Notes under the pieces: generated by a model | What the model saw: the letters and a program-made list of their open reading frames with translations, nothing else | The model's database searches: none | Told to the model about the DNA's origin: nothing | Translations under genes and position numbers: made by a program | Assembly: GCA_030265395.1 (NCBI GenBank) | Contig: JARFYF010000051.1 | Location: 14,062,399 to 14,126,398 of the forward strand | Source: Rhina ancylostomus | Lineage: Eukaryota | Length of the DNA: 64,000 nucleotides | Reading direction: 5' to 3' | In this document: piece after piece, positions 1 to 64,000 of the stretch | How the letters are laid out: the number at the start of each line of letters is the position of its first letter | Position numbering within the stretch: position 1 is the first letter of the stretch

Positions 1-79
1 CCCAGAACACTCTACACAAAAGATGCATTTCACTGTGTGTTTCAATGTACATGTGACTAATAAAGATATCTTATCTTCA

Positions 80-1940
80 GCCAGGAATGCAGAATATATG
101 ATTCATCACAGCTTCCTCCTGAGGCCTGTCATCACAGAAGCCAGTCTCCAGCCATTTACTTCCATGTATTATCAAGAAATGAGAGCACTGGATACAGCAA
201 AACCTATATAATGACTTCATAGCCACAGTACTGAAAACCTATGTTCCAGAACCTCGAGGAGCAAGCTGTTCAAGTACAGTTACAAAACTGCATCTACCTG
301 ACAATGTAGGAAACTGCCCAGATATGTCCTGCCCATAAAAGGAGAAAAAATTCAATGCAGCCAATTATCCCACAATCAGTCTACTCTCAAACATCATCAA
401 AGTGATAGAAGGCTTTGTTGATTGGATTTACTCACCAATAACCTGCTCACCAGCGCCAGTTTGAATTTTGCAAGGACAACTTGGCTCCAGACCTCATCTC
501 AGCCTTGTTTCAAACATTAATCCAAGAGCTGAATTCCAGAAGTGAGGTGAGACTGCTGCCCTTGACATAAAGGCAGCATTTCATCACGTATAGCATCAAG
601 GCAACCTAGTAAAACTGAAGTCAATGAGTAACAAGGGAAAAGAAACCCAATGGTTGAAGTCATACGTCGCACTAAGGAAGAACGTTGGAGGTCGATCATC
701 CCAGCCCAGGTTTGGTGGAGACACTGCCCGCTGTGGGAAGCCCAGGTTATAGAAGCAGGGATCACTGCCATAGACCACCGATTTTGTCCCAGATCCAAGA
801 TCCCATCCTTCTCAGTCGACAGGGGATGTACTGGTACGTTGAATGTGGAGGTGAGCTCCATGGGCATCGTCCGCCCTTGCTGAGGAGTGACTCCTGAGAT
901 GTGGGAGCTGGTCCGCGTTTTGCTGGAGGGCGGTGCAGTGAGGTTGGGTTGGCAGTGAACCCCTGCGTTGTGGATTGTTAAGTGCAGGGCATCAGCCTGG
1001 AGCTCGGCCTCCAACCCTGCTTAAACACAAGCATTCTCTGCACGCGTTGTCTCCGCTAACGAGGTGTGGCTGACCTTCGTTCTGGCACATGGTCANNNNN
1101 NNNNNNNNNNNNNNNNNNNNNNNNNNNNNNNNNNNNNNNNNNNNNNNNNNNNNNNNNNNNNNNNNNNNNNNNNNNNNNNNNNNNNNNNNNNNNNNTTAGA
1201 TAGATCTTAGAGCAGGATAAAATGTCAGCACAACATCATGGGCTGAAGGGCCTGTACTGTGCTGTAGTGTTCCATGTTCTAGAACAGTTAAAAGAAGGAA
1301 TATTCCAGGCCTAACTAACTATAGCTGCCTCTTCAATGGACTTCTTCCCACCATAATGTCAAAAGTAGTGATCATTGCATAATGTTCAAATCTGTTTGCA
1401 AGTCCTTAACAATGACTCAGTCCATTCCTGTAGACAGCAAGACTTCGACAATATTTAGCCACAGGCTGATGTCATATTAGCATTTGTGCCACAAAACTGT
1501 CAGTCATAGACTTTCCCTTGTTTAAGGTAGTCAAGTCATCTATCATTGACTTTCAATGCAGTTACCATTGCTGAGTACCCCACCATCAACACCAAGGATC
1601 ACCATTGACAAAAACTCAACAGGATCAGCCATATACCTGTTGTAGTGACAAGAGTACATTAGAGGTTGGATATTCTGCAACAAGTAACACGCTTCCTGAT
1701 GTCCCAAATTTGTTCCTCTTTCTATGAGACAGAAGTCAGGAGTGTAATGGAATATTTTTCATTTGCCTTTATCAATCTACAAAACACACCAGTTACTCAC
1801 CTAGGCTATTCTGACAGCACCTCCAAGACCAACATTATTGTGGGAATATTTTCAACAGTAGGATTACAGCAGTTCAAGGCGGCAGCTCACCTCCACCTTC
1901 TTGAGAGCAATAAATTGCCAGCAAAGCCCAGAGCCCAAAA
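80..1940 (+). mobile_element. Decayed CR1/L2-group LINE (RT region), interrupted at ~710-1281 by another insertion
   Basis: Frameshifted RT motifs (KLFKYSY..IYLTM, NAANYPTISLLS). Collinear with the copy at 24130-25460 on both sides of the insertion. Confidence 0.75.
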
Positions 1941-1969
1941 ACAATTTAAAAAAAGTTTCTAAAACAGGT

Positions 1970-2570
1970 ACAAGAACAGAGAAATTTAGGAGTATCTGTG
2001 CATAGTTTGTTGAAAGTGGCAGGATAGGTAGAGAAAGTACTTAAAGTACAGAACATCCTGGTATTTATATAGAGAGACATCGAATTCAAGAGAAATCTTA
2101 ATAAATCTTTATAAAGCAAAAATTAGCTCTAGGCGCTATACTTTAGATAAAAAAAATACTTCTCTGCCTTTCCTAGAGTGCAGAAGTAGTTAACCAAGAT
2201 GATTCCAGGACTTGTGGATAAACTAGGGAAGTCTGGACTATTATACTTGGAGCAGAGGCTACAACGGGATCTGATAAAGGCATTTAAAATCATTAAGGGG
2301 AAAAGACAGCACAGATAAAGCAAAATTGTTTCCATTGATGGGTGTGTCAAAAACCAGGGAATATAGAACGTCAGTAGAGAGAAAAAAAATCAAAAAATGG
2401 TACTCGTCTGGAATGTAGTGCCAGATTTAGAAGTGGAAACAGATTCAATTGTGGCATTCAAAACGGAGCTGAACAAGTAACTGAATGGAAGAAAATTGCA
2501 GGGGAATATGATTAGCTGAATTGCTTACTCAGCAGGTTGAATGGACTCCTTCTCTGCTGTAACCATTGAA
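1970..2570 (+). mobile_element. CR1-like LINE 3' fragment
   Basis: Typical motifs: LERVQKxxTKMIPG-like codons, 'ggatctgataaaggcatttaaaatcat', CR1-type 3' tail. Confidence 0.7.
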
Positions 2571-2949
2571 ATAACCTGCATATAATAAGCATTTGACTGT
2601 TAAAACTGCCATTCTATACGAATTGTTAAACTGAATGTCAAACTACTCTACGAGGATCACGTGGCACCAATCTGAAGAGGGGCATGGCATTTTTCTTTAT
2701 ACCCTGGCTGAGGGAACAAAGGAGAAAAAATATAATCGCGCATCAACACTTTGTTATTGAACTGTGAATAAACAGCACCGGATTATATGATGAAATCTCT
2801 GGATTGGGATGAACTCACAACCATCTGACTCAATGACAAAGGTGCACGGGGATGCACCAGAGGTTCGGGACTGAGATTAGGTACATGGCTCTTCTCTTTA
2901 GCAGTTAATTCTCTTTAGTAAACGTTACAAGACGGATTTGCTGTGAAGA

Positions 2950-3460
2950 ACACCCCCTGGGCACGGTTGTCGGGGGACCGAGTGGTGACGCTGGCCCATT
3001 CATTCCCATCCCCAGACGGGCAGCCGCGCACCAACACCGCCGGGAGCAAGCGGTAACCCCGAGCTGCGCTGGATTTACGTTTCTGCTACGCTATCGGACA
3101 GCAGCTGCCGCACTTTCTGCGGAGTCTCCGACACGCTTCTGCTACTTGGCGAAGGAAAATCGCAATCGCTCCCCGATGCCGCCATCTTCGATCCCACAGC
3201 TATCAGCGTCCCACCCGCATCAGACTGTTCACAAACGTTCCGGGGGTCAGAGGGACCTCCGTCCAAGCAGGTTAACGCAGCACTCGAGATACAGCAGGAA
3301 CGTTAGAGAGCAATGATTACCATTAAAGGCGGTTCAGATAAAATATTACTCCACTTTAAATAAGAAGGCTGCATCAACAAAATGCCCATTTATCGTTACG
3401 CAGATAAATGAGTCTTTCTTCAATCCACCGAAACAAGGCTGGCGCGGAACTACTCTGGGT
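2950..3460 (-). promoter_or_regulatory. CpG-rich promoter/exon-1 region of ZC3HC1
   Basis: Dense CpG against a CpG-depleted background; YY1-type AAGATGGCGGC motif overlaps the ATG (3178-3188). Confidence 0.6.
3079..3185 (-). CDS. ZC3HC1: ZC3HC1 (NIPA) first coding exon; rest of the gene lies left of the window
   Basis: aagATGGCGGC start at 3185 in CpG-rich DNA. Encodes MAASGSDCDFPSPSSRSVSETPQKVRQLLSDSVAE, resembling the human ZC3HC1 N-terminus (..TPQKIRQLI..). Donor AC|gtaaat at 3078. Head-to-head with KLHDC10 as in human. Confidence 0.85.
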
Positions 3461-4269
3461 TTCATTCCTCCTTTACTTTCTTGTCTTGAAGTTGAGTCCT
3501 TGATGAGCTCCAAGAACCAGATTCTTCCAGATATGCAGAATAACCTCCAGGACATTTTGTCGAGCGAACCAGGAAATAAATCAAGTAGTTTTTATTTGTT
3601 TTATTTGAATACTTTCATTTATTAGTTATAAAAATTAAAGGTTATTTGGCAGTCGTGTCATTATCTATTCTGACATAGTATGTTTATTTTGAATTAGACT
3701 TTTAGACTGAGGCCCATTCAAACTGTCATGGATATAAGAGATCGCATTAACATCGCAGAAGAAAAGCAGGCACGTTGTCCCTAGTGCCTTGATCAATATT
3801 TATTGCTCAACCAGCATCACAAAAGCAAATTTGTCACATTGTTGTGCGTGGGAGTTCCCTGTGAGCACGTTGGTTGTTGCATTTTGTGTATTAAAACACT
3901 AACTAGCATATCGTTGCTCTAAATATGTCAGAACTTTCTAAGGTCATGAAAAGTCTATTTAATTGCAAATGCTTATTTAAGCCAATGCGTTCAGGAATAT
4001 TGCAGGAATATTTGACAAAAAGTTATTGTTGCTGGTACCAAATGTGACTTAGCAAATGTCAACAGCATTCTGTATAAACTACCTGAGATTTTATGTTACT
4101 GGCTCAGCAATCCTGTGGTCATGAGTTCAGATCCTTCCTCGGCAAGATGTGTAAACAAGGTATTATGTAAGGTCTCAGTTTTCCTTCCTCTCAGCATGCT
4201 TTACAGTAAAACTATGATATTTAAATCAAGTCAGCTTTCCAAATCACAGTGTTGCTGTTTAAATGATCA

Positions 4270-4790
4270 TATAAAACCAATCTTGGTAAGGTCACTGTTG
4301 GAGTATTGTGTGTGGCAGCACAGATTCAGCAGGATCTTGCTTGGTATGAAAAAATAGAAACTGATGCAAAGATGCAGAAAGTTGGTGTTATTTTGTTTAC
4401 AATCAAAGTTTTTGAAATTAAGAAAGGATAGGACAAAGTAAATAGAAACAGTAATTTTTTTTAGCCAGAGGGTGGTGAATCTGCGGGATTCATAGCTATA
4501 GACTGCTGTGGAGATCGAGTCATTGGGTATATTTAAAGCGGAGGTTGATAGGTTCTTGATTAGTAAGGGCATCAAAGGTTACTGGGAGAAGGCAGGAGAA
4601 TGGGGTTGAGGGGGTGAAATAAATCAGCCATGATCGAATGGTAGAGCAGACTCGATGGGCCGAATGACCTAATTCTGCTCCTTTGTCTTATGTCTTAGAA
4701 AGGCCAAATGTGGGCAAATGATACCAGCTTGGATAGGATGGACCAGTTGGGCTGAAAGGCCTGTTTCCACACTCTGCAACTGGATAATTT
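4270..4790 (+). mobile_element. CR1-like LINE 3' ends (two tails)
   Basis: 'cagagggtggtgaatctg..gagcagactcgatgggccgaatgacctaattctgctcct' and 'gggctgaaaggcctgtttcc' are elasmobranch CR1/HER1-type 3' tails. Confidence 0.8.
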
Positions 4791-5502
4791 TATGTGGCTA
4801 GCCTGGTCTTCGAACTACCTGTTAATGAGTCGGAGACAGATGATCCTCACAATATTAAAATCACCAATCACTCCAATGGAACAGCTAATGGATGTCAAGA
4901 GATTTATAAACAGTTTTAATGGTGATGAGATGTGTGACAGTGTTTAGAGTTTCTCTTGCTTACAGACCTGGTGAAGCTTGGTGTGTTCCTCTTGAGTTGG
5001 CACTCAGTCAGTGTATAAACACACAGCAATCCATTCATTATTAGCCTGAACTCATTTGAAAACCACATCCACCTCTGCAGTGCACCAAGGAGGACTGAGT
5101 GAGATCCACAACTGACAATTCATCACCGGATGCTGCACTGCCCCACTTATGTCTCTCGCAGTCCAACTGGTCATTTATCCTGCTCTCAACGAGCGCTCAT
5201 TTCCCTCTGACAGTTGACACCATCTCCTTGCTCCCCACCTCCCCCGCTGGGCTTGTGTTTCACACCTTCCATGCGTTTTGGCTCATTTGCAAGCCTCCGT
5301 AGCCTTTCTCCTGGTGTCTACTAATTCCTAATCAACCCCTCTCTTCCCACATTAGTTCCTGTTAATTTTAAGCTTCATGCCTTGTTTGCAAACCCAAGCA
5401 CGGTATGAGCCTCTACACCCTCACCCCCATAACCTCCCCCAGCCCTACAGCCCCGCAAGCTCTTTACGTTCCTTGGATTCTGACCTCACTACTCCTCTAT
5501 TC

Positions 5503-5825
5503 AGGATCAGATTTATTATCACTGCCTTACATGTCGTGAAATGTGTTGTTGTACAGCAGCAGTATAGTGCCAAAGACAAAATTAATACAAGTTTCAAAAA
5601 TAAGTAATTAGTGCAAAAGAGGAATCATGAGGTGGTGTTCATGGACCGTTCAGAAACCTGATGGCGGAGGGGAAGAAGCTGTTCCTGAAATGTTGAGTGT
5701 GGGTCTTCAGGTTCCTGTACCTCCGCGCCCCCCCGGTAGTAATGAGAAGAGGGCATGTCCCAGATGGGGAGGGTCCTTTGTGATGGACGCTGCCTTCTTG
5801 AGGCACCACCTCTTGAAGATGTTCT
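5503..5825 (-). mobile_element. Rex1/Babar-like LINE 3' end
   Basis: C-terminal RRYRNLKTHTQHFRNSFFPSAIRFLN followed by a 3' UTR with AATAAA; a related fragment lies at ~57650-57750. Confidence 0.75.
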
Positions 5826-5844
5826 TTGTGGTGCCTATTCAATA

Positions 5845-6110
5845 GCAAAATGAAGGTAGTGGCGAGTGTAATGCTATTAAAGTGCCAGCAGCCCAGGTTC
5901 AATTCCCGCCACTGTCTGTAAGGAGTTTGTATGTTCTCCCCATGTCTGCGTGGGTTTCCTCCGGGTGCTCCGNNNNNNNNNNNNNNNNNNNNNNNNNNNN
6001 NNNNNNNNNNNNNNNNNNNNNNNNNNNNNNNNNNNNNNNNNNNNNNNNNNNNNNNNNNNNNNNNNNNNNNNNGGCTGAATGGTCTAATTCTGCTCCTCTG
6101 TCTTATGGTC
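5845..6110 (+). mobile_element. HE1/V-SINE-like tRNA-derived SINE (gapped)
   Basis: B-box 'ggttcaattcc' followed by V-domain 'gttctcccc..gtctgcgtgggtttcctccgggtgctccg' and a CR1-type tail. Confidence 0.8.
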
Positions 6111-6599
6111 AAGAGTAATTCAAGTACCGAGGATGAGAGCACATCAATATGATATTAAATGTAAGAGATTTAGGACTGTGAGTGAGACAACATGATTTAC
6201 ACAGAGAGCATATTGACATTTAAGGATGTCTGCTGTCGGGAATGAAGAAGGAATATGAAAAACAACATCAAATTGGAAATATTGGGTGACTGTCTTGTCC
6301 CCAGCGCAGTCCTCCCGGGGGCAGCGTGTGCTGGGAGTGATGCTCTGACCCATGCAGGAAGGATCTGACTGAGAGGGGCCCATCTAACCGCCAGCCAAGC
6401 GAGGTTTTAATGCTTGCTGATGAGTTCTGGCGATGAGGCAACCTACTTTGTGTGACCGACCTGCCATCCCAGGAACCAGTCTGATGAAGTTTCACTGCAT
6501 TCCTCCATAGTAACCATATCCTCTTTAGGCAAGGGAACCAAATTTGCATATAGTCCAACAGGTGTAGTTTCACCAATATTGTAGTAAGACATCTTTACT

Positions 6600-6670
6600 A
6601 CCTCTGTGGCTTAGTTGGTTAAAGTGCTTGTCTCTTAAACGAGTCAGGGTTTGACTTCCAGCATAGATTT
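6600..6670 (+). pseudogene. tRNA-Thr(CGT)-derived pseudogene or SINE head
   Basis: CTCTGTGGCTTAGTTGGTTAAAGTGCTTGTCTCTTAAAC..GGGTTTGACTTCCAG closely follows vertebrate tRNA-Thr, but anticodon, variable loop and B-box are degenerate. Confidence 0.65.
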
Positions 6671-7119
6671 TGAATTCTCTACCTCTGAGACCCGTGGAGT
6701 CTCAATCATTAATATCATTCAAATTAGCTATCAGAGGAGACAAAGGATTTGGGGATAACGAAGGGAAATGGTGTTGTGGGAGATCAGCAGTTTCATTGAC
6801 TACTGGAGAGGCGTGAGGGTCTGAAGGGATATTCCTTATGTACATGTCTTCTTTTGTACTTAACCCTTCTATCAATGAAGGCCATTTTACCATTTGCCTT
6901 CCCAGTTGACTGCTCCACCGCACGTTAGCCTCAGCACCTTCTATGCAAGTCCTGTTTTAGCTCTAATGACAACACCTACACTTGGTTAATGGGTTGTACA
7001 GCAGGATAGGCCCTTCTGTGTCACCAGGACAAAGCTGAACGACGATATCGGTGTTAGATTATGTTCCCTGTAGAAGGCTGTCCCTTTAAGGGCGAGAGAG
7101 AGAGAAAGCTAGCTTGGAG

Positions 7120-7700
7120 CTCTATTGGCAATGCTTGAACTTGCTCACCTCATAATAACGCGGCCGGCCATTGGATGAGGTGCTGAGGCGGGGGTTGCTG
7201 ATTGGCTGCAGCCGTCGTCTGTGGTGTTGTGAGGGTGAGAGCGGGATGTGGGCTTGAGTTGGCCGTCCAGCTGCGGCCTTTCACCGTCGGCGGCGAGCTG
7301 CCGCGCTATTTATGTTCGTGTAATTTATTTTATTATCAGGTGGCTGGAGGACCAGCGTGGCGTGGGGCCGATCCCCGCCGTGTGTCGGGTCGCCCGGCGG
7401 CCGCGGCCGCCCCGCNNNNNNNNNNNNNNNNNNNNNNNNNNNNNNNNNNGTGAAGGTAACCGGGAGGCCGCAGGCCGGGCCGCCAGGTCAGTGTGGGACC
7501 GGGCAGGGCGCGGCCCCCCTCACTGGGGTGCAGCACTCTCCCCATGAACAGGCCAACGGGCGCAGGCGGGCCCCGTACTTAAGAAGTTGGGTTGCGCTTG
7601 GTGCCTTCAGCCCAGTGGCTTCTCCTCATCAATACAGCACAACGTGGGCTGCTACAGACGTTTGTAACCAACAGTCCCACCGCACCCGTGGCCCCATCAA
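7120..7700 (+). promoter_or_regulatory. KLHDC10 CpG-island promoter with three inverted CCAAT boxes and a GC box
   Basis: ATTGG at 7124, 7170 and 7201; GAGGCGGGGG at ~7185; very high GC/CpG from 7150 to 7700 around exon 1. Confidence 0.7.
7450..7486 (+). CDS. KLHDC10: KLHDC10 exon 1, 3' part (ATG probably inside N gap 7416-7449)
   Basis: VKVTGRPQAGPP-G aligns with human ..FVQLSGRPHLP-G; donor CCAG|gtcagt, phase 1, matching exon 2. Confidence 0.75.
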
Positions 7701-10700
7701 GCCTTTACCCCGGCTCCAGTGAATGCCACACAACCCCATCCATTACACAGCTATTCATTTATAACCATGTTATTTATTAACGTCCGGTTACAAATACCAA
7801 CCTAAACATTATTTGCAAACTAATAATAACCAAAGTTAAGGATGTTTTTCCATCCACGAGCCAGTTAGTTTTTATAGTCATTAGATTCACTATATCCACA
7901 TGTATGGTAGTAAAATAAATTATAATGAGACTTCGTCATGCCTGGGGTGGTGGTGGAGGCAGGTACATTGGTCGAACTCGAGATTGTTAGATAAGGATAT
8001 GGAGGAATTTAAAATAGGGGTATATGTGGGAAGAAGGGGTTAGATGGTCTCAGACGAGGTTTAAAGGTTGGCACAACATTGTGGGCTGAAGGGCCTGTAT
8101 TGTGCTGTACTGTCCTATGATTCATGTGTAGTTAGTATCTGCACCTGGTTTCTTCTTGTTGGAAGGTGTCAGTGATTAAAATATCTATTTATATGTTAGG
8201 TACTTACAAATATTCCATTAATGTTGAGTAGTTGTTTTGATGTACTTTTTAATAGTAACTTTGACTAGGCTGCAGGTAGTCATGGATTCTGAATGTGAAT
8301 CTAGTGATGGTGGTCTAACTGTCAAATTGATGCTTGCATGCTATAATACTTGCTATTGTATTAATAGCATGCAAGGTAGAGGTATGGATTTAAAAAATGA
8401 AATTTTGGCAATACTGGCAATGTTGTTGGCAAAATGTTGGTCAGGTAGTGTCGCATCTACCAAGGGAGAGGCAGAGTTAATAGTTCAGATAAAAGCCAGC
8501 CTGAAATGGGCAAGGTTAGATCTTTAAATGTTTTATGTTATGGTGAAAAGAGAGGGGTGGAGAGAACAAATGGACTGTTTGCTATAGATTGGAGATTGAG
8601 AGAGNNNNNNNNNNNNNNNNNNNNNNNNNNNNNNNNNNNNNNNNNNNNNNNNNNNNNNNNNNNNNNNNNNNNNNNNNNNNNNNNNNNNNNNNNNNNNNNN
8701 NNNNAGAACAAATGGAATGTTTGCTATAGATTGGAGATTGAGAGAGTTGAATGACAAAACGTGCTAGAGCCACATTTTCTTAGTACTTTTTAAAAAAAAC
8801 ATCAAACCTACAAGGGCAATGACTGCCAGCTCCAATGATCTATATTTATATTAAGTTTTGTGCTGAGAAAGATGAGCACTTATATTAGGACTGAAGTGAC
8901 AGGTCTCTGGGTTCTGGTTCACTTCATCCTCAAATCATAAAAGACTAGCAAGATGTATTGGTTTTAATTGTCCAGAATCCTGTCGATTGGGAAAGGTTCC
9001 ATTAAATTGGAAAATAGCAAGTGTAACTACTTGAAAAAAGGAGGAAGCAAAAAGCCAGGATTTACAGACCACTTAATTTTGGGCACAGTTCTCAAAAGTT
9101 TAGTATGCAGATGTCGCAAGTAACTTGGAAAGCTAAAAATGTGGTTTATTATGAGAGGAATTGATGACAAATGTTGGTTAGTTAGGCTTTGGCTATATAG
9201 AGCATTGAGAAGACATCTGAAGTGAAGTGTAGAGTATTGATTTCTTTATTTAACGAGGGATGTAAATGTGTTAGATGCAATTCAGAGAACATTTACTAGG
9301 CTAATGCAAGGTATATACATATTGTTTACAGGGAAGGTTGGACAGACTTGGCGTGTATCTACTGGAGTTTAGAGTTAAAGGACTTGATTGTAATGTAGGA
9401 TCCTGAGAGGTCTTCACAGGGTGGGTGTGGAGAGAATGTTTTTGGGAGAATTAGGAGGGGCAGAATACCTTCTCCTCATTCAGTTCTTAATATGAGGGGG
9501 AAGAGGTGCAAAATGTGCTGAGCATGTGGTGGTGGGAGAGAATAGAGAAGCCTTGATGAGAAACTGGAAGTTGAGGAGGAGAGCGTGACCAAGTACAGTT
9601 ATATCTTTGAAAGTTCCAGTTGTTGAAAGTAGTGGTGTATTAGCTGTAGTGTGAGTATGATATGAAATGTCTCTGATAACTCTTGCAATGGTATCCAAGG
9701 TACGAAGGTCATCAGAATCAATTATTTATACTGATTTTTGAGAAGGATTTAAATTTGGAATGCAAATCTGGTAAGGCCAGGGTGATGGGAGTGAGTGACT
9801 AATAATAATTGTAATGCAGGAGAAGGTAATTTGGATCATGAAAGGTATGTTGGCTCTTTAAAAGAGAATTTGCCCATTCAACAATTTTCTCGTAGCTCAG
9901 CAATATTTTACTTGAGTATAAATCCAGTACCTTCTTGACAAGGACCTTTTATGCTTTTTTTTAAATAAAAAATCTCTATTTCCTCTAGCTCTTAATCTTA
10001 ATTTTGACTGACCTGCTTAGGTTTAAATTTATCTATTCTGACCAATGCCCTGTATAATTTTGAATCCCTTGTACAAGCACTTTACTCAAAGCATGAACTT
10101 GTGGAATAGTGATGTAGTGACCAGGTGAATGTGGTAGTATCTGAAAGAACTGAGTTGTACTTCTGAGGATTGAGAGACACATGGAATTATTCCTACGCAA
10201 TGGGACTATCTAATTGAACAACAGTACATTTTGCCCACTCTGTACAGGCCAGATAAAGCAAGGCTCCTGTGCACACTATGGACAAATAATTTGTCATGAA
10301 TAACTTGTATAGACCTTCATATACACATAAGCTAATAACATTCAATTCTTATGTGATACTTGCCTCCTATAACCTCTGTTTCCCCAATTTATTTAAAAAT
10401 AGGTTTTTGTTATAAATTAGTAATGGATAAGCCTATGAACTTTGCTAGTATTAGTATAAAATTGCTCTCCCTGTGCTCTTCCTGACTTGTCTGTCACATA
10501 CTGCTTGATTGGGATGCTTTGCCCTATTATTAAGGGGCAAATATAAATAATGAACAATGTAGACAATTTTATATGTGATAATATCTACAGATTCTTTGTT
10601 AATTTGTATGTAATATTCACTTAACATCAGTCTAAATGTTGTACCAACCATGACGAAATTATTTGTGGGCCATTTAATGATTTCCTACATTAATGGTGAT

Positions 10701-24129: not shown

Positions 24130-25460
24130 GTTGACCTTTTCCATGGTTTGAGACCAAAGGCAATTTCTGCCAGTTCCAACTAAATATTCCAGCACCTGAC
24201 AACTTTCCTAGTCTCTGACCTGCTCTTATAGCCACACTGTATATATGGCTACTCCTGTTCAGTTTTTGGTCAATGGTAATCCACCTCCCAGGATACTGAT
24301 AGCAGGGATTTGGTGATGGTAATGCTAGTGATTGTCAGAGCACGATAGCAAGATTTTCTCTTGTTGGATATTGTCATTGCCTGGCACTTGTATGTTGTGA
24401 ATGTTAATTGCCACCTATCAGCAAAGACCTGGATATTGTAATGGTCTTACATTTGGATATGACTCCTTCATTATCTGAGTCATCACAAGTGGTGCTGAAT
24501 ATTGTGCAATTATCGGTGAATATCTCTACTTCTACCTTACGATTAAAGGAAGGTCATCAATGAAATAGCTGAAGATGTTTGGGTCTAGGACACTACCCCA
24601 AGGAACTCTTGCAGACATGTCCTGTGGCTGAGATAATTGACTACAATAACCATCTTCCTTTGCGCTAGGTATGATTCCAAACCTCCATCCTTCACACTGA
24701 CCAGTTCAGCCAGTGCTCCTTGATGTCATACTCAATCAAATGCTGCCTTCATACCAAGGGCAGTTACTCTGACTTCACCTCTGGAGTTCAGCTCTTCTGT
24801 CCATATTGTGACCAAGGCTGTAATGAGGTCAGGAGCTGAGTGACTTTGGCAGAACCCAAACTGAGCTTTTGTAAGCAGGTTGATGCTAAGAAAGTGCCAC
24901 ATGATAGCACTTTGCTATTCCTTCCATCATTTTGCTGATGAACAAGACTAGACTAGTACATTGGTAACTGGCCAAGTTGGATTTGTTCTGCTTCCCAAGG
25001 ATATACCTGGGCAGTTTTCTGTTTTGTCAGGTAGATGTCAGGGTTGTAGCTGTACTGGAACAGCTTGGCCAAGGGTGTCGCAAGTTCTATAGCACAAATC
25101 CTTAGTACTACTGCCAGAATGTTGTCAGATAGATCATCCACTCAGCACTTTTTTCTTGCAAATCCTTCAGCTTTCTCTTTTGCACTGATGTGCTGGACTC
25201 CCCATCATTGAGAATGAAGATATCTGTGGAGCTTCCTCCTCCAAGGAGTTACTTAATTGTCTACAACCATTCACGACTGGATGTGGCTGGACACAGAGTT
25301 TAGATCTGATCTGTTGGTTGTGGGATCGCTTAGCTGTCTATTGCAAGCTATTTATATTGTTTTGCAAGTAGTCCTGTCTTGAGGCCTCACAAGGTTGATC
25401 CCTCATTCTGAAGTATTCCTGGTGCTGCTCCACGCATCCTCTCCTGCACTCTTCATTCAC
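24130..25460 (-). mobile_element. Decayed CR1/L2-group LINE RT fragment (same family as 80-1940)
   Basis: ORF fragment ILAVVLRICAIELATPLAKLFQYSYNPDIY..AQVYP is typical of non-LTR RT. Confidence 0.8.
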
Positions 25461-27849
25461 TGACCACAAGTTTCCTGCTGCCTGCCACTTTAATTCATCA
25501 GCCAATTCCCACTCCAATCACTCTGTTCGTGGCCTCCTGCACTATTACAACAAGACTCAATGCAAGCTTNNNNNNNNNNTCAGTCTGGGGCACATTGCAA
25601 TCGTCCACATTCACTACCGAATTCCTCAATTTTAGGGAGCTCGCTCTTTTGTTCTGTCTGTGTCAGAACTAGCCATTTCTGCCTATAGTCTGTATTGTCT
25701 TCATACAGTATTGCATTCATATAGTCTGGACTGCAGAACTTGCCTCAGCCTCATTACTTACAGGCATTATAAAGGCAAAGAAGCATGATGTGTTTGCAGC
25801 TCTCCCCATTAACCCATTTTGATTTTCCTAATGACATTGATTTTCCTAATAGCACCCTCACTGCATCTGTCAGTCCAATACATCACATCAGATTTTGAAT
25901 ATGGTATGACACCTCCAACCGAAGGTCTGACCCAGACCAACAGGAAAGAGTAGTTTGTGCACAAGCTGCCCAAAGGGTGAAATGACATACCCTGAAGTGA
26001 TGAACTGCAAACATCAAGCTGTTGGTACAGATCAAAACACAATGAACATGGGCACATCTGATCAACATTGGAGGAAAATGATCAATCATTAACTGAAATA
26101 ATGTCTTTGAAACAAAGCTTCAATAATTTATTATTATTACAGCATCTATTACCAAAGACAATGATATTAATGAACTCACCTCAGGCTGAATAGCTTTAAA
26201 AACTGGTGCATCCATTAATGTTATCTGACTCTGTAAAATAAAATTGTAAATAAAATTACAATTTAATTGTAAAAGTAATTAACCTTCACAACAATTTTGC
26301 ACATTAAAGACTCCAAAATAATTTTCCCAGTTGTGTTCAACTTCAAAATATTAAATGTATTAAAATGCACTGAACCTACAAATACTATTAACAGATACTA
26401 TTAGAATTAATGTTGCACAACTTGATTCAAGTGGACCAAAATTAATGCATTCACCAATTTGATAAATAAATGTTTAAAAAATGGTCAGAGTTAAACTACC
26501 CAATTCAATGAGCCAGAACTTGGTGCTAGCAGCCAGCTATCTATTCTTGCTGGTGACTATGGTTGCCAACCATATTTTATAAGATTTCAAGTATCCAATC
26601 AGAAATAAGGCTACCCAATTTGACTAATAGTATGAAGCTAATAGAATAGCTGAGGGAAGGTGAAGTGCAGGGCAGAGCCAAGAATCCACAGGCCACTACA
26701 ACCATCATAAAAGGAACAGCCTGTGATCTAACCAATGAACTTTGAAGCCCACCAGATAGTAATCAGGATTATATGTAAAAGGTGGCCAGCACAACAGACT
26801 AGAGGTTAAAGGTCTTGAGATCCCTCATTACCATAATTATTTCAGCCTTATCAACCTAGAGTGTTTCATGATGACACACCAATTATTCTACACCCCTAAA
26901 ATTCCCTAATGTAGTGCTCATGGTGAGATTACAACATGGCCTCCTCTCCTCTTTGTATTACCTGGTATCAGAGCCACTCCTGTTTAGGGCTGCAATTTCA
27001 GACCTAGCCAGTAGATAATTCTGGGGCATCAGGGCCTTTCATAATATCAGGGCTTGAGTCAAGATGAAAGAAACAGTCAGCCCAGGAACCAGGCCACATA
27101 ACAGGATAGCTGGGAAAGATTGGGCAGGCTGAGGCAAGAATATTGACCAGCATGGCCAAGCACCAAAAACATTCTTGCACCTTAAACTATTCACCAGAGC
27201 TGGTGTACTGAATGATAATCATTGCTGCTTGAAGCTTTAGGACATCAGCTAACAGAAGGATGAGGAAACCTCAATGGCCTGCACAGCTCTATGGGGAGCT
27301 TAGCTCCACAGTATAATCCTGGCACAAACACCACAGAGTGATTCAAAAGACTGGTAGATAGATTGCTACAGGTAAACACCTGCAGTCATTCAAACAACTT
27401 CAAAGTGGAAAAGCCCTAAAGTACCCTCAGTTATGAAGGTAACTGCTGGCAGGCTTTATGAAAGATCTGGCTGATGCAGACAGAGATACAACAGGATAAA
27501 ACCTTGCTCAACAACATCCTGCTTGCTTCCAGCCTATTATTTGTGAGATATAATCTTAGCAATATTATTGTTGACCAATGCAGCAAGTACAAACTTAACT
27601 TTTGTAGTCCCTGACGTAGCCAGTTAATAAACATTTCAAAAACCTTCTGTGCCTGCAATGTCAGACATTCAGAAGCATTGTAAAACATTAAACTATATCA
27701 GAGTAAAAGCATTTAAAATAATTTAAATAATTGAGTTAAAAGATTCATATTAATTCAAAAAAATTTAATTACTTAACACTGAGCAAGGTCATCTGCAGCT
27801 ACTTCCCTCCATTGAAATACTGTAAATGGATCCACTCTTCCAGCAAAAT

Positions 27850-28390
27850 AGACACACAAAAGACCCCAGACAATGAAAACTGGAGCAAAAAGCAAGGAAC
27901 TCAGGTGGGTCATGCAGCATCTATGGAGGCTACGGGATAGTCGATGTTTCCGGTTTACACTCTATCTTGATGCACGGTGACAAGGAGGGATAGCCAGTAT
28001 AGAGAGGTGAGAGTGAGGAGTAAGGCAGGGACAGGTAGAACCAGATAAGGATGAGATGATGAACAAAAGGAGCCAGGTGGGGGAGGGGCAGGTGGAAGTA
28101 GAAGGATGGTAGTGAGGGAGATGGTGGAGGAACAAGTATTACACCTCCTACACTTGCAGAGGAACATGCCAGGGAACCGGGGGTGGGGGGGGGGGTGGGG
28201 ATNNNNNNNNNNNNNNNNNNNNNNNNNNNNNNNNNNNNNNNNNNNNNNNNNNNNNNNNNNNNNNNNNNNNNNNNNNNNNNNNNNNNNNNNNNNNNNNNNN
28301 NNCCCATAGATGTTGCCTGACCTGCTGAGTTCCTCCTGCATTTTGTGTGTGTGGCTCCAGATTCAACATCTGCAGAATCTCTTGTGTGAC
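27850..28390. mobile_element. Penelope-like inverted-arm remnant (gapped)
   Basis: 'gaactcaggtgggtcatgcagcatctatgg' pairs with 'ccatagatgttgcctgacctgctgagttcc'. Confidence 0.7.
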
Positions 28391-29444
28391 AGTGTTTATA
28401 CTCCATTGTTATGCCTTCTGTCCTTATCTATTTGCTGTTAGTACTACACTTTCTTTCTAGTTTACACCTAAAATGTATCTATTATTTTCCTTGCTTACTA
28501 CTGAATACTGAATTTCATCTTCTCTGCGCTCTTTTGATGAGGAAGTCTGTGCTCTTTATGACTCTTGTTTTAATGGCCTGAAATTTTTTTCATCTCCACA
28601 GTAGGAGTAATTTGTCTACTTTATCAAAATCTTTTTTGACAAACAGCATTCTGTTTTCAAGAGTGGAGCATTTGGCTCTTTATCCTTTCCCAAGGGATAT
28701 AATCATATTTTCAAAATCTATGTGAACTTTTGTACAAACATCTCCAGTGTTTATCATTATGATAAAAAACAACCCAAATTACACTAAATTCCAAGGGGTT
28801 TAACCAAGATTTGAAACTTTCATTTTGTATACTAAAACATTTGGGCTGTAACTTTAATTAGAAATAATAATCTGGATTAAACAGTCTTCCTCTCCAATTT
28901 ACCTTATTGGACACCTTCAATCTCATCTTTCTTTGAGAATTCCTCTGCTGAAATAGAAAATTTCCATTCCTTACTTGTTTCAGTGTGGTTAGGGCAAGTC
29001 ATTTGGCAGCAGAAGTATCTATGAAAGTACTTGAGGCTGATGGGCCAGTCCTTCTAAATGCTAGCAAATTTCTCAGATATAACTCAGAAATTGGGAGCAT
29101 GCTGCCTTTCAGAGGAAGAGTACAGTGAATATGCATTGTATTAATATTAATGGTGTGTGTTATTTAATGAGCCACTTTTGTTACTGTGTCCCTTGATTAC
29201 TAAGTGGTTAATTGTCCTGAGATAGACCTTTGAGTGAATTAAAGTTTGGACTGATGCTGATTTTTGGAAAAGGTGACTCGTGAATGTCACCAGAAAACAT
29301 CTGTTGTCACTTTGAAAGTTTGTGTGGAGATGCTTGCTTTATGCTGTGAAGTGTGATGTGGAAATTTGCTGTTATGAACAAAGATATATGGTCTTTCTGA
29401 TATAGGATTTGCATTTGGTATTCATTTAGTGCCATTTTAAGATA

Positions 29445-29710
29445 GTGGCTCAATTGGTAATGCTGTTGCCTCTGAATTTTGGAGTGAATGTAAGTCCAGC
29501 TCTGGACGGTTGAGTACCAAATCCAGGCTGACGTCCCAATGTTGTAATGAGGGAATCCTTGGGTGGATATAAAGGATCCCATGGCATCATTGGAAGAGCA
29601 AGTTACTTGCTCATGTATATCCTTGTCAGCAGCACTAAACAGATTATTTCATCATAATCACATTGCTAAATGTGGGTTTTGTGTACAACTGCGTTTTCTG
29701 GTGTTACAGC
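29445..29710 (+). mobile_element. Deu-domain SINE (SacSINE1/AmnSINE-like) remnant
   Basis: tRNA-like head 'tggctcaattggtaa' and Deu-domain 'ggatataaaggatcccatggcatcattggaagagca'. Confidence 0.65.
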
Positions 29711-30154
29711 ACCCTGGTCTACTTTTTTTCTCTTCTCTCCCCACCCCCCCCTGCCCCATCAACCCCCAGCACCATCTCCCCTTTCTTAGGTTTCTTTTGT
29801 GCTGATGATGCAACATCTTTTTGCATCTGCCTATGGCCCTGCAGCTCATAGTTTAAACTATGATGTACTTTTATATCTTTGTAATATTTTATTTTGAAGA
29901 ACATGAACTTCTCTAAACTGAGGTAGCCAAATGTAAATTGGGTGATCACTTTGCTGAGCACCTTTGTTCATTTGAAGCATCCCAAGGATGTGAAAGGCAC
30001 TGACTTTTTTTTAAAGATGCAGCTATTTTTGAATGTTGTGTAATATACCTGTGATTTACATATGCAGATCTTGCCAAGGTGGCTAAAATTTTATTTTTCC
30101 CCCTTCTTTCCTCTTTTTTTTTCTCCCTCTTCTTTTCCACCCCCCACCCCCCAG

Positions 30155-30376
30155 GTCACATAGCTCCACCTGCTCGAAGTGGGCACCGCTGTGTTGCAGA
30201 TAATTCAAACCTTTATGTGTTTGGAGGCTACAACCCAGACTATGAGGAGTCTGGTGGTCCAGAGAATGAAGCCTATCCGCTTTTCCGTGAACTCTGGCGA
30301 TATCATTTTGCCTCTGGTACTTGGCAGCAAGTGGGTACAGAGGGATTCATGCCCAGGGAGCTAGCATCGATGTCAG
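30155..30376 (+). CDS. KLHDC10: KLHDC10 exon 3 (kelch repeat)
   Basis: HIAPPARSGHRCVADNSNLYVFGGYNPDYEESGGPENEAYPLFRELWRYHFASGTWQQVGTEGFMPRELASMS; long pyrimidine tract and AG; GT donor. Confidence 0.97.
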
Positions 30377-32974
30377 GTACAGCTTGCATCATTTCTTGAA
30401 TGCTTTTCACTGAGTACTAAATTTTTATTCGCTCGTGACTATTCAAGCTGTTGTAAAATATGATGGTTAGAGGTGTGGAATTTTTGTGTTTATATCTATT
30501 TGACATGTTCCACAGGGGTGAAATGCACAGCATTAAGCTTTTGGATTTGTGCTTCCAAGTTGTTCGGAAGCACATAATTAGAAAAATGTTTGCAGCTTCT
30601 GGATTAGTGGTACAAGCTTGCCATTGTGGCTCTTAGAGTAGTCATGATTGTTAACAATTTTATGCATGTTTGCACAATACTAAAGGGATTACAATTTAGT
30701 ATGATGTTTCTTGCTGCCTTCTTGCATGTATTTGCCATCCATTAAGCATTTATACCTGTTGCCTATTGGTTTCTCTCATCTGGACTGCAGGAGTCATGCC
30801 ATTGACTGTATTCATTTTCAGTATTAGACCCTCAGGTCCTGCCACTGGCAGGCTCTAAGTCACTTCAATGTGGAATTTCCTAGCACTTGGAGCTATGGAT
30901 GTGAATGGAACTAATATCCTTCATGGGTAGCTAGATGACTATAGGGGGGTGGGTGGAGAAAGGAACAGAAGACCTAGCAATCTGCAGTGCCAGCCTTTGC
31001 AACTGTCATCAGCCTGCATTATTCTTTCCCGACAAATGCTGTTTGTTTCCAGCGGTTTCTTCTTTTTGCTTAAAGAAAATCATCTACATTGAGATGAGTT
31101 GAAGAATGGGCTGTTTCAGCACTGCTTTGTATGAAGTACAGGTAGTGTGTTATTTGGTGAAATAAAACTGTTTAGATTGTAATAACCACAGATCTTGACA
31201 TGTTACATCTGTATTCAAATGTGTAGTTGTGCAATTAAAGGCAACAGCAGAACCAGAATAGGCCCAACAAATTGAATGTCATAATTCTGTTCTGGAAGCT
31301 TCAATGATTTCTATAGTACACCAGCAATGAGGAAAAACTCTTTACAGACTGCAGAACATAAACTGGGCTGTACCACTATTCAATTAGTTTTAGCTTTTGA
31401 CATGTTTTGCGTGATATTTTAATTGCAGCTGACATCTTAGTTAAACAATTTTCTGCCTGCCTTTTTTGTATTTGTACTGTAGATTGGAAGGAAACACCTT
31501 GATGTAAAGTAGGTTTATTTAAGTGCAGATTGATTGGCAGAGGGAGTTGGATATTGACAACCAAGTCTGGAAAAGGCATAAGAGGATTGGGAAGTGAAGA
31601 GGGGGGAGGTTGTTGTGTCTTTGGAGATGAAATTATGTAGCCAGGAGCAAAGGCAGTTGTGGTAAGATGTAGCTACATTTTGGCTTAACCAGTACATTGT
31701 GGTGCTTGGGCTGAATTTGAGCAATCTCCCATCTTCCTTGTCTAACTCTGTCCATGTAAACTTGTTTTCTCTCGTATTCCTATGTAGTCTCACTGCAAGT
31801 TCATCTGTGCGATTTACCTTGACCAGTCACTGTGGTATTGAGCTGCATACTTGCCATTTTCTAAATGTATTTGATTTTTCAATGACAATGTATTGATTGC
31901 TGTTAGTTTTGCTCCTTCCACAAGTGAAAACATTGTTCTCTTGATTAAAATTCTTAAATATTTTAAAGACTTTAATGGGTTGCCCTTTAGAGGATATGTA
32001 CCCAGGTGCTTGATCCTTTGCTGATAGTTAAACATTTGTGGTTCTGCTATCATCCTTGCAAATATTTTTTTTATCCACTTTTAATGTTTCCAAATGTCCT
32101 TTTATTAAAGTGACTACCAAAACTGTGCCTAGTATTTCAAATGTGGTCCAACCAAAGCTTGATATTAATTTAAACTTCTTCTCTATTTCCAGTTATTCTC
32201 TGTAAAAGTGACTACTTCTGCTTGGTTTGCTTTCTTCTTCCCCCTTGCCATTCTGTGTTTTAATTTTCAATGTCTTCTGTGTTATACACTTGTTATTTTG
32301 CTTCTCTGACTTTTTTATTTTCCAAAAAAAAGGCAATCTCTTGTTTATATTCCTTCTTTGTGGCAGCTATTCCTTGCAATTTAGTGTTTGACCTATCCAC
32401 ATGTAATTCATTAATATGTGATCTCAGCACTAACACTTTTGGGACCCCACTTTCTATGTTTCCAGTAGATGTGTTTATTCTTGCAGTTGGCTTGTTATTC
32501 ATTCTGCCACTTGTCCTCAGTATTCATTTTCTATTTTCATTATTGTATAAACAATGCCAGAGGACATTATCAACCAGTAATCTCACTTTTTTTTTATAGT
32601 AATGATCAGGAGAAAGATACAAAAATTATTATCTGAGTGGGTGCAAGTTCTTGCTGTACATTTGGGTGTGTGTATATTTGTGTGGAGGGGTGGCTGTTAT
32701 GAAAGTTTAAATAATAATGCCTATGCTGAGGGGGAGAGGTCATTTCACTTGATTATCCCTGGGTATGAAACCATCAAAGCAAGTATATCTTCCTTCTCTG
32801 GTTGATCAGTGGGCTTTCTGTTGCATTTTTTTTTTGAATGGGTTAGGTACGGATCTTTATAGAGTAGGCAATCTGTTGCTTGTTACAGAATAGAGGTTCC
32901 ATTAATTTGTAAATTTGTGTCCAGTTTTTTTTGACTACTAAGATGTAGCATTGTTTACATTGTCTACTTTACAG

Positions 32975-33129
32975 TTGTTTTGCATGGTAATAACTTGTTG
33001 GTGTTTGGAGGCACTGGCGTCCCCTTTGGCGAGAGCAGTGGGAATGATGTACATGTGTGCAACGTTAACTACAAACGATGGGCGCTGCTTAACTGTCGAG
33101 GGAAGAAACCCAACCGCATCTATGGGCAG
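32975..33129 (+). CDS. KLHDC10: KLHDC10 exon 4
   Basis: VVLHGNNLLVFGGTGVPFGESSGNDVHVCNVNYKRWALLNCRGKKPNRIYGQ; phases consistent with neighbours. Confidence 0.97.
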
Positions 33130-34832
33130 GTCGGTGACTCTCTGCCCTTGAATGGTATTGTTTACTGTCATTCTTTCTTCCTCTTCCGCCTTTCAAAAGG
33201 GTCCCCCTCTTGTCAGTTAAAAGGGTACCCCTATCCTTTCTCCCTCTGGCTCCCAGCCTGTACCTTTCCATCATTGCCAATGGTAATCTTAAGAGTTTTA
33301 ATCAAAAGTTTGGCCTCAGTTGAATAGAGAATATTTGCTTATCGGTACATTTTATAACCATACAAATTAGATACTTTCTCTTTCCCCTAACTTAATCAAA
33401 ATTGATGTCTAGGGTGTGCGGTGAATAATAAAACACAATATAATTGCCCAGTTTGAATGTGACAGCCAGGCTGGGAATTTCCCACCGTGAATTATAGCTA
33501 GAAATGACTGAAGATTTTAGAAGCATAATCTGTTCTGCTTTGCTATGTTACAACCTTTTTACATTGTGCTCAGCAAATCTCTGCTTTGAACAGGCCATGT
33601 CATCCTTCTGTTGATTCACTATGTTACAAACACCTGTTTCATTCGATCCCCTATACATCCAGCTCTGCTCCTTTAGAATAAGCAAACAGCCAGCCTCTGA
33701 TTGCACATATAACCATCCCCAGCATCATTTCATGGTTTTGCTGGTATGCCCTCCACCACACCACAAATTCTAGTTGGGTGCTCTCGTCGCTATTAATAGG
33801 GGATAAATTTTAGCTCTCTCCTACCAGGAATGGAGATGGAGGGAGAATAACTAGTATTCCTATGCCCAGGACGTGTGATGGACAGGTTCCATTATTTATG
33901 GACTTGGAAATTCTGTAATGGGAATATAAAAATAAAGACAGACTGAAATGATGTTTAAATGAATCCTGAACTACATCAATATACTTCAGTCCCATTGCTT
34001 TTCTCATCAGCCCATTCTCGATGATCCTGCCCCCATCAGAGTTCTGAACAGTTTCTGTGTAATGTTATGGGAGGCCAGCTAGTATTGGTTGCCAGTTACT
34101 ATGCATGAGAGCGCTAAAATGGAGGTGATTTGCATTTAATGTGTGAGCTCTTTCTCTCTTCCTCCCCTTCCAGCCCTCTGGTTTAATTATAAGAGTTGAC
34201 TAAGCAGTTGTGGGAGCTCTTTGTTCTTTAACAAAGAAAAGGTTTATCATTTCACAGTTAAGTGGTTTGCCAAACTTCATAGTATGGAAGCTGGTGGTCA
34301 GAATCTCCATCGTAATGTCTGGTACTGAGTGATGTAGATCAGAATGCATTGGTGAGCAGCAACCAAAATGGATTTTTTAAAAAAATGTAGAAAACTTATG
34401 ACACAGTGTCTACCAGTGGCACAGAACCAATATAAACCTCTCTGATGTCCTGTGCAGTGGGGACATTTGCTTGTCAACTTGTCTTGGACCAATTATTATC
34501 TGTTCAATCTTTCATCTGTGTAATATATATTGAACAGCTTTGTAGTTCTTCTTGCAGCTAAAGTTTAAGTACACGTTCTTATTAATTTGTACTTCAAGCT
34601 GCTTTACAGACCAACCTTTGCACTCTGATTCAGGATTTATCCATCAGTGCTAGCATCATTATTAAAAGACTGTCATTTCCAAGCTTCCAGTTTTGTATAA
34701 TTCAAATGGGGAAATGCAAAATATCACAACTTCGAGGACTGGATAGCCAGAGCTGTAAGACACCCATGGTAAGTCAGCTATCATTTGGAGAATTGTCTTG
34801 GATGTTCACCTGTCTTTGCTGTTAATTTCTAG

Positions 34833-34981
34833 GCAATGGTGATCATAAACGGTTACTTGTACATATTTGGTGGGACAACTGGTTATGTTTACAACACAGA
34901 CTTACACCGATTAGACCTTACAGCCCGAGAATGGATACAGCTGAAACCAAATAACCCTCCTAGTGACTTACCAGAAGAAAG
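34833..34981 (+). CDS. KLHDC10: KLHDC10 exon 5
   Basis: AMVIINGYLYIFGGTTGYVYNTDLHRLDLTAREWIQLKPNNPPSDLPEE-R; ag/gtgagc boundaries. Not in the ORF track. Confidence 0.96.
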
Positions 34982-36769
34982 GTGAGCAACCATAGAACAC
35001 TGTCTGGTCAAGGCAGCTCCCAAGCTCAAGTGATCCTTATGGGCATCTGGTGTTCTTGGGTTTGGGTACAAATGTAATGATTTTGTTAGACTCTGTTTAA
35101 AGAAAATGTGATTAACTCAAGTTTATCCATTGGATGATGTTGACATCTGAGTGGCCCAGTGCTGATCCATTAAGGTTTTGTAGATGCACTCCTACCTGAT
35201 TTTGGACTCTAGGTCAGCAATGAATTCAGCTTTTAGTTTGCATGTTGTGTGCAGGGTGGTGATAGTGATTTGTGCAGCAGAGTTCTTTCTTGACCGGTTT
35301 GCAAACCACAGTGAAGTATTTTCTTGGTAGCTTGTTGAAAGTTTGCATATGACTCATGGTTTTTAGGGTGAGATAGAGTACACACTAAACTACATACAAG
35401 TGAGGGGTTACAGCTTTATGGAGTCCAAAAAAAACCCTAAAATTGTATATTTAAGAAGTAGTAAAGTGAACCTGACATTTCAGTCTTGTTACTTTATTAA
35501 ACAGGGAATAGATACTGTCTATTTGGTTTAATTTTGTTTTGCATTCTTTCCACCTCATGCCTGTACCCTGCTCCATACACAGTTGACTAAAAATTTGCTA
35601 GGTCCCTGAGAGGCCTTGAGTATACTGGTGTGAATGATTCTGTACTGTGCAGGGGACAGTCTGAGAGTCCCTTATCTCTGATTTCAGTATTGTTGTATTT
35701 AACTTCTTCATTGGCTTCTTACTCTCCAGTTCTACAGTGCTTTTGGGAACCACTGATATATCAAAAGATGCTTCTGCGAGATCCAGATTGAGAACCTGGC
35801 AGTGACTTATTCCCTCTTCCTTCTCTCACCCTCTTTTGCACCTTCAACCTTACTTTGCTGATCCTAGTTCTTCTGTGTTCTGATCCTAATCTTCAGAGAT
35901 TGAAACCAATTCCCATATCTTGGATCTGGCTAAAGATGTGCTTTCTTCTGTAGGACTCTGCCGCTCCCTAGGAACAAATTGCTATTCCATTGAGCTATTT
36001 CTATAGAGTGACTCGTTCATGTACATTAATAACTTAGACTTGGGAATGCAAGGCATTTTGAAGTTTGCAGATGAAGTTTGGAAATGTAACATACCTCAGT
36101 AGGGCACTGACAAGCTGTGAAATGGGCTGGCACATGGCAAATGAAATTTAATGGTGGGAAGTATAAAGAGAAGCAAGACTGATCTGGAGATATATAACAT
36201 GACTTTGTGGCAGAAAAAGTTTTTGAAACAAAAAGGAATGCTTGGCCTTTATTGTTGAAGAGAAAGCAAGGAAGTCATGTTGAGCCTGTGGTATTTTGTT
36301 CAGTTCTAGGCACCAGATTTCAGGATTGACATGGGACTTGGAGGGTGCAGTACAGATCTAGGAATGAGGGACCAGTTATTTGAAGAGACTGCAGAAGTAG
36401 AAGTTGTTTCTCCTTGCATCTCTGAAAGAGCACATCTCTGACAGTGCAGCACTCCCTCAACACACTATTGGATGTGTTAAGATTAGATATGTGCTCTTGT
36501 CTCAAGGCAGATGAACCAATCAGAAGGAATGTGAGAATGAACAGGTTGAGGAGACAAAGTATAAAAAAAAAAGTTCCTAAGAATTGAAGGAGAATGGACA
36601 CGACCTTGAGTGTTGACCAAGGGAGTGGATGAATGAACAGTCACCAGGACTATGATAGAGGAAGTTGCAAAAGTCTTTTGAAGGCAGGAGAAGAACAATA
36701 AATTAGGAGTGTGCCAAGGTCTTGGAAGTATAGCCAAATAAGTATGTATGGAACAATTTGTGTTTTCAG

Positions 36770-36854
36770 GTACCGACATGAAATTGCACACGATGGACAG
36801 AGGATATATATACTGGGTGGGGGAACGTCGTGGACAACCTATCCACTAGATAAG
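36770..36854 (+). CDS. KLHDC10: KLHDC10 exon 6
   Basis: YRHEIAHDGQRIYILGGGTSWTTYPLDK; ag/gt boundaries. Confidence 0.96.
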
Positions 36855-37650
36855 GTAGGGGATACCAGCCATTACTCAGTCCTGGGGGAAGGGTTGGGCA
36901 TGCAAGTAGATGGGAAAAGAAATTTGTAGGTTAACAAAAAAAATTTTCATTGGCTATTTTGTTGTAATAAATTTTGCAGAGAATGTTGTCAGACAGGTCT
37001 TGATATGTTGCTCTCTATTCAGAGGTGAGTGGTGGAGATCAGAAGGAATGGAGAAATTCTGCTTGGATCATTTCAGGATCAGTATCAAACTAATAATATC
37101 ATCTGGAACTGAATACCCCAGGCCAGTGGCATGCTGCAATGAGGTGATGATTATATCACCCCAGAGGCTAGAGTTGGGCTGGAGGAAATGCCAAATGAAT
37201 ACCAAGTTATCAATAATTAGATGCCAGCTGCTATCTATCTACATGGTACTGTGGATCAAAGGTTTAACTGCATTTTAATAGATCTTAGAGCTATCATAGA
37301 TGAAATCAAATATTGACAGATGAAAATAGAAGAAACTATAATCAATAGTTATCCAATGAACATGGATACCGGATATGCACAGCAACGTAGTCTGCAGCAT
37401 AATTCAAAGGGGCACAAGGCGAGTTTCTAAAACTCCTCAGATTGGACACTTGGTGGGGGGGGGTTGGTTCATAGTGCACTTGGATGCTAGACTGCCAGAA
37501 TTTGGTGAAGGTGCTCCATGGATCAAATATTCCACTTGGTGTTGAAAAATCTGGTGTCAGGATTGACATAACCAATGCTAGATGAAATATGGGGAGCTGC
37601 GACAAGGAATTATGTTTCCAAGACATGGTCTGCATTTATTTAATTTTCAG

Positions 37651-37717
37651 ATACATGCCTATAACTTGGAGACTAATACATGGGAGGAGATACAAACAAA
37701 ACCACAGGAGAGAACAG
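37651..37717 (+). CDS. KLHDC10: KLHDC10 exon 7 (followed by a GC donor)
   Basis: IHAYNLETNTWEEIQTKPQERT-G; ends CAG|gcaagt, phase 1, matching exon 8. Confidence 0.93.
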
Positions 37718-38868
37718 GCAAGTCTGACATTTTTGTTTTCTAATGAACTTAAAGGACAGGAATAAAGCTGCTGCAATTTTAAGGGTTTTTTTAGGTATGG
37801 GGTTTTTCAAATTTTCTGCTCTTTTCCTACTAATTTCCACTAGCACTGATCTCTGACCCCAACAATCCCTCATTGTTTGGTTTTCAGTTCATACATGTGC
37901 TAAACACTGCCCATCTCTAAGCTTTCAGACTGTGTTGGAACCTAGGTGCAGTGAGAGTTAGTTGATTTGAAGGCAACTTTGCTCACATGATCAGAGGACA
38001 TAAGTTTTAAATTGATCTTTTTAAAGGAAATTATTTAAAACCATGTAGTAAAATCAGCTGCTTTAAACTCCCCTGTACAAAATCTTGTCAAAGTACCACA
38101 GAAGGAGGGAGGGATTAAGAGTTATTGAAAAGATGGGTTTTAGGAAGATTTTTATTGAGAGAGTTGGGATCATCCTGAGAGGTATGGGGCTGAGGCAGCA
38201 GCTAGTTTAACTGCCAGTAATTGGGTTTGAAGGAGAGAAACCAATGCAAAAAAAAAGTTCCAAATGGAACAGCAGTAGTCACAAAGTACAAGGAGGTTGC
38301 AGAGATTGTGGAGCAAAAGCAGGAAAGAACTTGAAGATAAAGGCATATTTAAATCAACAGACTATGGGAGGATGGGCGCTATTTTACATGAAGATGATGC
38401 AGTTTTGATCGCCTTGTCGAATTATTGGCAGAGGTGAGCTTACTGTAATAGTTTTGTACTTTTGTTGTGGGGATAATCCTTAAATGCACTTTTTTCATTC
38501 AATATTAGTTTTATGGTGCGATAAGAAATTGTGGTTTCATCCATGAGTTGGGGAAAATAAAAATGGGATTGGTATAAAATAGAGAAACACAGGACTGTGG
38601 ATGCTGGAATCTAGATGTAAAACACTCAGTCCTGAACCAAAATGTTGACTGCCTGCTTTTCTCCATGGATGCTNNNNNNNNNNNNNNNNNNNNNNNNNNN
38701 NNNNNNNNNNNNNNNNNNNNNNNNNNNNNNNNNNNNNNNNNNNNNNNNNNNNNNNNNNNNNNNNNNNNNNNNNNNNNNNNNNNNCTTCTAGTTTATTTCT
38801 TGTCCCCCTCCAATTTTATGCCTCATCATCATAGCCTGATCCTAACCAGGTTTCTTTTTAAACTGTAG

Positions 38869-38916
38869 GTTTCCCAGCAGCTAGAAGATGTCATAGCTGT
38901 GTACAAATAGGACATG
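38869..38916 (+). CDS. KLHDC10: KLHDC10 exon 8
   Basis: GFPAARRCHSCVQIGH-D; tag/gtaagt boundaries. Confidence 0.95.
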
Positions 38917-39309
38917 GTAAGTGGCAGCCTAGTATTTTCTCAATTAAACAATCTTCCTTCCATGCTAATGTACTATCTTCAATACCATGAGCCCTTGTGC
39001 AGTAACCTTTTTATTTGACACCTATTTGAAGAACCAGAGGATGTATTGCCTTTGGGATTTTTTTGTCCACCCTGCTTGTTATACTTTTTAAGGAACTCTA
39101 CCAAATTTATTAAATGTCTTTTTTTAAATTTCTAAAATCATGATCATGCTGCTTAATCATGCTATGACTTTCCATGGGGCCAATTACCATTTTCTTAATA
39201 ATTACCAGCATTTTTGCAATGCCAGGTGTTTAGCTAACTGGCCTATAGTTCCTTGCCTTGTATCTCCCTCCCTACATTTAAAACCTTTGTTTTCAAGAGA
39301 ACTTTTTTG

Positions 39310-39640
39310 TGTGGCTCAGTCAAAAGTGATATTCACCTGAGTCAAAAGATCATAGTATTACAGTGGACATTTGAATCCAAGGAAGTCCAACATCAGAGGT
39401 GCTGAGTTTCAGCTGGGATGTTAAAGCGAAACCCTGTCTGAACTTGAGTGGTGTAAAGGACCCCATGGCATTGTTTTGAAGAAGAGCAGGAATGTTCTTG
39501 TGATAATTGAGGCCAATATTTATTCTTGAGTCAGCATCACTTAAATATCATGATCAGTTTGTGGGAACTTGCTGTGCACACTGGCAGCCACACTGCATAT
39601 ATTTGTGACTGTAAAGCATTGTGTTGACTTAGGTATAAAA
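39310..39640 (+). mobile_element. Deu-domain SINE remnant
   Basis: 'gtaaaggaccccatggcattgttttgaagaagagcagg..gccaatatttattc..tttgtgggaacttgctgtgc'. Similar remnants lie at ~3700-3970 (+) and ~15780-16010 (-). Confidence 0.7.
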
Positions 39641-39702
39641 TTTCATTTTTTGGTTGTATGTTATTGGAAATATTAGGTTATTGAGTTGATCTTCTTTTAC
39701 AG

Positions 39703-39842
39703 ATGTGTATGTCTGTGGTGGATATAATGGTGAGGTGATACTTGGGGACCTGTGGAAGCTCAGTTTACAAAATTTCCAATGGGTTAAACTACCTGCCGAA
39801 ATGCCTGAGCCAGCTTACTTTCACACTGCAGCAGTCACCCCG
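39703..39842 (+). CDS. KLHDC10: KLHDC10 exon 9
   Basis: DVYVCGGYNGEVILGDLWKLSLQNFQWVKLPAEMPEPAYFHTAAVTP; ag/gtgagt boundaries. Confidence 0.97.
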
Positions 39843-40783
39843 GTGAGTGAAATAAGTTTTCATGCCAACTATACTATGGTTGGCATTACCATAGGCTTAA
39901 GTTGGGTTTAAACATCCCCACCAACACCCATCCCTTCCACTCTCTTGTGGGAATCACTGATGTAAAATAGTGAATGGGAACTTAAATGACCCTTGTTCAA
40001 CAGGAAAAATTTAGTTGAGATTCATTAACTTATTAAATGTAAGTTTAAGACTGAATGCTTTGCTTTGTAATGACTTCTGAGCACCTACAGCTGCAACTGC
40101 AACAGCATGCTTTCCTCACAGCTAATTTTGTGGCCTATAAATGTGCAGGTACCCTTGCAGTGATCCCATCCAAATGTATTTTACTACAATAAACACAAGG
40201 TACTTGGCAGGTGTGGATGCCTCTGTGGAGAGAAACTTAATATTTTAGATTTCTACCATTTAATTTTCTTCATTGCATTTTGCAGTGCTGGGCTAAGTGA
40301 AACATTGGGGCCTAGTTTCCCTTGATGAATTTAAATCCATTTTGTAGGTGGTCATGGTGATTAATCCTGTCTGCATAAATTCTAATGTCATCTAAGTCAC
40401 TTTCAAAAGTAGTGAGCAGCTCCAGCCCCAGTGCTGTTCCCTGCAAGATATTTCTAGCCTGACTTTATAGCAATCTGCAGTCTCTTGTTCTGCCCCATTC
40501 TGGGGGGAAAAACATCAGACTGTTGCAAGTTACTCCTGAATTTCTCTGATCCTGATCACTGTTCCAAATAGTTTGCTTCAATCCTACAGGCCACGAACTC
40601 CACTCTCTCATTGTCCAACAAGTTTGGAGCTAGTGGGCATAGAGTCAGGAGTGCATTCTTTTGACCCTGACAATTAAATGGGAACTGAATGAAAATCAGC
40701 AATGAACATGCTCACTGACATGCGAGAAGTGATGCTGTAGGAATTTTTTCTTCAGATTTTACAATCTTATCATTGTCTTGCAG

Positions 40784-40993
40784 GCTGGCTGTATGTATGT
40801 ACATGGTGGAGTGGTCAACATTCATGAGAATAAGCGGACTGATTCACTCTATAAAATCTGGCTAGTGGTGCCCAGCCTGTTTGAACTTTGTTGGGAGAGG
40901 TTACTGAAGAGCCTTCCACAGTTAACACAGTTCTCCACTACACAGCTGCTCAATCTTGGACTTACACAAGGACTTGTGGAGAGACTTAAGTGA
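40784..40993 (+). CDS. KLHDC10: KLHDC10 exon 10 (last coding exon; C-terminal BC-box/CUL2-box region)
   Basis: AGCMYVHGGVVNIHENKRTDSLYKIWLVVPSLFELCWERLLKSLPQLTQFSTTQLLNLGLTQGLVERLK*. The visible spliced CDS totals 1206 nt and stays in frame. Confidence 0.97.
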   Translation, partial: AGCMYVHGGVVNIHENKRTDSLYKIWLVVPSLFELCWERLLKSLPQLTQFSTTQLLNLGLTQGLVERLK

Positions 40994-42974
40994 CTGCTGG
41001 TGAGGGGATGGAGGGATACACTTCTGCAATATGGGTGATGTTGGAGGAAGCTGCTGGGAAGAATACTCCTCAAGGCCTTATCTGCCATAAGTGTTGGATG
41101 CCTGTTATAGTTCTAAACATCCTGTCACTTTTTGCATCAAGTGCCACTGACTGATCCCAATTTTCCCTGTTCCTCAAGCCAAGTGGAGCTTGCTTTACAA
41201 TGTTGATTTTAAACTTGTCCTAGCCCCAAGGTTGCTCCAGTTTTCAGATGCAGAACAGACTGCCTCTGAATGGGGCTATGCTTATAATTCCTAAAATTTC
41301 CATCCAGTTATCTATCAGTTTGAGAGATATTGGTGATGGCTGCTTTTCCTCCCACTTGCCAATTTCTTTCAAGAGCCCTGTATTCTGACAGGTCTTTTGT
41401 TTATAATTGTAACTTCAATTACACTCAGATGTGCACATGTCCAATATTTTCTGTCTTGAACTTGAATTTCCACCTTTTGCTTTCCTAAACAACACCCACC
41501 CTGTTTTTATTAAATGCATCTCAGCTTGGGGAATTGGTATCCCCAAGCCACCAATCTTCCATTTAAATCTTCTTCCCAGCAAGAGCCAAAAATCCAGTGT
41601 CTGCCTTAAATGTTGCTTTCATCATCATGAACTCCCTTTTGCAATCCTAAGGAATCTACTCCAATCCTACTGGATGTCAGTTGTCTAATTGTTTCAGTCA
41701 TGCTGATTTTTGTTTAGTTTGATGTTTTTGTGTGTGTATTTAAAAAAAAATGTATTATTGTTCTTGGGTAAAGGAAAGCATCCACATATTGGACTAACCA
41801 TAGTTCCTTGGTTTAGGCTTCCCTTCTATGGCCTATAATTAGGATTTGAATAGGTGATCTGGGTCAATGGAGTTCTGTCCCAGATCCCCAAAATTCAAAC
41901 CAATGCCTATTTAATTGATGTAAGGTTGCTGATATGAGTTGGAAATCCAGGAGAACTGGGTGAAGAGTTGTCAAAGCTTCAAGTGTGTTGTGGCCTTTTT
42001 TTCTCCCCTCCTCTCAATGTACCCACTACCCCACTGCTGTTCCCTTTACTGAGATGTTTCTCTCCCCCTCTCCTTCCTCCACTTGTCAGTAGTCTTCTAT
42101 GATTTGCAGTGAAATTTGCCAAATTCTCACTTTTGCAAATCAGCTCACACTTTTGTTTTGGACTGGCTGTTCAGACACTTTCCCACCCTGTCCCATCCAA
42201 TGTAACTAGTGGAAGTAAGTTTGTGTACCTGTCCTTCAGTTTTAGCTTTCTTTTGTGACTTGCATTGCTCTATCTCATCTGTGAACAGTGCAGCAACTAA
42301 ATAAAGTAAGTGCTGTCCTTTTTTTTTATGGGTTCCTCTCTATCATGAGCCTTTGGTGGACAGTGCATATTAGTTCTGTAGTAAATTTTGTCTATGATTA
42401 ACATCTCACTGTCTTGTTCTTAGGTTTTGAATACTTCCACTTGTGATATCTTTTATCTTTAAACCTCTTGTGTCAATTAGCCAGCCATCAACTCCTCACA
42501 GTATCGTAGATCTTGGCATATGTCTTGTGGGTTAACTGTGGCTAGTAAATCGATTAGAACTTTTACAACCCAAAAACAAAAAGCAGCAACAGGGTCTCCA
42601 GTGAGTGCTGAGGGAGAAGAAAATCTGATCAACTTTCACCAAAGGTGAAAGCTAAATGTTGGCATGGTACCAGTGCCTCTTGTGGAGAGCATTTGTTTTG
42701 AACCTACTGTTCTCTGAATGTAGCTATCAGGTTTTGAACTATTCCTGCTCTGGTCTTGAAGCAATTGGCTTCCTTGAAAGGGGGACTATTTTAATGAATG
42801 TTTGGAATTTTAAAACTTACTAGAAGTTGAACTGAGCTGAGGCTTTATTCAAGAAACCCATTTTTAAAAAAAGATGGGATCAAAGTAAGTGGGTTAGTTC
42901 CTTTTTTTAAATTGTTTGGATGACCAGATTTAATTTTTTTTTAAGGTTTTCTTCCCCCCCCTTTTGTAAAAATC

Positions 42975-42980
42975 AATAAA
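42975..42980 (+). terminator. Probable KLHDC10 polyadenylation signal (3' UTR about 2 kb)
   Basis: AATAAA followed by a T/GT-rich tract at the end of a stretch with no obvious repeats; a second AATAAA lies at 42300. Confidence 0.55.
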
Positions 42981-44589
42981 GCATGATTGAATCGATTGAA
43001 TTTCATCACTACTTTTTAAAGTACTTTGTGGTTTNNNNNNNNNNTTCTTTTTTGCCACTGATAGACAGGCTCCTGTACTGAATTACACCAATTTAACTTA
43101 AGTATTTTGTATCATGAGGTATGAACTGCTGCTCCATAAGAAATCAATGTCACAGTTTATATTTTAAGACTATAGGTACCTAGAAATGTGACAGGGCACC
43201 TGTCAAAAGGTGGCTAACATCCCAAAATATTACTCTTTGCCTAGATGGGTTCCTTCTGCCTCTATAGTTAATTATTGAGTTTTATTGATCATTACAGCTT
43301 CAAGGCAGATATATGGGTGTTTTTCCAGTACTTAACAAATTAGCCAGATTATCTTCTGTACTTGAAGCAAAGTAAACTTATGCAGATCACACTGGGACTG
43401 AGGTGGAGAGAGTGTCATAGTTACAGATTTGACATCAATAGTAACAACATACAATGTGTACCAATAGCTGTCTAAATGCAATTTCATTTAGTTCATTTAT
43501 ACTTAGTGTTCCTTGCATAGTTTAAATGCCAACCCAGCATTCCCATCCTGTTTCACTAATGTTATCCACTTCATGATCTAAAGTTTATCTTGTGTTTTGA
43601 ATCTTCAGGTTAATGTCCTGGTGAAAGGTCTTGAGCTTAAATGTCAACTTTCAGGGAGGAAGTGTCCAGATCTATTTTAGGTTTACCTCATGCTGAATTA
43701 GTTAGATTTACATGGTACAGATTTCTGTACGATTTAGGTGTCTAAAAAGTACCACAAAGCAGTGTGAATGAACTAGCTATTTGTATTGCCAATAGCAGTT
43801 TAATCTTGACCAGTTCTTTAGGTTGATGGGTGAAGCAGTGCTAGTGAAATACACCTTTGCAACTGAGTCAGCATAGGCTGTATTGGCTTAGTGGTCAGTA
43901 CTTGCTTACTGTGCCTTTTTTGTATATTTTAAATCATGGTTTGAAAGCAAACTTCAGATGCAGGGAACAGTGAAGTTTCTATGTTACTACAGCATATTAC
44001 TTTTCATGGGATCTGAGTTAAGGCTTCAGCAACAAAGTTGCCTTTTGAGTATTTGCCTCTCCCTTTCTTCCCCTCCCCTACCCAGTGGATCCTGAAACCA
44101 GTTTTGTCAATTCTTTGTCAGCCTGGTTTGAAACTCTTTCTACCTTGCATGCAATTCCCTGTTGTAATGGTTTCTTTGGTACATTGAGTATGGTGCTGCA
44201 ATACCAATTCTCCACAAGAGGCAAGGATATAAAAAAAAAACAGCCCAGAGATCACTATTTAACTTGTTCAGTTTGACAGCCCTCCTGCAAGAGCAATCTC
44301 CTACATCCTTCTTGCCTGCCATCTCCCCATGGCCCTGCAGTTTCTCCTTTAAGTACTTTTCCAGTTTCCTTCTGAACACCACTACTGAATACACCTTTAA
44401 CTACACATGGCAGTACATTGCCAGACCCTATTAAGAGCACAGAAGCAGATCCTTCAGCCCAGCTGGTCCATGCCAACTCAGATTCCTATCTAAGCTGGTC
44501 CCATTTATTCACCTTTACTATAATCCCTCACATTATGTACCTTCTGGTTCTAGACATAGAGTAGGTTAAATCAACATTCTGGACCCTTG

Positions 44590-45025
44590 GTTTTAAATAC
44601 CATCCCATACTGATGTCTATCCTTGGCCTCTATTGCCATGTTGAGGCCAGATGCAGGCTGCAGGAACACCACCTCATTCTCTAACCTGTTGTAATTATCA
44701 ACTTCTAACCCCATTTTTTTTTTCCTCTTTCACCACTATCCCCTATTCCTCCCTTCCCCCACCCTTTATTCCATGGTCCACTGCCCTTACCTATCAAATT
44801 CCTCCTTTTTCAGCCCTTTGCCTCTTCTACCTATCACCTCAGCTTCTCTTTCCCAATCACCTGCCTGTGTGTGCTGCTCCCCCTTCCCCAACCTTATTCT
44901 GGCTTCTGCCCTCTTCCTTTCCAGTACTTAAGGGTCTCATCAATTATTTATTTCCCTCCTTGGCTGCTGCCTGACCTGCTGAGTTCCTCCAGTACTTTGT
45001 GTACTGCTCCAGATTCTCCAGTCTG
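44590..45025 (+). mobile_element. Penelope-like element 3' fragment
   Basis: 'ccttggcctctattgccatgttgaggccagatgcaggctgcaggaacaccacctcatt' (EARxxLxEHHLI motif) and terminus 'gctgcctgacctgctgagttcctccag'. Confidence 0.7.
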
Positions 45026-46084
45026 TCCATGGAACAGTGGTCCCCTCATCCCTGGAATTCTGCTCAATCTCTCTTGCCATGCCCAGAGCTGTACAATACT
45101 GCAGCTGTGACCTCACTAACAACCATGTTATTTTATTCCACACCTCCACTTAAATGTAAATAGTTGTTAAATAACTGCATACTTTAAAAATCACATTTGT
45201 ATTTTGAAATATCAACACTTAATTAGGAAGAGGATGCAACTGCATTTAATTCTGCACATCAGTAAACCAAATTAGTGTCAATAAATTGCAGCATTAACCC
45301 CATTTGATTAACCAGTACTAAAATGTACATCAGATTTGTTCCAAGGCAGCTGATTTGTAATAGATTCTGGGAATTGCAGAGCTGTTCACCATTCACAGAT
45401 GTGTGCACATAGGAAAGTACAGTGGTCTTTTTCTTAATGTTTGACAAATTTATTTCCTCCCACACCTTTTTCTGAAATATACAAAGCCAGAGTAGACTTT
45501 AAAAACTGCAAGCAACCCTTCTAGAGCCTCTATTACCTACCATATGACTGAACTAGGTATTCAAAATTGAAGCTGAGCTCTCATCCAGGGATAAAATGGT
45601 AGATAGTATTTACATAACTATCCACCAAAAAAACACATTTGATCATGAACATCTAGTCTAAAACATCAAATCAAAACTGTTTCAACCAATACATCCAGTA
45701 TAGTTAAACATCAAAGTCGCAACAGATTCTCACACCCATGTGGAAATGTCAATTATTTTTGTATCCTGGTATGGAGGTACAGGGTGGAATATGATAAATG
45801 AAGTGAGCAATAGATGCAAAGCCATAGTTCATTAATGTTACCTGAAGCTTTTCAGCCAATTCTCAACTCTACTGTGGAATATCACTATCAATTACATAAG
45901 ATTTAATCTGAATTACAAAGCATCAAATTGATTAAAAAAAGTGTGTTCATGATCAAGATGCCTGGCAAATTGTTTCCCCTCAAACCCAAGAACAGTGGCA
46001 TCCATTGCAATAGGCTCTCCACTAGGTTTTAGCTTAGACATCTATAATTTCATGTGTTAAATTTCAGTTATTAGAGATACATAT

Positions 46085-46090
46085 TTTATT
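46085..46090 (-). terminator. Candidate polyadenylation signal of the CAX gene
   Basis: AATAAA on the minus strand, ~580 nt downstream of the stop codon. Confidence 0.35.
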
Positions 46091-46666
46091 TTAAATAACT
46101 TATGAAATTGCTTCTATAAATACACCTAACTACTTAGTCCTTCCAGTGTATAGCAAGTTATTTAAGTAGTGCACAATTTTCCCCCCGAAGTTGTTTTTAA
46201 ATCAAGTTTTAGCATATTCATTTACACTTTGCCTCCACCAAAGCAAAAAAAAACAGGAAATCACATTTAAATCAAATAGCAGCCAATGGAATCACAACCA
46301 GAAATCTTTAGGTAAGGTAGTTGTTAGATTTCACTAGACAACACTGCTTCACTGGGAGTCTTGCAAAACAGAACTTCTTCCCTAGAAGAATCAGAATTAT
46401 TTAAACAAATTCTTCTCTCCCAACCAAATGAGAAGTTGGTTACTGGGACACAAGTTGGAGGATTATACCATAGGTTAATCTTAAATTGTGCTGATAGAGG
46501 GATCTGTCAGTCACTGAGTACTTGCAGGACTCTTAACATTAACTCTTTTTAATGTTGATTTGAGCAACATTAGACAGGCAGAAACAGAAGATTCTTAGGT
46601 GTTGACAACTATGGTAGAATTGTTCAAACTGTCCCAAGTCACATAAATCATTTAGTGAAAGCACAC

Positions 46667-46740
46667 TCAGCAGCTGCTTTGAGATGGAGCGAAGTAATAC
46701 ATGGCCATGATGATGAGGTAGACTACCACCAATGCTGTGC
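46667..46740 (-). CDS. Cation/H+ exchanger (CAX/VNX1-like), last coding exon
   Basis: G-TALVVVYLIIMAMYYFAPSQSSC*; acceptor ccttgcag; final TM helix of the CaCA fold. Confidence 0.93.
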
Positions 46741-47628
46741 CTGCAAGGACAAGTCAGTGTCAGGGTTAAAGGATGACAAATTTCCACTCCAGAAGATTAA
46801 AGCAAAGACCAACCTACATTGAGGAATGGAAGAATTACTGTTCTCAGCAGTTAGCTGGCAAAGCAAAGATACAGATAATTTGGGCCAAAAGGGCCCCACA
46901 CTAGAAGCAAATTCCACAACTCACTCATTCAAGATCTCTGCTTGGTCCCAGTGTCACTGGAACTCTTACCTTAAAATCAATTCCCACTTCACCTGTCATA
47001 CTTCACTTGGATTTCACACAAATCAAATCACACAATCAATACTGCTTCTGTTCAACTTAAATAAGAACCCCGTTTGAATTTCTCATGCTCTTTTTGGTTT
47101 AATACAAAAGAATGGGACAAACAAACAATAAAAATTTTCTGGCAAATATTTATCTTTGAATGATCAGCTTTTTGTTAAAGGTGTAGAAGCTGTCTGTGCA
47201 CACTATTGCTGTGTTTATTACTCTACAAGTGTGTACAGTCCAAAAATACTTCACTGGTTGCAAACCACTGAGATGCCTCCAAACATATAAAAGTAAACTT
47301 TCATAGACAAGTAACCAGGGCAGACTTGTACAGTTGGCCACCTGCAGAACATAGCATGTCAATTACTGGCCTAACCTGTGCCCTGATGCTAATACCAGGT
47401 ATACAGTGGGGAACTGTTGTCAGGGTAACGTAGAGGAAGCTCTACACTATGCAAAACATGGAAAGCCTGACATAGAACAAAACATTTGATTGCACCTCAA
47501 TACATACTTCCCTTCTCCCAGATGTGGGTCTCTGCAAAACTTATTGTGTGATATCTAATAGCCAATGCAATCTCCAAGACAACATTGTACTATTTTGTTC
47601 AACTGAACAGTGATGAAAGTTAACCCAC

Positions 47629-47737
47629 CTTGGAAATAGTCACACTTGCCATCCATGAATATGTAGTTCATTAAAATGACACTGAATATTGATGCCCAAA
47701 GATGGAGATCACTGAAGAGCAAATTAAAACCTACAGG
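47629..47737 (-). CDS. CAX exon
   Basis: PVGFNLLFSDLHLWASIFSVILMNYIFMDGKCDYFQ-G, matching the CAX DGxSxYxxG-type motif; tttag/gtgggt boundaries. Confidence 0.93.
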
Positions 47738-48322
47738 CTAAATACAAAGCAAATAATATCTGGTCAGTACAGAGGTTGATAACATTGCCTTGGCATAATA
47801 TCAATGGATTTAATTTTTAAATTAGCCCTAATGGTCCAATTAGGGTCTCAATTAAATGCTCATTTCTATAAAACCAGGTTGGCAAAGGGTCTCAACTTCT
47901 GAGTAAACGCTATACATCAACATCTTTGCTGGTTATACTTTCTATGCTCCATCCTGCACAGCTAGTTTACCCAAATCCCACCTTTTTCCTGTACTACATC
48001 CCACAGACATCATCCCTTTTGTGATTGACCTTCAACAGGTCTCATCCTTGATATTTAATTCAGATTTCTTGACCTGGTGTATGAATTCTTCCATGGCTCT
48101 ACACCATTTCTTTCCCTTAGCCATTCCCCACCACCATTCCTCCTGTCCTATAGACTGGTATGCCTTATCGCTGCCTCTCCAATTCCCCTCCATAGTACTA
48201 AAGCTGTACTAAGACACCACACCCAGCTACCTCCTGACCCCTGCTGAATAATTGGAGTGTCACAGAAGGATTTCAGGAATTTCATCAGATCAGTACACCC
48301 CCCCATGGTGTTAAATACTTAC

Positions 48323-48401
48323 ATAAATGACTGAGAAGAGCACCAGCACTGGGATTTGGAGCATACACACTTGTACAGCGATGGAACTTCCCACTTCCAA
48401 G
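48323..48401 (-). CDS. CAX exon (end of alpha-2 repeat)
   Basis: S-LEVGSSIAVQVCMLQIPVLVLFSVIY; cag/gtaagt boundaries. Confidence 0.93.
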
Positions 48402-48630
48402 CTGAGGAAATAAATCAAGATGGATGAATGAAAATTCTACAAAACGAGCACCAATGTGCCTTCCTGAAGAAAATCACATCCAGTATCCTAGTTTTGCAGC
48501 TGGGTTGTACTTTATGGCAAGCACACACTAAATACACCCAAAAATTTTCCTGCAGTTTCCCCAACATCAGCTGGTGAAGGCAACCCATTAGATATTAATC
48601 ATATCAAGACCATCCACTTCAGCTACCTAC

Positions 48631-48725
48631 CTGAGGCTGATGTTGTTCTGCAGTGCAAATTGGATCCCATTAACTATTTCAGGAAGTTCAGGAACCATCG
48701 CCAAGACCGTTACACCAAGGAAGTA
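48631..48725 (-). CDS. CAX exon (alpha-2 repeat)
   Basis: YFLGVTVLAMVPELPEIVNGIQFALQNNISL-S; cag/gtaggt boundaries. Confidence 0.94.
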
Positions 48726-49212
48726 CTGTTTGTAATAGAGAAATGCACAAGAGAAGGAGTTACCAATAAAGGCAAGTTTCAGATTTCTTCCCCTTTTCAG
48801 CCAAAACTTGGGATGTGTCAAAATGTGGAACTTTGAATTAGTGGGTAGAACCACTTCTTCCATTGTACAACTTTCCATAGAATTAAATCCACTGAGCTGT
48901 CATACCCCTGCACCACCCTCATTCTTCAAACGAGTCAATCTAGATCTTTTGCTGAATCTGCTACTTTCATCCATAATCCCAATGTCTGATCCATTATTTT
49001 TCAAAATTTATGCCGTGGNNNNNNNNNNNNNNNNNNNNNNNNNNNNNNNNNNNNNCAAAAAAAAATGGAGAATTGTAACAATTGGTCTTTTGCCACCCTC
49101 CACAGCCGTTCCGAGATTCTCAGAGAAGACGCTACCCTCAGTCAGATGCTACCCTCAAAATATCAAGTCCACCACACACAATTGAACAAGGGGCAGGAAT
49201 GCATTGACTCAC

Positions 49213-49361
49213 CGGTGAGATTGCAGAGCTGGACAACAAGGGGTCAATGTGCTCAGACACCAACTCTGCACAGGCAGACATACAAACAGTGGCTACAACG
49301 AGCAGCACCACAGCTCTCCATCGTGACCAGTGAATAACCACACTGTGGCTGTGCCCTGGAA
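49213..49361 (-). CDS. CAX exon
   Basis: VPGHSHSVVIHWSRWRAVVLLVVATVCMSACAELVSEHIDPLLSSSAISP; cag/gtgagt boundaries. Confidence 0.93.
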
Positions 49362-51064
49362 CTGCAGAGACAGCACAAATTAGCTCAACAAGCTTTTATA
49401 TTTAAAGAATGGGAGTAACTAGAGCACTAACTCATCTTACAGGCTAAATGGCAGACATCTCCCATATCATTCTGCAATTCCCTGAAGATAATACAAAGGC
49501 CAACAATTCAATAGGTATCTAATGCCAAGTTGGATTCAAGTTCTGATCATCAACCTTTCATGGAAGAGGGGAATTTCAGGCTAAATATATGTGAAAAGAT
49601 AGTGAGGAAAGGCCCATGTATATTTAACAAGTCTGACCACAGACACTAAGCTGGTGACACTCAACAAGCATCTCCTCAGCAACAGGTGATGCCATTCAGA
49701 GCTACAGTACCATTAGCATATTGTTCCTTCTAAAACACCCAGAAATTGCTTGGGAAGATGCTGCTGAAGATCAGCAACTGCAGTCAGGAAGTAGATGGCT
49801 TGTTCTCAACTTCAATGCCACTTTCAGTGAGTCAATGCTGAAGAAACATCTGTACTGGGACATTTAAAATCACCATCAACACATGAATAATGCCACCCTT
49901 AGAAGGTTTCTGGATACTGCAGTTGAGGTGACATGGAGTCAGATCATACAGCATGGAAACAGGCCATTTGGCCCATCATGTCACACTGACAGTGGGTGCC
50001 TGTCAGTATGATTGCCATCTTCCTGCAGTTGGCCCATACCCTTCTCTNNNNNNNNNNNNNNNNNNNNNNNNNNNNNNNNNNNNNNNNNNNNNNNNNNNNN
50101 NNNNNNNNNNNNNNNNNNNNNNNNNNNNNNNNNNNNNNNNNNNNNNNATCGTCCTGCAGTTGGCCCATACCCTTCTCTGCCTTTGCGATTTAAGTGCTCA
50201 CCTAGAAAAGTGTCAGCATGCCTGCTTACCCCACTCCCGCAGGCAGTGTATTCCAGGTACTCACTGAAAAAAGATCCCCCTCAGTTCCCCTCCAAATCTC
50301 TTACCCCAAGTCCATGTCCTCTAGTTTTATCTACCTCTGATATGGGGAAGTTTCCTGCAGTCCACCCTATCTATACCCATTACAAATTTTACACACCTCA
50401 ACTATGTCCCCTCGTGACTTCTACTGCTCCACAGAAAATAGACTTAGTATTAAGAGGACAGACTGGAGACACTATCAGGTTTCTAGCCAAGCAAGAATCC
50501 ATTGCCCAACACAACCCATGAAGACATGATAATCTGGAGTGTTTTGCTGGAAGTTTACATAACCATTTTCCTCAGCCAAGAGTTAAGAGGCCATCGCTTC
50601 CTTTGAGCCTGCTCCACCATGTTGAAGTACATTCCATAAACTGATTGGGTGTAAAAGTGGCATTCATGGAGGGGTATTTTTTTTTTTTGGAAATTTCTCT
50701 ACACTTGAAGCCTGATTGTCTTGCATTAACAGGAAGTATCATTTCAAAATCCAAATGAACAGATTTTATGTGGGGAGGGGTTTGGGGGACAAAACATTTT
50801 AGGAATTGTGATCATCTTTCCTCCAGCTACCGAGCAAGTGATTTATCAATAGCATTAACGGGATGTGAGGCAAGCATGCAATTCCCCATCTCACTGAACG
50901 TTCAACTGAGTGAAAGAACTTGGGTTGATACAAGGGTACACCTTTAACCAGAAGAGGGCAGCGCGCAAGAAGGGATGATTCCTGCATGCTGCCAACACAT
51001 TACATGTTACTGGTCAGCTAGGAAAAGAATGCAACTTCCCAAAGCTGGATGAAGAGGTACTTAC

Positions 51065-51177
51065 CATGACAGTCACTGATATGAATATCATAGATGTGGG
51101 TATGAGTCTTCAGAGCAAAAATGAGACCAATCACATATGATGCTGGGAGAAGTATACACACGGTGTGGATCAGGGGC
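51065..51177 (-). CDS. CAX exon
   Basis: PLIHTVCILLPASYVIGLIFALKTHTHIYDIHISDCH, containing the CAX LxFxLKTH motif; tag/gtaagt boundaries. Confidence 0.94.
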
Positions 51178-53024
51178 CTAAAGGACAGAAAGATCATTAC
51201 AGGAAACAGGTCTCATGTGATGCCCCAGTGGCAAGTAACATCCCCATATTACCAGAGCTTTACTGCAACTTATCATGCTGCCTAAGGATCAAGAACCTTC
51301 ACGAAAGCAACAAAAGAAAACTGACAGCAAGTCAAAGAGCAGAGGGGGGTGGAGAGAGGGACAATGGTGCAAAGGGAGATGAGGGTTAGAGAACAAGGAA
51401 GAGAGTGGAGATGAGGAGGTTTGTCAGAACCATAAGGATGGAGGGGCAAAGGGATAAAAAGAAAATGAGTAAATTAGATCCTATGGATTTAAAAACAAGG
51501 AATACTCTAAGAAATAGAGGCACTGCTTAACTAGGAGCCAGTGTAGGACAAGCAGAGGAATTAGGATATTGGCAGCAAGAATTTGGAATATCAAGTTCAC
51601 AGGGGGCAGAGCGAGAGGCTGGCCAGGACTCCCTCAGAACAGTCAGCTGAAAGTAAAGGCAAAGATGAGGCTTTCAGCAGCAGATGAGATGAGAAGGCCG
51701 AAGTCAGAAGACTTTAAAATAAGTTACCAACATCTTTGGTGTTATATCTGATCCTATGTCAAATAGTTGTTAACGAGGATAGAGTTGGGGTTAGTGATGG
51801 GAAATGTGAAATGTAATTCAGTCTTCCCAATATTTAACTAGCAAATATCCCTGTTCTTCCAGTCCACCAGACAGTTTGAGAAATTTAGAGACAGTGGAGA
51901 AGGAGTCAACAAAAGCAGTAGCGAGAAAAAAAAGTGCCATTTGTGTACATGGAGCCCGATTTCTATTTTTGGGTAGTTACAGGAAAATGACAGCCAGCTG
52001 AAACATTTACAACCAGCCAGTTTAGTGGCTCATCTCAATCATTATGATACAGTCCGAAAGTTCTATAAACTTTCAGTCCTGGCATCTCCTCTCACCCCCA
52101 CCACTCCTNNNNNNNNNNNNNNNNNNNNNNNNNNNNNNNNNNNNNNNNNNNNNNNNNNNNNNNNNNNNNNNNNNNNNNNNNNNNNNNNNNNNNNNNNNNN
52201 NNNNNNNNNNNNNNNNNNNNNNNNNNNNNNNNNNNNNNNNNNNNNNNNNNNNNNNNNNNNNNNNNNNNNNNNNNNNNNNNNNNNNNNNNNNNNNNNNNNN
52301 NNNNNNNNNNNNNNNNNNNNNNNNNNNNNNNNNNNNNNNNNNNNNNNNNNNNNNNNNNNNNNNNNNNNNNNNNNNNNNNNNNNNNNNNNNNNNNNNNNNN
52401 NNNNNNNNNNNNNNNNNNNNNNNNNNNNNNNNNNNNNNNNNNNNNNNNNNNNNNNNNNNNNNNNNNNNNNNNNNNNNNNNNNNNNNNNNNNNNNNNNNNN
52501 NNNNNNNNNNNNNNNNNNNNNNNNNNNNNNNNNNNNNNNNNNNNNNNNNNNNNNNNNNNNNNNNNNNNNNNNNNNNNNNNNNNNNNNNNNNNNNNNNNNN
52601 NNNNNNNNNNNNNNNNNNNNNNNNNNNNNNNNNNNNNNNNNNNNNNNNNNNNNNNNNNNNNNNNNAGTGCTGGTAATCTGAAATAAGAACAGAAAATGCT
52701 GTAGACCTCTCATGTTGACTGGGCCTAAACCTAGATAACCTGGGCAAGCCGTTGTCCAACCCCAAAAGGGAAAACTGGACCCGGTCCTCACTTGTTAGGC
52801 AAGGGGTAATGGATTAAAAACCATCAATGACAACTTGCATCTAACAGTGCACATCTCAAAGCATATTCATGACTTTCAACCCAGAGTGTTTGAGTTATTC
52901 TGCCATATTTCCATCTACTCCCCCACCCCCTAAAGCCTTTTGCACAGCCCTGCATTTCCTTTACGTAACTAGACAAGACAGCAAGCTCCAGAAGATAGCA
53001 GTGATTAAAAGAGTAAATCCATAC

Positions 53025-53143
53025 CACACTGAAGTGACAATCATTACATTCAAAGGGGCCAGATTCATTCTGTGTTGAATTGGTGCAGCCTTGACATATT
53101 AGGTTTCCATAAGCTTTAGAGAAGAGAGTTGGTGCAAACACAC
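53025..53143 (-). CDS. CAX exon (Cys-rich loop)
   Basis: G-VFAPTLFSKAYGNLICQGCTNSTQNESGPFECNDCHFSV; tag/gtatgg boundaries. Confidence 0.9.
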
Positions 53144-54048
53144 CTACAGAAATTAAAAAAAAAACAAATCAGCCATATGTCACCTCAGGTCACCCAGTGC
53201 CACAATACAAAATGACAGTCCCAGAAGTTTCAAAAGGAAGAGAATGTGGAATCCTTAACAAATTCAGAACTTGGCCTGACATCACAAGACTTGTTCTTAA
53301 CAACTACACGTGACTGATTTTGGAAGAAACATTTCCCTGAAGATGGATACAGATTCTGGCAACTGGAACGTTGGTCCTAATCACCAGTAATACACACATA
53401 CACACACCAGATTAGCATGGCTATAATGCCCATACTAAGTCACAATCCTGTGCTCAGTCATGTCTATTTGAACTTGCTCAGTAACTTTTAATTGGTGTGC
53501 AAATCATGGCTGTTTTCCAACTCCCTTCGGCAGGGAGCAAGTCTAACAAGTCCCACTTTTCTAGAGCAGGAGTCAGGGACTGGTGGGATTATAACAGAAG
53601 ATACTTACGTTTAATGAAATCAGGAAGAAGTTTTTAAACTTGGAAAAAGGGAAAAAGAACCTAGTACCTCCTCTCCTCAATGACCATGGGCCAGAAGGAA
53701 TTTAAGATAACCTGTTCAATTTTTGATTGTAAATGAACAGAAGGATATGGAGCAGAGCCAGGTAGTTGGACTTGATAAGCCATAATGTGATTGGATGGCT
53801 GTAGAATTTGAGAGGTTGCACCTCATCCAGTTGAATACATTCTCTAGGATACTAAAGCCAAGCAACAGCCCCTTTTAATTGAAGGCAACCATGTTATTCC
53901 ACTCAGTGACAACAGCTGGGCCCTCACAAATTACTGCATTACACCAGAAACAGTGCAAAATAGATTTAACTTTTGAGTTTGTGCTGTCTCCCAGTGGTAC
54001 CTTTAGTAGATGTTTTGTTTCAGAAGATGTCAGAAGAATTAGACCTAC

Positions 54049-54148
54049 CTCCCACGGATATGAAGAGCAATGCTGAGCTGATGCCAGCTGAGCGGCTGTT
54101 GAACCTCTGCTCCTGGTGCTTGCAACCTCCGATCACCATGGATATACC
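54049..54148 (-). CDS. CAX exon
   Basis: GISMVIGGCKHQEQRFNSRSAGISSALLFISVG-G, containing the CAX EQxFN motif; cag/gtaggt boundaries. Confidence 0.94.
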
Positions 54149-54697
54149 CTGGAGGACAAGCTGCTCATCAGTTTCTGCCCCAAAGCAAACTGAATCACAG
54201 GGATTTACAAAGCTGGCATTTTCAGAATCACTTTAAAATTTAGAATGTGGAAGAATTACTCCACAACTCAATACTCCACCAGACCATATTCACCAACCTG
54301 GACTTTGCAATACAACTCAATAGCATTTGAATCGAGGCAGAAGAGTGAAGGTCAAACAAAGTACTAAGGCCACCTGCAGACCCAACTTCAGCATGTCCTG
54401 CAAATTACTGGGTAGATTCTAAACTTGCAATCTTCTGAGTGAGCTGAGCAAGTCTCACTCTAGACTGGAATACATATTCTAGGAATGACAGTGTAATGTA
54501 GTACAGAGGATGTCTCCTTTCAAACATTAAACCNNNNNNNNNNAAGGTAGAGGGTCCCATGGGTCAACTAAAGACAGCCAAAAGTTCATCCCAGTATCCA
54601 AACAAGTTTAAAAACTCCAGTCACAGCACAATCTGGTGGATATCACACAGCTTCAAAAGGTGCAGTGTGATGCACTGAACGGTCTTGCAATAAAGTA

Positions 54698-55005
54698 CAG
54701 TGAAACTGATAACCTGCTATTCAACTATCCAGGAATCCTGATGGTTTGGCACACACTCACTACGTCACATTTGCTGCACTCTTTCCAGTCATTGGTCCCT
54801 ATACTCTTCAATTCACAGAGGCACCAGAACCAGGCTCCCCTTTAACTCAGCTCGTTCACTGGAAGACTTATCATATTGCATGATGTTTAAAAGTAACAAA
54901 TTTAACAAGTGTGAGATATTAATAGAAATAACAACCAAAAGTCCAAAAAAAATCTGATAATCTAGCACACTCGAGACTTGGAACTGGATTAGCAGAATTT
55001 TACTG
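54698..55005. mobile_element. Probable Tigger-like MITE
   Basis: TA|CAGTGAAACT ... AATTTTACTG|TA termini; ~310 bp. Confidence 0.5.
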
Positions 55006-55300
55006 TAACAGGACAGAACCTTCAAACTGAAGGTGGCAACAGAAGATCCTACATCAGAAAGCTTGTCCCTATTGCTTGATAAGGGGACCTGGAGACAGGG
55101 GAGATTTGGCTACAAAGCAATATTCTTGCAGTCAATGCTGTCTCATGGAAGGACCAATATTACAAGCATGAAAGAGATCAAGTGGTCAGATGGTTTGCAA
55201 ATGACTGGGTCAGTTCTTGTCCTGGCTAAGAGAAATTAAACATTGCAGAGTTCAAGTTTCCTAATGAGGCAAGCAAAAGCAGGCAGCTGGAATAACTTAC

Positions 55301-55484
55301 TGGAATAAAGAGGACACATCCCAACAAGGTTCCAGTCAGAGCACTTTTCACCACCTCCTCATAGCACTTGTTCCCTTTATGGCTGCCTTTGATCAGAGCA
55401 GTTATGTAGAAGGTCAGCTCAGTGATTGAACCAAATGTGGCATTCACTACTGCACCTACTGCAAAGTTACTCTGCGCTGAAATG
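55301..55484 (-). CDS. CAX exon (alpha-1 repeat)
   Basis: S-ISAQSNFAVGAVVNATFGSITELTFYITALIKGSHKGNKCYEEVVKSALTGTLLGCVLFIP; NATFGxxxE is the CAX alpha-1 signature. Confidence 0.95.
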
Positions 55485-58234
55485 CTGAAAACAAGAGTAG
55501 ATTTAAATCATTGTATGTTAGAAAATTTTGAATACAGTTTCCCAAACTCATTCAACCATTTTCAATAGGCAAGGTGGTACAGTTACCAAATGCAATTAAA
55601 AAAATTAAGTTGTTGCCACACATGGAAAAAAAAGTAAAATCTGGTACATGAGTACTCCTGGGTACAAAGGAATCATGGGTTTAACGTTCTACAAGTATCA
55701 GCACGCCACAGTCGTTACATAATGACATTGCTCAAGGCTGAAGCTGCAATACTTCCTTTGGAACAACACTTCATAATACTGTACGCCATCAATTCAGGTG
55801 TTGCCAAGTGAGGTGTTTATATAAAAATAAGCATTAACTGGCTTCAGGAGGTATGACATTTCAGCATGATGGTCACACTGAAGTATGTGCTCAAAGAACA
55901 TGTAATGCATTTCACTTTAAAATTTAAGTTGATTTTTGAAATCTGGAAATGCAAGTCCAATCAGTCCAACTCATTTGTCAAGGCTCAAGAAACTTCAGAT
56001 GCTGGGATCTGGAGCAACAAACAACCTTCTGGAGGAACTCAAGAGGGTTGAGCAGCATTTGTGTGTCTGTCTCCATCTACCTGGCTCTGTCTCCCAGCTC
56101 CATATCTCCCCCCTCCCCCCCAACCCCACTGAGATGCCACTTCACCCAATGAGTTCTTCCAGCAGGATGTTTGCAACTCAATTGTGCTCAGTTCTAACTG
56201 AGCAAGGATGCAAAGGGCAATGGAGATGTGTGCAAATGGGAAGTTACAAACACCAGGAAAAGGTTGACTGGACCCAGGGGAGGGAGGGAGGGAGGGAGGG
56301 AGGAAAATTCATCCACGGGGTGACCTAATAATCTTCTAATTAGGGAAAGGTTTGACAATGTTGCAAAAGACCTTGCCACTTAAGGGAATTCAAAACTAGA
56401 GCCACATTTAAGGTGGTCACTAATCAATCCAATAAAACTCTGGAGGAATGTTAAGTAGTGAGAATTGAGGCCTTACTACTGCAAGGTGTGCTTGAGGTGA
56501 GTAGTTTAGGTGCATGACAGGGGAAACCCATGAGGCAAAGGAAATAAAATAAAAATCAATAAAGCCAAGTATCAGCAAGGCCAAACAGTACAACTGTGGT
56601 ATCATCTCTTCCTCTGTGGCCTAGAGTAGGTTCTAGAAGATCAGTGTTTACCTTTTCCACTCTTCCAACAGTTATTAGAATACATACTACAAACTCTCTC
56701 AAACCAGTTTGACTTTAATTTTAACTTCCTCCAAACACTTCTCATGGCTTATTGCCACCACTGTTTCACAACAATTCAACAGGTAGTGCAACATAGGTAG
56801 AGCAAACTGCACATGTCCAAGGAACAAAGGATCACGTGGGTGCACGAAGGCAGTATTGCACAAGCAGAAGGAAGCCCACCTGCCATCCTGCGTACACGAG
56901 AACATACACACTCAGTGCCCTTGTGTAAGTTGGACTTTAAAGACTGACATAGAAGATCACACAACTTCACACTTGTCAAAACAGCCCCAAGACTGCCTGT
57001 GGTCTATCAACAAATGCTGATCAACCAAAAAAAACAGCAAGTCTTGCATACAGATGAGAATGCAAATCAGAATGAGCCCAATGTACCACCTGACAAAAAA
57101 ACCCCCAAACACAGCCACAGGATTTTAAACCAATAGAAAAGGAGGAGGTGTTGAGACATTTCCCACTCCTGCCCTCCGAGAAGCAATTTCAAGCAGGAAA
57201 CCTTTGCAAAAAAAAAACGACTTACATCACTGGGAATATTTCTAAATTGATCTACTTATTCTTTGAACCAGAAAGGTGGTTTCACCTTAATTGTATAGCA
57301 AATAATTCATAAAAGAGGAAGTTAAGGTTGAGAGCATTGTCTGACAGCACAAGGGGAGATAAAGCAACGTGAAATAAAATCTATGATAAAGTACACCAGA
57401 AGTGAGAACACATTGCTTGCGGTACAGTATTGTTCCTGACTTCAAAGTGATGTACTGCAGAGTTTCCACTATGTTCAAAATGTGATCAAACCATTCTTCA
57501 AGTTTGCTTCCAATGCACCCTCTTGTTGCTGACAGCCAAGGAATGTTCCTTTCTGTGCCTCAATTGGGGGTGGAGGTGTAAAGTGAAGACTTTTAGAAAA
57601 AGATATTTTGTAATGAGAACAAGTGTTCAGAATTATTATTACTGACATATTATGTCCTTGATGGTGGAGAGGGTAGTACCCATGATGGAGCTGGCCGAGT
57701 CTACAACCCCGTGCAGCTTCTTTCAATCCTGCACACTGAAGCCTCCATACCATTGTAGATTTTACCAACTATTCTCGTTTCTTCCAGAGATCTCCCAGAG
57801 CACCAGATACAGTAACAGGAAAATATTTCAAGAGCCGATCATCTTACTGCACCCTTTCAAACATTAGGCTTTATTAGCTGGGCAGAAAAGAGTAGGTAGA
57901 GCTCTGTGTTTTCATTGAACACAGGCTGAAGATGGACTGGGTCATTTCCAGCTTCTGTCTCATCCCCACATGCACCCAAGGGAATGTTACTTTCCAACTT
58001 GCCTTTTAATGGGAAAAGTTTGCTAGGCAAGTCACCCTGTCATTTTTGGGGAAGAATACACTAAGAGAAAATGCCAAGGATGAAGTAGGATGGGGGAGGG
58101 GTAGTGGTGGAAGTGGGGGAACCTGGGTACAGAGGGGGTAATGGAAGAGTTTAGGAAACACCAGCATGAACCAGTTCGCTCACATAGCCCGTTACTTTGC
58201 TACAATGACAAAAGTACAACAAGGTTCTGCTTAC

Positions 58235-58376
58235 CTCGCGATTGCCATCCCAATGTAGTAGGACAGAGGAATTATTGCCAAGATGGATAGGGCAAATTTT
58301 ACAGGAGAACTGGCATAGTGATTCTCTGTGTCAGCATACCCCAAGACCAGAGCAACTACTACTAGAGGAAGCAGAT
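58235..58376 (-). CDS. CAX exon (first TM hairpin of the exchanger domain)
   Basis: N-LLPLVVVALVLGYADTENHYASSPVKFALSILAIIPLSYYIGMAIA-S; preceded by a U12 branch site. Confidence 0.94.
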
Positions 58377-59798
58377 CTGAAGAGCCAGTTAAGGAAATAA
58401 CTTGCACGAAAAAGCAACACAGTCACCAGTAGACAATAGTCACTAACCACAGTACATGCCCCAGAAGAGACTCAGGAGTTATGTGAAAATTGGGTGCACC
58501 TTTTCCTTGCTTTGTATAGTCCAAACTGCAAGGTTTAGAGTANNNNNATAGTCCAAGCTGCAAGGCTCTACCACGTAGCATGCTTGGACTGGCCTAACCC
58601 AATTACTGCGTCATTAACTATAGAACGAAGGATAAAAACATCATCAAGTTCAAGAATCCACATTGTGATGGAGCAGAGGGAGACTTAAATTTGCTTCTGA
58701 TTGAAGAACAATTCTAAAATTCTGCTAGAGTAGTGCTCCCAATAACTAGCCACGCGACCAGCTGCATTTCTGGGCAACAGAAAAGCAAGAGGCACTCTCA
58801 ATACTCACCATGTGAGCTTTGTAAAATTACAGTAACAAAGTACTTCTTTTGATTATGTTTACTAGTGTGGTGATTGAATGTTCATCTTGGTAAAGATACA
58901 AATGAAGAACACTTACCTCTCGTGAACATGATACTTTTCACTAAAAAAAAATTAGTAGTGTGCATAGTTGAATTAAGTTTGACAATTACCACCCCAGGGT
59001 TGCGTTCAATGAATTTTATTGAACAAAGTAACAGTGCCAACCAGTTTACAGGCCAACATCAAGCAATGCAATGGGATAATTTGGGGACATTGAAAGTGCA
59101 CAGTTAACAAACTTTCTGTGCCTTTTAAATAAAATTTTAAGCCAACTCCTTTAACAGCACTATTTGGGATCGTTGGATAAAAAGGTATAATTTTGGAGTC
59201 TTCCGACTTACACATATTGGCCTTTATTTCTCTTATAGCCAGGAGAGCTGTGTTGCTCAAATGGAAAGAAGTTACTGCCCCCACTCATGTTCAATGGCTA
59301 CGGGATATTGTGTCATATCTAAATTTAGAGAAGATCTGTTGTTCGATTTCTGGATCTAATCTGGACTTTCAAATATTGTGGGGACCTTTCTTGAACTACT
59401 TTCAAAACCATTGATTTGGTTCTTAAAGTACAGATACTGGCTAATACTATTGTGTCTTCAGGGCTTTAAAATTTTTTTTTAAAAAAAGAGCTTCAGTCTT
59501 GGTAGTGGGTTTAGTTTTTTTATATAATAAAATTATTCCAATTTATTAATATCAATTAGTTATTTCAGTTTATCAATGAGGTATTGTGATTTCAAGTGTG
59601 ACTCAATACAATGTATTTTGCAACATTTTGTCTTTTCTTTTGTTCCATGTACTTTGTACTCTATCTGGAATTAATAAAAAATATTGTAAAAGAGAAAGTG
59701 CACAGTTAGCATACAAAGCAAAATAATTCAATTCTACTTTAATTAGCAATTGTACCTTTCTCCAGCCTTACTCCTTCACTTGGAGTATCAAAGGATAC
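58377..59798 (-). other. U12-type (minor spliceosome) GT-AG intron in the CAX gene
   Basis: Donor GTATCCTTT (59798-59790); branch site TTTCCTTAAC (58397-58388) ending 11 nt before the exon. This junction keeps the reading frame. Confidence 0.92.
59107..59693 (+). mobile_element. 5'-truncated L1-type LINE with a 15-bp target-site duplication
   Basis: ORF LAFISLIARRAVLLKWK..PTHVQWLRDIVSYLNLEKI..WGPFLNYF (fish L1 ORF2 C-terminus), AATAAA/A-rich end, GAAAGTGCACAGTTA at 59092-59106 and 59694-59708. Confidence 0.88.
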
Positions 59799-59901
59799 TC
59801 ACAGCAAACACATTAATGCCAACTACTGTGTACTTGTAATAGTAGAAATTCATAGCACGGTAACAACAAAGGACCACTTCTCCATCCAGTGGACTGTCAG
59901 T
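59799..59901 (-). CDS. CAX exon followed by a U12-type donor
   Basis: TDSPLDGEVVLCCYRAMNFYYYKYTVVGINVFAV-N, resembling the VNX1/type II CAX 'YYKYTxxGxN' motif. Confidence 0.92.
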
Positions 59902-61334
59902 CTGGTGGCAGGGAGTGAAACAAAGTAAAAATCAGTTCACTGAGATAGTTCAACCCAAGGATCTATGTTTTATGAATCACATCGGGCTGAACCTCTTGTG
60001 TTGTAAAATCATGAGGGATATAGACAGAGGATTTTCTCCCATTAGCAGAGGTATCAAGAACTAGGGGACATGGAAGGATTATGATTGGCAAAAGAACCAA
60101 AAGAAGTGACACTAAAAGAAATCCCCCCACCCCATCAAAACATAGCAAGTGGTAAGGGTGTATAATGCACTGCCAGAACTTGCAGTGGTGGCAGAGTCAA
60201 TTGCAGCATTGAACAGGGAGCTAGAAAAGGAAAGAATTCACAGAACTACAGGGAGAAGGCAAGGAAGTTCTACCACCATGATTGCTCTTGCATAGAGTCA
60301 GTAGGGAACACAGGAGCCTCCTTCATTGCACTGATTGCTCTGACTTGATTTTGGATCAGATTGTAGCTAATGAGATCCTGAACTGGTCAGAACAAAAGCC
60401 AGGGTTTTATGATGATACCAGAGACCAGAACCAGTTGTTCTGACCATCCGCAGGCATTACAAGTGTTCAGGCCTTCATTTTAAAATCAATTTCCAAACTG
60501 TCAAAGAATGTCTCATTCCTTCTCCAATCTCCCCAGTGCTACAAACCTATACTTTAATTCTGGCATCACACCAGTAGTAGCAGCCCGGACTCCAAGATCT
60601 GAAATCCCTAGCTGCATAATCTCCTCGAAATCTTCCACTGCTAACTTATCTGAATATCTCATATGGCTGGCTGTCAAAATATTAAAAAACAATTTCATTA
60701 TGAACACTGAAGCATTTTTCTTCATTAAAGATACTATACAAATGAAAGGAATTAGTTCTGTCACAGGAATATATGATTTTCAATGAAGCAAATTGATGGT
60801 CCATTAGATAGATCCAAGCAAATTACTTTTTGCTAAATTGGTGCTGAGCCATTTGAACTTATGAGCCATAAGTCATCTCCAATAACTTAACTAATTTGTC
60901 TCACTGGAGCTTCATTGAAGTTAACTAAATTAATTTTAACTAAATTAAAGTCAAGCTTCCAAAATAAAGCACAAATCTAACAAGCTGCTGTTTGTTATCC
61001 TGCTCCTTATGAGGCTGAATAGCCAACCAGAAACACTGGCCAATATGAGCACTATAGTGGAGCTCATCATGGAATAACTGTTATAAATTCAGTAGCAGAT
61101 GGGTAATGATATTCTGATAATATTGGTGGCACATTTACAAATGTGCAGACTTGCAGACATTAAAAGGAATTGTTTAGTTTGCCTTAGTGTAAAGCAACAG
61201 GGCTGCACACGAGAAAACACCACATCCACTGCCAAATCAGTCACCCAAGTACAGAGGCAGCTTTGGGTTAACTCAGCACTGAATATACCAGCACAAGGAC
61301 ACTGGAAAACACCCAACATTCTCCATTAAGATAT

Positions 61335-62770
61335 AACAACAGAAAATGCTGGAAATACTGAGCAGATAAGGTAGCATACGTAGAGAGAAACAGGAACCAA
61401 TAACTAAGATTCTGTAACTGAGACGCAGTGCCTAACAGAACACAAGATGCTGTTGGATTCAGTGGAACAGTGCAAGAGGCCAAAGACTGAGGTTGTAGTG
61501 GGAGAGTGATGGAGAATCAAAACTGACAGACATCGAGAAGCTCAAGGTCAACCTTTCTAACTTGAAGTAATCACCCAATCTTCTTTTGCTGTAGAGAAGA
61601 TTAAATCATGAGCACCAAATGCAGTACACTAAATTAGAAATTTCAGAAGTTCACTGCTTTACTTGGATAAAGGAAAGGATAAAAGGAAAGGACAAGGGAA
61701 ATTCTATCCTTGCTGTGGGCGAGAGGAGGAGAGGGCAGAGGTGCAGTAGCCATGGTTAAAGGAAAATNNNNNNNNNNNNNNNNNNNNNNNNNNNNNNNNN
61801 NNNNNNNNNNNNNNNNNNNNNNNNNNNNNNNNNNNNNNNNNNNNNNNNNNNNNNNNNNNNNNNNNNNAGGAAAATGGCAGACATCACAGGAGCACTGATG
61901 AGCCAAATGTCATCAGAACAGATATAATGGAACCAGAGAATGGAAGGGAATCCATTCTGGAAGCAGGATGAGAGTCACAGTCAAAACAACTGTGGAGTCT
62001 ATGGGCTTCAGGTGGATGTTGGTCAGTAACCTATCCCATGGTGGTGATAGAGACATTACCAAAACAAAGAATTATAGCGATTAAAGAGCAGGGTGGCAGC
62101 TGCCAGCGAAAGGTGATGAAATGCACACATTCTTCATGAAAACAGTAAGCAATATCCAAAGAGTCAATGTACCAGGGAAAAAAATTGAAGGGCACCCCAA
62201 GAAAAACTGAAGCAAGGACCATGCCACATAGCCACAGACAGGCATAGTTATGACCCATGTTGGTTCCCCTAGTGAGAGCTCTGATACACCCACCTCAGCG
62301 TTCAGACTTTAAATGCCATGATTAGATAAGTTTCTCATCTCCCCTTTCAGCATTCCAAAAGGGACTGGCCCCTCCACATCTTGGTTCACTCTTTCATCTC
62401 CATCAACACCAATCCCTTCTCTCAGAATCCGCAAGAGACTGAGCACCTGCCCTATTATCAGTTGCCTTCCCACCATACGCTGCATCTCAGTTCCAGTGCT
62501 CCCCCACCACAGCCTTATTCAATTGCATTCACATTTCCTTCAACCAGATCTGCAATTATAAAACCTTCCTCACCACAATTTACACACACAGCCTCCATCC
62601 ACCACATTCCCCTTTTTATTTCTCCACAGCTTAAAACATACTCATTTCCTACTTCTGATGAAAGGCCATGGACTTGAAACTTGAACTGGTTCTTTCTCCA
62701 CAGATGCTGCCTGACCTGCTGGGTATTTCCAACATGTAATTTCAGATTTTTAACACATGCAGATTTTTTG
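61335..62770. mobile_element. Penelope-like element remnant with inverted termini
   Basis: 'cagaaaatgctggaaatactgagcag' at the left, 'agatgctgcctgacctgctgggtatttccaacat' at the right, with decayed PLE-like internal sequence. Confidence 0.65.
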
Positions 62771-62915
62771 TACAAAACTTTCCCACATTAGGATGAATTT
62801 ATCATGCTCCTTAAAGCCCCTTCAGTTACCTCAAGTTCTAGTTGTTGATTTGTAATGTTCCTATTATGTTGTCATTAGGAGATACTGTGCACTGCCAGCA
62901 AAACAAGATCCTTAC

Positions 62916-63101
62916 CCTCTTGGATGGTCTGATCTGAAGCTGCTCAGGAGGGATTAGCAGGATGTCAGTGATGGCTCTGACATTTAGCTTGGCTATTGGA
63001 ATGGTGACAACCAAAATCCAAGCAATGAAGGAAGCCAGGCCATGGGCAAGTGCGAGAAGTGGATACCCCAGGAGAAGCCACACATAGGTGCTAGGAGAGT
63101 G
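62916..63101 (-). CDS. CAX exon (N-terminal membrane region typical of type II CAX); gene continues past the window
   Basis: HSPSTYVWLLLGYPLLALAHGLASFIAWILVVTIPIAKLNVRAITDILLIPPEQLQIRPSKR; ttccag/gtaagg boundaries, phase 0-0. Confidence 0.88.
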
Positions 63102-64000
63102 CTGGAAATGAATAAGGACAAAAGTTAATTTGTTGAGTTAACCTAATTCCATCTTAACCATAAGACAGCATGTTCTTGCATTAAAAAAAAGAGGAAGTTG
63201 TAACATAGCATACCACACTAATAGTTGTGCACACATTCTGAAACTAAGGGGATGTAAACAGTTATGGTGCTTGCCAAATCTCACATCCCCACTAAACCAC
63301 AAAGTAGTATCATTCACTGCATAACTAGGCTAAGGTTTGAAAAGCACAAGGCCAAAATATCTACGTGAGCCAGAGGAAAATTTTTGCAGCCCACTATTAA
63401 AACAATTCACCATTTCCGCTCAAAACCTTAAGATGCAGCAGAACAAATGATCGATCTTGAAAAGAAAATGGCAAACAAATGTAGAGATTTGAATAATCTT
63501 ATTCTGCAGTGGCAGCCAAATTAGACTTCTATCAGTGCGCAAAAGGGTTCCAGAGGACCAAAGTGTCACACTAATAAAACTAGTGCCAAACAAGGAACCC
63601 CCACCAAGCAAAATACTCATTAAGAGACTAAGGAAGCAGGAAGCAGCAACCAGCTTACCCCATGGCTAGAAGGAAATTGAGAAGTGCTTAGCTCTTTCAG
63701 TATTGACAATTAGTTGGAGAATACATTATCAACTTTTAGAATATGGAGCATTTCACCAAACAATATTGTGCAATTAACCACCATTCAACTGCTCTTATCA
63801 TCTGTTATTGCAATAAATCAGGTTGAAATGTTTCCAGGGGAACATTCCTTCCACGTCAGAGAAATGCACCACTTGATGAAGTCCCACGACAGTGCCCTTT
63901 CCCAACTCAACTCCTATGCTGGACATTCTACTCAATCAAACCCTCAAATCTGTATAAATGTTCAACATCCTCTCTTGACTGAATGCACCAAAAACAAGCT

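Follow-up and report, generated by a model that had tools for sequence, protein, structure and literature searches.

The closest described relatives of the gene analysed here are the vertebrate type II cation/H+ exchangers (CAX), whose layout combines PF03733 with PF01699 (PMC4810305, Fig. 1a). The Xenopus CAX restored Ca2+/H+ exchange in vesicles of vcx1/vnx1 yeast, with the E420A form inactive, and it localised with LAMP1 (PMC4810305). Xenopus CAX and zebrafish Cax1 are reported to occur in acidic organelles and in the neural crest (PMC4810305; PMC4982074). The other exchangers of the superfamily, NCX, NCKX and NCLX, carry the signatures G(S/G)SAPE, GTS(V/I)PD or GNGAPD (PMC8366772). Within the 64,000-nt stretch of Rhina ancylostomus DNA that forms our window, an earlier note had described a CAX gene of 12 exons and 1453 nt, convergent with KLHDC10. 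We reproduced this total exactly, with AG/GT ends throughout, on the minus strand. The features are as follows.

30151 to 40993, plus strand: tested coding exons of the convergent neighbour KLHDC10, whose first exon is located further to the left
62916 to 63101, minus strand: CAX exon 8 (186 nt), second YccF/DUF307-like hairpin, weak PF03733 match (E 0.003)
59799 to 59901, minus strand: CAX exon 9 (103 nt), ending at the U12-type donor; its junction gives FAVNLLP, as in relatives
58377 to 59798, minus strand: putative U12-type GT-AG intron (1422 nt) between CAX exons 9 and 10
58235 to 58376, minus strand: CAX exon 10 (142 nt), TM0-TM1
55301 to 55484, minus strand: CAX exon 11 (184 nt), alpha-1 repeat NATFGSITE with E421
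54049 to 54148, minus strand: CAX exon 12 (100 nt), EQRFN
53025 to 53143, minus strand: CAX exon 13 (119 nt), two CxxC motifs and two N-glycosylation sequons
52109 to 52665, no strand: assembly gap of 557 N, likely hiding the 35-nt CAX exon 14
51065 to 51177, minus strand: CAX exon 15 (113 nt), TM5, LKTH
49213 to 49361, minus strand: CAX exon 16 (149 nt), TM6
48631 to 48725, minus strand: CAX exon 17 (95 nt), alpha-2 VPELPEIVNG with E645 and E648; PF01699 match (E 3e-4)
48323 to 48401, minus strand: CAX exon 18 (79 nt), TM8, LEVGSSIAVQ
47629 to 47737, minus strand: CAX exon 19 (109 nt), TM9, DGKCDYFQ
46667 to 46740, minus strand: CAX exon 20 (74 nt), TM10 and stop

All five motifs quoted in that description were found where it had placed them, on the minus strand: NATFGSITE (55444-55418), EQRFN (54112-54098), LKTH (51113-51102), VPELPE (48695-48678) and DGKCDYFQG (47653-47627). 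The junctions are phase-consistent except for one, 53025 to 51177. We infer a luminal side for the loop encoded by exon 13, which is likely. Seven further 5′ exons lie outside the window, and those matching the PF03733 (DUF307/YccF) part were found in the ray genome. Disabling lesions in these exons, a possibility the earlier note had raised, were not seen; the 19 exons observed contain no stop or frameshift, and the 750-residue model has no internal stop and one terminal stop. A CpG-rich region is present at the start of the gene. A genome scan with PF01699 listed 25 places, none at the CAX locus; the scan is thus too insensitive for short exons.

Over 693 aligned residues the protein model shares 98.1% identity with P0012 of the sawfish Pristis; its identity to Mobula P0013 is 92.4%. 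A quick maximum-likelihood tree of 42 rows, built without bootstrap or a type I outgroup, nested the ray model in vertebrate CAX. Its sister was Pristis (SH-aLRT 96), and it fell within the rays (100) and the vertebrates (100); teleost cax1 and cax2 made up a clade of their own. Pristis P0012 matched PF01699 in two stretches and PF03733 (68.7 bits, cut-off 27), both above cut-off. The YccF extension and the tree position support the proposed assignment to a Vnx1-like, type II CAX of a chondrichthyan. We also asked about best matches to another CaCA family: the top family matches were to CAX and not to NCX, NCKX or NCLX. All four PDB sequence matches were CAX, and in NCBIfam the cax model (E 2e-48) far outscored the YrbG-type model (E 1e-6), these two being the only CaCA models listed, although the scores fall below the curated cut-offs, which apply to prokaryotic type I models. 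The AlphaFold model of P0012 (pLDDT 84.6) matched the fold of Vcx1 (E 4e-17, target TM 0.84), NCX_Mj (1e-5) and NCLX (2e-4), and also that of YfkE. Judged on this 98%-identical proxy, two alpha repeats with central carboxylates and a predicted inverted-repeat fold place the protein in the CaCA superfamily. The NCX/NCKX/NCLX signatures were not found in the ray protein, whereas the NCX/NCKX loci of the ray genome itself have GSSAPE or GGSAPE; with the CAX model as tblastn query, four of these loci gave no match below E 0.6. The type I pattern GNxxE(H) is likewise replaced, by GSITE and PELPEI, and YccF is present. The ray protein belongs to the CAX family, closer to it than to NCX, NCKX, NCLX or YrbG. 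As an ortholog it adds little, since many sharks and rays have an annotated copy and the frog and zebrafish genes have been tested. The earlier description as intact stands for the exons seen, which are free of lesions; to call the gene poorly characterised was an overstatement, as 17 cartilaginous-fish species already have it annotated.

The convergent KLHDC10 was recognised by matches to PDB 9d8p (E 7e-33 and 8e-45), and its stop at 40993 and that of CAX at 46667 are 5.7 kb apart. The gene order is ZC3HC1-KLHDC10-cax-TMEM209. CAX is a known animal gene that was lost in placental mammals. The gene order points to the KLHDC10-TMEM209 interval as the site of that loss, naming the human interval in which the lost gene could be sought; this lead is relevant to the question of how Ca2+ enters placental lysosomes in the absence of CAX, for which TMEM165 is the proposed substitute (PMC12141690). 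Two exon queries each hit one place in the genome, and a second paralog was not found among the best candidates scored. A search for more intron read-through proteins gave nothing further: the 19 full-length proteins it retrieved had all been spliced or named before.

U12-type introns have the donor RTATCCTT and a TTCCTTRAY branch motif near the acceptor. The intron between exons 9 and 10 has the donor GTATCCTTT at 59798-59790, the sole GTATCCTTT in 164 kb on both strands, and a branch motif TTCCTTAAC at 58396-58388 that begins 20 nt before the intron end. By these two matches intron 59798-58377 is classed as putatively U12-type (compare the examples in PMC7367187, Table 1), and one CAX intron is thus predicted to need the minor spliceosome. 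A U2-like donor, GTGAGT, overlaps the U12-type donor 4 nt upstream, and its use would shift the frame. A 24-nt candidate micro-exon with good U2 sites (58940-58917) was rejected as constitutive, as relatives read FAVNLLP without it; if joined to the U2 donor, it runs straight into a stop. The run X1 contig agrees at the U12 sites, which is not independent support because X1 is possibly the assembly's own source. The intron accounts for mis-predicted CAX junctions in some database models, and, in non-placental vertebrates, could connect neural crest migration with minor splicing.

The alpha-repeat glutamates of the ray protein are E421 and E648; numbering and alignment to Vcx1 and YfkE suggest that they are equivalent to Xenopus E420 and E648. 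GSITE is present in 117 of 119 matches; 90 of the 119 have PELPE or PEIPE, and 28 are unmatched. The noted deviation from the type I GNxxE is therefore real but pan-vertebrate rather than specific to rays. Ray and vertebrate CAX have an acid in alpha-2 (E645) where fungal and type I CAX have Asn, and E645 offers a single-residue test between animal CAX, which moves Ca2+, and Vnx1, described as monovalent. An acidic dileucine motif, ETTALL (residues 229-234), is conserved and mostly absent from teleost cax2. The alpha-2 acid, the dileucine and the gene order, like the U12 intron with its overlapping U2-like donor, are details new relative to the earlier note.

From these observations we consider it highly probable that the gene is the single-copy ray ortholog of vertebrate type II CAX, unbroken in its 19 seen exons and likely to encode an endolysosomal Ca2+/H+ antiporter. 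The one phase break could instead mark a recently broken gene, in which deletion of exon 14 shifted the frame ahead of the alpha-2 repeat. Without exon 14 the frame stops after residue 562, and the assembly did not yield the exon: when 164 kb were scanned with BLOSUM, the top match within the sequenced portion of the intron scored only 14, and an exact degenerate pattern had no match in the genome. However, cartilaginous-fish relatives have about 12 extra residues at the 53025/51177 junction, corresponding to a 35-nt exon, and the 557-N gap falls inside the same intron; a relative's contig (run X2) spans it with 559 letters. For these reasons, and with no match elsewhere, exon 14 likely sits in the gap. 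Six downstream exons are fully conserved (92-100% identity to Pristis for alignments confined to the exon), and the other donor/acceptor pairs are intact (18/18). A broken gene is thus very improbable.

An unbroken gene might still encode an exchanger that, like Vnx1, mainly swaps Na+ or K+ for H+ and sets the pH and volume of organelles, Ca2+ being a minor substrate. The earlier suggestion that selectivity may differ draws on Vnx1, which PMC6539216 describes as exchanging K+ or Na+ for H+; ray CAX and fungal type II proteins have alpha-1 GSxxE in common, and the CAX signature GNxxE(H) (PMC8366772) is absent from the ray protein. We found no monovalent-ion assay of a vertebrate CAX, and "Na+" has no occurrence in PMC4810305. 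The suggestion is nevertheless weakened because Xenopus CAX, which transports Ca2+, has been published as a Ca2+/H+ exchanger in acidic organelles (PMC4810305), so that yeast complementation is largely done for the family; Ca2+ is a substrate of every CAX characterised, those of type 2 among them (PMC3355786). Furthermore, alpha-2 reads PNxxE in 5/5 named fungal rows while vertebrate rows have an acid at that site, and the ray site is therefore not the Vnx1 site. We regard a mainly Na+ or K+ role as unlikely.

For the favoured Ca2+/H+ antiporter, we infer action on acidic organelles from the Xenopus data (PMC4810305). The protein would be sorted there, possibly via ETTALL. Protons that the V-ATPase pumps into the lumen would bind to E421 and E648 and, through alternating access, trade places with cytosolic Ca2+. 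Acidic stores would thereby be filled and Ca2+ signals damped, as is the case in Xenopus. More doubtful, and offered tentatively, is a joint reading of jawed-vertebrate CAX as gated by the minor spliceosome, with its own ion site, dileucine lysosomal sorting and placental loss from KLHDC10-TMEM209. The U12 intron, possibly conserved from rays to birds, and the overlapping, frameshifting U2 donor might limit CAX output; E645, a third alpha-repeat carboxylate, might alter selectivity or stoichiometry; the dileucine signal, presumably lost in teleost cax2, might route CAX to lysosomes; and remnants in the placental interval could date the loss.

Compared with known systems, the ray gene shares exon blocks and motifs with Pristis pectinata P0012, Mobula P0013 and other chondrichthyan "cation/H+ exchanger protein 1" entries, differing by species-level substitutions only; no functional study of these was found in the literature searched. 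Xenopus CAX and zebrafish Cax1 have, like the ray protein, DUF307/YccF with an 11-helix core and glutamates at 420/421 and 648 (PMC4810305; PMC4982074). The P0012 AlphaFold model has four N-terminal helices, in contrast to the two TM segments drawn for Xenopus CAX (PMC4810305), and teleosts have two CAX paralogs where the ray has one. Fungal Vnx1-type CAX, of which Vnx1 is described as a monovalent cation (K+/Na+)/H+ exchanger (PMC6539216), have PF03733, PF01699, alpha-1 GSxxE, SAQS and EIGS in common with the ray protein, with alpha-2 PNxxE against PELPE in the ray. Type I CAX (Vcx1 4K1C, B. subtilis YfkE, Arabidopsis CAX1) share the fold (target TM 0.80-0.90) and both catalytic glutamates at about 24% identity, but have GNxxE and GNxxEH where the ray protein has GSITE and PELPEI; YfkE N69, N252 and H256, which matter in YfkE (PMC10227063), align to ray S418, E645 and I649. 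Unlike type I CAX, the ray protein has extra N-terminal YccF hairpins and a Cys-rich loop.

All of the motifs quoted in the earlier note for the type II cation/H+ exchanger gene (CAX) were found on the minus strand, from 63101 to 46667, and the 12 exons, whose boundaries follow from splice signals and tblastn with relatives, do total 1453 nt. The convergent neighbor is KLHDC10, as had been proposed. A tblastn search of the adjoining 100 kb recovered seven further CAX exons outside the window. The main features are as follows (plain coordinates are window positions; C51 coordinates are those of the same contig, which extends past the window, the window itself being C51:14062399-14126398).

C51:14060468-14165964: gene order ZC3HC1, KLHDC10, cax, TMEM209
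C51:14148297, minus strand: CAX start ATG (tblastn)
C51:14126694-14126545, minus strand: of the seven outside exons, the one nearest the window edge (tblastn)
59798-58377, minus strand: U12-type intron (donor and branch motif match), its donor overlapped by a U2-like one 4 nt upstream

The 20-exon model, which includes a 35-nt placeholder for a missing exon, encodes 750 amino acids and has a single, terminal stop; the 5′ exons, previously unseen and a possible site of disabling lesions, contain none. Exon 2 (135 nt) is missing in several relatives' database isoforms. The one phase break that had been noted lies between 53025 and 51177, all other junctions being in phase, and relatives carry approximately 12 residues at this point. 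The corresponding exon was not found in the sequenced part of this intron and had no match elsewhere in the genome. Since the intron contains a 557-N gap, which a contig from another organism (run X2) crosses with 559 letters, we infer that a 35-nt exon is hidden within the gap. Tandem acceptors 6 nt apart were also seen at 49361 and 49355 (minus strand); the intervening two residues are missing from three stingray/manta proteins, so splicing may use either site.

The model is 98.1% identical to Pristis pectinata (sawfish) cation/H+ exchanger protein 1 (P0012). Identity is 91-94% with other rays, 85-91% with sharks, 81-82% with elephant shark and, for the six bony vertebrates in the comparison, 62-68%. 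A search with the alpha-1 exon gave 758 proteins among 803 candidates; the best named matches, annotated as 'cation/H+ exchanger protein 1' or an equivalent, come from 17 species of cartilaginous fish. As a proxy for the ray protein, P0012 contains PF01699 and PF03733, matches NCBIfam cax with an E of 2e-48, under that model's prokaryotic cut-off, and its PDB sequence matches are all CAX (4/4). For an AlphaFold model of P0012, built from an 80-sequence alignment, Vcx1, AtCAX1 and YfkE were the best structural matches; NCX_Mj and NCLX scored far below them. Residues 106-257 of this model form four N-terminal helices, predicted with confidence and arranged as two YccF-like hairpins, whereas the published CAX topology draws two TM segments. 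In a quick ML tree (42 rows hand-picked from about 390 proteins, midpoint-rooted, with SH-aLRT as the sole support measure and no outgroup of type I; deep representatives with names, n = 20), the ray model pairs with Pristis within rays. Both teleost paralogs, cax1 and cax2, fall in a single teleost clade, and the ray gene is therefore co-orthologous to both. It is a genuine ortholog, apparently intact, of an already characterized family.

To the left, 1.8 kb outside the window, is a zf-C3HC domain, and PF09786 (TMEM209) exons start 8.4 kb past the CAX start. CpG islands were seen at about 2900-3320 and 7100-7600, the latter interrupted by an N gap; they are probably the first exons of ZC3HC1 (minus strand) and KLHDC10 (plus strand), respectively. 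In human, KLHDC10 and TMEM209 are probably directly adjacent. A human 7q32 gene table, which may omit genes, gives ZC3HC1, KLHDC10 and TMEM209 consecutively, with cax missing between the last two (PMC3441634), and three papers describe CAX as absent from placentals (PMC4810305, PMC4982074, PMC12141690).

Because the junction in relatives reads FAVNLLP, the donor of exon 9 must be GTATCCTTT; use of the overlapping U2-like donor would bring a stop four codons into the next exon. The branch motif TTCCTTAAC begins 20 nt ahead of the intron end. In 164 kb, both strands, GTATCCTTT occurs once and TTCCTTAAC four times, and both match U12-type examples in Table 1 of PMC7367187. A scan of the exon 9/10 junction in 270 proteins gave AVNLL in 95, AVSIL in four and no regex match in 101. 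AVSIL is the in-frame read-through of a donor of this kind. Its four carriers, of which P0043 and P0111 are named bird models and P0035 and P0042 are unnamed, suggest, though only indirectly, that the donor is conserved in birds. Our literature search found no report of this intron, which online intron databases and supplements may list; one supplement file of PMC11347168 gave 0 matches. The intron also holds a high-copy repeat (59115-59680; contig depth in the thousands) and a 24-nt candidate cassette flanked by strong U2 sites (58940-58917, minus strand), which is not present in relatives' proteins.

Acidic dileucine endolysosomal signals follow the consensus [DE]xxxL[LI]. This is fitted by ETTALL, model residues 229-234, in the loop that follows the first of the YccF hairpins (exon C51:14126694-14126545, minus strand). 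Among 80 such loops, regex-cut from 119 proteins, 74 carry the motif against 1.5 expected from shuffles that ignore kinship; in a cax2-rich teleost set the count is 11 of 91 against 7.4 expected on the same basis, nine of the 11 having the cax1-type loop and five being named cax1. A sea star and a choanoflagellate have the motif as well. In these sequences it is conserved from a choanoflagellate to birds and mostly missing in teleost cax2.

The alpha-repeat motifs of the earlier note (GSITE, PELPE) are present; their deviation is not specific to the ray gene but widespread among relatives. GSITE forms alpha-1 in 117 of 119 matches from the alpha-1-exon search and 111/119 of a second set, and GSxxE is common across type II CAX. 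Alpha-2 reads PELPE or PEIPE in 90/119 (28 unmatched, one PQLPE) and 105/119 (14 unmatched), respectively. The acid that vertebrates have at alpha-2 is missing in Elysia, Lingula and one further animal row, and is thus not pan-animal. The loop encoded by 53143-53025 (minus strand) has two N-glycosylation sequons and two CxxC motifs; two CxxC were scored in 88/92 and 108/114 vertebrate proteins, and these pairs are likely luminal disulfides.

PMC6539216 describes Vnx1 as a K+/Na+ exchanger, and according to PMC3355786 every CAX characterized, including those of type 2, moves Ca2+. At the alpha-2 position where vertebrate CAX has Glu, five of five named fungal rows have Asn, and YfkE likewise differs, with N252. 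H+ and Ca2+ compete for binding at E72 and E255 of YfkE, according to PMC10227063, and these residues align to E421 and E648 of the ray protein. In the account of PMC4810305, yeast regains Ca2+/H+ exchange with Xenopus CAX, for which E420 and the N terminus of the protein are needed; Xenopus CAX is located on acidic organelles positive for LAMP1, and neural crest migration depends on it. By analogy, we infer that ray CAX would behave as Xenopus CAX does, and is likely to be a Ca2+/H+ exchanger of acidic organelles.

What the first reader, a model, noticed from the sequence alone, without database searches (positions are those of the whole stretch)
58377..59803. Canonical U12 intron in the CAX gene with an overlapping, frame-shifting U2 donor
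Seen: the minus-strand exon end reads ..GCT GTG A|GTATCCTTT, and the acceptor has TTTCCTTAAC 11 nt before the exon, both matching the U12 consensus. Four nt upstream of the U12 donor is GCT|GTGAGT, a consensus intronic U2 donor; using it with the same AG would shift the frame just before the exchanger domain. Inference: competition between major and minor spliceosomes could act as an NMD-coupled switch on CAX output, or mark a U12-to-U2 conversion path. I do not know whether this intron is already catalogued.
Basis: partly seen in the sequence, partly recalled or inferred. Interest (0 to 1): 0.7.

Follow-up and report, generated by a model that had tools for sequence, protein, structure and literature searches.

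The report
U12 intron in ray CAX gene
A cartilaginous-fish calcium/proton exchanger gene carries an intron with the textbook signals of the rare minor spliceosome, spliced at the predicted ends in a relative's transcript, while the overlapping major-type splice site is likely a by-product of the protein sequence and not a regulatory switch.

Summary
The intron is real: minus strand 59798-58377 (1422 nt), donor GTATCCTTT, branch site TTTCCTTAAC 11 nt before the exon, phase 1 in the Asn codon of FAV-N-LLP of a CAX1/VNX1-type exchanger. One transcript-like contig from a related organism joins exactly these ends. The genome holds U11, U12 and U6atac. Read-through protein models suggest the donor is kept in birds and the branch region in a skate. 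The overlapping GCT|GTGAGT at 59802 exists and would give a stop after 4 codons, but no use of it was seen; only contigs were available, which drop rare forms. Five of its six letters are fixed by Val, Asn and the U12 GT; the sixth is a purine in 33 of 50 Val codons of this gene. Thirty other GT sites in the gene pair U1 as well or better. Verdict: new member of a known kind; the switch is unsupported but untested. The scan had no note on this gene; it judged similar spare donors on other DNA as cryptic. Side lead: a septin intron with the mirror-image layout.

The parts
58377..59798 (-). GT-AG U12-type intron, 1422 nt, phase 1 inside the Asn codon (A|AT)
   Evidence: spliced contig X1 joins 59799 to 58376
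59790..59798 (-). U12-type 5' splice site GTATCCTTT, preceded by GA (not AG)
   Evidence: pairs with the genome's own U11 and U6atac in a coarse duplex calculation
58388..58397 (-). U12-type branch site TTTCCTTAAC, adenosines at -14 and -13
   Evidence: complementary to the genome's U12 with one bulged A; same reading kept in a skate-cluster read-through protein P0159
59795..59805 (-). Overlapping U2-like donor GCT|GTGAGTAT, first base 59802; use not observed
   Evidence: U1 duplex -7.4 kcal/mol, weaker than 7 of the gene's 10 U2 donors in the window and stronger than 3; would give a stop after 4 codons
59799..59901 (-). Upstream coding exon, 103 nt (TDSPLD...INVFAV + A)
58235..58376 (-). Downstream coding exon, 142 nt (AT + LLPLVV...GMAIA); the -4 frame stops at 58364-58362, 127 nt before the next junction
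46667..63101 (-). Part of the CAX1/VNX1-type cation/H+ exchanger gene inside the window (12 exons located; one more is probably lost in an assembly gap; six further exon matches lie beyond the window end)
58801..58919 (-). Two intronic U2-like donors (first bases 58916 and 58808) that pair U1 better than the -4 site; use not observed
   Evidence: -12.6 and -11.1 kcal/mol

Best explanation
This is a GT-AG intron with consensus U12 signals in the CAX1/VNX1 exchanger gene of a cartilaginous fish, likely removed by the minor spliceosome, and the GTGAGT four bases upstream of its donor is likely an unselected by-product of the codons for Val-Asn meeting the GT of the U12 donor. U11/U12 would bind the donor and branch site together and join A to AT, restoring the Asn codon and the full-length transporter. 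The -4 site is a latent cryptic donor: U1 could bind it and the pyrimidine-rich U12 branch region could serve as a U2 acceptor, so low-level use, or more use when minor splicing fails, is plausible, and such transcripts would be NMD targets. That would be leak, not a selected switch.
For: Shown: consensus donor and branch site at the exon ends; exact junction in one contig of run X1, a related organism; U11, U12, U6atac genes in the genome. Protein: of 120 hits, 101 cover the junction; Ala and Val are present in 101 of 101, Asn in 94 of 101, and neighbouring Y, Y, K, Y, G, N, A are equally invariant, so Val needs no splicing explanation. Val = GTN and Asn = AAY fix G, T, A; the U12 donor fixes the last GT; 33 of 50 Val codons of this gene end in a purine. 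The -4 site lacks all three exonic pairs with U1. 30 other GT sites among 1004 scanned in the gene pair U1 as well or better, two of them inside this intron; 9 of 13 GTRAGT hexamers in the span are not donors of my exon model. GTRAGTATCCTTT is not enriched in the genome: 85 matches against 205 for the reversed control. Literature: dual-type acceptors are rare, and none of the 10 listed has the two donors 4 nt apart (PMC10853781, section 16 and Table S7); a GT 4 nt upstream occurs in about 9% of constitutive human exons (PMC2423196, Table 4 passage).
Against: The U12 pathway itself is inferred from sequence; no minor-spliceosome perturbation was seen. The -4 site pairs U1 over eight consecutive intronic-side bases and scores better than 3 of the gene's 10 real U2 donors. 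The acceptor's pyrimidine content (0.76) is like that of the gene's U2 acceptors, so U2 use is not excluded by sequence. A relative's DNA contig (X3) shows no listed change at 59790-59805, so the purine may be kept, though 2 of its 7 differences were not listed. Contigs drop rare variants and NMD would hide the product, so the missing -4 junction is weak evidence. The third base of the Val codon could not be read in other vertebrates. U2-donor/U12-acceptor use does occur in normal human cells (10 events; PMC6800510 passages).
Confidence: 0.8

Rival explanations
1. Regulated U12/U2 competition: U1 at -4 and U11 at +4 to +10 exclude each other, the U2 route shares the AG, shifts the frame and sends the mRNA to NMD, so minor-spliceosome activity sets CAX output.
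For: The geometry allows it: overlapping U1 and U11 sites, stop 127 nt before the next junction, U2-like acceptor pyrimidines. Precedents of shared acceptors and NMD-linked switches exist (CENATAC, SRSF10; PMC8329584 section 7).
Against: No -4 junction in the one transcript-like run; no truncated form found among short proteins (3 candidates, none scored; weak); 54 of 54 elasmobranch models intact; hexamer explained by codons; described switches are mostly in splicing factors with a feedback logic, which a transporter lacks (inference).
Confidence: 0.08
2. U1 binds the -4 site without splicing there and slows or helps U12 recognition (steric block or exon definition), so the site tunes intron retention instead of producing an isoform.
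For: Eight consecutive U1 pairs overlap the U11 site; overlapping U1/U11 sites act this way in the Rous sarcoma virus NRS (PMC8329584). X1 holds one intronic contig at depth 3.1 against 34.5 for the exons; retention would stop right after the donor.
Against: The intronic contig may be DNA, pre-mRNA or a repeat; contig depth cannot measure retention; no conservation test of the purine was possible.
Confidence: 0.07
3. The -4 site marks an intermediate of U12-to-U2 conversion.
For: GT-AG U12 introns convert more often than AT-AC ones (PMC2831892 passages). A septin intron in this genome has an in-frame U2 donor with a perfect U12-like donor 4 nt downstream.
Against: Both U12 signals are full consensus, with no decay; the shared AG, the AG at 58401 and the AG at 58941 all give early stops; the donor appears kept in birds (AVSIL read-through in 4 of 101 models) and U12 introns are very stable in vertebrates.
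Confidence: 0.03
4. The intron is really removed by the major spliceosome at 59798 and only resembles a U12 intron.
For: GT-AG ends; misclassified cases exist (PMC10853781 Table 1); my duplex score for U12 pairing did not separate this acceptor from one ordinary acceptor of the gene (-9.3 against -13.6).
Against: Misclassified introns mostly have AG at -2/-1 and poor branch sites; here -2/-1 is GA, the branch site is consensus at the right distance, and U1 pairing at 59798 is the weakest of the gene's donors (-4.5).
Confidence: 0.02

Closest known systems
GT-AG subtype U12-type introns (PMC3584512, passages; consensus RTATCCTT and TCCTTRAY in PMC10853781 Table 1)
   Same: Donor, branch site, distance to the AG and absence of AG at -2/-1 all match.
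   Different: The host gene is absent from placental mammals (PMC4810305, passage), so human and mouse lists cannot hold it. The 11 nt after the branch site are fairly pyrimidine-rich.
Dual-type 3' splice sites and U12/U2 twintrons: CENATAC/CCDC84, DRAM2, PFDN5, KANSL2, SSR3, SRSF10, NCBP2 (PMC10853781, PMC6800510, PMC8329584, PMC3564746)
   Same: A U2-like donor near a U12 donor that could share one acceptor, with a premature stop on one route.
   Different: Those cases are defined by transcripts from both routes; here only the U12 route was seen. The closest donor pairs in Table S7 are 14 and 17 nt apart, not overlapping at 4 nt.
Tandem donors 4 nt apart (GTNNGT) of U2 introns (PMC2423196, abstract and passages)
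   Same: Same geometry, frameshift and NMD outcome; most such upstream GTs are never seen used.
   Different: Here the downstream donor is U12-type, so the two sites would call different spliceosomes.
Vertebrate CAX (cation/H+ exchanger protein 1, VNX1-like; Pfam Na_Ca_ex PF01699 and YccF PF03733)
   Same: One exon is 95-100% identical to shark, ray and chimaera CAX1 proteins; the residues after the junction match the ray and skate pattern.
   Different: No difference of note in the protein.

Membership tests
U12-type intron | 5' splice site RTATCCTT at the true exon end | tested here: met
   GTATCCTTT at 59798; junction confirmed in contig X1
U12-type intron | Branch site TCCTTRAY about 10-13 nt before the 3' end | tested here: met
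   TTTCCTTAAC ends 11 nt before the exon; A at -13 and -14 (distance from PMC3584512 and PMC6800510 passages)
U12-type intron | No AG at -2/-1 of the donor | tested here: met
   -2/-1 is GA; criterion from PMC10853781 section 16
U12-type intron | Minor spliceosome encoded in the genome | tested here: met
   U11, U12 and U6atac over the Rfam cut-offs; U4atac was not searched
U12-type intron | Signals conserved in orthologues | tested here: inconclusive
   Only indirect: AVSIL read-through in 4 of 101 models (two named bird models, two unnamed) and QVISLTGS read-through in P0159; DNA of one close relative
U12-type intron | Splicing depends on U11/U12/U6atac | not testable with these tools
   No perturbation data could be laid on this stretch
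U12/U2 dual-type site or twintron | A U2-type donor that can pair U1 | tested here: met
   GCT|GTGAGTAT, -7.4 kcal/mol, inside the range of the gene's real donors
U12/U2 dual-type site or twintron | Transcripts from both routes | tested here: inconclusive
   Only the U12 junction in one contig set; contigs drop rare forms and no raw reads were offered
U12/U2 dual-type site or twintron | U2 donor conserved beyond coding need | tested here: inconclusive
   Five of six letters are forced; the free base could not be read beyond one close relative
U12/U2 dual-type site or twintron | Ratio shifts with minor-spliceosome activity or NMD block | not testable with these tools
   No such runs available

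The most novel reading that the evidence does not exclude
The -4 donor is a used, conserved poison route: U1 and U11 compete for one 13-base element, so the level of an acidic-organelle Ca2+/H+ exchanger follows minor-spliceosome activity in non-placental vertebrates. With the mirror-image septin intron in the same genome (U2 productive, U12-like site 4 nt downstream ending in TAA), GTRA|GTATCC could be a small recurring class of overlapped two-spliceosome donors, tighter than any pair in the dual-type table I read.
Probability: 0.08. Interest if true: 0.55.

Novelty: new member of a known kind. Interest (0 to 1): 0.2.

Why it matters
As it stands it adds one vertebrate minor intron in a gene that placental mammals lack, so it can be missed by human- and mouse-centred lists; it predicts that cax transcripts are affected in minor-spliceosome mutant fish and frogs, where CAX acts in neural crest migration (PMC4810305, abstract). 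That is a modest gain. If the overlapping donor were used and conserved it would be the tightest U1/U11 overlap in a cellular gene that I found described, and a clean test case for spliceosome competition; the present evidence does not show that.

Tried and rejected
RNA evidence: the one run search listed no holder on record as RNA; three contig sets were laid. X1 behaves as a transcript assembly because it joins exons; X2 may be the source of this DNA and is not independent. No raw reads, so donor 59798 versus 59802 could not be counted; two low-support joints were not shown. Second copy of the upstream exon (L002, contig C69, 92% identical over 119 nt): it ends in a run of N just before the donor, has 6 replacement and 2 silent codon changes, and no second copy of three neighbouring exons was found, so it is likely a decayed fragment and gave no donor to compare. 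Metagenome scan: one distant homologue, L013, about 40% identical, without an intron at this place and with Phe where vertebrates have Val; its origin is unknown, so it says little. Search for truncated -4 products among short proteins found nothing that scored; a search for more read-through models returned only 18 full-length proteins. The profile search of protein representatives never ran. Duplex energies with the genome's U12 were too coarse to separate U12 from U2 acceptors and are not used as proof. No MaxEnt or intronIC score was available. Cataloguing: searches for a CAX minor intron found no paper; cax1/cax2/VNX1 were absent from the supplements of PMC11347168 and PMC10639083 and appeared only in GO lists among the rows I saw of PMC11326282 (2 of 7 places); the zebrafish Zrsr2 supplement could not be read and the U12DB, IAOD and MIDB databases were out of reach, so the intron may well be listed there. 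Searches for a U2 donor 4 nt upstream of a U12 donor found nothing relevant.

Full report
Observation. On the minus strand the exon 59901-59799 ends ...GCT GTG A and is followed by GTATCCTTT; the next exon starts at 58376 after TTTCCTTAAC TGGCTCTTCAG. The intron is 1422 nt, GT-AG, phase 1 in an Asn codon, and the joined exons read INVFAV-N-LLPLV in an open frame. Each motif occurs once in the window but is not rare enough alone: 46 of 100 shuffles reach the donor count and 12 of 100 the branch-site pattern. Their position at independently defined exon ends is what counts.

The gene. A downstream exon is 95-100% identical to cation/H+ exchanger protein 1 of sharks, rays and a chimaera; full-length ray proteins map exon by exon on the window and on the next 20 kb and carry Na_Ca_ex and YccF domains. 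The residues after the junction match the ray and skate pattern, so the source is likely a batoid; this is inference. The junction lies near residue 353 of 747, upstream of the Na_Ca_ex stretch that Pfam printed (596-738; the other stretch was not printed). CAX genes are reported absent from placental mammals (PMC4810305, passage).

Splicing evidence. No run on record as RNA was offered. Of three contig sets, X1 comes from a related organism (8 other letters in 104, 4 in 142) and holds one 2593-nt contig that joins 59799 to 58376 with no ambiguity in the cut. In the close-up it is the only X1 record on 59705-59990, it stops at 59799, and its loose end is the start of the next exon. No record ends at 59803. 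Contigs drop rare variants and an NMD target would be rare, so this shows the main route only. All 54 of 54 elasmobranch protein models examined have the intact junction.

U12 identity. The genome encodes U11, U12 and U6atac. The branch region is complementary to the genome's U12 with one bulged A, and the donor pairs U1 worst of the gene's 11 donors in the window. The -2/-1 bases are GA, not the AG typical of misclassified U2 introns (PMC10853781 section 16). Conservation is indirect: 4 of 101 homologues read through the donor as AVSIL, the same as the window's own read-through and compatible with A|GTATCCT, two of them named bird models; an unnamed protein in the skate cluster reads through the acceptor as QVISLTGSTD, against QVISLTGSSD in the window (window frame read). 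Dependence on the minor spliceosome is inferred, not shown. My duplex energies were too coarse to be proof: one ordinary acceptor of the gene scored better against U12 than the true branch site.

The -4 site. GCT|GTGAGTAT pairs U1 at +1 to +8 and not at -3 to -1; at -7.4 kcal/mol it is weaker than 7 and stronger than 3 of the gene's 10 U2 donors. Used with the shared AG it gives I-C-F-L-stop, 127 nt before the next junction; with the AG at 58401 or 58941 it also stops at once. The acceptor is as pyrimidine-rich as the gene's U2 acceptors, and a U12 branch region can serve as a U2 tract (PMC8329584), so cryptic use is plausible. But the hexamer is almost forced. Of the 120 listed hits, 19 do not cover the upstream exon and were left out; in the other 101, Ala and Val are invariant and Asn is in 94, the other seven being read-through or otherwise aberrant models. 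Val gives GT, Asn gives A, the U12 donor gives GT. Only the purine is free, and 33 of 50 Val codons in this gene end in one. Val is no more invariant than its neighbours. Thirty other GT sites among 1004 scanned pair U1 as well or better, two of them inside this intron, and 9 of 13 GTRAGT hexamers in the gene span are not donors of my exon model. Genome-wide, GTRAGTATCCTTT has 85 matches against 205 for the reversed control. Against this reading: a relative's DNA shows no listed change around the donor, with 2 of 7 differences unlisted, and I could not read the free base in distant vertebrates.

Comparison with what is known. Competing U12 and U2 sites, shared acceptors and NMD-linked switches are described (PMC8329584 section 7 read in full; PMC6800510 passages; PMC3564746 passages). 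They are rare and defined by transcripts of both routes; the 10 dual-type sites in Table S7 of PMC10853781 have donors at least 14 nt apart. Donors 4 nt apart are the commonest tandem form among U2 introns, and about 9% of constitutive exons carry an upstream GT with no observed use (PMC2423196 passages). U12 introns are very stable in vertebrates (PMC2831892 passages). I found no paper on a CAX minor intron and no entry in the supplements I could search; one supplement was unreadable and the intron databases were out of reach, so it may already be catalogued.

Side result. Among the first 30 of the 85 genome matches, two are recognisable coding-exon ends: CAX and a septin (Pfam missed the CAX frame itself, so others may be coding). 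In the septin the in-frame donor is the U2-like GTAAGT, a perfect GTATCCTTT starts 4 nt downstream and would leave an in-frame TAA, and the acceptor has TCCTTAC 10 nt before the exon. A paralogue has GTAAGTGTCCTG and TCCTTGAAC 7 nt before the exon; two more distant septins have plain U2 donors at this position and one has no intron there. This may be a relic, a dual site or chance; no RNA test was left.

Verdict. The U12 intron is real and ordinary. The overlapping donor is most likely a coding by-product that acts at most as a cryptic site (confidence 0.8). The switch is possible but has no support (about 0.08). Interest 0.2; new member of a known kind.

Noticed in passing
L045:1501-1513 (G000:C46:6372813), acceptor in L060 near 87; paralogue L053 and L061 (G000:C94): Septin intron with the mirror-image layout: in-frame U2 donor GT|GTAAGT with a perfect U12-like GTATCCTTT 4 nt downstream that would leave an in-frame TAA, and a branch-like TCCTTAC 10 nt before the next exon. 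The paralogue keeps GTAAGTGTCCTG and TCCTTGAAC. By recall these are SEPT2-like genes. Possible U12 relic or U12 poison route; no paper found and no SEPT2 entry in two supplements. TCCTTA words also occur in ordinary pyrimidine tracts.
   Followed up: partly
window 58940-58917, minus strand: Inside the U12 intron a T-rich AG (58941) with CTAAT upstream and a strong GAG|GTAAGT donor (58916) frame a 24-nt candidate cryptic exon that begins with TGA; joined to the -4 donor it would stop at once. No X1 contig covers it.
   Followed up: partly
window about 59080-59700: High-copy repeat inside the intron (depth in the thousands in both DNA-like runs); it looks like a LINE fragment by eye, not tested.
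   Followed up: no
window 58679-58845: One intronic contig in the transcript-like run X1, depth 3.1 against 34.5 for the exons; may be retained intron, pre-mRNA or DNA.
   Followed up: no
L002 (G000:C69:4775671-4775790): Lone second copy of the upstream exon with about 20 nt of its acceptor, 92% identical, 6 replacement and 2 silent codon changes, no partner exons found; likely a decayed duplicate.
   Followed up: yes
window 63102-63131, minus strand: The acceptor of the exon at 63101 carries TCCTTAT and pairs the genome's U12 better than the true U12 branch site, although the nearest upstream donor is not U12-like.
   Followed up: partly
window 52109-52680, minus strand: One CAX exon (about residues 530-545 of P0015) is missing from the assembly between exons 53143-53025 and 51177-51065, probably in the 557-N gap.
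   Followed up: partly
proteins P0037, P0044, P0045, P0057, P0061, P0099, P0106, P0108, P0113: Several public CAX models are aberrant exactly at this junction (read-through or shifted ends), as expected when gene finders meet a U12 intron.
   Followed up: partly
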